Assembly (NCBI RefSeq): GCF_000023965.1
Contig: NC_013202.1
Location: 570,001 to 602,000 of the forward strand
Direction of reading: 5' to 3'
Origin: Halomicrobium mukohataei DSM 12286
GTDB lineage: Archaea > Halobacteriota > Halobacteria > Halobacteriales > Haloarculaceae
DNA length: 32,000 nucleotides
Numbering within the stretch: position 1 is the first letter of the stretch; each line of letters opens with the position of its first letter. This document shows positions 1 through 32,000 of the stretch, piece by piece. Under the pieces are notes generated by a model. The model saw only the letters and a program-made list of their open reading frames with translations. It was not told the origin of the DNA and made no database searches. The position numbers and the translations under genes are program-made.

Positions 1-546
1 GCGCGGGCTCACGAGCGCGGCGTCGTCGGGACCGTCGGGACGCTGGCCGACGGCGAGACGCGCAGCCTGGGGGAGACGACGCTCCGGGCGGTCGCGCTGC
101 CGGGTCACACGACGGGGATGACCGGCGTCGCGGTCGGCGACGTGCTGCTGACCGGCGACAGCCTCTTTCTGGAGAGCGTCGCCCGCCCGGACCTCGAAGC
201 GAGCGACGACGCGGCGGCGTTCGCCCGAGAACTGTACGCGACGCTGACCGAACGGCTGGACGCGTTCGACGACGAGACCCTGATCGCGCCGGGCCACGTC
301 GGCGAGCGAACGGTGCGAAACGACGACGGCAGCTACGCGGCGACGCTGGGCCAGCTCCGAGAACGGCTGTGGGCCTTCGCGGTCGACGAGGCGACGTTCG
401 TCGAGCGCGTCACGGAGAACGTCCCGCCGCGCCCGGCCAACGCCGAGGCGATCGTCGCAGCCAACCTCGGCCGACGGACGCCGAGCGACGACGACGCCTT
501 CGAGTGGGAACTGGGACCGAACAACTGCGCCGCGACGGCGGAGTGA
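1..546 (+). CDS. MBL-fold metallo-hydrolase, C-terminal part (5' end lies outside the window)
   Basis: Frame 1 is open from base 1. The translation ...LRAVALPGHTTGMTGVAVGDVLLTGDSLF... and ...IAPGHVGE... resembles the His/Asp metal-ligand motifs of the metallo-beta-lactamase fold. Stop TGA at 544-546. Confidence 0.6.
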   Translation, partial: ARAHERGVVGTVGTLADGETRSLGETTLRAVALPGHTTGMTGVAVGDVLLTGDSLFLESVARPDLEASDDAAAFARELYATLTERLDAFDDETLIAPGHVGERTVRNDDGSYAATLGQLRERLWAFAVDEATFVERVTENVPPRPANAEAIVAANLGRRTPSDDDAFEWELGPNNCAATAE

Positions 547-547
547 T

Positions 548-624
548 ACGGATTATTGTAGCGATTTACCGGTGATCGTCGCCACGGAGTAGACGATCAC
601 CGGTAAGCAACTACAATAAACCGT
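548..624. repeat. 77-nt imperfect palindrome (33-nt arms, 11-nt spacer) between two convergent genes
   Basis: Arm 548-580 ACGGATTATTGTAGCGATTTACCGGTGATCGTC pairs with arm 592-624 GACGATCACCGGTAAGCAACTACAATAAACCGT. 28 of 33 positions are complementary, including a perfect 15-bp stem next to the loop. The arms are AT-richer than the flanks. Confidence 0.8.
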
Positions 625-716
625 ATGAGACGGGTCGTCGCCGGTCCGCACCGGGTCGATCCCACGGCGATGTGCGGTCGCCCGGGAGAACGCTGACGAT
701 AGCCGTATAGTAGGGG

Positions 717-1010
717 CTACAGCGAGAAGCGACGCCGGATCACGTCGACGAGTGACTCCTCGTCGGTGGGTTCGTGCTCGCCGACGACGCCGGACTGGGG
801 CGAGAAGACCGTCCGCTCGCCGTCCCGTGTCACCTCGATGAGCGCGTCCGCCTTCAGTTCGGCGAGGGCGTCCTCCAGGTGGTCGATGTCGGCGTCGACC
901 CGCGACCGGAGTTCGAAGACGGTCATCCCGTCCTCGGGGCGATCTCCGAGGGCATCCAGCACTGCGACCTGCGTGTCGGGACGGTCGCGGTACTCCGGTT
1001 TCGCTCTCAT
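717..1010 (-). CDS. small acidic winged-helix DNA-binding protein (97 aa)
   Basis: ATG at 1010 gives MRAKPEYRDRPDTQVAVLDALGDRPEDGMTVFELRSRV...LIEVTRDGERTVF, a helix-turn-helix plus wing pattern. The listed extension to 1088 is Arg-rich and untypical. A TATA-like box lies in the divergent intergenic region. Confidence 0.6.
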   Translation of the reverse strand: MRAKPEYRDRPDTQVAVLDALGDRPEDGMTVFELRSRVDADIDHLEDALAELKADALIEVTRDGERTVFSPQSGVVGEHEPTDEESLVDVIRRRFSL

Positions 1011-1127
1011 ACCGGGAGATAGTCGTGGAACCCCCTTGTGTTTGTCCCCGAGCGAGAGAGACCGGCGGTCGGCTCGCGGTCGTCCCAAGCAGTAGGCTTA
1101 TCACTCGGAGCGGGCCATGTCGTGACA

Positions 1128-2024
1128 ATGAGTCTCAAATGCTCCGTGCTTGGGCACGCGTACGGAGAAACGACTGTCGAGCGCGACCGCGAAGAGCAGG
1201 GTAGCGAAGTCGTCATCACGATCCGAGAGGTCGAAACCTGCGAGCGGTGTGGCACCGAGCGCGTCGTCTCCGAGAACAAGGAGGTCACGGCGATCGAAAC
1301 ACCCGACGACACCGAGACGGCAGCGTCGGAGGGCGAAGCGGCGACGACGGACGCCGAAAGCGAGTCCGAGTCCGACACTGCCCGAGAGGAGCCGTCGGAC
1401 GAGGAGGACGACGTGGAGGACGACGACACCGAGGACGTTCCGGCGGCGGGCGAGGAGCTGTCGGCCTCGGAGATCGTCGGCGGCGAGGAGACGCCGTCGA
1501 CACCCGAGGCCGAGGCCGAGCCCGATACCGGCGCGGAGATCATCGACGCCGAATCCGACGAGCCGGTGTCCGAAGAGGCCGTCGACGAGGAACTGGCCGA
1601 CCCCACGGTCGACCCCGAGATCGACGAGCAGGACGGCGACGAGCAACTGGGCGGCGGAGCCCCCGCCGTCGATACCGAGGAGATCGACGCGGACGACCCC
1701 GACGCCGACGACGCCATGATCATCGACGAGGACGACGACGATCCCGTCGAGCAGGGGGACCGCCAGCCCGGCGAGTGGCCCGAAGAGCCCGACACGGGCG
1801 ACGACGAGTGGCAGCCCGATACGATCGGGACGATCGACGAGGACGACGAAGAGCAGGCCACGGAGACGACGACGCTGACGGTCCCCGACGGCCAGTTCCG
1901 CTGTCCGGAGTGTGACTTTACGACGCTGGTCGAGTCCTCGTCGCTGCGGCGTGGCGACTTCTGTCCGGAGTGTCACCGCGGCACACTCGTCCACGAGCCA
2001 GAAGACGAAACGCGAAAAGAGTAA
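1128..2024 (+). CDS. hyper-acidic protein with N- and C-terminal zinc-ribbon motifs (298 aa)
   Basis: ATG at 1128 (MSLKCSVLGHAYG...). There is a CxxxxH...CxxC motif at the N-terminus and CPEC...CPEC at the C-terminus (FRCPECDFTT...FCPECHRG). The central ~200 aa are almost only D/E/T/P/A. TATA-like AGGCTTATCA lies about 30 nt upstream. Confidence 0.7.
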   Translation: MSLKCSVLGHAYGETTVERDREEQGSEVVITIREVETCERCGTERVVSENKEVTAIETPDDTETAASEGEAATTDAESESESDTAREEPSDEEDDVEDDDTEDVPAAGEELSASEIVGGEETPSTPEAEAEPDTGAEIIDAESDEPVSEEAVDEELADPTVDPEIDEQDGDEQLGGGAPAVDTEEIDADDPDADDAMIIDEDDDDPVEQGDRQPGEWPEEPDTGDDEWQPDTIGTIDEDDEEQATETTTLTVPDGQFRCPECDFTTLVESSSLRRGDFCPECHRGTLVHEPEDETRKE

Positions 2025-2050
2025 GGCAGGGCCAGCACAAATCGACTTCT

Positions 2051-2443
2051 ATGCGAGAGTACAAGATGCGACGCGGCGAGCACCTCGAAGATCGGGTTCC
2101 CGACATGGAGGCGTTCGTCGAGGACTACTTCGGCGAGATCACCGACACACAAGAGCGCAAGGGGAGCGACCTGCTGGTCGTCGACGACCCCGACAATCCG
2201 GTCTTCGAGCGCGTCGTCGCCGGCACCGTCGAGTACAGCGGCAAGAAGGACAAGCTCGCGCTCCACATCGACGAGCGCGACGCCGAGGACGTCATCGCCG
2301 AGGGCAACGCCGACGCGGCACAGGAGGCCGTCACGGCCAAGAACGACTTTCTCGAAGAGGCGACCGGCCGCGACGCCAAGGCCCGCCGAGACTCGATGAA
2401 GCGCTCCGTCGAAGACGACGCCGACAAGCCCGACAGCGTCTGA
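2051..2443 (+). CDS. conserved haloarchaeal cytoplasmic protein, DUF5611-like (130 aa)
   Basis: ATG at 2051 gives MREYKMRRGEHLEDRV...FGEITD...AKNDFLEEATGRDAKARRDSMKR. From memory this matches the layout of the DUF5611 family. Acidic composition. The upstream part of the listed ORF is Arg-rich and overlaps the previous gene. Confidence 0.55.
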   Translation: MREYKMRRGEHLEDRVPDMEAFVEDYFGEITDTQERKGSDLLVVDDPDNPVFERVVAGTVEYSGKKDKLALHIDERDAEDVIAEGNADAAQEAVTAKNDFLEEATGRDAKARRDSMKRSVEDDADKPDSV

Positions 2444-2753
2444 GGATCTTCTCAGCTCGTCGCACTCTATCGATCGCGGGCAGCCGCGCCCGCGGCGTTC
2501 AGATGAGAAACAGAGATGAGAGTGATTACGCCGCCCGTCAGGTTCAAGTAGACCCGTGACAAAGCGTACCATACGCCACGCCTGGAGGCGGTCGAGAAGT
2601 ATCCGGGTCACAGCGCACGGTGCGCGTGCGTGGCCGACTGGCGCGGGTAGGGCCAGTCCGCCACGGCCCTGTCATAGTTTGGGGCGTCCCCGTCGATCGA
2701 CGGGGGCGCTCTTTCTCGTCGCTCCCGAGCCCCTGCCGTGGCCTCCGAGCAGA

Positions 2754-3521
2754 TCACTCGGTGAGCCCGTACCCCCGTTTGAACAGCGCGAGGTCGACGG
2801 CGAGGACGGCGACGGCGGCCCCGGTGAGCACGAGCAGCGAGGTCGTGGGCTCGATCTCGGTGACGCCGATCATACCGTACCGGACGCCGTTGACCATGTA
2901 CACCATCGGGTTGAACAGCGAGACGGTCCGCCACAGCGGCGGGAGCACCTCCAGCGAGTAAAACACCGCGCCGAAGAACACGAGCGGCCGGAGGATGAAC
3001 TGGTTCATCACCGTCAGGTAGTCGAAGTCGCTGGCCCACAGCCCGCCGATCACGCCGAGTCCGCCAAACAGCGTGGTGATGACCAGGACGAACGCGATCA
3101 GGTACAGCGGGTGAGCCACCGAGACCGACGTAAAGACCAGCCCGACGCCGACGATCAACAGCGAGGTGACGATCCCGCGCAGTGCGCTGGCCGAGACGTA
3201 GGCGGCGACGACGCTGCGATGGGACATCGGCGAGGTCGTGACGGCCTGGATGTACTCGTTCCAGCGGCCGTGGAAGATCGTGAACGACGCGTTCTCGAAG
3301 CTGTCCGAGATCGCGCCGAGGACGACCAGGCCCGGCAGGACGAACTGGATGTAGCTGACGCCCGCGATCTCGCCGATCCGGCTGCCGAGGATGACCCCGA
3401 AGACGGCGAAGTACAGCGCGTTCGTGATGATCGGCGGCAGGAAAGTGTTGTACGGCCGCCTGACGAAGCGAAGCACCTCCCGACGCACGAGCGTCAGGAG
3501 TTGCGTGGCGGTTCGGTTCAC
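2754..3521 (-). CDS. ABC-2 type transporter permease
   Basis: 255-aa product with six hydrophobic segments and an N-terminus typical of ABC-2 permeases (LRFVRRPYNTFLPPIITNALYFAVFG). The GTG start overlaps the stop of the upstream ATPase gene (GTGA). Confidence 0.85.
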   Translation of the reverse strand: MNRTATQLLTLVRREVLRFVRRPYNTFLPPIITNALYFAVFGVILGSRIGEIAGVSYIQFVLPGLVVLGAISDSFENASFTIFHGRWNEYIQAVTTSPMSHRSVVAAYVSASALRGIVTSLLIVGVGLVFTSVSVAHPLYLIAFVLVITTLFGGLGVIGGLWASDFDYLTVMNQFILRPLVFFGAVFYSLEVLPPLWRTVSLFNPMVYMVNGVRYGMIGVTEIEPTTSLLVLTGAAVAVLAVDLALFKRGYGLTE

Positions 3522-4477
3522 GCGTCGACCTCCATCTCGACCTCGGTGTCGCCGCCGTGGTCCGCCCGCGTCATGTCGACGAACACCTCTTCGAGGGAGG
3601 CCCGCCGTACGTCCAGCGACGTGACGGTGTGGCCCGCCGCTTCCAGTTCACGCATGATCGCCGGGGCGAGAGAGCTCCCGCCGGCCGCAGAGACGAGCAG
3701 CGTCTCGTCCTCCATGCGGGCGTCTCGCGCGCCCTCGACCGAGAGAGTGGGGGCGGTCGCGGGCGGCGATTCGAGGCCGATCTCGACCGTGTCGGTGCCC
3801 CGTTCCATCAGCTCGTCGGGGGTCGCGACCTCGACCTTCCGGCCGTCGTCGACGATCGCCACCCGGTCACAGAGGCGCTCTGCCTCCTCGATGTAGTGGG
3901 TCGTCAGCAGGATCGTCGTCCCGCCGTCGTTCATGCGGTTGATGATCTCCCAGAGGTCGTGGCGCAGCTGTACGTCGACGCCCGCCGTCGGCTCGTCGAG
4001 GATCAGCAGGTCGGGGTTCGACACCAGCGCGCGGGCGAGCATGAACCGTCGTTTCATCCCGCCGGAGAGCCAGTCGAAACGAGTGTCGCGTTTGTCCCAG
4101 ATGCCGACGGTCTTCAGGGCGTCCTCGGCCCGCTCCTCGGCCTCGGCCTCGGGGACGCCGTGGTAGCCCGCCTTGTGCTCTAAGACCTCGTGGATGGGGA
4201 AAAAGCGGTCGACGTTGTACTCCTGGGGCGCGAGCCCGATGGCGTCGCGCGCCTCGCGGTAGTCGTCCTCGACGTCGTGGCCGAAGACCGTCGCCTCGCC
4301 GCCGTCGGCGTCGACCAGTCCGACGAGCGTGTTGATGAACGTCGTCTTCCCGGCACCGTTGGGCCCGAGCAAGCCGAAGAACTCCCCGGACTCGACCGTC
4401 AGCGAGAGTCCGGCAAGCGCCTGCACGTCACCGTAGCGTTTCGTCAACTCGCGGGTGCGAATTGCGGGTGCAGTCAT
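3518..4477 (-). CDS. ABC transporter ATP-binding protein
   Basis: Walker A GPNGAGKTT, signature LSGGMKRR, Walker B LLILDEPTAGVD, H-loop TTHY. A C-terminal ~100-aa extension is present, as in ABC-2 exporter ATPases. Confidence 0.92.
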   Translation of the reverse strand: MTAPAIRTRELTKRYGDVQALAGLSLTVESGEFFGLLGPNGAGKTTFINTLVGLVDADGGEATVFGHDVEDDYREARDAIGLAPQEYNVDRFFPIHEVLEHKAGYHGVPEAEAEERAEDALKTVGIWDKRDTRFDWLSGGMKRRFMLARALVSNPDLLILDEPTAGVDVQLRHDLWEIINRMNDGGTTILLTTHYIEEAERLCDRVAIVDDGRKVEVATPDELMERGTDTVEIGLESPPATAPTLSVEGARDARMEDETLLVSAAGGSSLAPAIMRELEAAGHTVTSLDVRRASLEEVFVDMTRADHGGDTEVEMEVDA

Positions 4478-4579
4478 TACCGTTTCCAGTCGTTCGAGGC
4501 GGTTAAGGGGCGTGAAACGCTCGGTGGCGTAGATCGTACGCGACAGAACGGCGGCGAAAGGAAAGAGAGCGGTGCGAGC

Positions 4580-4936
4580 CTACTGACCCAGGCGTTCGCG
4601 ACTGATCGCGACGCCGGCCGGCGTGATGATGAGCTGGTCGTCGTCTTTCTGGACGATGTCGCCCCCGACCTCGTTGACGACCCGTTTGAGTTCGTCGGTG
4701 ATGTGTTCCATCGTACGGTCCTGCGTGCTGTGGCGCGTGATGTCGGCCACGACGATGTCGCCGTCGTAGACGGCGTCTTTGATCTCGACGACGTCCTGTT
4801 TCTCGCCGATGCGTGCGATTCGGACCTGTCGGTCGACCTCGACCGCGTCGTCGAGGTCGTCGGCAGACAGTTCGACGTAGTCCTCGGTGGCCCGCGAAGA
4901 GCCCGACTCGCCCAGTATCTTGCTCATCAGTCCCAT
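4580..4936 (-). CDS. sepF: archaeal cell-division protein SepF (DUF552)
   Basis: ATG at 4936 gives MGLMSKILGESGSSRATEDYVELSADDLDD...IKDAVYDGDIVVADITRHSTQDRTMEHITDELKRVVNEVGGDIVQKDDDQLIITPAGVAISRERL. From memory this is very close to haloarchaeal SepF. The listed upstream extension to 5200 overlaps the divergent gene. Confidence 0.8.
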   Translation of the reverse strand: MGLMSKILGESGSSRATEDYVELSADDLDDAVEVDRQVRIARIGEKQDVVEIKDAVYDGDIVVADITRHSTQDRTMEHITDELKRVVNEVGGDIVQKDDDQLIITPAGVAISRERLGQ

Positions 4937-5042
4937 ACCCACTGTGGGGGTCGCCGGTGGTTTAGGCTTTACGTCAGACGGAACGACTCGACCACCCGAC
5001 TGTCGCCCGACCGCTTTTGCCGTTCGCGACCAACAGGGGCCT

Positions 5043-5774
5043 GTGACCTTCAGCATCTGCGTCCGCGAAGAGTACACGGACGAGGAGGGCGACGAACAGA
5101 CCCGCTTTGGCGTCGCGGTGACGACCCGACTGGCCGCGGTCGGGACGCTGTGTCCGTTCGTCAGCGAGAACGGTGCAGTCGCGACACAGAGCCGCGTCAA
5201 CGTCGACCTCGGGCGACGCGGGATCGACTACGTCGATGACGGGCTGGCCGTCGAAGATGCCTTGCAGTCGCTGCTCGACGCGGACGACGGCAAGGCAGAG
5301 CGACAGCTTCACGGCGTCGACGCCGACGGGGAGTTCGCCTTCTCCGGCGGGGAGTGTGGCGAGTGGTTCGGTCACGAGGTCGGCGACGACTACACCGTCG
5401 CGGGGAATCTGCTGACCGGTGCCGACGTGCTCACAGCCACCGCCACGGCCTACGAGGAGGGGCGCGACGGCGACGCACCGCTGGCCGAGCGGCTGATCGA
5501 CGCGCTCGAAGCGGGCCACGCGGCCGGGGGCGACAAGCGTACGGAGCTAGAGGTCCAGAGCGCGGCCCTGCTGGTCGCGACGACCGAGGACCGGCCCGCG
5601 GACCCCTACTACGACGACCTGCGAGTCGACGCGACCGAGACGCCGATCGAAGACCTGCGCGAGACGTACGAACTGGCCAGAGAGAGCTACGAGCAGGCGC
5701 TGGCGAGAGCAGCGGAGAGGGCGGACGACGAGGACGAGCGTTCCGGCGAGGAGCCGGACGGCGGCGAGTCGTGA
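5043..5774 (+). CDS. DUF1028 family (Ntn-hydrolase-like) protein
   Basis: GTG at 5043 gives VTFSICVRE..., and DUF1028 proteins start (M)TFSI with the N-terminal nucleophile region. Internal TRLAAVGTLCPFV...AVATQS and GDKR motifs are present. A T-rich box lies about 28 nt upstream, consistent with a leaderless mRNA. Confidence 0.7.
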   Translation: MTFSICVREEYTDEEGDEQTRFGVAVTTRLAAVGTLCPFVSENGAVATQSRVNVDLGRRGIDYVDDGLAVEDALQSLLDADDGKAERQLHGVDADGEFAFSGGECGEWFGHEVGDDYTVAGNLLTGADVLTATATAYEEGRDGDAPLAERLIDALEAGHAAGGDKRTELEVQSAALLVATTEDRPADPYYDDLRVDATETPIEDLRETYELARESYEQALARAAERADDEDERSGEEPDGGES

Positions 5775-5814
5775 TCGGTGGCGGAACGGCCGGATGGGCG
5801 ATCGGACGGCGGCG

Positions 5815-6555
5815 TCACGCCGACTCGGCGGCCTCGTAGGTGACCTTGACCTGTGCCGTCACCGTGACCGGTCCGCTGTCGATGTCGGTGCTGGCACCGT
5901 CTCCGGCCGCGGTCGCCGTCGCTTCGGCGGCGTAGGGCCGGTAGCCCCGGTCGACGGTCGTGACGGTCTCGACGCCCTCGATCGTCAGGTCCGCCCGCTC
6001 GGCGATCGTCGTCGCCTTCGTCTCGGCGCGGTCCATCGCGCCCTCCAGGGCCTGTTCTTCGAGTTCGTTACGGCGGTCGGCCGACAGCGTGAACTCGACG
6101 TTGTCGACGTCGTTGGCACCGTTCGCGACGGCCGTGTCGATCACGGAACCGGCCTTGCTGGTGTCGTTGATGGTAATCTCGAAGGACTGGCGGGCGACGT
6201 ATCGGGGCTCGGGGTCCTCCGTTTCGGAGGGCGGGCGGCGGTAGTCCTGCCCGATGTCGTACCCGTTGGTCCGCACCTGTGCGCCCTCGATGTCGGCGAG
6301 GGCGTCTCGAAGCTGGGTGACGTTGTCGGCGAGTTGCTGTCGAGCGGTCGCGGCGTCGCCGGCACGCGTCTCGACGCCGACGCGCACGACGGCCTGGTCG
6401 GGCTGGGCGCTGACCGCGCCGGTCGCGCCCACGTCGACGGTTCGGTTGTCGGTGGCAGCTGTCTGTGCGCTGTCGCCGGCACCGAGCGCGCCCGTACAGC
6501 CACTGAGGAGTACGAGCGTCGCCAGCACGGCGACCGCGGGGAGTGAACGTCGCAT
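5815..6555 (-). CDS. SIMPL/DUF541 domain lipoprotein
   Basis: Signal peptide with lipobox (LVLLSGC). The remainder resembles SIMPL-domain proteins (VRVGVE...A...N...L...L; VTAQVKVTYE at the C-terminus). Confidence 0.72.
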   Translation of the reverse strand: MRRSLPAVAVLATLVLLSGCTGALGAGDSAQTAATDNRTVDVGATGAVSAQPDQAVVRVGVETRAGDAATARQQLADNVTQLRDALADIEGAQVRTNGYDIGQDYRRPPSETEDPEPRYVARQSFEITINDTSKAGSVIDTAVANGANDVDNVEFTLSADRRNELEEQALEGAMDRAETKATTIAERADLTIEGVETVTTVDRGYRPYAAEATATAAGDGASTDIDSGPVTVTAQVKVTYEAAESA

Positions 6556-6619
6556 ACACGGTCACCGACGACCCCCATCTTCAAAGCCCTCGGGGACGGT
6601 CAAAACCCAGTTTGAACGA

Positions 6620-7900
6620 TCAGCCGGCCTGATCGACGGTCACGAAACGGATCTCCGTCGTCACGTCGCGGTCCGCGATCCGGTCGGCCACCGCGTCGAT
6701 GTCGTCTGCGAGCGTCGGGAACGTCTCGCCGGGCGGGACGCCGACCGTGACGACGACGCGGGTCGGCTGCTGGAACACCGCGGTGTTGGTCTGCTGGACT
6801 TCGATCTCCAGCATCGTCGCGCCGGCCTCGGCGACGATCTCGCCGGCCTCGGATCGGATCTGTTCTTCGGTGCTGGCCCGTTCGAACGTATCGAGCGTGA
6901 CGCCGCCGAGAAACGCCGAGAGGACCAGGATGGAGACGACGAGAACGCCGATCCGGGAGGCCGTGGCGCTCTTTGCCTCGTCGGTCCGGAACCACTGGCT
7001 CGGCTGGTACCCCTTGTACCACAACACGACGAGCGCCGCGAGGTTGATCGAGAGGACGTTGACGGCGAGCAACACCGCAGAGCCAAGCGAGACCAGGGGT
7101 TGGCCCCACGCCATGCCGATGCCGACCGTCGCAGCCGGCGGGATCAGCGCGACGGCGATCATCACGCCCACCAGCGCGGTCGAGACACCAGACGAGAGAC
7201 TGACGACGCCCGCGACCCCCGCACCCAGCGCGACCACCAGCGAGAGGAAGTCCGGGGCGACGCGCTCGCGGATCTCCGGGATCGACGTGACGTCCGCGAG
7301 CGGCGGGATGAGATGGACCGAACGCACGAGGAAGGCAAAGAGGCCGGCGCTGACGACGGCCAGCACGAGCCCGATCAACTGGAGTTTGACGCCCCGTCGG
7401 AACATCTCCTGGTCGTCCATGACGGTGCCGACGCTGGTCGCCATCGCCGGGCCGATCAGCGGCGCGATCACCATCGAGCCGACGACGACGGCGGGCGAGT
7501 CGAGCAAGAGCCCCGCCGTCGCGATCAGCGCGCTGACGACCGTCATGACGACGTACGTCGAAAAGGCGGGTGCCATGTCGCTGGCTCTGGCAGTCAGTTC
7601 CTCGCGAGCGATCCGGTCCTCGTCTTCCTCCTCGTCGTACCGTTCCTGGAGTTCGTCGAACTGGCGGGAGATGACGGTGTTGGCGTCGACGATCACCGTG
7701 TACCCGTCCTCGTCGATCCCGACCGCTCGGAGCTGTTCGAGCACCGGCTCGACGGCCGCACTGGGCAGCGGGAAGTACGCGACGCCGGTGTACTCCCGAC
7801 CGCTCGTCTCGTCGTTGACGACGTAGTCGATCCCCTCGTCGTCCAGTGCCCGGAGGATGGCGTCGCGCTTGCCCGCCGGTATCGTGACCTGTACGAGTCG
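6620..7900 (-). CDS. DUF389 / TIGR00341 family membrane protein
   Basis: The N-terminal soluble domain starts VRLVQVTIPAGKRDAILRALDDEGIDYV (GTG at 7900; the listed 7930 start is TTG). It is followed by multiple TM helices with the LIGPAMA motif typical of DUF389. Confidence 0.75.
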   Translation of the reverse strand, partial: RLVQVTIPAGKRDAILRALDDEGIDYVVNDETSGREYTGVAYFPLPSAAVEPVLEQLRAVGIDEDGYTVIVDANTVISRQFDELQERYDEEEDEDRIAREELTARASDMAPAFSTYVVMTVVSALIATAGLLLDSPAVVVGSMVIAPLIGPAMATSVGTVMDDQEMFRRGVKLQLIGLVLAVVSAGLFAFLVRSVHLIPPLADVTSIPEIRERVAPDFLSLVVALGAGVAGVVSLSSGVSTALVGVMIAVALIPPAATVGIGMAWGQPLVSLGSAVLLAVNVLSINLAALVVLWYKGYQPSQWFRTDEAKSATASRIGVLVVSILVLSAFLGGVTLDTFERASTEEQIRSEAGEIVAEAGATMLEIEVQQTNTAVFQQPTRVVVTVGVPPGETFPTLADDIDAVADRIADRDVTTEIRFVTVDQAG

Positions 7901-7972
7901 CACGTCACGTGCTGTGAGCCCGAGGAGCAAAAGACGGTGGGGTCCGAGCGTCGAGCGCGACCGCCGTGGCGT

Positions 7973-10900
7973 CTAGTTCCCGTAGCGGTTCCGCATGTCG
8001 AGTGCGTCGACCAGCTCGGTGTTCTGTTCGAGGCTGTCCATCTGCGTGCGGAATTCGAGGTGCAGCGTGTCGAGCATCACGTCGACCAGATCGTCGACAG
8101 GCCAGTCGTACTGGCTGGGACCCGTGACGTTCCCGTAGGTCATCGAGAACTTCTGGTTGGGGTAGAGGACCCGGTACATGTACGGGTTGTCGTGGTGGGT
8201 GACACGAATGGCGTACGCCGACAGCGGCGCGTCGGTCCCCTCGAAGGGTCCCGGCTTGGCCCCGTCGGGCAGTGCCACCTCGATCACGTCGCGCTGTGGG
8301 TGGCCCACCGAGAAGTTCTTGCGCTGTGCGTTGTCGTACGAGAACTGGTCCAGCCCAGTGGCCTCTTTCGACGGGGCGACGTACCACATGATCGCGCCGT
8401 CGATCAGCAGCGGCACCTCGGTGCGGTTCTCGAAGATCAGCGACGTGTCGAACAGCCAGCCGTCGCCGTGGAGTTCGGCGGTCGCTTCCACCGGGGCGTT
8501 TGCGGTGAAACCGTCGCCGAGGCTCTCGCCCGTGACCGGGTGGACCTTCTCCGTCGTGGCCTCGATGATCGGGTTGTCGGTGTTGTTGTACTGGCTGTCG
8601 CTGACGCCGCTGCTCCACTCGACCCGGTCGGGCTGGAGGTAGTCGTCGTCGAACTGCTCGCCGCTTGGCCAGGCGTCCTGGACCAGCACCGAGGGGTCGT
8701 TGTTCGCCGCCACCGGCCCCGCGTCGGCCGTCAGGCCGCCGTCCCGTCCGCCGCCGTCGTTGAACGGGATCGGTTCGGTCTCCTCGGGCAACCCGACGAC
8801 CCAGGGCATGATCCGGGCGTTGTTCTCTCGGGGCACGCCCGCCGCGTCGAACTGCTTGACCAGTTCGAGCCCGCGGTCGCCCAGCGCTCCGAGTTGCATC
8901 GAGCCGTCCCCGGCGTTGTTCTGGATCGCGTCGACGTCGGCCCCGTACTCGCTGGCGTCGCCGTTCAGCTCGTTTTTGAGCAGTCCCTGGACGCCGCCTT
9001 CGGTGTAGGTAGGGTTGAAGTCCTCGTCGTACGCGGGGTAGAACTCTTCGAGCGTCGTGCTGGCGGTGATGTCGCTGCCGTCGCCGACCTGGACCGTCGT
9101 CGTCGTGGTGGCGGTCGCGCCGCCGTCGTCGGTGACCGTCAGTTCGACGCTGTAGGCCCCCGAACCGGCGTAGGTGTGGGAGGCCGTCTCGCCGGTGGCC
9201 GTCGAGTCGTCACCGAACGCCCACTCGTAGGACGCGATCGAGCCGTCCGGATCCGAGGACTCCGAGGCGTCGAAAGAGGCCTGTTCACCGGGTGCCGGCG
9301 AAGCGGGATCGACGGAGAACGACGCCGTCGGCCCCTCGTTGACCGAGCCGACCGTGATGTCGGTGCTGGTCACGGCCGACGCGCCGCCGTCGTCGGTGAC
9401 CGTCAGCTCGACGGTGTACTCGCCCGCCTCGGCGTAGGTGTGAGAGGCCGTCTCGCCGGTGGCCGTCGAACCGTCGCCGAAGTCCCACTCGTAGGACGCG
9501 ATCGAGCCGTCCGCGTCCGAGGACTCAGAGGCGTCGAAGCTGACTTCCTGGCCGGGGTCCGGATTGGCCGTATCGATCGTCAGGCCCGCCATCGGCGGGG
9601 CGTTCCCGTCGATCGCGAGGTCGCCGACCATCGACTCCGGATGGACCGTACAGATGTACTCGACCATCTCCTCGGTGGCCTCGAACTCCAGGGTGCGGCT
9701 CTGGCCTTCCTGGCCGACCCGCTCGGTCGCCAGCAGCTCCTCGCCAGCGGCGTTGCGGATCACGAGATCGTGGGGGATCCCGTCGACGTTGTTGTAGGTG
9801 AACGCGTAGGACTCGCCGGAGGTCAGCGAGATCGTCGGGTTCCGCTCGCCCTCGATGGCTGCCGGTTCGGCACCGAGCCAGCCGTCGATGCTGCTGTCGA
9901 TCGTGATCTGGGTCGGGTTGTCGGCGTCGCTGATCGACACCGTCGTCGACGTGCTGTCGGTCGCGCCCGCGTCGTCGGAGACCGTCAGCGTCACGGTGTA
10001 ATCGCCAGCATCGGCGTAGCCGTGGGTCGCCACCTCGCCGGTGGCCGCCGAGCCGTCGCCGAAGTCCCACTCGTAGGACGCGATCGAGCCGTCCGCGTCC
10101 GAGGACTCCGAGGCGTCGAAGGTGATGTCCTCGCCGGGTGCGGGCGCGCTCGCGTCCGTCGTGAACGACGCGGTCGGTGCCTCGTTGGTGTCGCCACAGG
10201 CACCCTCGTTCTCCCAGGGACCGTACTCGCTGGAGCCGGGTTCGTCACCCGAGGTCCACCAGCTGGCTTCCCACAGATCGCCGTCGTAGGTGACCTGATC
10301 GCCGCCGGTGTAGGTCGCGTCCGCGTCCCAGGCGTCGACGCCGTCACAGCTGCCGCCGTCCGAGCCGGTACCCGAGACCGTGACGGTAGTGTCGTTCGAG
10401 TCGCTGGCACCGTCGTCGTCGGTGACGGTCAGCGAGACGGTGTAGTCGTCCGCCGTCTCGTAGGTGTGGGTGACGGACTCGCCGGTGGCCGTGGCTCCGT
10501 CGCCAAAGTCCCACTCGAAGCTCGCGAGCGAGCCGTCCGAGTCCGAGGAGCCGGCCGCGTCGAAGCTGACCGTCTCCCCGGTATCGGGCTCGGCCGGATC
10601 GACCGTGAACGAGGCGTCGGGTGCCACGTTCGACCCCTCTCCGACGGCGACGGTCTTGGTCGCCGTGGCCGGTGCCTCCTCGTCGTCTCGGACGATCAGC
10701 GTGACCGTGTACTCGCCCTCGGCGTCGAAGCTGTGGGTGACGGTCTCGCCCGTCGCGGAGTCGCCGTCGTCGAAGTCCCACTCGTAGGACGCGATCGAGC
10801 CGTCCGCGTCCGAGGACGCCGACGCGTCGAAGCTGACCGTCTCGCCCGGTGCGGGCGAGCGTACGTCCATCGTGAACGACGCCGTCGGCTCCTCGTTCTC

Positions 10901-11146
10901 CTCGTCACAGTCGTGCTCGCGGGTCCAGGCCCCGAGGTCGGCGTCGGGTTCTCGCTGGGTCCACCACTCGGCGGTCCACAGCGCGCCGTCGTAGACGACC
11001 TGGTCGCCGCCGCTGTAGGTTGCGCTCGAATCCCAGTCGGGCGCGTCGCAGTGGCCCGAATGTGCTGCTGCGGTCGAGCTCGCACCGAGTGCGAGCGCCG
11101 ACAGTGCCGATGCTTTCCGTAACAGATCGCGTCGTGTGTGTCTCAT
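7973..11146 (-). CDS. Tat-secreted multidomain protein: CBM5/12 - PKD - PKD - CBM5/12 - PKD - cupredoxin - PKD - PKD - unknown ~370-aa C-terminal domain (1057 aa)
   Basis: ATG at 11146 gives MRHTRRDLLRKASALSALALGASSTAAA, a twin-arginine signal. There are two Y.GGDQV.YDG.LW.A.WWT modules (chitin-binding type) and five repeats with the PKD signature (F.A..S.D.DG.I.SY.WDFGDG..A.G....H.Y...G.Y.V.LTV.D). One blue-copper-like module is present. The C-terminal domain is not recognisable by eye. Confidence 0.88.
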   Translation of the reverse strand: MRHTRRDLLRKASALSALALGASSTAAAHSGHCDAPDWDSSATYSGGDQVVYDGALWTAEWWTQREPDADLGAWTREHDCDEENEEPTASFTMDVRSPAPGETVSFDASASSDADGSIASYEWDFDDGDSATGETVTHSFDAEGEYTVTLIVRDDEEAPATATKTVAVGEGSNVAPDASFTVDPAEPDTGETVSFDAAGSSDSDGSLASFEWDFGDGATATGESVTHTYETADDYTVSLTVTDDDGASDSNDTTVTVSGTGSDGGSCDGVDAWDADATYTGGDQVTYDGDLWEASWWTSGDEPGSSEYGPWENEGACGDTNEAPTASFTTDASAPAPGEDITFDASESSDADGSIASYEWDFGDGSAATGEVATHGYADAGDYTVTLTVSDDAGATDSTSTTVSISDADNPTQITIDSSIDGWLGAEPAAIEGERNPTISLTSGESYAFTYNNVDGIPHDLVIRNAAGEELLATERVGQEGQSRTLEFEATEEMVEYICTVHPESMVGDLAIDGNAPPMAGLTIDTANPDPGQEVSFDASESSDADGSIASYEWDFGDGSTATGETASHTYAEAGEYTVELTVTDDGGASAVTSTDITVGSVNEGPTASFSVDPASPAPGEQASFDASESSDPDGSIASYEWAFGDDSTATGETASHTYAGSGAYSVELTVTDDGGATATTTTTVQVGDGSDITASTTLEEFYPAYDEDFNPTYTEGGVQGLLKNELNGDASEYGADVDAIQNNAGDGSMQLGALGDRGLELVKQFDAAGVPRENNARIMPWVVGLPEETEPIPFNDGGGRDGGLTADAGPVAANNDPSVLVQDAWPSGEQFDDDYLQPDRVEWSSGVSDSQYNNTDNPIIEATTEKVHPVTGESLGDGFTANAPVEATAELHGDGWLFDTSLIFENRTEVPLLIDGAIMWYVAPSKEATGLDQFSYDNAQRKNFSVGHPQRDVIEVALPDGAKPGPFEGTDAPLSAYAIRVTHHDNPYMYRVLYPNQKFSMTYGNVTGPSQYDWPVDDLVDVMLDTLHLEFRTQMDSLEQNTELVDALDMRNRYGN
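9083..10891 (-). repeat. array of five PKD-module coding repeats (~255-260 nt each) with near-identical core segments
   Basis: A core of ~45-58 nt (GTCCCACTCGTAGGACGCGATCGAGCCGTCCGCGTCCGAGGAC...GCGTCGAAG) recurs at 9482-9540, 10064-10122 and 10775-10832. More diverged copies lie at 9220-9274 and 10508-10566. Confidence 0.85.
9608..9913 (-). other. cupredoxin (halocyanin/plastocyanin-like) domain embedded between PKD repeats 3 and 4
   Basis: ...GIPHDLVIRN...(39 aa)...YICTVHPESMVG supplies the His, Cys-x2-His-x3-Met type-1 copper ligand pattern. The Cys codon (ACA on the + strand) is at 9650-9652. Confidence 0.7.
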
Positions 11147-11339
11147 AGTATCCCCCAAACTGCGTGCTGATTCCGCTGCGATGCCCCCCACCAACCATCA
11201 GCTTCTTTGAACCGGTACCTTTATTCTTCAAGTAGCTACGGAATATTGCTATATATAGATTTATGACTAGTATTTGTGGCCGTTTAATTAAGTCGCGTTG
11301 AGACGTGCGGGCCGGTGGCAGCCGGCCCGGCCCGTCACC

Positions 11340-12587
11340 TCACCGCTCGACGCCGGCCGGACCGGCCGCGAACTCGCCGCGGGCCGGTTCGGGGACGTAG
11401 TCGGCGAGGTCGGCGTCGTCGAAGTCGACGCGCTCGCCGCGTTCGGCCGCGAGATACGAGGCCGCGACGAGTTTCGCCACGTCCAGTCCGTCCCGGAGGT
11501 CCTCGCGTGCGTTCTCGCCGGCCCGGAACGCCGAGACGACGTGCTCGTTCTGGTCCAGGTAGCCGTAGGTCGCGCCCTCCTGGGGGAGCACCGGCATCTT
11601 CCCGCGGTCGGCGGCCTGTTTCTCGACGACGTAGCCCGCGCCCTCGGCCGCGCGGTCGGAGAAGAACACGTCGGTGCCCGATTCCAGCGTGTTGATCGTC
11701 CCCGAGTACTCCGGGCCGAGCAGTTCGATCGTGATCCGCAGCCCCGAGCCGACGAAACACCAGGAGTTGGTCGCCTCGCCCACCACGAGGTCGCCCTCGG
11801 GGGTCTCGTAGAAGACGCTCGCGGAGGCGTAGTCCTCGCCGGGCGTCTCGTGGTAGTCCACGTCGTACTCCGCGGCCAGCTCGGCGGCGTAGTCGTCCCG
11901 GCCCCACTTCAGCGTCGAGATGTCGCAGGTGACCGCGATCGGCTCCAGATCGTCCTCGCCGGGCCGACTGAGGAGGTGCCTGTTGACCTTGTGGGAGTGA
12001 CACATCATGTCCGAGAGGACGCCGCCACCCTGCCGTTCGGGGTCCCAGAACCACGACGAGTGGGGACCCGCGTGTTCCTCGGCCGAGCGGGCGAGATACG
12101 GTCGCCCGGCACCCTCGGCGGAGTCCCACAGCAGCTCCTTCATCCGGTCGACGCCCGGCATGTACACCTGGTTTTCGAGGTAGGCGTGGTTCAGCTCGGT
12201 CTCCTCGACCAGGTCGACGATTCGCTGGGCCTCGCCGACAGTGCGGGCGAGCGGTTTCTCCATCGCGATGCCTGCGAGGTCGGCTCCGCCCTGCTGGATC
12301 TCCTCGACGATCGCCTCGACCGTCTCGACGCGGGTGTGGTTGGGCGAGGTGACCCAGACCGCGTCCACGTCTTCGTGGCCCACCAGTTCGCGCACGTCCC
12401 CCGTCGCGATCGGGTCCCCACTGCCGGCCTCGCGGCAGGCGTCCGCGACCGCCTCGGCCTTGCTGACCGTCGGGTTCATCACGCCCGTCACGTCCGCGTC
12501 GCGAATGCGTTCGAAGGTCGCCGCGTGGAACTCCCGTGTGATGAAACCGGCACCCACGAAGCCGACGCCCAGTCTGTTCGTTGCCAT
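11340..12587 (-). CDS. Gfo/Idh/MocA family NAD(P)-dependent oxidoreductase
   Basis: N-terminal Rossmann motif LGVGFVGAGFITREFH, EKP motif (IAMEKPLA), 415 aa. Close paralogue of the partial gene at 31315-32000. Confidence 0.85.
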   Translation of the reverse strand: MATNRLGVGFVGAGFITREFHAATFERIRDADVTGVMNPTVSKAEAVADACREAGSGDPIATGDVRELVGHEDVDAVWVTSPNHTRVETVEAIVEEIQQGGADLAGIAMEKPLARTVGEAQRIVDLVEETELNHAYLENQVYMPGVDRMKELLWDSAEGAGRPYLARSAEEHAGPHSSWFWDPERQGGGVLSDMMCHSHKVNRHLLSRPGEDDLEPIAVTCDISTLKWGRDDYAAELAAEYDVDYHETPGEDYASASVFYETPEGDLVVGEATNSWCFVGSGLRITIELLGPEYSGTINTLESGTDVFFSDRAAEGAGYVVEKQAADRGKMPVLPQEGATYGYLDQNEHVVSAFRAGENAREDLRDGLDVAKLVAASYLAAERGERVDFDDADLADYVPEPARGEFAAGPAGVER

Positions 12588-12653
12588 GGCACACGGTACG
12601 ACGGGACGCGGTAAATAGATTCGTTCGATAGTCCAAACAACGGTGGCCGTACC

Positions 12654-13802
12654 CTACAGGTCGATCGATCGAGACACCGACGCCTCGGCGATCTCCTCGG
12701 CGGTGACCTCGCGGCCCCGTTCGGCCGAGAGGTAGATTCCCTCCATCACGAGCATGGAGTTGAGCGCGATCTCGTCGGTCCGGATCTGGTCGACCTCGCC
12801 GCGGACGGCCGCGACGAAGTGGTCGTACTGGTTCGGGCGCTCGTCGACCTCGTAGCCGCTCTCGCCCCGAATCAGTCCGTGACGGGTCTCGAAGCCGTCC
12901 ACGTCGATCTCGACGGTCGTCTCGTAGTCGTTCATCGTCGTCAGGAGTTCGACCGGATCGAAGGCGATCCCGCCCTGGCTGCCGACGACGACGCCGCGCT
13001 CGTCTGGCTGGTAGGCGTGCCAGGCGGCCCGCACTTCCAGGCGAGAGCCGTCGGCCAGTCGGGCCGCGCCGGTGCCGGCGTCCTCCACGTCGTGGCCGGA
13101 CTCTTCGAGACGCTTCCGGTAGAGCTCGGCGTTGTCGCCGGTCAGCTCCTCGCCGAGGCTGTCGTCGGTGTAGTCGAACGTCTGGCCGTTGACGCGCTCG
13201 ACGGCGGGGTTGCCCAGCAGGTAGAGGTTGCGACCGATCTCGTAGGTGCCGATGTCGAAGACCGGCCCGCCGCCGGCCGACTCCTTCGAGACGAACGCGG
13301 GCGTCCCGTAGCCGTCGACGTACGGGCGACCACGCCGCCGAGAGTACACCGACCGGGCGAACGAGACCTCGCCGAGATCGCCCGATTCGACGAAGGTCCG
13401 TGCCGCCTGCGTCTCCGGCGTCAGCAACTCGACGTTCTGGACCGCCAGGAGCTTGTCGGCCGCATTGGCCGCGTCGACGATGTTCTCGGCGTCGGTGTAG
13501 CTGCCGGCCAGGGGCTTCTCACAGAAGACGTGCTTGTCGGCCTCGAAGGCGGCGACCGCCATCGGCTCGTGGAGGTTGTTGTGGACACAGACGTTGACCA
13601 CGTCGATCTCCGGATCGTCGAGCATCGCCTCGAAGTCCTCGTAGACGTCCGGAATCCCGAACTCGTCGGCCAGCTCTCCCGCGGCCTCCGTGTCGATGTC
13701 CGCGATCGCCTTGACGGTCGCGCCGTCGACGCCTCGATACTTCCGGATGTGTTCTTCGCCTCGATTCCCCGCGCCGATGATGCCGATAGTGACTGTCTCC
13801 AT
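12654..13802 (-). CDS. Gfo/Idh/MocA family NAD(P)-dependent oxidoreductase
   Basis: METVTIGIIGAGNRGEEH Rossmann motif and the CEKPLA motif. 382 aa. Confidence 0.85.
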   Translation of the reverse strand: METVTIGIIGAGNRGEEHIRKYRGVDGATVKAIADIDTEAAGELADEFGIPDVYEDFEAMLDDPEIDVVNVCVHNNLHEPMAVAAFEADKHVFCEKPLAGSYTDAENIVDAANAADKLLAVQNVELLTPETQAARTFVESGDLGEVSFARSVYSRRRGRPYVDGYGTPAFVSKESAGGGPVFDIGTYEIGRNLYLLGNPAVERVNGQTFDYTDDSLGEELTGDNAELYRKRLEESGHDVEDAGTGAARLADGSRLEVRAAWHAYQPDERGVVVGSQGGIAFDPVELLTTMNDYETTVEIDVDGFETRHGLIRGESGYEVDERPNQYDHFVAAVRGEVDQIRTDEIALNSMLVMEGIYLSAERGREVTAEEIAEASVSRSIDL

Positions 13803-14008
13803 GATGGTGTTCGTGTCCGGACTCGGCCGCCACTCGTCGCGACGGCGGCCCGGCGATCAACTGCGAGTGTTCGGAGTATCATCGAAGATACTGTTAAATC
13901 CACCGATGGGAACAACAGCAGGTGTTAATGTTGCCGCCGATCCGACGGGATCGGTGCGGCCTGGCTCGCGACCGGCGAGGATTTCAGGCTCCGCCGTCTA
14001 CCGCGGGT

Positions 14009-14626
14009 ATGTTCGAACAGCGACCGAACCGGGACAGCGAGATCGTCCTGGTGGGCCGGTCCAACGTCGGCAAGTCGACGCTAATGCGCGAGATCACGGG
14101 CCACAGCGTCGACACCGGTCAGAAGCCCGGCGTCACCCGCAAGCCCAACCACTTCGACTGGGCCGGTCCGGACTTCATGGTCACCGACCTCCCCGGCTTC
14201 GGGTTCATGAACGGCGTCCCCGAGGACGTGCGCGAGCAGATCAAGACCGACGTTGTCCGGTACGTCGAGGCCAACGCCGACAAGATCCTCGTCGGCATCC
14301 TCGTCCTCGACGGGAAGGCGGCCGTCGACATCATCGACCGCCACTCCGGTCCCGACGAGATCCCCCACGACGTGGAGCTGTTTCACTTCCTGCGAGACGT
14401 CGACGTCGAGCCCGTCGTCGCCGTCAACAAGATGGACAAGGTCGACGACGAGGAAGAGCGGCTAAACGACATCTGCGATCGTCTCGGCCTCTATCCGCCG
14501 TGGCAACAGTGGCAGGAGACGATCGCGCCGATCAGCGCCAAGCGGGGCACCGTCGACGCCCTCGACGAGGCCGTCCGCCACCACCTCCACGAGGCCGGGC
14601 GAGACGATCTGTTCCAGTTCTTCTAG
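14009..14626 (+). CDS. engB: ribosome-biogenesis GTPase EngB/YsxC
   Basis: ATG at 14009. G1 [10 protein letters not shown]3 DLPGFG, G4 NKMDK. The listed upstream extension (from 13922) is Arg-rich. Confidence 0.8.
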
Positions 14627-14670
14627 GACCGTTCTCTGCGTCGGGTGCGCTTCGCGCACCGCTGGCGAGG

Positions 14671-16680
14671 TCACTCCGGGTCGAGACGCGTGACGGTGAG
14701 GTGTTCGACGGTCGACCGGGCCAGTTCTTCGGGCTGGACGCTACAGACCGTGGTGCCGACCCGGACGGGGTCGGTCAGCTCGACGCGGCGCTGGTCGAGT
14801 GGCCGCCACGACCGACCGTCCGTCGAGCAGTAGATCGTCAGCGTGTCCCCGACCCGGTCCAGGCGGTACCACGGGGCATCGAGCGACGACTCTTCGAGGT
14901 GGCGGGTCGTCCCGCCCTCCCCTCGGCTCGTCCGCCAGTCGATTTTCGTCCCGTGGCCCGCGGTGAGCCCGACGTGTCCGTACGACGCCTCGTCGTCGAG
15001 TCCGTCTCTGATCATCAGCCCGGCGGTGCTCCACTCGTTGGCACCGTCGAGGTCGGTGAACTGCCCCTCGATCCGGACCGGCCCGTCGACGCTGGCACAG
15101 CGGAAGTGAAACTCGTTCCACTCGCCGTAGATGTTCTTCCCGGAGCCGGAGACGTGCCACTCGTCGCCCTCCAGCGTCGACTCGCCCGCGACGATCACGT
15201 CCCCGACATCGATCCCGTCGGTGAGCGAGAACGTCTCTTCGGCGGTCGGCACGACCGAGGGATCGGAGACCACGAGCGCGTTCCGGAGTTCGACGCGGGC
15301 CCCACCGGCCCAACTCTCCGTGAGAGAGAGCTCCCAGTTGCGCTGTTCGGCGATGTTCGTGACGATGCTCAGCCCCGTTCCGGTGCCGGTTCTGGTCGTC
15401 GTGTACCCGTCTTCGAGGACGCGCTCGCGTTCGGCCTCGGGGATGCCGGGGCCGTCGTCGGCGACGTACAGCCCGCCGGATGGCAGCGGCCCGACGCGGA
15501 CGGTCACGCCAGAGCAGCCGTGGTCGACCGCGTTCTTGAGCAGGTTTTCGAGGACCGGCCGGATGCTCGACCGAGGCGCGTTGACGACGGCGTCCGCCCC
15601 GAACTCGATCTCCAGCGACGCGGCGTCGAAGCCGACCAGTTCCCACACGTCCTCGAGGAGGTCGGACAGCGACACCGGACTCGACTGTCCGACGCCGACC
15701 CCCTCGGGCGAGAGCGACGAGTTCTCCAGGACCGTCTGCGTGAGATCGTCGAGGATCTCGTCGATGCGCGTGATCGCCTCGCTGGCCTGTTCGAGCGTCG
15801 TCACGTCGCCGGTCTCGCGGGCCAGGGCGATCCGGCCGCTGGCGATCTGAATGGGGCTCTTCACGTCGTGTCGGATCGACCGGACGAACTCCTCCATCCG
15901 TTCGTCCTGGCACTTCAGGCGCTCGCGTCGCTCGACGATCTCCGTGACATCGCGAGTCCAGCCGACGAGTCCGACGACCTCGCCGTCGTGTTTCCAGGGC
16001 AGTTTCGTCGTCCACGACCAGTGGGTGCCGTCGGGCGTCGTGTAACTCGCCTCCTTGTCGTAGATCGGTTCGCCCTCCTCGATGACCCGGAGATCGTCCT
16101 CGTAGGACGCGAGGGTGTTGTCCGACTCTCCGTACACCTCCACGTCGGTTTTGCCGATGAACTCCTCGGAGCTGAAATCGCCCGGACTCGTCGACTTGCG
16201 GAGGTGACGAGCCGCGCGGTCCTTGACGTACACCGCGCCCTCGACGCCGTCGAGAATCGCCCTGAACATGCTACTCTCAGCGGCCTGGTCGCGGCGGCGT
16301 TCGTACCGGTCGACGGCGGCGGCGAGGCGATCGGGCAGGTCGTCCTCGTCGAGGACGATCTCGCTCGCACCGACCTGCGTGGCGCGTGCTGCCGTCCGAC
16401 CGGCCGAGTCATCGAGCGACAGGAGGATGGGGCGGTGCTCGTCGACCGCGTGAATCCGTTCACACGCCTCGACGACCGACGCGTCGGTCGGGGCTGCCGT
16501 CACCAGCACGCAACCCACGTCGCGGCGGTCCGACAGCGTCGCGAGTGCGGCCTCGACGCTGTCGACGACGACGACGACCTCGTCGAACGAACCCGCCGAG
16601 CCAGACCGGACTTGAGCCACCGCCCGCTCGCGTCCGCCGACCACGAGAACCGTGGTCGGGTCACTCAGTAAGTCGTCCAT
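14671..16680 (-). CDS. soluble sensor histidine kinase: degenerate receiver - PAS - HisKA - HATPase_c - extra C-terminal beta-sandwich (ConA/DUF1349-like) domain
   Basis: H-box SIRHDVKSPI, N-box ENLLKNAVDH, G1 ADDGPGIP, G2 GTGTGLSIV. A PAS-like segment lies upstream. There are no TM segments. About 200 aa follow the ATPase domain. Confidence 0.85.
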   Translation of the reverse strand: MDDLLSDPTTVLVVGGRERAVAQVRSGSAGSFDEVVVVVDSVEAALATLSDRRDVGCVLVTAAPTDASVVEACERIHAVDEHRPILLSLDDSAGRTAARATQVGASEIVLDEDDLPDRLAAAVDRYERRRDQAAESSMFRAILDGVEGAVYVKDRAARHLRKSTSPGDFSSEEFIGKTDVEVYGESDNTLASYEDDLRVIEEGEPIYDKEASYTTPDGTHWSWTTKLPWKHDGEVVGLVGWTRDVTEIVERRERLKCQDERMEEFVRSIRHDVKSPIQIASGRIALARETGDVTTLEQASEAITRIDEILDDLTQTVLENSSLSPEGVGVGQSSPVSLSDLLEDVWELVGFDAASLEIEFGADAVVNAPRSSIRPVLENLLKNAVDHGCSGVTVRVGPLPSGGLYVADDGPGIPEAERERVLEDGYTTTRTGTGTGLSIVTNIAEQRNWELSLTESWAGGARVELRNALVVSDPSVVPTAEETFSLTDGIDVGDVIVAGESTLEGDEWHVSGSGKNIYGEWNEFHFRCASVDGPVRIEGQFTDLDGANEWSTAGLMIRDGLDDEASYGHVGLTAGHGTKIDWRTSRGEGGTTRHLEESSLDAPWYRLDRVGDTLTIYCSTDGRSWRPLDQRRVELTDPVRVGTTVCSVQPEELARSTVEHLTVTRLDPE

Positions 16681-16965
16681 CAGTCACCAGTTCCGAGTGA
16701 GAGCACCAGCCGACGCGTCTTAATTCCCAGCTTTTCTTTCGATAATCGGACGTAGTATGAAGGATTCTCGTTCTGAAACGGACCGGAAACGAGGTGCAGC
16801 GTCCGTCGATGACGGCCCGGAACGCCGACCCGAATCCGTGACGGCGACAGCGACGCCACTGTGACAGGCAGTGCGAGACGGGCGAAAGACGAGGGCGACC
16901 GAGACGGTCGCCACGAACGCACCCGCTGCGCTCGCCGTGCGGGCCCGGCGAGAAGTAGTCCGGTG

Positions 16966-17286
<321 letters not shown>

Positions 17287-17302
17287 TTAAATACTGTCGG
17301 GG

Positions 17303-19513
17303 TTATTTCGCCGTGCCACGCGAGCGAACGATCTCGTCGACGAGCGAGACGGCCCGATCGGCCGCCGCCTCGTCGACCGTGCCGGCGTAGCGAGCCCGTT
17401 CTCTGATCGATGCCACCTCGCGTGCGCGCTCGTCGGCGTCGACGGCGTCGAGATACGCTCGGACGGTCTCCTCGGCACGGCGCGGCCGGTCGTGTTCGCG
17501 CCCCAGATGGTACACGAGCCGCTGAAAGGCCCGCTCGGCGTCTCGCTCGGGGGTCGACCGGGGCTGGTAGTAGAGCCACACGCCCCGGTAGACGCGCCGG
17601 CCCAGATCGCTCCGGCGCACGCCGATCACGGTCCCGACGATCGCGAGCAGTCCCAGTGCCGCCTCCCGACGGGACGGCAGCGAACTGGTCGGGCCGGGCC
17701 GGTCCGTCGTCGCACCGACAGTGTCGGTGGGGGACTCGCCGACCCGCGTCGCGGTCGAGATGCTGTCTTCCGGGTTGACGCCGGGACGACTCTGGGGACC
17801 GAGCGGCGTTCCCCCGGCGTCGGTATCGTTGTCGACCGGCGTGAGCGGCTGTGGGGTCGCCGTCGGCGTCGGCGACCACTCCGGGCCGCCGCTCTCGTTG
17901 GTGTCGACGGACGGGCGGTCTCGTTCGCGGGCCGACTCGACGTTCCGGTCGCGGGCGCTCTCTCGGTCGCTGGCCGGCGTCGGGTCGAACCGGACCCAGC
18001 CGTACTCTTCGAAGTAGACCTCGACCCAGGCGTGGGCGTTCTGTCCGCGCACGACCCATCGATCCTCGGCGACCCGTTCGCCGGACGTGTAGCCGACGGC
18101 CATCCGCGCCGGGATGTCCTGTGTCCGCAGCATCGTCGCCATCGTCGTCGCGTAGTAGGTGCAGTAGCCGGCCGACATCTCGAAGAGGAAGGCGTCGGCG
18201 ACGTTACCGTCGGGACGGCGCACGTCCAGCGAGTACTCGCGGTTGTTCTCCAGCCAGTTTTCGATCGTCAGCGCCGTCTCGTAGGGCGTACGCGCGTCGC
18301 GTGTGAGCCGCTCGGTCCGCTCGCCGACGCGGTCGGGCGTGCTCGCGGGCAGTTGCGTGTACGTCTCGTTGACTCGCGCGGGGTAGGCACGCGTGGTGTC
18401 GTTGAGCTGGGCGGGCGTGGCCGCGGGGACGGCACTGGTGACGCGATAGCTGTCGCCCTCTCGAATGGGTGCGCCGGTCGCGAGGCCCCCGTCGCCGCCG
18501 ACGCGTGTGGCGGGGTTGCCACGGCTCTGGATCGGCTTCCAGGCCGCCGGCATCACCCCGGCGTCCGTTTCGGCCCGGAAGCGCTGCTCGACGATCCGGG
18601 TCGGGCCGGGCGGCTCGTCGAGTCGGTCACCGCCGTACGCGCGGCTGTTGGTCTGACTGACCCACCCGTCACCGGTGTACCGGTCGAAGCTCCCGATCCG
18701 CCAGTAACGAGGCTCGCTGCTGGTGACGGTAAAGCGGACCTCGGGCGAGAGGCTGATCGAGCCCTGGACCGAGAGCTGGTCGCCGCTCTGGAGGAGACTC
18801 GCCTCGACCGTGTCCGAGCCGGTGCCGTCGACGTTCAGCGACAGCCCCGCAGTGGCGGGGACGACCGACACCAGCGACGGGACGACGACCATCAGCGCGG
18901 CCGTCACGAGGATCGTCTCGGCGTCGACGATCGGTTCGCCGCGGCGGTCGAAGTCGCCAAAGCCAAGCGCCGCCACCGCGGCGACGACGCCCGACAGCGT
19001 CGTCAGCAGGTCGGCGTCGCCGGTCAGGACCAGGAACCCCAGCGTCCCGCCCGCCGCGGCGACGGACAGGGCATAGCGGCGTCGCATCGCGAAGTACCAC
19101 GTCAGGAAGGTGGGCGCGGGCGTGACACCGAGCACCCACGCCCGAATGTTGGTGATCCGCAGGAGCGTGTTGCCAGTCAGCAAGGAGAGCGTGTCGGTCA
19201 GCAACTCCCCGATCCGCGGCGAGCCGCTCAGTTGCTGGACGTACCACCAGAGCCCGACCAACAGGAGGACGCCGCCGAGCGCGACGGCACTGCGCGGGGG
19301 CAGGAGACGGGCCAGCACCGTCGCGGCGACCAGCGAGGCGGCGACGACCGCCAGAAACCGCGACGGGAGCCCGACCACGTCGATGAAGAAGTACAGCACT
19401 TGCAGCGTCGAGAGGAGCATCGCCGCGACCGCGACCAGCGCCGCAGTCCGGGTCCGTCCGGGGACGCCGTCGACGGCGGGCCAGCCGAGCCCCAGCCGAC
19501 CTGCCGTGCTCAC
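17303..19513 (-). CDS. transglutaminase-like membrane protein (DUF3488-like N-terminal TM region, TGase core, DUF4129-like C-terminus)
   Basis: The GTG at 19513 overlaps the TGA of the upstream DUF58 gene (GTGA). Multiple N-terminal TM helices are present. The catalytic triad context is AGYCTYYAT ... NAHAWVEVY ... FDPTP. The listed ORF extension to 20425 runs through the DUF58 gene and is rejected. Confidence 0.8.
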   Translation of the reverse strand: MSTAGRLGLGWPAVDGVPGRTRTAALVAVAAMLLSTLQVLYFFIDVVGLPSRFLAVVAASLVAATVLARLLPPRSAVALGGVLLLVGLWWYVQQLSGSPRIGELLTDTLSLLTGNTLLRITNIRAWVLGVTPAPTFLTWYFAMRRRYALSVAAAGGTLGFLVLTGDADLLTTLSGVVAAVAALGFGDFDRRGEPIVDAETILVTAALMVVVPSLVSVVPATAGLSLNVDGTGSDTVEASLLQSGDQLSVQGSISLSPEVRFTVTSSEPRYWRIGSFDRYTGDGWVSQTNSRAYGGDRLDEPPGPTRIVEQRFRAETDAGVMPAAWKPIQSRGNPATRVGGDGGLATGAPIREGDSYRVTSAVPAATPAQLNDTTRAYPARVNETYTQLPASTPDRVGERTERLTRDARTPYETALTIENWLENNREYSLDVRRPDGNVADAFLFEMSAGYCTYYATTMATMLRTQDIPARMAVGYTSGERVAEDRWVVRGQNAHAWVEVYFEEYGWVRFDPTPASDRESARDRNVESARERDRPSVDTNESGGPEWSPTPTATPQPLTPVDNDTDAGGTPLGPQSRPGVNPEDSISTATRVGESPTDTVGATTDRPGPTSSLPSRREAALGLLAIVGTVIGVRRSDLGRRVYRGVWLYYQPRSTPERDAERAFQRLVYHLGREHDRPRRAEETVRAYLDAVDADERAREVASIRERARYAGTVDEAAADRAVSLVDEIVRSRGTAK

Positions 19514-20487
19514 GAGACACCCTCCGCGACCAGCGGATTGTCGCGCGTGGTCGTCAGTTCCGTCAGTTCGTGGACGGCGTCGCCGAGCGAGACGGTCACG
19601 CCCGTGGCGTCGGCACGGACGCGTACGTCGGCCCGGTTCCAGGCGGTCTCGTCGACGTCGCCGCTGCTCGTCCGCGCGAGGAGTTCGAGCGCCCGCTGGC
19701 GGTGGCGCTGGCCGCCGCCCGCCTCGATCGAACCGGCCGGGACCGTCATCGCGGTGGTCAGCCCCGCTCGGAGCGCGCCGACGAGGACCGTCGCCGCGCC
19801 AGCGGCCATCTCGTCGGCGTGACCCTCGGTCGACCGTGCCGCGATCGAGATCCCCTCGCCGCCGACGGGATCGGAGAACTCCGTCACCAGCAGGTCGTCG
19901 TGTTTGGCGCTCGACTTCCAGTGGACGTCTCGCAGCGAGTCGCCGGGCACGTACTCGCGGAGTCGGTCGAACTCGCTGCGCTGGCCGCTGTCCAGTCCCA
20001 GCGTCCGCTCGAAGGTCGCGCCGCCCAGTGAGTAGACCGCCGGATAGACGACGACCTCCGTGCGCTCGGTGACCTCGTGGCGCTGTTCGACCAGCCCGAG
20101 CACGTCCCGGACGGCGACGGTCGTCCGGGAGAGTTCGTAGACCCCGCGTGCGTCGTACCTGAGGTCGTAGCTGACCGTCGCCGGCAGCGTCCGCTCGAAT
20201 TCGGCCGCCGCCGACAGGCCGTCGGCGAGCCCCTCGGTGATCGTCGCGACGCCGCGTCCCTCGACCGTCAGCGAGACGGTCCGGGACTCGCCGGGAAAGC
20301 CACGACGGGGTTGGCTGCGCTCGACCGTCGGTGCCCCCGCCCGTGTCACCTGGAGCGCGCCGACCGCGAGGGCGATCGACAGCGGCGCGGCGACGGCGTT
20401 TAGCGACCGCGGGCCCGACAGCCACGCCATCGTCACTGCCAGTCCCACGACGGCGAGCGTCGCGGCGCCGCGGCGTGTCGGTCTCAT
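19510..20487 (-). CDS. DUF58 domain protein
   Basis: Two N-terminal TM helices followed by EFDRLREYVPGDSLRDVHWKSSAK, the DUF58 signature. The ATG overlaps the moxR stop (ATGA). Confidence 0.82.
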   Translation of the reverse strand: MRPTRRGAATLAVVGLAVTMAWLSGPRSLNAVAAPLSIALAVGALQVTRAGAPTVERSQPRRGFPGESRTVSLTVEGRGVATITEGLADGLSAAAEFERTLPATVSYDLRYDARGVYELSRTTVAVRDVLGLVEQRHEVTERTEVVVYPAVYSLGGATFERTLGLDSGQRSEFDRLREYVPGDSLRDVHWKSSAKHDDLLVTEFSDPVGGEGISIAARSTEGHADEMAAGAATVLVGALRAGLTTAMTVPAGSIEAGGGQRHRQRALELLARTSSGDVDETAWNRADVRVRADATGVTVSLGDAVHELTELTTTRDNPLVAEGVS

Positions 20488-21446
20488 TCTTCGATCGGGA
20501 CAGTGTCGAGAGCCGTCCGGACCAGCCCCGCGCCGGTCTGTTCGGCGGTGTCGGTTCGGATGCGGTGGGGCAACACGACGCGTGCTTCCGCGCGCACGTC
20601 GTCGGGGACGACGTAGTCTCTGCCGTCCAGTACCGCGCGGGCCTGTGCCGCCCGCAAGAGCGCGATGCTCCCGCGCGGGCTCACGCCCAGTTGGCCGTGT
20701 TCGCGGGTGTAGCGTGCCAGCCGCGTCGCGTACTCGCGAAGCGGCGCTTCGATCGTCACGTCCGAGACCGTCCGCTGAGCCCGGCGAAACTCCTCGACGC
20801 TGGCGACCGGCGAGAGGCGCTCGATCGGGTGGTCGCTGACGACGCGAGCGAGCATGGCCGCCTCGTCGTCGGCGCTGGGGTAGCCGAGGTGGAGCTTCTT
20901 CATGAAGCGGTCCAGCTCCGCCATCGGGAGCGCGTATGTCCGGTTCTGCTCGACGGTGTTCTGGGTCGCGATGACGGTGAACGGATCTGGCACGTCCCGC
21001 GTATCCCCGTCGACCGTGACCTGCTCTTCTTCCATCGCTTCCAGCAGCGCCGACTGGGTCTTGGGCGGCGCGCGGTTGATCTCGTCGCCCAGGACGACGT
21101 TCGCGAAGATCGGTCCCTCCTGGAAGGTGAACGTCTCGGTCTGCTGGTTGTACACGTTGACGCCCGTCACGTCCGACGGCAACAGATCCGGCGTGAACTG
21201 GACGCGCTTGAAGCTACCGTCGAAGGAGGCCGCGACGGCCTTCGCCAGCATCGTCTTGCCGACGCCGGGAACGTCCTCCAGTAGGATATGGCCCCGCCCC
21301 AGCATCGCGGTCAGGATGTGCTCGATCTCCTCGTGGTGGCCGACGATGACCCGCTCGACGTTCTCGATGACCTGGGTCGCGACTCGGTTCGCCTCGCCGA
21401 GGGCAGAGTCGGAGTGGGACCCTCGTGATGTGTCGGTATCTGTCAT
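20484..21446 (-). CDS. MoxR-family AAA+ ATPase
   Basis: ATG at 21446. Walker A EDVPGVGKT, Walker B VLGDEINRAPPKTQSALLEAMEE, then VIATQNT and LDRF motifs typical of MoxR. Confidence 0.9.
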   Translation of the reverse strand: MTDTDTSRGSHSDSALGEANRVATQVIENVERVIVGHHEEIEHILTAMLGRGHILLEDVPGVGKTMLAKAVAASFDGSFKRVQFTPDLLPSDVTGVNVYNQQTETFTFQEGPIFANVVLGDEINRAPPKTQSALLEAMEEEQVTVDGDTRDVPDPFTVIATQNTVEQNRTYALPMAELDRFMKKLHLGYPSADDEAAMLARVVSDHPIERLSPVASVEEFRRAQRTVSDVTIEAPLREYATRLARYTREHGQLGVSPRGSIALLRAAQARAVLDGRDYVVPDDVRAEARVVLPHRIRTDTAEQTGAGLVRTALDTVPIEE

Positions 21447-21649
21447 TGTTGTCAGTGTCCACCGCAGGCGCGCTGTCACGGGACCACGCCCCGGCAGTGG
21501 CCCCGTCGGCGGACGGCCTGGGACTGCCGTCGCCGGGCGCGATGCCGGTCGTGGCCCCTCCTTAGGGATCAGCGCTTGTAATACTGCTGCCTGTTACCAC
21601 GACACGCATACGACCGCAGACAGACGACACGGTCCGCCAGACCGTCGAG

Positions 21650-21904
21650 CTACCACTCCTTGCAGTCGGGACAGACCAGCCCGTCCTCGCCCTGCCAGCG
21701 GTACGAAACCGAGGCCCCACACCGGCAGCAGGGCTCGCCGTCGGGCGACCAGGCCGCCGTCGTCACTGCCGGCTCGACGCCGTCCGGTGACACCCGACCG
21801 CCGTCGTCGCCCGCCTGCTCGTTCCCACTCGTCGACGACTCGTCTCGGGGCTCGTCGTCCGTGGCGTCGCCGACGAAGTCCGTCAGCGAGGCGTCGTCAC
21901 TCAT
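21650..21904 (-). CDS. small acidic protein with C-terminal zinc ribbon (84 aa)
   Basis: Acidic N-terminus followed by CCRCG...(17 aa)...CPDCKEW. The layout is that of conserved haloarchaeal small zinc-ribbon proteins. Confidence 0.55.
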   Translation of the reverse strand: MSDDASLTDFVGDATDDEPRDESSTSGNEQAGDDGGRVSPDGVEPAVTTAAWSPDGEPCCRCGASVSYRWQGEDGLVCPDCKEW

Positions 21905-21913
21905 ACCAACCCG

Positions 21914-22363
21914 TTGGGACGGGCGAACATTGGACCTGTCGGTGGGGACCGAACCGCGCCCGGACCCGCCGACAGCGATTTCGGCCCCGACGACCTCCGA
22001 CGAGACGTGCCCGCGACAGTACGTCGAGACGCACTGCTGGCCGCCCTCGCGTCGGCCGGACTGCTCGCGCTGTTGGTCGCCGAACGAGCGGTCGACGCGC
22101 TCACCGCCCCGGCGGCGATCGCCAGCGGCGTCGCGGTGGCGCTACTGGTCGAAGTCGCGTTCCTGCGATCGACGGCGGTCGCGCGCCTGTGGACGCGCCC
22201 GGCGATCCAGCTGGGCTCGGCGGGCGGGCTCCTCGCCGTTGGACTGGCCGGCTACGCGCTCGCCGGGCCACTCGTCGTGGCGGCGCTGTCCTGGGGACTG
22301 GTCACCTACTTCGCCCTGCTCTGTGTGCTCCTGGCGAGCGGTCGCCGTCCGACGACCGAGTGA
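21914..22363 (+). CDS. hypothetical membrane protein (start uncertain; alternative GTG at 22007)
   Basis: Three to four hydrophobic helices (LLAALASAGLLALLV, IASGVAVALLVEV, LGSAGGLLAVGLAGYAL, LVTYFALLCVLLA). No recognisable family. Confidence 0.45.
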   Translation: MGRANIGPVGGDRTAPGPADSDFGPDDLRRDVPATVRRDALLAALASAGLLALLVAERAVDALTAPAAIASGVAVALLVEVAFLRSTAVARLWTRPAIQLGSAGGLLAVGLAGYALAGPLVVAALSWGLVTYFALLCVLLASGRRPTTE

Positions 22364-22391
22364 CGGACGGCGGCGGCCGAAAGAGCTTTGT

Positions 22392-22410
22392 CGTGGTACC
22401 GGGTACCACG
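22392..22410. promoter_or_regulatory. perfect 9+9 palindrome CGTGGTACC-G-GGTACCACG 5 nt upstream of the micro-protein ATG
   Basis: Read directly from the sequence. The one-base spacer makes an RNA hairpin unlikely and fits a dimeric DNA-binding site. It would cover the expected transcription start of a leaderless or short-leader mRNA. Confidence 0.4.
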
Positions 22411-22414
22411 GGTG

Positions 22415-22534
22415 ATGATCGACGGCTCTACGTGCCCGAACTGCGGCGGCCACGTCTCCACGACCAACGGCACCGACTACGAGTGTGACGACTGCGGGAG
22501 CGAGTTCGACACCGCCGACCTCTTTCTGCCCTGA
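22415..22534 (+). CDS. 39-aa zinc-finger micro-protein (below the ORF-track length cut-off)
   Basis: ATG 22415 to TGA 22532-22534 encodes MIDGSTCPNCGGHVSTTNGTDYECDDCGSEFDTADLFLP. It has CPxCG plus CxxC motifs, as in haloarchaeal zinc-finger micro-proteins, and an acidic tail. Confidence 0.45.
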   Translation: MIDGSTCPNCGGHVSTTNGTDYECDDCGSEFDTADLFLP

Positions 22535-22567
22535 TCCCCGACAGTTTTGCCGACGCCCGACCAAGCG

Positions 22568-23062
22568 ATGAGCGATGGTCACGTTCGCCCCGCCGAACAC
22601 GACGATATCTCGGCGATACAACGCGTCGCCCGAGAAACCTGGCACGCCGCCTACGACCCCGTCCTCGGCCCCGAAGCCGTCGACGCGACGGTCGAGGAGT
22701 GGTACGCCGAGTCGGTCGTCGCCGACGGCATCGCGAACGACGCGACCGCCTACCTCGTCGCGGTCGACGACGGCGTCGTCGGGTACGCCTTCGGCGGCCA
22801 GATCGAAGCCGACCTCGCCGGCCTGTCGGCGATCTACGTCCAGCCCGACCGCTGGGGCGCGGGCATCGGACACCGACTGTTCGTCGCCCTCACCGACCGG
22901 CTCCGAGAGCGCGGCCCCGAACGGCTCCAGATCCGCGTGCTCGCGGCCAACGACCGAGCACGAACGTTCTACGAGCGCCACGGCGCGACCCTCGCCGACC
23001 GCCAGCAGATCACGCTCGCCGAGGTTCCTGTCGACAAAGTGACCTACGAACGACCGCTGTGA
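22568..23062 (+). CDS. GNAT family N-acetyltransferase
   Basis: ATG at 22568. Motif A is IYVQPDRWGAGIGHRLF (Q/R-x-x-G-x-G/A). The C-terminal ARTFYERHG motif is present. Confidence 0.8.
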   Translation: MSDGHVRPAEHDDISAIQRVARETWHAAYDPVLGPEAVDATVEEWYAESVVADGIANDATAYLVAVDDGVVGYAFGGQIEADLAGLSAIYVQPDRWGAGIGHRLFVALTDRLRERGPERLQIRVLAANDRARTFYERHGATLADRQQITLAEVPVDKVTYERPL

Positions 23063-23085
23063 GTCGCCGCGCGCTTTCGAAATCC

Positions 23086-23094
23086 TTTTTGATA
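23086..23094 (+). promoter_or_regulatory. TATA-like box for tRNA-Phe
   Basis: TTTTTGATA is centred about 28 nt upstream of tRNA position 1 (23119). Confidence 0.35.
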
Positions 23095-23118
23095 CCCTCG
23101 GCGTCGTCCCGAATGCGC

Positions 23119-23192
23119 GCCGCCTTAGCTCAGACTGGGAGAGCACTCGACTGAAGATCGGGCTGTCCCCGGTTCAAATCCGGGAGGCGGCA
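23119..23192 (+). tRNA. tRNA-Phe (anticodon GAA)
   Basis: Hand-folded cloverleaf. Acceptor GCCGCCT/AGGCGGC, D arm GCTC-AGACTGGGA-GAGC, anticodon arm CTCGA-CTGAAGA-TCGGG, variable loop CTGTC, T arm CCCGG-TTCAAAT-CCGGG, discriminator A. CCA is not encoded, and TTTT follows immediately. Confidence 0.95.
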
Positions 23193-23293
23193 TTTTCCTG
23201 CGACCGAAGGGAGCAGTGAAAATGCTCCCGAGCGGATTTGAACTAGACCGAGATTCTGCGAGCGGAGCGAGCAGGGTCTCGGGCGTAGTTCAC

Positions 23294-23310
23294 AATCCGG
23301 GAGGCGGCAT
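23294..23310 (+). repeat. direct repeat of the tRNA-Phe 3' end (att-like); partner copy at 23177-23193
   Basis: AATCCGGGAGGCGGCAT is identical (17/17) at 23177-23193 and 23294-23310. Similarity extends 5' (GTTCA-AATCC vs GTTCACAATCC) with a 1-nt indel. Confidence 0.6.
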
Positions 23311-23482
23311 ACCCTTCTCGGTTTACATGCCGGAACGACATTCCCCCTTAGCCGGGGGTCTGTCCGGGGGTGGTCAGCGTGACCGATTCCGACCCCGTAG
23401 AACGCGACGACGGAGTCGATTCTCCCGACGCGAACCTCAGGGAAGAGAGCCTCGAAACTACGGTCAGGCGCTGTCTGCACGG

Positions 23483-24859
23483 ATGGACGCACTCTCGAAG
23501 CAAGTCTCGGGGCTCCGCGAGGAACGACACGACGAGCGAGAGCAACGAGACGAGTTAGAGGACGAGCTGGACGCGCGCGACGAGCGAGTCGACGAACTCG
23601 AAGCGGAAGTCGCGCGACTGGACGCACGAGCGGTGGTGAAAGAGGAGAGCGACTACGACGATGTCGACGCCGACGAGCACCGCAAGGAGATCGAAGCCAT
23701 CGCGCTGCAGCTCTTCGGCGGCTGGGCACACGAGTATCCCGACGGAAGCCGCGACCGCGGCGACTGGCACATGCTCCTACTCGGGGACCCCGGCTGTGGG
23801 AAGTCCACGTTCCTCCGCTACGTCGATCAGATCGCACCGCGGTCGACCTACGCCTCGGGGAAGGGTGCGACGGCGGCAGGCATGACCGCGGCGGCGGTCG
23901 CTGACGACTTCGGAGATACAGAATGGGGGCTGGAAGCCGGTGCGCTGGTGCTGGCCGACGGCGGGATCGCCTGCGTCGACGAGATCGACAAGATGCAGTC
24001 CGATGCAGTGTCCTCGATGCACGACGCTCTGGAGAGCCAGCAGGTCCACGTCAACAAGGCGGGGATCAACGCCACGCTGAACGCTCGCACCTCGTTACTG
24101 GCGGCAGGGAACCCGAAGAACGGCCGCTTCGAGCGCTACCGTCCGAAGGGCGAACAGATCGACATGGGGCCGACGCTCCTCTCCCGGTTCGACCTGATGT
24201 TCATGATGTCCGATCAGCCCGATCGGGAAGACGACGCCGAAGTCGTCGAGTACATGCTCCAGAGTCGGCAGGCTGCCGGTCGGCATACCCGTGGGGAGGA
24301 GCTGAGTGACGAGGAACAGCAACGGGTCGAACCGGCGATCGATCGAGCGGTGATGCGGGCCTACGTTGCTTACGCCAAGCAGACCTGCCGTCCGATCATC
24401 GAGGATGAGGAGGTTGCGGAGCGACTGAAGCAGTTCTTTGTCGAGTTCCGAGCGAGTGCTGGTGAACAAGATGACGATTCGCCGATTCCGCTGACGTTCA
24501 GGAAGGTCGAGGCCATACAGCGGCTGGCAGAGTCCAGTGCACGGGTTCGGCTTTCGGATATCGTGGAGATTGAGGATGTAGAGAGGGCAATTATGCTTGT
24601 GACGAAGTCGATGAAGCAGGTGGGGTACAATCCTGAGGAAGGTGAGTTTGATGCAGATATTATCGAGACAGGACAGTCGAAAAGTCAACGAGAACGGCGT
24701 GAGACAATTCTGGCTATTGTAGAGGAACTGGATGGGGCGACAGTGGAAGAGATTGCTCAGAGAGTGGAATTCGACCAACAGTTACTCAAGCACGATATTG
24801 AAATTCTGAAGGAGGCGGGAAGGATTCATCTAATGGACGGCAAGTTCCGGAAAGCGTAG
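23483..24859 (+). CDS. MCM-family AAA+ ATPase with C-terminal winged helix, lacking the MCM N-terminal (OB-fold/Zn-finger) domain; a short coiled coil precedes the ATPase (458 aa from ATG 23483)
   Basis: Walker A LLLGDPGCGKST, Walker B GIACVDEIDKM, sensor-1 LLAAGNP, Arg finger SRFDL, and GLEAGALVLADGG (MCM-specific). The C-terminal ILAIVEELDGATVEEIAQRV...EAGRIHLMDGKFRKA segment is wHTH-like. The N-terminus MDALSKQVSGLREERHDEREQRDELEDELDARDERVDELEAEVARLDA is coiled-coil-like. The listed ORF start at 23216 is Arg/Gly-rich and runs over the att repeat. Confidence 0.8.
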   Translation: MDALSKQVSGLREERHDEREQRDELEDELDARDERVDELEAEVARLDARAVVKEESDYDDVDADEHRKEIEAIALQLFGGWAHEYPDGSRDRGDWHMLLLGDPGCGKSTFLRYVDQIAPRSTYASGKGATAAGMTAAAVADDFGDTEWGLEAGALVLADGGIACVDEIDKMQSDAVSSMHDALESQQVHVNKAGINATLNARTSLLAAGNPKNGRFERYRPKGEQIDMGPTLLSRFDLMFMMSDQPDREDDAEVVEYMLQSRQAAGRHTRGEELSDEEQQRVEPAIDRAVMRAYVAYAKQTCRPIIEDEEVAERLKQFFVEFRASAGEQDDDSPIPLTFRKVEAIQRLAESSARVRLSDIVEIEDVERAIMLVTKSMKQVGYNPEEGEFDADIIETGQSKSQRERRETILAIVEELDGATVEEIAQRVEFDQQLLKHDIEILKEAGRIHLMDGKFRKA

Positions 24860-24891
24860 CAGGCAGTGTGATCGTACTATATCTGAGTTCC

Positions 24892-24897
24892 TTTTTT
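24892..24897 (+). terminator. oligo-T tract downstream of the MCM-like gene
   Basis: CCTTTTTTATT lies about 35 nt after the TAG stop. Oligo-T is the established archaeal intrinsic termination signal. Confidence 0.4.
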
Positions 24898-24935
24898 ATT
24901 GTGTCTTGGAATAGATCGCAGGGTGATAAGTTCTC

Positions 24936-24948
24936 TTAAGTATTATAT
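24936..24948 (+). promoter_or_regulatory. TATA box for the 619-aa ORF
   Basis: TTAAGTATTATAT is centred about 28 nt upstream of ATG 24972, spacing expected for a leaderless or very short-leader haloarchaeal mRNA. Confidence 0.45.
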
Positions 24949-24971
24949 GCGGTGTCCAATGTTTAGGAGAT

Positions 24972-26831
24972 ATGGAGCATAATTACGAACCAGTCAAACT
25001 AAAACGGATAGGTACAGGATCAAGTTTTCAATCAAGATATGACCTGACCCGGAATCGATTATCTAATAATAATATTGATTCTTTACAAGATGCTGTCGAA
25101 AAGTTGCGCAAGACTATCTCAAAAGCCGGATCATTAAATATCATAAAGGAATTGTCATTACACGAAACGATTCGTTCTGCGATATTGCATTCTCTAAATA
25201 TTGACACTGGAATCCCGCCAGCAATGGTGGAGTACCTGTTTGGCGTTTGTACAACTATCGAACCGACTTCAGGTAACACTGATATTGGGTTCTATGATGT
25301 TATAGATGCGCTCTCGCTTGTGGAGGATAGGCTTCGGTTTGAAAATTTGAAAAATCTGGATGATGCAGAGACAATCGAAGAAAAGCAACAATCATTTATA
25401 CAAATCCAATTGATGGAAAAAGAAATATCTACGGGTCCATTTGTACATGGTCGGCAAAGACGAGAATATGCTCGGAGAGTTCTGGGGAAGTGCGATAATT
25501 ATATTGTGGATATATTAGACATATCTGTGACAGACTCTATTCTGTCTGCCGATCTCTTGGGAGAAGTAATGGGGCAGCATATTCAGCAAACAATCCTACA
25601 GGCTCTACAAGGACTAATTCAAAAAGGAGCTCAATCAGACATCATCTCTCATTCTGAGGTTCTTAGTAAGCAAAAACCAGATAAAGAATTATTCCGTCTT
25701 GTATTGGAATACGATAGACAGAGGTTAGATCCAATCAATAATTCCGATGGCTTTTCTGAAGAGAAGGATGTCCTATTTGGTAATTTATCGTCCCATGTCA
25801 AAAAAGTAGGTATCGAAAAAGAAGCTGTGAAGCAAGCGCTGAATTCTAGTACAGTGCCATATGACACTTTCTTGGAAGAATTTGGAATATCGATTGGAGA
25901 ATACAAGAGTGATCCGGCAGATTTATCTGGTTCCATTAATAAATTTGATTATCCTTTTGACCATAATCCGTTACATGAATATCCAATTCTTGTTGATCGA
26001 GAGGGAAAAATATATCATGGACCTTCAAATTCGTTGTATTATTCTCTCTCAACAAGGCCCTATTACGAGCTTTTAGATTCAGAATATAAAGATGAAGCGG
26101 ATGAACTGATAGGGGAAGGGAACGAAATCTGGGTTCTTGAATGTCTGGACAGAATCTCAGACGAAAATGTGGAAATAATCCATAGTGCCGAATACGATTA
26201 CAAAGATGGAGAATCAGATTTTGTCTTGATATACGATGATACTTTAGTTGTACTTGAGTGTAAGACTAGAGGTCCAAAATTGGAGACAAGGAAAGGCCCA
26301 TTCGGGGATTTTAATGAGATTCAAGCAAATCTCTCAGATATTATTTCTGGTCCATATGAGCAGGCTACGAAACTGATTAATGCGATTCGAGAAGGTGAAA
26401 TAGACGAAATCAAAACTGGCTATGGGACAAGACAGTTGTCGGATGATGATTTTGACTCATATATTCCCGGAGTGATCTTAGCCCGTTCTCTCAACGCAGT
26501 TGGAACTACATTATACCCCGACGCTGTAGAGTTCAATAATGAGCTTCCATTTGTCACTGATTTATACAGTTTTCAAACAATATGTCGGCATGTCCAAGGG
26601 AGCAGTGGATTTTTGGATTATCTCGAACGTCGAGTGGCCGTAGCAGAGCAGGGACGGGTGTTTAGCGTAGACGAACTGGACTACGTCGGTGCATACCTTG
26701 ATAGCAATCTTTCATTTCCTGAGGCACCATCAGAATGCCTGATCGATATTATCGATTCAGGTAGTCATCTCGACCGGACTTACGAATCGGATATCGATGG
26801 GCTACCCAATGAAGATATTCCTCGCCTTTAA
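24972..26831 (+). CDS. low-GC orphan protein (619 aa) with a C-terminal PD-(D/E)xK nuclease-fold signature
   Basis: It is the only long ORF in the AT-rich segment and has an acidic, haloadapted composition. The motif string is E385 (GNEIWVLE) ... D416 (GESDFVLIY) ... E429-C-K431 (LVVLECKTR) ... Q (EIQ / YEQATK), codons at 26124, 26217 and 26256-26264. The N-terminal ~370 aa are helical and unrecognised. Confidence 0.8.
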   Translation: MEHNYEPVKLKRIGTGSSFQSRYDLTRNRLSNNNIDSLQDAVEKLRKTISKAGSLNIIKELSLHETIRSAILHSLNIDTGIPPAMVEYLFGVCTTIEPTSGNTDIGFYDVIDALSLVEDRLRFENLKNLDDAETIEEKQQSFIQIQLMEKEISTGPFVHGRQRREYARRVLGKCDNYIVDILDISVTDSILSADLLGEVMGQHIQQTILQALQGLIQKGAQSDIISHSEVLSKQKPDKELFRLVLEYDRQRLDPINNSDGFSEEKDVLFGNLSSHVKKVGIEKEAVKQALNSSTVPYDTFLEEFGISIGEYKSDPADLSGSINKFDYPFDHNPLHEYPILVDREGKIYHGPSNSLYYSLSTRPYYELLDSEYKDEADELIGEGNEIWVLECLDRISDENVEIIHSAEYDYKDGESDFVLIYDDTLVVLECKTRGPKLETRKGPFGDFNEIQANLSDIISGPYEQATKLINAIREGEIDEIKTGYGTRQLSDDDFDSYIPGVILARSLNAVGTTLYPDAVEFNNELPFVTDLYSFQTICRHVQGSSGFLDYLERRVAVAEQGRVFSVDELDYVGAYLDSNLSFPEAPSECLIDIIDSGSHLDRTYESDIDGLPNEDIPRL

Positions 26832-27063
26832 ACGTCGATATTAGTACTGCAGTTTTGTCCCAGTTCATCAAGAACCACGACACGCGACCTGCCATATCGC
26901 GATAGAGCCCCTCCCTCGAACCCAGACGGTGATTGCTGCTGTCGCAGTGCGTACTGCGAGCGATCCATCCGGTCAAACGCATCGGTTCCGCGCACGTCGG
27001 CGGTCCTACGACCGCCGGCCACGAGCGAAGTTTGTATGACGGACGGCCGAAAAGGGACGCGTA

Positions 27064-28437
27064 ATGGGATCGCCGAACGTCTTGCTCGTCGTGCTCGATG
27101 CGACCAGGAAGGACCACCTCTCGTGTTACGGTTACGACCGGCCGACGACGCCGGAGCTGGACGCGGTGGCCCAGGCCGGGACCCGCTACGAGCAGGCGAT
27201 CGCGCCGGCACCGTGGACGCCGCCCTCCCACGCGTCGATGTTCACGGGTCGATATCCGTCCGGGCACGGGAGTTTCGGCACGCAGCCGCTGGGAGAGTAC
27301 GACGGGGCGACCGTCGCCGAGTTGCTCTCGGCGGCGGGGTACGCGACGTTCGGGTTCAGCAACTCCCACCACACCAGCATCGAGCAGGAGTTCGACCGCG
27401 GATTCGACTACTACCACGACATCCTCGCGTTGCCGCGGTTCATGGACACGATGTACGAGCCCAGCCTGGATTTCCTCCGGTTTCTCCCGCGGTACTTCCG
27501 GGACGGCTACGACATCTCGGACTTCCAGCGGCGCAAGCTCGAAACGCAGGTTCGGCGAGCCGACGGCCCCTTCTTCGGGTTCATCAACTTCAACGCGACA
27601 CACGCGCCCTACAGGCCACCCGAGGAGTTCAGAGCGCCGTTCGAGGAGCGCTTCGACGACTGGGACGCGGTCGACGAGACGGCGGCCCGGAAGGTCGGCG
27701 ACGACGAGGGATACGAGTACATCCTGGGCGACGTGACGATGTCGCCGACCGAGTGGGAGCTCGTGGAGTGCTGGTACGACGCCGAGATCAGGTACGTGGA
27801 CGCGCTGCTGGGCGAGCTGTTCGACTGTCTGCGACGGCAGGGGGTCTACGACGACACGCTCGTCGTCGTCACCGCGGACCACGGCGAGCACTTCGGCGAG
27901 CACGGGCTGGCCTACCACCAGTTTTCGCTGTTCGAGGAGCTGCTCAACGTCCCGCTGCTGGTCAAGTGGCCCGAGGGCGACCGGCCGTCGCCGGCTCCCG
28001 GGACGGTGTCGGACCGGCTCGTGTCGCTGGTCGATCTCGTCCCGACGATCTGTGAGTGGGCCGGCGTCGCGGTGCCAGACGAGGTCGACGGCCGGGCACT
28101 GACCGGCGACGACGACCGCGACGCGGTCTTCGCGGAGTACGACCGGCCGTATCCGCCGCTGCGCGAGCGGCTCCAGCAGTACGACAGCTTCGAAGCCTAC
28201 GACAGGGGCTTGCAGGCGGTCCGGACCGAGACGCACAAGCTGATCCGACCGACAGTCGGCGAAGCGACGCTGTATCGCCTGACCGGCGACGGCGAGGTCG
28301 AGGTCTCCGACGACGAGCGCGAGGCGGCACTGGCCCAGCGTCTGGACGAGACGCTCGAACCGCTCCCCGATACGAGTCGAACCACGGAGCTGGACGATCA
28401 CGTCAGCGATCACCTGGAGAAGATGGGGTACCTGTGA
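27064..28437 (+). CDS. sulfatase-family (alkaline-phosphatase superfamily) protein
   Basis: N-terminal metal-ligand motif LLVVLDATRKDHL, active-site region WTPPSHASMFTGRYP, and later TADHGEHFGEHG. 457 aa with no signal peptide. Confidence 0.85.
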   Translation: MGSPNVLLVVLDATRKDHLSCYGYDRPTTPELDAVAQAGTRYEQAIAPAPWTPPSHASMFTGRYPSGHGSFGTQPLGEYDGATVAELLSAAGYATFGFSNSHHTSIEQEFDRGFDYYHDILALPRFMDTMYEPSLDFLRFLPRYFRDGYDISDFQRRKLETQVRRADGPFFGFINFNATHAPYRPPEEFRAPFEERFDDWDAVDETAARKVGDDEGYEYILGDVTMSPTEWELVECWYDAEIRYVDALLGELFDCLRRQGVYDDTLVVVTADHGEHFGEHGLAYHQFSLFEELLNVPLLVKWPEGDRPSPAPGTVSDRLVSLVDLVPTICEWAGVAVPDEVDGRALTGDDDRDAVFAEYDRPYPPLRERLQQYDSFEAYDRGLQAVRTETHKLIRPTVGEATLYRLTGDGEVEVSDDEREAALAQRLDETLEPLPDTSRTTELDDHVSDHLEKMGYL

Positions 28438-28449
28438 GGGCGGGCGGTG

Positions 28450-28962
28450 TCAGTAGTCCCGGACCGCGGCGACGATCCCCGCGGTCTGGCCGACGCCAGC
28501 GACGGCGAGGCCGGCGACCAGCACCAGGGGATCACCGCTCACGACGGTCCCCGCGACGTAGACGATCGCGCCGAGAACGCTCAGGACCGCACCGCCCGTG
28601 TACGCCAGCGGCGAGCGGTCGACGTGGCGGCCCGTGTAGGCCAGTCCGGCGGCGGGGACGAGCAGCCAGCCGACGACGGTGAGCCACAGCAGCGACGACG
28701 CGGGCGGCGTCTGCAAGAGACCGGTCGTCCCGAGTAGAGTGAGCGCGAGCCCGACGAGCAAGACGAGTCGCCACGCGCGCAAGACGCCGCGGCGCATCTC
28801 CGACCACGAGAGCACGGTGAAGGCGACGAGGACGGCGTCCATCACCAGGTGAGCGATCAGGACCGTCCGAAGCGCCAGCACGTCCAGATGTGCGGCGATC
28901 GCGAACGTCCAGGCCAGCGGCACGAGGACGACGGGACCGTTCTCGCGGAGGCGACGAAGCAT
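28450..28962 (-). CDS. hypothetical integral membrane protein (170 aa from ATG 28962)
   Basis: Five to six hydrophobic helices. The listed upstream extension to 29055 overlaps the divergent oxidoreductase start. Confidence 0.5.
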   Translation of the reverse strand: MLRRLRENGPVVLVPLAWTFAIAAHLDVLALRTVLIAHLVMDAVLVAFTVLSWSEMRRGVLRAWRLVLLVGLALTLLGTTGLLQTPPASSLLWLTVVGWLLVPAAGLAYTGRHVDRSPLAYTGGAVLSVLGAIVYVAGTVVSGDPLVLVAGLAVAGVGQTAGIVAAVRDY

Positions 28963-29048
28963 ACAGAGTGTATTGTGACCGTCCCACAAGAACGTGGTGT
29001 GACACCGGCGCGCACAATCCTTTTGCCGTCCCGCACTGATGATCGAGT

Positions 29049-30083
29049 ATGACATACCGGGTCGTCGGCGCGAACTTCGACCAGATGCACATGAACACGA
29101 ATCTCGGCTGGGCCCACGACCACCCCGAGATGGAGGTCGTCGCCGTCTGCGACGAGGAGCCGGAGACTTCGACCGGCTCCGTTGAGACGGCCGTCGAAGA
29201 GTGCGGGCTCACCGGGGACGACGTCTACGACGATCTGGAGCGGTGTCTCGAAGCGACGGCACCGGACGTGGTGTTTGGCTGCCCGCGCAACTCGAAACAC
29301 GCCGCGTTCGTCGAGCGGGTCGCGGCCTACGACGTACACCTCGCCATCGAGAAGCCAATGGCCGTCACCCTCGCCGACGCCGACCGGATGCTCGACGCGA
29401 TGGCCGACACGGACCGGCGCTTCGTCGTCAACTGGCCGGTGATGTGGGACCCCGTGAAACACACCGTCGAGGAGCTCGTCGCCAGTGGCACCGTCGGCGA
29501 CGTGATCGAGGTCCAGTACTACGGGGGCAACGCTGGCGCGCCCCCGGACGACAGCTGGTTCTACGATCCCGAGGACGGCGGCGGATCGATGCTCGACTAC
29601 CTCGGCTACGGTGCGACGTTCTCGACGTGGTTTCGCGGCGGAGAGCTCCCCGAGTCGGTGACCGCCGAGCGGTACGTCCCGGAGGGGATGGACGTCGACG
29701 TACAGAGCTCGACGATCTGCCGGTACGAGGAGGGGCTGTCGACGCTCCAGACCTCTTGGCGGCTGCTCACCAACCCCTGGGAGATCCAGCCCCAGCCGGT
29801 GAAGGGGTACGAGATCGTCGGGACCGAGGGGACCGTCAGCACGCGCCACCCCGACGCGGCGATCCGCGTGACGACCGCAGACCGGCCCAAGGGGTACACC
29901 GTCGAGCCGGATCCGCTGCCCGACCGCTTCGAGAACCTGGCGACCTACCTCGTGGACCTGATCGAGACCGACCGGGAGCCGGAGGGGCCGGCCGATCCCG
30001 CCTTCTGCCGGGCGGCCCATCGGATCATCGAGACGGCACGGCGGAGCGCAGAGCGAGGCGAGCGACTCGACCTGGTGGAGTGA
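29049..30083 (+). CDS. Gfo/Idh/MocA family oxidoreductase
   Basis: 344 aa with the EKPMA motif (LAIEKPMAVT). The N-terminal Rossmann region (YRVVGANFDQMH) is degenerate in the GxGxxG motif. Confidence 0.8.
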   Translation: MTYRVVGANFDQMHMNTNLGWAHDHPEMEVVAVCDEEPETSTGSVETAVEECGLTGDDVYDDLERCLEATAPDVVFGCPRNSKHAAFVERVAAYDVHLAIEKPMAVTLADADRMLDAMADTDRRFVVNWPVMWDPVKHTVEELVASGTVGDVIEVQYYGGNAGAPPDDSWFYDPEDGGGSMLDYLGYGATFSTWFRGGELPESVTAERYVPEGMDVDVQSSTICRYEEGLSTLQTSWRLLTNPWEIQPQPVKGYEIVGTEGTVSTRHPDAAIRVTTADRPKGYTVEPDPLPDRFENLATYLVDLIETDREPEGPADPAFCRAAHRIIETARRSAERGERLDLVE

Positions 30084-30097
30084 CGCCGAGACCGACG

Positions 30098-30442
30098 TTA
30101 CTGGAGGTTCACGGTCAGCAGCCACGCCTGCCCGAAGGCGAGCGCGCCGAGCACGAGGTGGACGAGCGCCTCGTAGTATCGCGGACGGACGGCAGCCTCT
30201 AGATCGAGGAGGAGGCGGGTGGATCGAAGGCAGAGGTAGGCCGTGACCGACAGTGCGGGGAGCAGGGTCAGGCCGAGCAGCCGCGGGCCGCGGGTGACCG
30301 AGAGTTCGCCGTCGAGGCCGAAGTGCCAGCCGACGATCATCGTCTCCGGGAGCGACGGAGCCAGCAGGAAACCCGACGCGACCGTCGCGAGGACCAGTGC
30401 GAGCGACGTGAGCTCGGGGAGGGCGCGCCGAGAGACAGTCAC
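30098..30442 (-). CDS. small membrane protein, DUF1648-like
   Basis: GTG start. Three TM helices and an LPETMIVGWHFGLDGE motif resembling the DUF1648 P..hW...G pattern. Confidence 0.5.
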   Translation of the reverse strand: MTVSRRALPELTSLALVLATVASGFLLAPSLPETMIVGWHFGLDGELSVTRGPRLLGLTLLPALSVTAYLCLRSTRLLLDLEAAVRPRYYEALVHLVLGALAFGQAWLLTVNLQ

Positions 30443-30654
30443 GGCTCGCTCACGACCGTTGGGTCGGCGCTGGCGGGGTCCCGGATCGACGGTGCCGTTC
30501 GAGGCTTCGTGTCGGCCGAGTGTCGATCGACGATGGTGGTGTCTGGCATCGGTAGGTCACACTGAGTCCGTCGGGAGTATAGGGACGCGACCAGTGCTTC
30601 ACGCGCTGAAGCACCGGGAACCTTTTTACGGTCCACTCGTGCGTACCGACAGTC

Positions 30655-30999
30655 GTGAGTGAGGAGCCCGACGTCGGGACCGTCGCGGGGCTGCTCGAAG
30701 ACGAGACAGCGCGGCGTATCCTCACGCAAACCAGCCAGGAACCCATGTCAGCGAGTACCCTCGAACAGCGGTGTGACGCGTCAGGACCGACGATCTACCG
30801 TCGGCTCGAACAGCTCGAAGCGTCCGACCTGATCGTCGGACAGACCCGGCCCGATCCCGAAGGGGGCCACCATCGGACGGTGTACGAGCCGAACGTCCGG
30901 AGCGTGACCGTGGAGCTGGTCGAGGGGGAACTGGAACTGTCGATCGACCGTCGGGAGAACATGGCCGACCGGCTCACGCGGTTCGTGGAGGAGATCTAG
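30655..30999 (+). CDS. winged-helix (ArsR/PadR-like) transcriptional regulator
   Basis: GTG start. LLEDETARRILTQTSQEPMSASTLEQRCDASGPTIYRRLEQLEASDLIV forms a classical wHTH. The stop TAG abuts the next ATG (TAGATG). Confidence 0.7.
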   Translation: MSEEPDVGTVAGLLEDETARRILTQTSQEPMSASTLEQRCDASGPTIYRRLEQLEASDLIVGQTRPDPEGGHHRTVYEPNVRSVTVELVEGELELSIDRRENMADRLTRFVEEI

Positions 31000-31296
31000 A
31001 TGACGATAGAGACACTCGGGACGGTCGGACTGCTGTTACAGGGCTACGAACTGGTCGGTGCGGCGCTTGGCCTGTTCATCGCCTACCTGGCGTTCAGGGG
31101 GTATCGGCGCAACGACAGCCGACCGATGCTGTTCTTCGCGATCGGGTTCGGGATCATTCTGGGGTTGCCCCTCCCCGTCGTCGCGCTGTCGCTGGTGTTC
31201 CCGTGGCTGTCCGGTCCGGGAGGACAGGCGATCATCCAGACGTTCGAACTGGTCGGTCTCGTCTGTATCATCTACGCGCTCCGGATGGACCCCTGA
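31000..31296 (+). CDS. small three-TM membrane protein, translationally abutting the wHTH gene
   Basis: 98 aa and hydrophobic (LVGAALGLFIAYLAF, MLFFAIGFGIILGLPLPVVALSLVF, LVGLVCIIYAL). Pairing of a wHTH regulator with a small membrane protein is common in haloarchaea. Confidence 0.6.
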   Translation: MTIETLGTVGLLLQGYELVGAALGLFIAYLAFRGYRRNDSRPMLFFAIGFGIILGLPLPVVALSLVFPWLSGPGGQAIIQTFELVGLVCIIYALRMDP

Positions 31297-31314
31297 CGGT
31301 CACACCGCCGACAG

Positions 31315-32000
31315 TCACTCCCGCGCGGGCGGTGGGGTGTATCCCTCCAGATCGGCGTCCCGCAGGTCGACGTCGGCCCCGTCTTCGGCGGCCTTGTACG
31401 CGGCCATACAGAGCCGGAGGATCCGGACGCCGTCGGAGAGGTCGAGCGTACCGTTCTCGCCGGCTCGGAACGCCGCCACCGCATCCCGGTTCTCGGCGAC
31501 GAAACCCGCGGTGACCACGTCGGCGGCGGCGATGGGCATTCGCCCGCTGGTGGCGGTCTGTTTCTCCGCCCACCCCTCGCCCTCGCCCAGCTCGTCCGAG
31601 AAGAAGACGCTGGAAGACTCGTCGTCGGACAGCACCTGCCCGGAGTACTCCGGCCCGAGCAGCTCGATCGTCCGACGGACGCCCGAGCCGACGTAACACC
31701 ACGATCCGGTCGCTTCCGAGACGACGGTCCGGCCGTCCTCGTCCTCGTAACGCACCGTCGTCCGGGCGTAGTCGTCGACCGGGTTCGACCGGAAGTCGAT
31801 GCCGAAGTCGGCTTCGAGCTGGTCGGCGTAGTCGTCCTGTTGCCACTTGATCGTCTCCGTGTCGGCGGAGACGCTGACCGGTTCGAGGTCGTCCCCGCCG
31901 TTCGGGTCCGACAGCAGGAAGTCGTTGCCCGCGAGCGCGTGACACAGCATGTCCGTCAGCGCGCCCCCACCCTGCTTGCGGCCGTCCCAGAACCACCCGG
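31315..32000 (-). CDS. Gfo/Idh/MocA family oxidoreductase, C-terminal part (5' end outside the window)
   Basis: The frame stays open to the window edge (...WFWDGRKQGGGALTDMLCHALAG...). It is a clear paralogue of the gene at 11340-12587, sharing strings such as TIELLGPEYSG, SWC.VGSG and AFRAGEN. Confidence 0.8.
   Translation of the reverse strand, partial: GWFWDGRKQGGGALTDMLCHALAGNDFLLSDPNGGDDLEPVSVSADTETIKWQQDDYADQLEADFGIDFRSNPVDDYARTTVRYEDEDGRTVVSEATGSWCYVGSGVRRTIELLGPEYSGQVLSDDESSSVFFSDELGEGEGWAEKQTATSGRMPIAAADVVTAGFVAENRDAVAAFRAGENGTLDLSDGVRILRLCMAAYKAAEDGADVDLRDADLEGYTPPPARE

Follow-up and report, generated by a model that had tools for sequence, protein, structure and literature searches.

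What does a haloarchaeal protein do when it joins chitin-binding modules, a putative type-1 copper module and a large C-terminal domain that matches no known family? This question is raised by the gene at 7973-11146 on the minus strand of the window (the whole 32,000-nucleotide stretch of the Halomicrobium mukohataei DSM 12286 genome analyzed here), which encodes a predicted secreted modular protein of 1057 amino acids and ends with a stop codon at 7973-7975. The minus-strand ORF spans 7973-11194 and initiation at the ATG at 11146 yields the 1057-aa product, an identical one being called by NCBI in GCA_009217585.1 (CP045142.1). Orthologues of 1057 aa were found in Halomicrobium (n=8), strain LC1Hm being among the carriers. 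A plus-strand ORF at 6254-11122 (1622 aa) was rejected as an antisense overlap, being rich in Arg, Gly and Asp and typical of an antisense frame in high-GC DNA. From N- to C-terminus, the modules are ordered CBM5/12, PKD, PKD, CBM5/12, PKD, cupredoxin, PKD, PKD and the C-terminal domain, hereafter the X domain. The order given in the original prediction, together with its sub-coordinates (10907-11050, 10196-10348 and 9608-9913), falls on the modules mapped here, which are listed below with the two genes upstream.

11060..11146, minus strand: Tat-type signal peptide, aa 1-29 (MRHTRRDLLRKASALSALALGASSTAAA), read from the sequence
10901..11059, minus strand: CBM5/12 module 1, aa 30-82, Pfam CBM_5_12 and CBM_5_12_2
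10631..10894, minus strand: PKD repeat 1, aa 85-172, Pfam PKD_4/PKD
10355..10615, minus strand: PKD repeat 2, aa 178-264, Pfam
10187..10351, minus strand: CBM5/12 module 2, aa 266-320, Pfam CBM_5_12, best stretch aa 272-311
9920..10183, minus strand: PKD repeat 3, aa 322-409, Pfam and PDB matches
9587..9919, minus strand: putative cupredoxin (type-1 copper) module, aa 410-520, sub-threshold PF00127 and ligand pattern
9347..9586, minus strand: PKD repeat 4, aa 521-600, Pfam and PDB matches
9077..9337, minus strand: PKD repeat 5, aa 604-690, Pfam and PDB matches
7976..9070, minus strand: C-terminal X domain, aa 693-1057 (365 aa), no known family matched
11340-12587 and 12654-13802, minus strand: two Gfo/Idh/MocA oxidoreductase genes, Pfam, upstream and cytoplasmic, context only

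The targeting part of the protein is readily recognized. By eye, the signal peptide (MRHTRRDLLRK...AAA) shows a twin arginine followed by a hydrophobic stretch and then AAA, and RR N-termini are likewise present in relatives. Since Tat is the default export route in haloarchaea, this signal says nothing about cofactors, and the remark that Tat export suits a cofactor-loaded protein gains no support from it. The Pfam scan detected five stretches of PKD (E 9e-121) and two of CBM_5_12 (E 6e-15). CBM5/12 module 1 is flanked by Cys33 and Cys80 and finds its PDB match in the CBM of endoglucanase Z, while module 2, identical to module 1 at 28 of 53 residues, is also flanked by a Cys pair and matches the CBMs of chitinases. 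Taken together, the sequence supports a secreted and chitin-targeted protein. Halomicrobium, including strain LC1Hm, grows on chitin (PMC7443923). A search of the sequence for a surface anchor revealed no visible lipobox, no TM segment and no sorting signal at the C-terminal end, the C-terminus being that of the X domain itself (...RYGN), which speaks against the surface-anchored electron shuttle proposed earlier.

As anticipated in the original prediction, the X domain belongs to no known family: neither the single sequence nor a profile matched Pfam, NCBIfam or PDB sequences, the profile built from the X alignment giving only chance-level matches (E >1) against the latter. When 1.84 billion representative proteins were searched exhaustively with a profile, 24 representatives were gathered, and scanning 185,579 species genomes gave 34 loci, mostly from Halobacteria with a few from bacteria; in the profile search, the H. 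katesii orthologue (P0034), 97% identical to the window protein, scored 508 bits (E 2e-147). Judged from these sequences, the X family is new, very small and uncharacterised. Its members share a universal signature consisting of F..N, G-H-P-Q-x-D, R...H..P...R and N, with R-x-x-N at the C-terminal end, and all of its invariant positions are present in the Halomicrobium protein. The universally conserved residues include His257, Gln259, Asp261, His293 and Arg residues (within-X numbering). Once short bacterial homologues are included, Asp261 is the sole universal carboxylate, several Asp and Glu residues being conserved among long-form members.

An AF2 model of the X domain (pLDDT 85, pTM 0.88) combines a helical part at the N-terminus with a beta-sandwich. 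Foldseek returned CBM3 modules as best matches (probability 0.95-0.98 over ~150-180 columns), with TM values of 0.2-0.25 on the query and 0.4-0.5 on the target and an rmsd of 6-9 Å; these matches are partial, confined to the sandwich, and no full-length fold match was found by Foldseek. While the beta-sandwich half aligns with CBM3 structures at a probability of up to 0.98, X exceeds CBM3 more than twofold in size, has an extra helical subdomain and bears a His/Gln/Asp/Arg signature which is not a CBM3 feature. The CBM3 profile PF00942 did not match X in the Pfam scan. A GH18 chitinase, defined by a TIM-barrel catalytic domain with the DxxDxDxE motif, was rejected as an identity for X, there being no PF00704 match and the model showing a helical part and a beta-sandwich; a phmmer search with six haloarchaeal GH18 domains left the Halomicrobium gene unmatched. 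Similarly, X cannot be a canonical LPMO, as the histidine brace requires a free N-terminal His whereas X starts at aa 693; because X is C-terminal in the precursor, no such His is possible. Neither an LPMO_10/PF03067 match in Pfam nor an LPMO among the best 50 Foldseek PDB matches listed was seen. The predicted mature N-terminus is His30, which precedes CBM module 1 and is absent from the orthologues of other genera.

The fusion partners and gene neighbourhoods of X bear on its role. Every fusion partner is a module binding crystalline polysaccharide: X is fused to CBM5/12 and PKD modules, CBM2, CBM3 with fn3, or a Cip1-like domain, and a further partner is an unnamed module of ~140 aa recurring on adjacent GH5/GH9 ORFs. 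The original prediction had pointed to chitin or GlcNAc utilisation loci as the place to look for orthologues, and a GH18, GH5 or GH9 gene lies within 10 kb of the X gene, always on the same strand, at 26 of the 34 genome loci. X genes are found within GH18 clusters in Halococcus, Halobiforma, Natrarchaeobius and Natrinema, and directly after GH5/GH9 genes in Natronobiforma, Halorhabdus and Salinarchaeum, close orthologues going with GH18 clusters and distant ones with GH5/GH9 clusters. Based on these partners and neighbourhoods, X appears to be a functional head directed at crystalline cellulose or chitin, carried on targeting modules shared with the neighbouring hydrolases. The presence of its relatives inside chitinase and cellulase clusters makes X a candidate for degrading polysaccharides by a new activity, possibly a redox-driven one. 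With X in no known family and its orthologues tied to polysaccharide genes, neither of the outcomes named as refuting the original idea was observed.

The Halomicrobium locus itself contains no GH18, GH5 or GH9 gene. Clustering of the flanking ORFs of the 34 loci identified GH5-type, GH18-type and ABC-transporter groups as the only recurring ones, and no redox partner gene recurs beside X genes. A vanadium-haloperoxidase-like gene in Natronobiforma and a ferredoxin gene in Salinarchaeum are one-off neighbours. The two Gfo/Idh/MocA genes do lie directly upstream on the same strand as first described, and this synteny is kept in H. katesii. Their inclusion in the system is nevertheless unsupported: the matches are generic, with NCBIfam scores far below every equivalog cut-off, the products have no signal peptides, a gap of 193 bp separates the genes from the X gene, and the pair is absent from the X loci of other genera.

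The cupredoxin call combines sub-threshold profile scores with a ligand pattern, no significant family match standing behind it. PF00127 (Copper-bind) aligned at aa 438-512 with an E of 0.0029, scoring 18.4 bits where the gathering threshold is 21.2, and TIGR02657 (amicyanin) reached 13.2 bits (E 0.09) against a cut-off of 110. The segment nonetheless holds a complete set of candidate type-1 copper ligands (His459, Cys499, His502 and Met506). These align with the four ligands of Paracoccus denitrificans amicyanin in a BLASTP comparison, where 95 aa were aligned at 27% identity (E 1e-4). The pattern His...Cys-x2-His-x3-Met, in which the Cys follows the first His by 40 residues, is invariant in all eight Halomicrobium orthologues. 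Per-module dN/dS between the window and H. katesii rests on too few substitutions to be informative, so column variability among the eight orthologues was used instead. No module varies in a smaller share of its columns than the cupredoxin: 6 of its 111 (5.4%) do, versus 66 of 430 across the PKD repeats (9-21% in individual repeats; Fisher p 0.0045). As this orthologue set is shallow, comprising Halomicrobium sequences (n=8) that are at least 92% identical, such conservation carries limited weight. A word-indexed search for homologues of the segment gave no match, hence there was no alignment and the AF2 model had to be built from the single sequence; it shows seven strands at low confidence (pLDDT 53). 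Foldseek matches to this model are enriched in cupredoxins, the top ones including a three-domain Cu nitrite reductase, the laccase Lac15, auracyanin, a Nitrosopumilus cupredoxin and amicyanin, but none is significant (all E >=0.028) and the result is suggestive only. The earlier recognition of a blue-copper domain thus holds with respect to its four conserved ligands and less so with respect to profile scores. Among the X family members examined, a cupredoxin accompanies X in Halomicrobium proteins only.

Comparison with known systems helps to situate this protein. CBM-tethered extracellular redox proteins are exemplified by Cbp2D and Cbp2E of Cellvibrio japonicus and TERTU_3803 of Teredinibacter turnerae, in which CBMs for crystalline polysaccharide (CBM2, CBM10) are connected through linkers to electron-transfer domains and to CAZy 'X' domains whose function is not known; these proteins are required for growth on cellulose and one of their domains can reduce an LPMO (PMC8981238, PMC10916295, PMC12542752). 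Given Cbp2D/Cbp2E and TERTU_3803 as bacterial precedents, the original description of an electron-transfer module on polysaccharide-binding modules as non-standard was overstated (PMC10916295, PMC8981238). The Halomicrobium protein is likewise predicted to be secreted, with CBMs and a putative redox-cofactor domain, a likeness of architectural class and not of homology, as no similarity to cytochrome, X132 or X158 domains emerged at the sequence level. While the bacterial proteins use c-type cytochromes (X183) and X132/X158 and are directed to cellulose, the archaeal one would use a type-1 copper cupredoxin, appears directed to chitin and has its carrier fused to a putative functional head. 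With small blue copper proteins (amicyanin, plastocyanin and halocyanin; PF00127), the cupredoxin segment shares a size of ~100 aa, a predicted all-beta fold and the ligand pattern, but it lies inside a secreted protein of 1057 aa whereas those are free or lipid-anchored carriers, and its ligand loop is one residue longer than that of amicyanin. Like AA10 LPMOs such as CBP21, with which it shares an ecological and genomic niche, X occurs in secreted accessory proteins with CBM2 or CBM5/12, beside chitinases or cellulases, serves both chitin and cellulose systems and has a beta-sandwich core. X is not a member of this family and would be at most a functional analogue.

Tentatively, and with somewhat less than even confidence, we read the Halomicrobium protein as a Tat-secreted, chitin-targeted accessory enzyme in which X is redox-fed by the tethered cupredoxin. 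The C-terminal X head is carried on five PKD spacers and two CBM5/12 modules, each of these two bracketed by a presumed disulfide. X may act directly on crystalline beta-1,4-glycans (here chitin) as an auxiliary to hydrolases, with single electrons delivered by the cupredoxin feeding or activating its reaction. The implied outcome would be that chitin is cleaved or modified, either oxidatively or in a redox-activated manner. Sequence conservation points to His257, Gln259, Asp261 and His293, together with Arg residues, as the candidate site. Part of the original idea of a redox-active polysaccharide enzyme is retained here, as the protein appears chitin-targeted and its copper ligands are intact; the restriction of the cupredoxin to Halomicrobium among relatives weakens the rest. 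The redox mechanism suggested by the sequence indeed rests on one lineage-specific fusion, because no relative outside Halomicrobium has the cupredoxin, and X evidently works there without a fused electron carrier. Also counting against a redox head are the lack of LPMO features in X described above, the resemblance of the X sandwich to CBM3, a non-catalytic fold, the cupredoxin evidence (a score below gathering, no homologues and a low-confidence model), and the position of the Halomicrobium gene outside chitinase clusters with no recurrent redox partner gene. A bolder extension, which we consider unlikely, would make X the catalytic module of a new metal-dependent class of oxidative chitin- or cellulose-cleaving enzymes, distinct from LPMOs and filling their role in haloarchaea, with the Halomicrobium fusion carrying its own type-1 copper electron delivery.

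Other explanations divide the protein differently. X could be a non-redox head, being a glycoside hydrolase of a new kind or else a CBM3-like domain that binds or disrupts crystalline chitin and cellulose without catalysis, with the cupredoxin as an independent passenger, a possibility we take seriously while holding it rather doubtful. The cupredoxin would then be a substrate-tethered electron shuttle for other secreted redox enzymes such as an AA10 LPMO or an oxidase, in the manner of Cbp2D/Cbp2E, or a mere copper holder. CBM-tethered carriers serving separate LPMOs are documented (PMC8981238, PMC10916295) and some haloarchaea encode AA10 homologues (PMC12343721); in addition, CBM3 modules are the best Foldseek matches of X, the redox module is absent from all other family members, and the Asp and Glu residues conserved in long-form X could serve hydrolysis. 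Yet Asp261 alone is universal among carboxylates when short bacterial homologues are counted, and two invariant His alternate with Gln and Asp on one strand, a layout closer to a metal or active site than to a flat binding face. Moreover, X stands where the GH domain would be on scaffolds that are identical in all other respects, and since these already carry CBMs, an extra pure binding module would be redundant.

The copper module may instead be a structural spacer or vestige devoid of copper function within a longer CBM5/12-PKD-X accessory protein, as its sub-threshold Pfam score, lack of homologues, poor fold model and position among Ig-like spacers of similar size would allow, along with the shallow (>=92% identity) orthologue set. 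We find this improbable given the full His...Cys-x2-His-x3-Met set in eight of eight orthologues, with amicyanin-like spacing, and the lowest variability of all modules (5.4% vs 9-21% in PKD repeats; p 0.0045). Least credible of all is a non-enzymatic chitin adhesin or colonisation factor whose CBMs and PKDs keep cells or enzymes attached to particles of chitin: binding and spacer modules make up seven of the ten and the Halomicrobium gene lies outside chitinase clusters, but the protein has no visible cell anchor (no TM segment, no lipobox, C-terminus ...RYGN), the polar signature of X is deeply conserved across archaea and bacteria, and X takes the position of the catalytic domain in GH clusters.

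The attack of haloarchaea on crystalline chitin and cellulose is poorly understood. LPMOs first drew notice as CBM-attached accessory proteins whose genes lie next to those of hydrolases and whose function was unclear, a pattern also displayed by the X genes. AA10 homologues have been reported in only some haloarchaeal strains (PMC12343721). Our analysis provides a compact candidate family of ~30 genes, on the scaffolds and in the clusters of GH18, GH5 and GH9 enzymes, with a short universal signature suited to mutagenesis and one natural cupredoxin-X fusion pointing to an electron requirement. Even if X is not redox-active, it would be a new polysaccharide-active or -binding module and the cupredoxin a new type of CBM-tethered carrier. 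Should the electron requirement be true, X would define a new auxiliary-activity family and a salt-adapted chitin- or cellulose-processing enzyme, and the fusion would be a model of how polysaccharide oxidation outside the cell can be supplied with electrons when no small-molecule reductant takes part. If X were to represent the new oxidative class, this would be the first archaeal and the first cupredoxin-wired extracellular polysaccharide oxidase system.

The gene under study is a single long minus-strand ORF (window 7973-11194) which, read from the ATG at 11146, encodes 1057 aa; an identical product is annotated by NCBI on CP045142.1 (assembly GCA_009217585.1). Pfam detected two CBM5/12 modules (E 6e-15), each bracketed by a Cys pair, and five PKD repeats (E 9e-121), and searches of NCBIfam and PDB sequences returned collagenase-type PKD domains, chitinase CBMs and a weak amicyanin match. 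The layout is as follows:

window 7973-11146, minus strand: 1057-aa modular protein, predicted to be secreted
module order, N- to C-terminus: signal peptide, CBM, PKD, PKD, CBM, PKD, cupredoxin, PKD, PKD, X (the C-terminal domain)

The original prediction had read a modular secreted architecture from the nucleotide sequence alone; Pfam and the module map derived here confirm it, reproducing the module order exactly, and its sub-coordinates land on the correct modules. The N-terminus (MRHTRRDLLRK, a hydrophobic stretch, then AAA) reads as a typical haloarchaeal twin-arginine signal, and equivalent RR N-termini are present in all relatives. If the putative cleavage site follows AAA (ATA in orthologues; window 11048-11059, aa 30-33), the mature N-terminus would read His-Ser-Gly-His-Cys; all eight Halomicrobium orthologues keep this candidate N-terminal His, which other genera do not share.

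The last ~365 residues, the X domain, matched nothing in Pfam, NCBIfam or PDB sequences, nor did the X profile match any PDB sequence. X represents a new family, absent from these three resources, and no paper characterising it was found in the literature searched. A word-indexed search recovered just 31 relatives, every one from Halobacteria, and many of their hosts had been isolated with chitin, cellulose, xylan or mannan as substrate. When 1.84 billion representative proteins were searched exhaustively with a HMMER profile, 24 members emerged, and 34 loci were found among 185,579 species (one genome each), those outside Halobacteria including Herpetosiphon aurantiacus, Bacillus caseinilyticus and an Actinomycetota MAG.

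The AF2 model of X built from the family alignment (pLDDT 85, pTM 0.88) predicts a helical N-terminal part followed by a beta-sandwich. Foldseek with this model found no full-length fold analogue in the PDB; the best matches were CBM3 modules, over ~150-180 columns at a TM of 0.2-0.25 on the query. Members of all three kinds (long archaeal, long bacterial, short bacterial) share the invariant residues F188, N215, G256-H257-P258-Q259-x-D261, R289, H293, P296, R300, N350, R362 and the C-terminal N365 (X numbering). The short bacterial homologues (P0048-P0052, 235-446 aa), one of which carries CBM2 and Big_7, comprise the beta-sandwich half alone and retain GHPQxD, R...H..P...R and the C-terminal R-x-x-N; this half defines a minimal core of the family. 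In the model and alignment, His257, Gln259 and Asp261 occupy every second position near the beginning of a predicted strand. These three, His293 and three Arg are the most evident candidate residues for a metal or active site.

At 72-77% identity, the close relatives have the layout CBM5/12-PKD-X and are 540-610 aa long; others carry CBM2, CBM3 with fn3, CBM2 with a Cip1-like domain, or an unnamed N-terminal module of ~140 aa. Fungal Cip1 is induced by cellulose and has no known function. The 852-aa bacterial protein P0036, presumably the one encoded at the Herpetosiphon aurantiacus DSM 785 locus (L036), combines CBM2, the Cip1-like domain (PF21340) and X in a single chain, uniting two orphan cellulose-associated domains. 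The unnamed module, without Pfam match, forms the N-terminus of X proteins in cellulose clusters and recurs at the C-termini of adjacent GH5/GH9 ORFs and as stand-alone ORFs of ~250 aa just upstream of X genes. It was mapped in loci L005-L007 and L022-L042, for example:

Salinarchaeum chitinilyticum locus (L007), 7477-9864: unnamed ~140-aa module at aa 654-796
Natronobiforma cellulositropha locus (L005), 9095-9865: unnamed ~140-aa module

This recurrence points to a targeting module common to cellulases and X, probably an undescribed haloarchaeal cellulose-binding module.

Genomic context, which the original prediction had proposed to check among orthologues, clearly favours a role in polysaccharide use. 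Halococcus, Halobiforma, Natrarchaeobius and Natrinema have X genes inside clusters of GH18 chitinases and sugar ABC transporters, in the same orientation; in Natronobiforma cellulositropha, Halorhabdus and Salinarchaeum chitinilyticum, X genes come directly after GH5/GH9 cellulase genes. Using phmmer probes for the three catalytic domains, at least one GH18, GH5 or GH9 gene was detected within 10 kb of X in 26/34 loci, on the same strand every time; two of the eight remaining loci have truncated flanks. Fusion modules and cluster context thus put X, by position, where a catalytic or functional head would sit, on the scaffolds that the hydrolases next to it also use, and this holds for chitin as well as cellulose systems. 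Two redox-related neighbours, each without recurrence in other X loci, are a PAP2/vanadium-chloroperoxidase-like gene convergent on X in N. cellulositropha (L005 11778-13682, minus strand) and a 2Fe-2S ferredoxin gene after X in S. chitinilyticum (L007 11913-12245, plus strand).

The Halomicrobium protein is about twice the length of its closest relatives, having one additional CBM5/12, four additional PKD repeats (58-73% identical among themselves) and the cupredoxin. Eight orthologues, each 1057 aa, were grouped (H. katesii, H. mukohataei, strains LC1Hm, HM KBTZ05 and IBSBa, and two metagenomes); the X domain is 97% identical to that of H. katesii. The phmmer probes found no GH18, GH5 or GH9 gene at the Halomicrobium locus. 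Upstream of the gene lie two Gfo/Idh/MocA genes, and DUF389, SIMPL and DUF1028 genes lie on its downstream side. H. katesii has the Gfo/Idh/MocA pair in a syntenic position; we excluded the pair from the feature, as it scores far under every NCBIfam equivalog threshold, lacks signal peptides and does not accompany X genes elsewhere.

Further features of the window were recorded:

window 14671-16680, minus strand: histidine kinase (PAS, HisKA, HATPase) with a ~170-aa C-terminal extension
window 17303-21479, minus strand: cluster of a MoxR-type AAA ATPase (20484-21479), a 325-aa ORF and a TgpA-like transglutaminase (17303-20425)
window 23119-23192: tRNA-Phe(GAA)
window 23216-24859: MCM-type helicase ORF, after the tRNA
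window 24972-26831: 619-aa ORF with a weak NERD-nuclease match
window 27064-28437: sulfatase-family gene (PF00884, E 3e-53)
window 31315-31950: additional Gfo/Idh/MocA-like ORF

The kinase extension gave a sub-threshold DUF1349/ConA-like glucanase-type match (28.7 vs 32.4 bits), an unusual addition to a sensor kinase. The 619-aa ORF lies within a ~2-kb stretch after the helicase ORF with only 37-39% GC, against ~67% for the genome, directly followed by the sulfatase gene; window 23119-26831 has the appearance of a foreign element, or what is left of one, integrated at a tRNA gene.

Evidence for the cupredoxin is moderate but consistent. A plastocyanin/azurin-type Pfam match at aa 438-512 (E 0.0029) falls below the gathering score (18.4 vs 21.2 bits). 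Pairwise BLASTP against Paracoccus amicyanin matched 95 residues at 27% identity (E 1e-4, valid for this one comparison) and aligned the candidate copper ligands of the segment, His459 and Cys499-x2-His502-x3-Met506, onto the four of amicyanin. Since no homologues of the segment could be gathered by search, its AF2 model was built from a single sequence and is weak (pLDDT 53, seven strands); Foldseek matches with it were not significant (E >= 0.028) and consisted mainly of copper proteins with a cupredoxin fold (three-domain nitrite reductase, laccase Lac15, auracyanin, a Nitrosopumilus cupredoxin, amicyanin). Across the eight orthologues (identity of 92% or more), variable columns are rarest in the cupredoxin (6/111, 5.4%), all conservative and none at the ligands, against 9-21% in the five PKD spacers (Fisher p 0.0045) and 7.4% in X. 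The module therefore appears to be maintained rather than decaying, and we consider it unlikely to be a vestigial spacer. That the protein is an adhesin seems more improbable still; its sequence shows neither a membrane anchor nor a lipobox nor a C-terminal sorting signal.

Taken together, the sequence data describe a protein predicted to be secreted and chitin-targeted, with a head from a new family linked with clusters of chitinase and cellulase genes and a conserved type-1-copper-like linker module. X very probably has an auxiliary role in chitin or cellulose use, and its target would be crystalline beta-1,4-glycans. It cannot be a canonical LPMO, because it lacks a free N-terminal His, matches no LPMO by sequence and has no such enzyme among the best 50 Foldseek matches listed. 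In Halomicrobium, electrons from the tethered cupredoxin may feed or activate the reaction of X, a step we propose tentatively. Against it stand the modelled sandwich, which resembles the non-catalytic CBM3 fold, and the fact that all other X-family members are without an electron carrier, Halomicrobium being the only lineage with a redox module. The interpretation first proposed is partly supported, its polysaccharide side by orthologue context. Alternatively, X would be a hydrolase or disruptor that works without redox chemistry, and the cupredoxin, tethered to the substrate, would act as a shuttle for other enzymes, a reading that parallels the bacterial CBM-cytochrome proteins Cbp2D/Cbp2E and TERTU_3803 (PMC8981238, PMC10916295) and that we regard as possible, if short of probable.

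Domains of unknown function attached to CBMs are a known kind, and so are electron carriers tethered by CBMs. Unlike the known tethered carriers, the Halomicrobium protein is archaeal, would be directed to chitin, and has a cupredoxin where those have a cytochrome. Its head domain comes from a family without Pfam, NCBIfam or PDB entry. The interest of the X family lies in its being small, sharply defined and immediately testable.

Follow-up and report, generated by a model that had tools for sequence, protein, structure and literature searches.

A probable remnant of a small integrative element, with a predicted PD-(D/E)xK nuclease as its cargo, beside tRNA-Phe in Halomicrobium mukohataei

In Halomicrobium mukohataei DSM 12286, the tRNA-Phe gene is followed by a short island with two genes, the first encoding a truncated MCM-family protein (the fusion ORF) and the second a predicted nuclease, ORF2 (Table 1). 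Both lie in the window, the whole stretch of 32,000 nucleotides that was analysed. GC content is 39.7% in ORF2, 60% in the MCM gene, about 66% in the window and on average 68% in the sulfatase gene. A sequence-only reading of this DNA had placed a change in gene content and composition directly after the tRNA. For composition this does not hold, the AT-rich part being ORF2 only. ORF2 is indeed AT-rich as that reading stated, but just 6 of its 30 lines of 60 nt have a GC content of 33% or less, and the sulfatase mean is not the 73% once given.

Table 1. Features of the tRNA-Phe-proximal island (positions within the window)
Feature	Position	Strand	Basis
tRNA-Phe(GAA)	23119..23192	+	ARAGORN; Rfam tRNA, 62 bits
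Structured scar, 101 nt (23193-23293), then second 17-nt copy (23294-23310)	23193..23310	+	
Element left end with the inactivated 5′ portion of p195	23311..23485	+	comparison with relatives
Fusion ORF, 457/458 aa, UniProt C7NZ81	23486..24859	+	Pfam; blastn/tblastn to L010, L012 and L019
Deletion junction, short microhomology encoding L-D-A-R	23618..23628	+	same junction in H. katesii (L019); donor sequences in L010
Variable low-GC cargo slot, MCM stop to 22-nt site	24860..26861	+	comparison of family loci
ORF2, 619 aa	24972..26831	+	Pfam, conservation, AlphaFold2 model, profile match
Predicted ORF2 nuclease core, residues 373-503, alpha-beta-beta-beta-alpha-beta	26088..26480	+	AlphaFold2, pLDDT 90.5
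Conserved 22-nt site AGTTCATCAAGAACCACGACAC, closing the cargo slot on the right in all family elements	26862..26883	+	alignments
Diverged remnant of the pre-integrase region	26884..26972	+	alignment with L011, L013, L015, L096 and L098

The tRNA-Phe gene adjoins the island as previously described. Its 17-nt 3′ end, AATCCGGGAGGCGGCAT, recurs exactly downstream, and the 16-nt core of this repeat has only these two copies in the whole window. The repeat had been called att-like. The recurrence is real, but the two copies bracket the 101-nt scar and do not bound the island. Scar and repeat copy together form an insertion relative to H. katesii, which lacks the 101 nt at the same locus. The scar region contains an inverted tRNA T-arm-like sequence, GGATTTGAAC, and has an RNA fold z of -5.7. 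Strain LC1Hm carries the same scar, split by a MITE-like insert of about 80 nt.

Related elements are found in the genomes of Halomicrobium, Haloarcula, Halosimplex and Halorussus and in metagenome contigs. Their intact layout comprises the tRNA 3′ end, p195 (a 195-aa coiled-coil protein), a 681-aa MCM, a variable low-GC cargo of 1.3-5.3 kb, the 22-nt site and a gene for a short tyrosine recombinase of 199 aa. Family elements always start at a tRNA 3′ end, and the shared left end, beginning with CCCTTCTCGGTTT, follows either tRNA-Phe or tRNA-Thr. GC content falls to 38-48% right behind the MCM stop codon. Each of 18 family loci has the 22-nt site exactly once, on the plus strand, whereas 160 other loci all lack it. 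The integrase gene lies downstream of this site in L011, L013, L015, L096, L098 and L102. In the window, homology to the intact elements ends at about the integrase start codon, leaving some 110 nt of the pre-integrase region, and the integrase gene itself is deleted. The earlier statement that the island has neither an integrase nor a capsid gene is confirmed. Its extension to 27063 is not, since element-derived DNA stops near 26972. In intact elements the search to the right of the integrase gave no tRNA-derived repeat, and a search for an empty site returned none. The element ends and mobility are putative assignments from sequence comparison.

The fusion ORF joins the p195 coiled-coil (residues ~39-88) to an MCM beginning at residue ~236. 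Pfam identifies the MCM P-loop domain (PF00493, E=2.7e-72) and the MCM lid (PF17855, E=2.2e-22) together with a weak winged-helix match, and finds no MCM_N or MCM_OB domain in it, in agreement with the first description of an MCM-family gene without its N-terminal domain. Measured against what defines an archaeal MCM, the AAA+ core and lid are present and the N-terminal domain (MCM_N, OB fold with zinc finger) is absent. [quoted passage not shown] Without exception, the 458-aa protein has MCMs of 681 aa as its closest relatives, with 82-85% identity, and these align with it from their residue ~236-239 onward. L010 and L012, which are 95-96% identical to the window in the flanks, both carry p195 and the 681-aa MCM at the same locus. 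About 1.25 kb is missing at the junction, comprising the 3′ part of p195 and MCM codons 1 to ~235. Judged from these alignments, the NTD-less MCM is to be read as the accident of a microhomology deletion, not as a designed architecture. The alternative offered at the outset, that of a replication module in decay within integrated DNA, holds for the MCM gene, which is full-length in sister strains.

A fusion protein that retains its ATPase motifs might have been co-opted, either for superinfection exclusion, by poisoning the MCM of related elements that arrive or competing with it, or for another host function. Two species have an intact fusion ORF with an identical deletion junction, the three ATPase motifs named above are preserved, and the raw dN/dS of the AAA+ part is 0.05 between the window and H. 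katesii. That low value is uninformative, because the divergence arose in full-length genes and was then imported by recombination. Along the fusion gene, identity between the window and H. katesii is 99-100% at the 5′ end but 54% at the 3′ end, which shows recombination inside MCM, and beyond ~23900 the two copies are no nearer to each other than to full-length MCMs. Moreover, p195 in the window has a further frameshift: compared with H. katesii, one nucleotide is deleted near 23464/23465, which puts the native GTG start (at 23370) out of frame. LC1Hm has a different stub without Walker A, and there are other short MCM gene calls among the relatives, some of them probably cut by contig ends. 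Co-option is accordingly improbable, and the fusion is most likely a non-essential relic. MCM activity is dispensable, as the P-loop-less stub of LC1Hm stands beside a distant relative of the nuclease.

MCMs borne by MGEs in archaea were reportedly treated by Krupovic et al. in 2010. Kristensen et al. 2014 (PMC3972481) list C7NZ81 (458 aa), with no function assigned, among the 'outlier' haloarchaeal MCMs, and Q5V011 of Haloarcula marismortui, with 681 aa, is another MGE-associated outlier in the same work. Like these MCMs, the window protein has the AAA+ core, the lid and a winged helix at the C-terminus, but it lacks their MCM_N and OB/zinc-finger part.

The slot behind the MCM gene is where the family varies. 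Fourteen delimited slots hold 14 different cargos, and five versions of the same Halomicrobium locus carry five. The window has the NERD-type ORF2 alone, with an oligo-T run and a TATA-like box; L010 has Mrr_cat on the opposite strand; L012 has a 367-aa protein without recognised function; H. katesii has 5.3 kb of other genes; and LC1Hm (L178) has a 601-aa distant ORF2 paralogue on the minus strand together with an M10-like peptidase. Defence-type cargos of the family include Mrr, PDC-S11 (E=9e-132), Panacea/SocA, an MzaB-like HATPase with a pentapeptide or ion-channel protein, and an IetA-like AAA protein with DUF6414. They occur at 7 of ~17 loci, and about 40% of the cargos are recognisable. 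The term defence hotspot rests on these 7 loci, because roughly every second cargo gene lacks a recognisable function. The ORF2 superfamily is represented at only 2 of 23 MCM-element loci, the window and LC1Hm. That one nuclease superfamily occurs twice at a single slot could hint at a link to the locus.

Satellites and other small integrative elements can contain hotspots for defence genes, the P4-like and P2 elements of enterobacteria being examples. The haloarchaeal family resembles these in having a short conserved backbone of a replication gene and an integrase next to a tRNA, and a single sharply bounded slot whose content differs from copy to copy and includes defence-type genes. It differs in that the backbone is archaeal (p195, MCM and the 199-aa tyrosine recombinase), that no helper virus or packaging link is known and mobility is putative, and that the recognisable share of the cargo is limited to the figure given above.

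ORF2 is preceded by both signals that had been described for it, an oligo-T run at 24892-24897 and a TATA-like TATTATAT at 24941-24948, the latter 24-31 nt upstream of the ATG (24972). Residues ~20-300 form an all-alpha half. The C-terminal half is a predicted PD-(D/E)xK nuclease of the Can2/Card1/NERD type, with E385, D416, E429, K431 and Q464. The match to Pfam NERD (PF08378) is marginal (23.2 bits, cut-off 22.1), and a profile comparison of the core with Can2 (7bdv) gives E=5e-6 across the G..E...D...ExK segment. Among the relatives of ORF2, 12 of 76 match Pfam NERD and 17 of 76 match the nuclease parts of CARF_PDDEXK models. The D...ExK signature noted earlier stands up, D416, E429 and K431 being invariant in the close family; across 76-83 distant relatives D416 and Q464 never vary, and conservation of K431 and E385 is nearly complete (at least 90%). 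On sequence and structural model ORF2 is a predicted PD-(D/E)xK nuclease. Its nuclease core is homologous to those of Can2/Card1 and NERD proteins, but in contrast to Can2/Card1 it lacks a CARF domain and is not linked to CRISPR.

The N-terminal ~350 aa of ORF2 have no detectable relatives of known function. In a PADLOC search ORF2 has no match at E<=1, and some of the other family cargos are defence-type. The best Foldseek match of the ORF2 model is Upx (PDB 9wuf; E=5.9e-4, probability 1.0), a weak one with TM-scores of 0.33 (query) and 0.20 (target) and an rmsd of 12.7. 9wuf is absent from the matches of the ORF2 family profile at E<=10, and profile and PADLOC searches give no Upx match. Upx is a single-protein PD-(D/E)xK anti-phage system (PMC13099982, PMC13601566). 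Both are single large polypeptides with a C-terminal divergent PD-(D/E)xK domain carrying an ExK motif and with a non-catalytic part that is sensory or regulatory, a role proposed for ORF2. ORF2 is half the size, 619 aa compared with ~1270 aa, and the terminase sensing of Upx is not known for it.

ORF2 is rare and patchy, with only 8 close clusters among 5.8 billion proteins. Its relatives occur on haloarchaeal megaplasmids and in low-GC islands elsewhere, accompanied by integrases, a KAP NTPase, toxin-antitoxin genes and Fic but never by an MCM. NERD domains were first noted on plasmids. These megaplasmid relatives, together with the empty PADLOC result, would suit a selfish or housekeeping nuclease of mobile DNA with a homing-type, recombination or plasmid-maintenance role. 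Such a role is rather unlikely for a large single protein whose extra non-catalytic half recalls the sensor-effector Upx, whose distribution is so sparse and whose slot is elsewhere occupied by recognised defence-type genes. ORF2 is probably a stand-alone defence gene carried as cargo of the variable slot.

NTPase-nuclease pairs are common among known defence systems, and the two genes had been proposed as a self-contained module, with the truncated MCM ATPase as motor or sensor and the PD-(D/E)xK protein as effector in defence or exclusion. They are adjacent on the same strand, 112 nt apart, the ATPase motifs of the fusion are intact, and nuclease-like cargo (Mrr, NERD-type) recurs beside family MCMs. 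The expected co-occurrence fails: no MCM lies near ORF2 homologues in six of six other contexts (five close, one distant). The LC1Hm paralogue, one of the two at MCM-element loci, is on the opposite strand from its Walker A-less stub. The two genes differ by 20 GC points, ORF2 has terminator-like and promoter-like signals of its own, and other slot cargos are not nucleases. Alignment with related strains, which revised the boundaries of the island, places a full-length MCM and unrelated cargo at the same locus in L010 and L012. The two genes are not a paired system, because the MCM was cut by a deletion and the nuclease sits in a swap-prone slot. The two-gene reading is highly improbable and already largely refuted by the conditions set for it at the outset, and the idea of a defence function survives as plausible for the nuclease as stand-alone cargo, not for a pair with MCM.

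The region from 23193 to ~26972 is thus probably what remains, now immobilised, of a small plasmid-like element of the integrative kind, in which ORF2 is the current occupant of the slot. The integrase was lost in the ancestor of the Halomicrobium tRNA-Phe locus. In the lineage of the window and H. katesii, a deletion between two short LDAR-coding repeats put the p195 N-terminus in frame with the MCM AAA+ part, creating the NTD-less MCM. ORF2 has promoter-like signals of its own and a foreign composition, and it is unrelated to the occupants in L010, L012 and H. katesii. On its own it may serve as a sensor-nuclease in conflicts with plasmids or viruses, the helical N-terminal half sensing or regulating and the PD-(D/E)xK core (E385/D416/E429/K431) cutting DNA. 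Cargo turnover may proceed by homologous recombination, with the conserved MCM gene as left anchor and either the 22-nt site with the pre-integrase stretch or the host flank as right anchor. What is new for the haloarchaeal MCMs is that C7NZ81, the outlier of PMC3972481, is a p195::MCM deletion fusion in the remnant of an element without an integrase.

The DNA behind tRNA-Phe is an integrase-less, deletion-damaged remnant of an element that consists of p195 (a 195-aa coiled-coil gene), an MCM gene, variable cargo and an integrase gene. Relatives were sought by scanning species-representative genomes and metagenomes; related loci carry L numbers here. Close relatives occur in H. katesii, Haloarcula rubra, Har. 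sebkhae, Har. argentinensis, Halosimplex pelagicum, Halorussus and many metagenome contigs, and the module is also present on Haloarcula megaplasmids. No prior description of this family was found in the searchable literature. The layout is constant: the 3′ end of tRNA-Phe or tRNA-Thr, about 60 nt, p195 and MCM. Past MCM the GC content falls abruptly to 38-48% over 1.3-5.3 kb, and the genes there are different at each locus. On its right this variable stretch is bounded by a conserved site, AGTT(C/G)A(C/T)CAAGAAC(C/T)ACGACAC, and a 199-aa tyrosine-recombinase gene comes next in L011, L013, L015, L096, L098 and L102, starting about 105 nt after the site in intact elements. The integrase has been lost in all five Halomicrobium tRNA-Phe versions, which retain the 22-nt site and, beyond it, diverged pre-integrase sequence of about 90 nt, with homology running to roughly the integrase start codon. 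Since both are kept, the limits of the element-derived DNA can be set as in the table.

Positions of features at the H. mukohataei locus (window) and in related elements
Feature	Locus	Position	Strand	Remark
tRNA-Phe(GAA)	window	23119-23192
Element-derived DNA	window	23193 to about 26972
101-nt insertion	window	23193-23293		bracketed by the 17-nt repeat
17-nt tRNA 3′-end copy	window	23294-23310		exact; 16-nt core in two copies only in the window
Native p195 start	window	23370		GTG
1-nt deletion	window	near 23464/5
Fusion gene	window	23486-24859	+	ATG start at 23486
Deletion junction, MCM side	window	23618		aligns with L010 10715, MCM codon ~239
Deletion junction, p195 side	window	23628		aligns with L010 9461, within p195
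Winged-helix end of MCM	window	~24500-24859		final ~350 nt
T6 run	window	24892-24897		past the MCM stop
TATA-like box TATTATAT	window	24941-24948		24-31 nt ahead of the ORF2 ATG
ORF2	window	24972-26831	+	619 aa
22-nt site	window	26862-26883	+
Doubled 22-nt site	L011	13883-13926
Doubled 22-nt site	L012	10177-10220
101-nt insertion, split	L178	7789-8000		Halomicrobium sp. LC1Hm
Non-coding repeat stretch	L013	14995-15427
Non-coding repeat stretch	L011	18428-19165
Non-coding repeat stretch	L015	18649-19412
Convergent cargo pair	L015	12248-16125
Convergent cargo pair	L016	12196-15966		Halosimplex pelagicum
tRNA gene array	L016	19604-22039		about 16 tRNA genes

There is no sign of a capsid-bearing provirus, because IMG/VR holds no close MCM relative, halovirus MCMs are at most 44% identical to the MCM of this locus and ORF2, the 619-aa gene that follows it, has no match in phage records. 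An empty site was not found: every strain with a close sulfatase orthologue has the element already. A right-hand att repeat was sought and rejected: the tRNA 3′ end does not recur again within the window, and L011, L013, L015 and L096 have no further copy to the right of their integrase. Downstream of the integrase, several elements, among them L011, L013 and L015, have a non-coding, internally repeated stretch of 400-700 nt, a candidate origin or second variable slot. In L011 and L015 it is separated from the integrase by extra genes, one of which encodes an HNH_2 protein. The tRNA array of Halosimplex pelagicum is dense and lies about 7.5 kb downstream of the MCM element; an overlapping 'tmRNA*' call by ARAGORN within it is probably spurious.

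The MCM gene of the window is a fusion. Pfam matches in its product are the MCM P-loop domain (E=2.7e-72), the MCM lid (2.2e-22) and, weakly, a winged helix at the C-terminus; neither an MCM_N nor an OB domain is among them, in agreement with the sequence-only reading of an MCM gene without its N-terminal domain. Walker A, Walker B and the arginine finger are all kept in the sequence. The nearest relatives of the product are full-length 681-aa MCMs of Halomicrobium and Haloarcula (82-85% identity), two of which occupy the identical chromosomal locus, in L010 (H. mukohataei GCA_012726095.1) and L012 (a metagenome contig). There the shared order of acetyltransferase, tRNA-Phe and, further on, sulfatase is embedded in flanks with 95-96% identity to the window, and the tRNA is followed by p195 and then the 681-aa MCM. 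Relative to L010, about 1.25 kb is missing from the window. The break falls in a short L-D-A-R-coding repeat present in p195 and MCM alike, so that the two genes are joined in frame. H. katesii (L019) has the same junction at the same locus, which indicates a single ancestral deletion. In the window copy an extra 1-nt deletion separates the native p195 start and a downstream ATG remains as start. Halomicrobium sp. LC1Hm carries another, larger MCM truncation at the same locus, leaving a 327-aa stub without Walker A. A 2014 survey of haloarchaeal MCMs includes the product of the window gene, UniProt C7NZ81 of H. mukohataei DSM 12286 (458 aa), as an 'outlier' whose function is not known (PMC3972481). 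As judged from these alignments, the outlier is explained by a deletion fusion within a dead element.

The MCM fusion is probably a relic. A dN/dS of 0.05 for the AAA+ part (window vs H. katesii) was considered as a sign of function and rejected, since recombination with other MCM copies has swapped the 3′ two-thirds, as a sliding identity profile shows. Identity between the two fusion genes is 99-100% at the 5′ end and then drops to 90%, 79% and 54% towards the 3′ end; beyond about 23900 the two copies are at least as close to full-length MCMs as to one another. No valid sign that the truncated form is under selection was found. In all family loci the winged-helix end of the MCM gene already has a lowered GC content (47-55%). 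It varies between elements far more than the AAA+ core does, as though it moved with the cargo.

The last 17 nt of the tRNA do recur about 100 nt downstream, as had been noticed, but this repeat is not the att-like boundary of an island; it brackets an insertion of 101 nt that H. katesii lacks. The insertion folds into two strong hairpins (z = -5.7 vs shuffled controls) and includes an inverted T-arm-like GGATTTGAAC. It resembles a scar left by a separate event at tRNA-Phe. In LC1Hm the same insertion is split by an insert of about 80 nt with terminal inverted repeats, TAGTAGCCATTGAAA...TTTCAATTGTTACTA, which looks like a miniature transposable element.

The 22-nt site AGTTSAYCAAGAACYACGACAC is present exactly once, on the + strand, in 18 of 18 family loci and in none of 160 other loci compared. 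Candidate roles are those of a recombination anchor, an integrase operator and a recombinase site. The site is doubled in L011, L012, L017, L019 and L178 (AGTTGACCAAGAAG, 8 nt, AGTTCATCAAGAAC) and single in some other elements. Integron-like cassettes were considered and rejected: extra copies of the site in the cargo are not above chance, with two borderline matches among 14 loci, about as expected by chance. The slot holds the NERD-type ORF2 in the window, Mrr_cat on the opposite strand in L010, PDC-S11 (E=9e-132) in L017, an MzaB-like HATPase adjoining a pentapeptide or ion-channel protein in L015 and L016, an IetA-like AAA ATPase with DUF6414 in L103, a Panacea/SocA domain protein in L102 and DUF6338 in L099 and one plasmid. 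Various loci carry TauD-like, proteasome-like and M10-like proteins and many unknowns. Gene orientation is not fixed, since homologous 551-aa genes of L011 and L097 lie on opposite strands. This pattern is that of an accessory or defence hotspot and not of MCM partners, and it shows ORF2 as one among many interchangeable cargos. Cargo would be exchanged through homologous recombination, with the MCM gene as left anchor and the 22-nt site plus pre-integrase stretch, or the host flank, as right anchor; the identity gradient in the fusion gene between the window and H. katesii is consistent with this exchange. L015 and L016 share the same convergent pair, a pentapeptide-repeat protein of ~700 aa, which in L016 has an ion-channel domain, and a ~555-aa HATPase_c_3 protein with an MzaB-like N-terminus, which could be a two-gene system of its own.

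ORF2 and its neighbours are identical in Halomicrobium chromosomes (CP045142.1; read sets SRR017870-2), and the protein is listed as 'MULTISPECIES: NERD domain-containing protein [Halomicrobium]', with a Pfam NERD match just over threshold. The oligo-T tract reported ahead of it is present, as is a TATA-like sequence where a TATA box was reported. The change in composition after the tRNA holds for ORF2, which is AT-rich, but not for the MCM gene, whose 60% is near the window mean of about 66%. Lines of 30-33% GC do occur in ORF2 (6 of 30 are at or below 33%), although the gene as a whole has 39.7%, and the 73% given for the sulfatase gene exceeds its average of 68%. Close relatives form only eight clusters at 38-44% identity among 5.8 billion proteins. 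The residues proposed as a D...ExK nuclease signature, D416, E429 and K431, are invariant in an alignment of ORF2 with its seven closest relatives. The relatives P0002-P0004, P0006 and P0007 begin with a C2H2-like zinc-finger motif (CxxC...F..L..LRLH...C, alignment columns 15-45) that is missing from ORF2, P0005 and P0008. The relatives reside in other low-GC islands of haloarchaeal contigs, beside integrases, a KAP NTPase, PIN/MazE toxin-antitoxin genes and Fic. By tblastn no MCM is detectable near them in five of five contexts, and a distant plasmid relative in Halobaculum has none nearby either. The two genes are therefore not neighbours in the contexts checked and sister strains have a full-length MCM at the same locus, so that the proposed two-gene MCM-nuclease system is not supported. 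The observations behind it were largely sound, and the alternative offered with it, the decayed replication module of an integrated element, is right for the MCM gene.

A profile search with ORF2 over 1.84 billion representatives yields 779 clusters at E<=1e-3, which share mainly the C-terminal ~300 residues and differ at their N-termini. In 76 of these Pfam reports only NERD (12) and Card1_endonuc (2), and PADLOC mainly the nuclease part of CARF_PDDEXK models. Within the MCM-element family, superfamily members are found only in the window and in LC1Hm, where the member has 22% identity to ORF2, lies on the opposite strand and adjoins the P-loop-less MCM stub. A first structure model from 8 sequences was poor (pLDDT 67), with uninformative fold matches, and was replaced by an AlphaFold2 model from 83 sequences (pLDDT 90.5, pTM 0.91). 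In this model residues ~20-300 are all-helical and residues 373-503 form an alpha-beta-beta-beta-alpha-beta core. Its first helix bears E385; the second strand carries D416, the third E429 and K431, and the next helix the invariant Q464. The family profile matches the nuclease core of Can2 in the PDB (E=5e-6). Foldseek ranks Upx first among the matches of the model (9wuf; E=5.9e-4, probability 1.0, TM-score 0.33 to the query), ahead of Can2 and N.BspD6I, and the BFVD viral structure library gives generic nuclease-domain matches only. Upx acts against phage as a single PD-(D/E)xK protein, in which a large sensor part recognises phage terminase (PMC13099982, PMC13601566). PADLOC and the family profile give no sequence-level link between ORF2 and Upx. 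ORF2 may act alone, as a sensor-nuclease in virus or plasmid conflicts.

A tentative reading, judged somewhat less probable than its contrary, is that p195-MCM-integrase elements are an undescribed minimal archaeal integrative replicon family (backbone roughly 4 kb plus cargo), that their single slot from the MCM stop to the AGTTSAYCAAGAACYACGACAC site is an anti-virus gene exchange point among Haloarculaceae, still turning over in integrase-less remnants, and that the ORF2 superfamily, which comprises about 780 clusters at 50% identity and is nearly all unannotated, is a new defence family of single-protein sensor-nucleases with a design distantly like that of Upx. The MCM-nuclease system is a false lead and can be dropped. 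Haloarchaeal defence is still poorly charted and the slot occupants are mostly unannotated; the compact, sharply bounded slot of these elements could be mined for archaeal defence genes, and the 619-aa nuclease family is a concrete, testable candidate. The lasting interest lies in the neatly delimited cargo slot of a haloarchaeal element family and in an uncharacterised nuclease family.

Follow-up and report, generated by a model that had tools for sequence, protein, structure and literature searches.

The 619-residue protein encoded at 24972..26831 of the window (the whole 32,000-nucleotide stretch of Halomicrobium mukohataei DNA analysed here) contains a predicted NERD-type PD-(D/E)xK nuclease domain with a complete conserved set of putative metal-binding and catalytic residues. 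As judged by comparison of sequence profiles, the ~285-residue C-terminal module that houses this domain is homologous to a module of the anti-phage protein GapS1 (GAPS1). The gene makes up a low-GC cassette of 2 kb, and the chromosomal slot that it occupies is filled differently in different Halomicrobium strains. We consider it probable, with moderate confidence, that the protein is a single-polypeptide defence nuclease and that its haloarchaeal family represents a distant branch of the GapS1 anti-phage lineage.

The gene is complete and runs from an ATG to a TAA on the forward strand. An identical protein is present in RefSeq under the name 'NERD domain-containing protein [Halomicrobium]' and occurs in several Halomicrobium assemblies. 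At the local base composition, stop codons are expected about every 15 codons (about 42 within 619), and the probability that the frame stays open by chance is 7.6e-20; the remaining five frames contain 22–58 stops over the same span. The GC content of the ORF is 0.397 and its GC3 is 0.33, compared with a GC3 of 0.86–0.91 in the adjacent host genes. The protein is rich in acidic residues (D+E 17.9%, K+R 9.5%), and its pI of 4.52 falls within the host protein range (4.35–4.70). Lysine amounts to 4.7% of the residues versus 0.6–1.5% in host proteins, as AT-rich codons would lead one to expect. A TATA-box-like hexamer, TTATAT (24943..24948, forward strand), picked out by sequence only, is centred ~27 nt 5' of the ATG, as would suit an archaeal promoter from which a leaderless mRNA is transcribed. 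Together, these data show a gene that is real, intact and foreign to its surroundings and that encodes a salt-adapted protein. The first-pass annotation had described a real frame of low GC content and yet haloadapted composition; the frame is present exactly as claimed, and both properties are borne out. Its description of the gene as an orphan was wrong: the identical RefSeq protein had already been named and homologues exist, comprising seven relatives at 38–44% identity and about 780 further, more distant cluster representatives.

The nuclease core (residues 373–475; 26088..26396, forward strand) is defined by Pfam, alignment and structural modelling. The Pfam NERD model (PF08378) matched residues 381–473 over profile positions 2–92 of 111, scoring 23.2 bits against a gathering cut-off of 22.1, and the same model was matched by all eight close members. 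Three motifs are present in the core, GNEIWVLE (containing E385), GESDFVLIY (D416) and VVLECKTR (E429 and K431). Conservation was assessed on 57 diverse family members with about 20% mean identity; E385, D416, K431 and Q464 are invariant in this set, with conservation of at least 90% at E429. In an AlphaFold model computed from the 57-sequence alignment (pLDDT 87.7, pTM 0.89), E385 is located on the first helix (H373–395), D416 on strand 2 (E413–420), E429 and K431 on strand 3 (E424–431), and Q464 on the helix following strand 3, so that the predicted core has an α-β-β-β-α arrangement. This model replaced a first one built from eight close homologues, for which the pLDDT was 67 and the Foldseek matches were weak.

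Searches with the family profile and the model lead to the same fold. Among solved structures, the family profile matched the Can2 nuclease with an E value of 2.2e-7 and with the GxxxE...D...ECK residues aligned, and the PADLOC models for CARF-PD(D/E)xK nucleases match 23 of the 57 members. The nuclease-type matches returned by Foldseek are exclusively PD-(D/E)xK proteins, the best being Upx (see below), and a Foldseek search of viral structures brought up no analogue of the full-length protein, only weak matches of the PD-(D/E)xK or NERD type. Conservation and model agree on the PD-(D/E)xK core and on the α-β-β-β layout of E385, D416, E429 and K431 that had been read from the sequence at first pass; the putative catalytic residues, when checked on the 57 members, are conserved among homologues, and the structure search places the core with PD-(D/E)xK nucleases only. 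A likeness to both NERD and Shedu proteins had also been suggested. The NERD half of this suggestion is sustained by a score above the Pfam cut-off, but no Shedu/DUF4263 model was found among the Pfam or PADLOC matches of the protein and its 57 relatives.

The connection with GapS1 was established at the level of profiles. A GapS1 profile was built from 23 true GapS1 proteins, starting from an E. coli homologue shown by experiment to protect. Aligned by hhalign, the family profile matched it over 258 columns (probability 96.5%, E 9.7e-10); residues 276–560 of the window protein correspond to 177–470 of GapS1, with E, D, (D/E)xK and Q in register. An E. coli 5' fragment in Table S3 of the GAPS1 paper gave no match, and a second fragment led to the seed; neither the shorter members of the family nor tblastn against plasmids had led to genuine GapS1 proteins. 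The NCBIfam model antiphage_GapS1 (NF047931) produced sub-threshold matches in 30 of the 57 members (best E 3.3e-10); against its cut-off of 320 bits, no single relative was seen to exceed the 30.5 bits of P0102, and the window protein gave no match at E up to 0.1. When compared directly with GapS1, the window protein gave an E value of 0.029 in blastp, and a shallow profile of eight sequences gave 0.012. As the window protein alone is not significant against GapS1, the link is transitive and passes through the wider family.

GAPS1 is inactivated for defence by D313A and K328A, is triggered by the T7 capsid protein and acts through dormancy; its homologues were reported from bacteria only, and the anti-phage phenotype is known for the Vibrio and E. 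coli proteins only (bioRxiv 10.1101/2023.03.28.534373). GapS1 and the window protein are both single proteins with the PD-(D/E)xK domain towards the C-terminus, both are cargo of mobile islands, and the pre-nuclease element, nuclease core and C-terminal extension are homologous over ~260 columns. The two differ in motif III, which reads E-C-K in the window protein and D-S-K in the GapS1 of E. coli that served for comparison, and in that the window family is acidic and comes from haloarchaea, while GAPS1 has been reported from bacteria only. They also differ in the N-terminal part. When only the N-terminal parts were compared by hhalign, a collinear alignment of 158 columns was obtained with P = 0.06 and a probability of 0.9%. 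The N-terminal ~275 residues of the window protein are thus not demonstrably related to those of GapS1, and the trigger is not transferable from GapS1.

The remainder of the protein is organised around the core. Residues 22–304 (25035..25883, forward strand) form an all-helical region in the AlphaFold model and match none of the known families. Conservation and the model then delineate a pre-nuclease element (residues 305–372; 25884..26087, forward strand), which contains small β elements and a KFDYPFDHNPxH motif whose N332 is at least 90% conserved, and which lies inside the GapS1-homologous segment (residues ~276–560). The core is followed by a conserved C-terminal extension (residues 476–580; 26397..26711, forward strand), supported by alignment and model, with GapS1 homology reaching to about residue 560; P526, Y550, R554 and an S-x-DExDY motif (D567, E568, D570) are near-invariant in this extension. 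The protein ends in an acidic tail (residues 581–619; 26712..26828, forward strand) that is little conserved and of low model confidence over the last ~20 residues.

The first ~370 residues have no match among the Pfam, NCBIfam, PHROGs and PADLOC models. This agrees with the initial description of an unrecognised, helical N-terminal region, as does the all-helical prediction for residues 22–304. The length given for the unrecognised stretch has to be shortened from ~370 to ~275 residues because homology to GapS1 begins near residue 276. Mean pairwise identity is 18.5% in the helical region versus ~30% in the C-terminal module, and the helical region is the fastest-evolving folded part of the protein. 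We propose that it serves as a sensor or regulatory domain. The idea of a sensor joined to a nuclease effector, put forward in the first-pass annotation, is strengthened by the profile–profile homology to GapS1 and by the hotspot context described below. Most of the closest relatives carry an N-terminal C2H2-like zinc finger that is absent from the window protein, and no remnant of it was found upstream of the ATG at 24972. The N-terminal domain of the window protein is also the most divergent in the close subgroup (34% vs 48%), and these two features could reflect an altered or reduced function.

Three further systems offer points of comparison. Can2 and Card1 are CARF effectors in type III CRISPR signalling, CARF being a cyclic-oligoadenylate-sensing domain. 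The Can2 crystal structure contains bound single-stranded DNA, and the Can2/Card1 and NERD domains are regarded as non-specific effector nucleases under allosteric control. Can2/Card1 (PDB 7bdv, 8q3z) provide the best sequence match of the window family to a solved structure and recur among the Foldseek and PADLOC matches. The window protein differs from them in having no CARF domain and an all-helical N-terminal region, with no CRISPR genes close by. Upx is a single-protein terminase-sensing defence nuclease reported from bacteria and archaea (PMC13099982, PMC13601566). It is the top structural match (PDB 9wuf; Foldseek probability 0.99, E 2.4e-3) and, as in the window protein, its PD-(D/E)xK core with D...ExK stands C-terminal to a large sensor region, which in the window protein is putative. 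However, Upx has 1,272 residues, three domains and two nuclease domains (PMC13099982), compared with 619 residues and one core here; the query reaches a TM-score of only 0.32, and there is no sequence-level match. ZwsA, a NERD protein of RNA-phage defence that cleaves phage RNA, is likewise a stand-alone multidomain effector and has the same E...D...ExK set, mutated in ZwsA as E535, D567, E580 and K582 (bioRxiv 10.64898/2026.04.06.716636). None of the additional domains described there is detected in the window protein.

The gene occupies an island whose left edge is a tRNA-Phe (GAA) gene (23119..23192, forward strand). A 94-nt insert, absent in the sister genomes, separates the tRNA from a duplicate of its 3' end (23288..23310, forward strand; 17 nt exact at 23294–23310), which reads as an att-site scar. 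No tRNA 3'-end repeat was found at the right island border, and the island was therefore delimited by strain comparison instead of att sites. The left frame of the hotspot is a deletion-scarred MCM gene for 458 residues (23483..24859, forward strand). Its AAA+/lid/wH part is joined to the 5' portion of a coiled-coil ORF from upstream, and it lacks the N-terminal and OB domains of MCM. The right frame is a host sulfatase gene (27064..28437, forward strand) that is ~95% identical between strains. Four Halomicrobium genomes were compared, that of the window and three others (L022, L023 and L024), and all of them have the order tRNA-Phe, MCM, cargo, sulfatase. Homology to the other three ends just past the MCM stop codon and restarts at GTTCATCAAGAACCACGACACG, which delineates a replaceable cargo cassette at 24862..26860 with no strand assigned. 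The flanks are 95% identical in all three; the cargo either is unrelated to that of the window or shares 22% identity with it. L022 carries a 379-residue Mrr_cat (Mrr-type endonuclease) protein and L023 a 367-residue protein that received no classification from the searches. L024 is Halomicrobium sp. LC1Hm, which we take to be the cultured host of a nanohaloarchaeal symbiont; its cargo consists of a 601-residue member of the same family, on the opposite strand, and a 332-residue protein. The 601-residue paralogue aligns with the window family at an hhalign E value of 4e-94 and is 22% identical to the window protein.

A low-GC halophilic donor had been invoked for the gene, which the wider comparison does not support. 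A tblastn search of 50,697 phage records gave zero matches and hence no halovirus donor, and no nanohaloarchaeal donor came to light either. When the motifs of the close family were scanned against the GTDB species genomes, a single locus was recovered, in Natrialba chahannaoensis. Each of the 12 family genes inspected has a GC content below that of its own flanks, and the cargo GC at the hotspot is 0.40–0.43 for all alleles, including the other three. Since low GC is common to the family genes and the other cargo alleles, it looks like a property of the mobile gene pool and not the mark of one donor. The drop in GC within the 3' end of the MCM gene was considered as a recent recombination joint, but it recurs in L022, L023 and L024, and this reading was dropped on that ground. 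A 17-nt repeat (24656/26745) was treated as a chance occurrence.

The presence of an Mrr_cat, type IV-like protein in the same slot of a sister strain would suit a different function, that of a restriction-type endonuclease working on its own, either a type IV-like one or a solitary type II or nicking enzyme. Its helical domain would read DNA sequence or modification directly, and it would cut foreign DNA constitutively without needing a protein trigger. The window has no methyltransferase gene next to the nuclease gene, as would fit a modification-dependent enzyme, and one homologue adjoins an Eco57I-type methylase. The weak Foldseek matches also include Nt.BspD6I, the R.BspD6I small subunit, EcoT38I and McrBC, but these restriction-enzyme folds reach TM-scores of 0.12–0.18 for the query with E above 0.006. 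Moreover, the window protein matches neither Mrr_cat nor any restriction-enzyme family, its core is closest to the Can2/Card1 and NERD domains, and GapS1, the only characterised homologue, is protein-triggered. A restriction-type enzyme is therefore unlikely.

The surroundings of other family members were also inspected, with defence-like neighbourhoods judged by eye at about a dozen loci. Neighbours include a KAP NTPase, an Eco57I-type methylase, AbiEi, STAND/NACHT NTPases, PIN toxins and HigB toxins, and no partner gene is conserved across the contexts examined. Tyrosine integrases lie within 10 kb of the family gene at five loci (L001, L003, L010, L019 and L020). Some contexts adjoin replication genes, namely MCM at the window locus and PolB plus Cdc6 in L014.

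A housekeeping role can be conceived from such contexts, in which the nuclease would act with the adjacent MCM in replication, recombination or maintenance of a plasmid or provirus integrated at tRNA-Phe and would have no part in defence. The gene lies 112 nt downstream of MCM on the same strand, in an island beside tRNA-Phe with att-like scars; the distant member next to PolB and Cdc6 resides on an archaeal mobile element, and integrases are frequent neighbours of the family. The association with MCM is nevertheless not maintained: the post-MCM slot contains unrelated genes in sister strains, the LC1Hm paralogue is on the opposite strand, and no MCM occurs in the homologue contexts examined outside the Halomicrobium locus. 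The MCM itself is a deletion chimera stripped of its N-terminal and OB domains, whereas the nuclease gene is intact, which makes a joint function quite improbable.

It is just as improbable that the gene is an addiction-type toxin of the island or a drifting relic with a lost sensor and no current cellular role, despite the missing zinc finger, the unusually divergent N-terminal domain and the degraded island (truncated MCM, att scars, no integrase), for no antitoxin-like partner is conserved, 619 codons have stayed open in AT-rich DNA, every family-invariant residue is kept, the predicted model is well folded, a TATA-like element stands at the right distance from the ATG, and the identical protein recurs in several Halomicrobium assemblies.

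If the protein is a single-polypeptide defence nuclease of the GapS1 lineage, its helical N-terminal domain would keep the nuclease inactive until a halovirus component is recognised. The nuclease, presumed to be Mg2+-dependent, would then cut nucleic acid, either DNA or RNA, with little sequence specificity, and the resulting growth arrest or abortive infection would bring virus replication to a halt. A broader proposal is plausible, although we advance it more tentatively. The family may constitute an archaeal GapS1 branch in which the helical domain is a new type of sensor for a protein of an invader such as a halovirus. The slot that the MCM 3' end and the sulfatase gene enclose would be a defence hotspot that exchanges single-gene nuclease cassettes by recombination through the conserved flanks, and the 22%-identical paralogues would represent alternative specificities at one locus.

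Few of the innate antiviral systems of haloarchaea are known to have been tested. The present findings do not overturn current ideas and are a solid lead rather than a surprise. The four-allele hotspot offers near-isogenic strains that differ mainly in the cassette, and the locus may serve as a template for finding more archaeal defence genes by hotspot comparison. Should the proposed function be correct, this salt-adapted family of ~600-residue proteins would extend the GapS1 defence lineage to Archaea and would provide a natural comparison of one effector wired to different sensors.

The 619-aa ORF (24972–26831, plus strand) was found exactly as described in the first-pass annotation, and its reading as a real gene was borne out: ~42 stops would be expected per 619 codons at the local base composition, a frame this long would stay open by chance with a probability of 7.6e-20, and each of the remaining five contains 22–58 stops. 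It occupies an AT-rich patch with sharp edges (GC ~0.38–0.40 vs ~0.67 on both sides), and its GC3 is 0.33 vs 0.86–0.91 in the adjacent sulfatase, GNAT, and oxidoreductase genes. Compositionally, the gene is clearly foreign to the chromosome. The encoded protein is nevertheless as haloadapted as had been claimed, with 17.9% D+E and a pI of 4.52, similar to host proteins (pI 4.35–4.70); its lysine content (4.7% vs 0.6–1.5% in host proteins) is what AT-rich codons would give. A Halomicrobium chromosome in GenBank (CP045142.1) matches the window base for base across the 17 kb compared. In haloarchaea, the TATA box of a leaderless mRNA is expected ~27 nt upstream of the start codon, and a TTATAT hexamer (24943–24948) centred at about that distance 5′ of the ATG is a putative TATA box for such a transcript. 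Several long Arg/Pro-rich ORFs of 300–550 aa in the GC-rich flanks, antisense to the sulfatase and neighboring genes or in alternative frames of them (such as 26749–28413, minus strand), look spurious and were taken to be artefacts of ~67% GC.

Contrary to the earlier proposal, the protein is not an orphan. RefSeq already contains an identical sequence, named at the domain level (NERD), and relatives were found in metagenomes (seven, 38–44% identity) and in Natrialba chahannaoensis (one). Among 1.84 billion cluster representatives searched by profile, 779 scored at E ≤ 1e-3, 154 at 1e-10, and 35 at 1e-30; the C-terminal ~300 residues are best conserved, and the higher-scoring relatives are equally acidic. 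By tblastn, members of this ~600-aa haloarchaeal family, annotated 'hypothetical protein', are present on Halobaculum, Halalkaliarchaeum, and Halomontanus megaplasmids, and none was found in phage records. Most close relatives start with a C2H2-like zinc finger (CxxC...H...C), carried by homologues P0002–P0004, P0006, P0007, and P0009 as CxxCGxxFxTLTRLRLHxxxC (columns 15–45 of close-homologue alignment A1). The window protein lacks this finger, with no remnant upstream of the gene. Four distant members (P0011, P0013, P0014, and P0017) have in its place an N-terminal CxxC...CxxC pattern, possibly a zinc ribbon; a paralogue in strain LC1Hm, like the window protein, has neither.

The Pfam NERD domain matches residues 381–473 (23.2 bits, cut-off 22.1) and all eight close members. 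In an alignment of 57 diverse members with a mean column identity of 20%, E385, D416, K431, and Q464 are invariant, and N332, G381, E429, G442, P526, Y550, R554, D567, E568, and D570 are at least 90% conserved. An AlphaFold model built with this alignment (pLDDT 87.7, pTM 0.89) contains helices at residues 22–304, small β elements flanking a KFDYPFDHNPxH motif (305–349), a helix bearing E385 (373–395), three strands (401–408; 413–420 with D416; 424–431 with E429 and K431), a helix bearing Q464 (447–473), and a β/α extension reaching ~578. The proposed α-β-β-β placement of E385, D416, E429, and K431 is thereby reproduced, and the C-terminal core is predicted to adopt a restriction-endonuclease fold. 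The family profile aligned with the nuclease domain of Can2 in the PDB (E 2.2e-7, GxxxE...D...ECK aligned), whose crystal structure contains bound ssDNA, and CARF-PD(D/E)xK models of PADLOC matched 23 of the 57 members. Foldseek returned nothing better than E 1e-3; the top match was the defence protein Upx (probability 0.99, query TM 0.32), and the nuclease-type matches were all PD-(D/E)xK proteins (Can2, Nt.BspD6I, the R.BspD6I small subunit, R2 endonuclease, VC1899, Cdn1, and Bax1).

Sub-threshold matches to NCBIfam antiphage_GapS1 (cut-off 320 bits) were obtained for 30 of the 57 members (best E 3.3e-10) and none for the window protein. GAPS1 is a single-protein system, reported from bacteria only, in which D313A and K328A mutants lose defence, the T7 capsid protein is the trigger, and dormancy is the outcome (bioRxiv 10.1101/2023.03.28.534373). 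The seed was a 5′ fragment of the gene for an E. coli homologue with experimentally shown protection (Table S3 of that paper); it led to the complete E. coli gene, annotated gapS1, and 45 GapS1 proteins were gathered, 23 of which were aligned. With hhalign, the family profile matched the GapS1 profile over 258 columns (probability 96.5%, E 9.7e-10), pairing residues 276–560 with GapS1 177–470 and placing E385, D416, E429-x-K431, and Q464 in register with the conserved E, D, D-x-K, and Q. The NERD/PD-(D/E)xK module is intact, conserved, and homologous to that of GapS1, which differs in having D-x-K rather than E-x-K at motif III. An eight-sequence profile (E 0.012) and the window sequence alone (E 0.029) gave weak matches, so the link is transitive via the wider family. 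The N-terminal parts aligned collinearly but not significantly (P 0.06). The first-pass annotation had left the first ~370 residues unrecognised; this holds for residues 1–275, which matched nothing in any library searched, but GapS1 homology begins at residue 276. The helical N-terminal domain is separate and, with a mean pairwise identity of 18.5% vs ~30% elsewhere, is the faster-evolving part.

The gene follows an MCM gene, itself downstream of tRNA-Phe. The closest relatives of this MCM are 681-aa proteins of other Halomicrobium strains (82–85% identity), through which three syntenic loci were reached (L022–L024). All four genomes share the order GNAT/tRNA-Phe/coiled-coil ORF/MCM/cargo/sulfatase. 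Relative to L022 and L023, the flanks (21000–23193 and 26855–29000) are 95% and the MCM ~87.5% identical; homology stops right after the MCM stop codon and returns ~30 nt past the ORF stop, and the cassette therefore spans ~24862–26860. In place of the window gene, H. mukohataei GCA_012726095.1 (L022) carries, on the opposite strand, a 379-aa Mrr_cat endonuclease-domain protein (Pfam E 3e-7), a metagenomic relative (L023) an unclassifiable 367-aa protein, and Halomicrobium sp. LC1Hm (L024) a 601-aa family member on the opposite strand plus a 332-aa protein. The 601-aa protein is a full-length paralogue with catalytic residues retained (hhalign E 4e-94) and 22% identity to the window protein. 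The slot shows hotspot-type allelic replacement, its alternative cargos including a second nuclease and a paralogue that is deeply diverged. The 332-aa protein (L024 10096–11094) has a hydrophobic N-terminal segment followed by a Cys, which by eye resembles a lipobox, and matches Peptidase_M10 weakly. All cargos are low in GC (0.40–0.43), and in all four strains GC falls gradually over the final ~500 nt of MCM, ahead of the variable cargo (window 24350–24860; L022 11550–12000; L023 8400–8890; L024 7650–7985); this conserved low-GC end may provide the left arm of homology when cassettes are exchanged.

The tRNA-Phe 3′ end is duplicated (23193–23310), with a 17-nt exact copy at 23294–23310 (~23 nt with two mismatches). 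The intervening 94-nt insert, missing from both sister genomes compared (L022 and L023), holds in inverse orientation what appears to be the T-arm and acceptor end of another tRNA (23218–23243), and the segment shows far stronger folding than its shuffled counterparts (z = −5.2); it looks like a scar left by earlier integrations at the tRNA. The window 'MCM' (23483–24859) is a deletion chimera that has lost ~1.25 kb present in the sister strains (L022 9461–10715), so that the AAA+/lid/winged-helix part of a 681-aa MCM, without its MCM_N and OB domains, now follows the first ~48 codons of the upstream coiled-coil ORF. The LC1Hm MCM was shortened independently, to 327 aa.

Elsewhere, family members also lie in lower-GC islands (12 of 12 genes examined fall below flank GC), with tyrosine integrases within 10 kb at five loci (L001, L003, L010, L019, and L020). 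Neighbors include KAP NTPase, Eco57I-type methylase, AbiEi, STAND/NACHT NTPases, and PIN/HigB toxins; no conserved partner gene was present among the homologue contexts examined. A ~336-aa tyrosine integrase (Phage_int_SAM_1 + Phage_integrase) recurs beside family members on unrelated contigs (L010 8450–9463 and 16151–17161; L019 817–1827; L020 711–1724), which suggests that small integrative islands of one common type act as carriers. Two haloarchaeal megaplasmids share one block downstream of the family member (L012 9190–15024; L013 9190–15035), comprising three hypothetical genes and a ~950-aa DEAD/DEAH helicase and absent from the other contexts examined; it may be either a multi-gene system in its own right or a linked module. 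Acquisition from a low-GC halophilic donor had been proposed. The foreign composition stands, but all family members examined and all cargo alleles of the slot are likewise low in GC, and the searches turned up no source among nanohaloarchaea or viruses. The evidence supports the gene belonging to a haloarchaeal pool of AT-rich mobile genes rather than its having come from one specific donor.

The first-pass observation was thus confirmed and its interpretation supported in part. A single-polypeptide sensor-nuclease defence cassette is the best-supported reading, in which the helical domain would autoinhibit the nuclease, a viral component would activate it, and non-specific cleavage would lead to an abortive or dormancy outcome. 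Either DNA or RNA may be the substrate: Can2 was crystallised with ssDNA, and another NERD defence protein, ZwsA, cuts phage RNA (bioRxiv 10.64898/2026.04.06.716636). The strongest rival is a restriction-type nuclease acting independently of any trigger. A replication or maintenance nuclease of an MCM-bearing element comes second, weakened because the slot after the MCM is variable, the MCM is truncated, and no MCM was present in the homologue contexts examined outside the Halomicrobium locus. A toxin or relic ranks last. The NERD annotation of the gene was already known; what is new is its relation to GapS1, a haloarchaeal family of ~600-aa proteins whose helical domain is unrecognised, and a four-allele hotspot.
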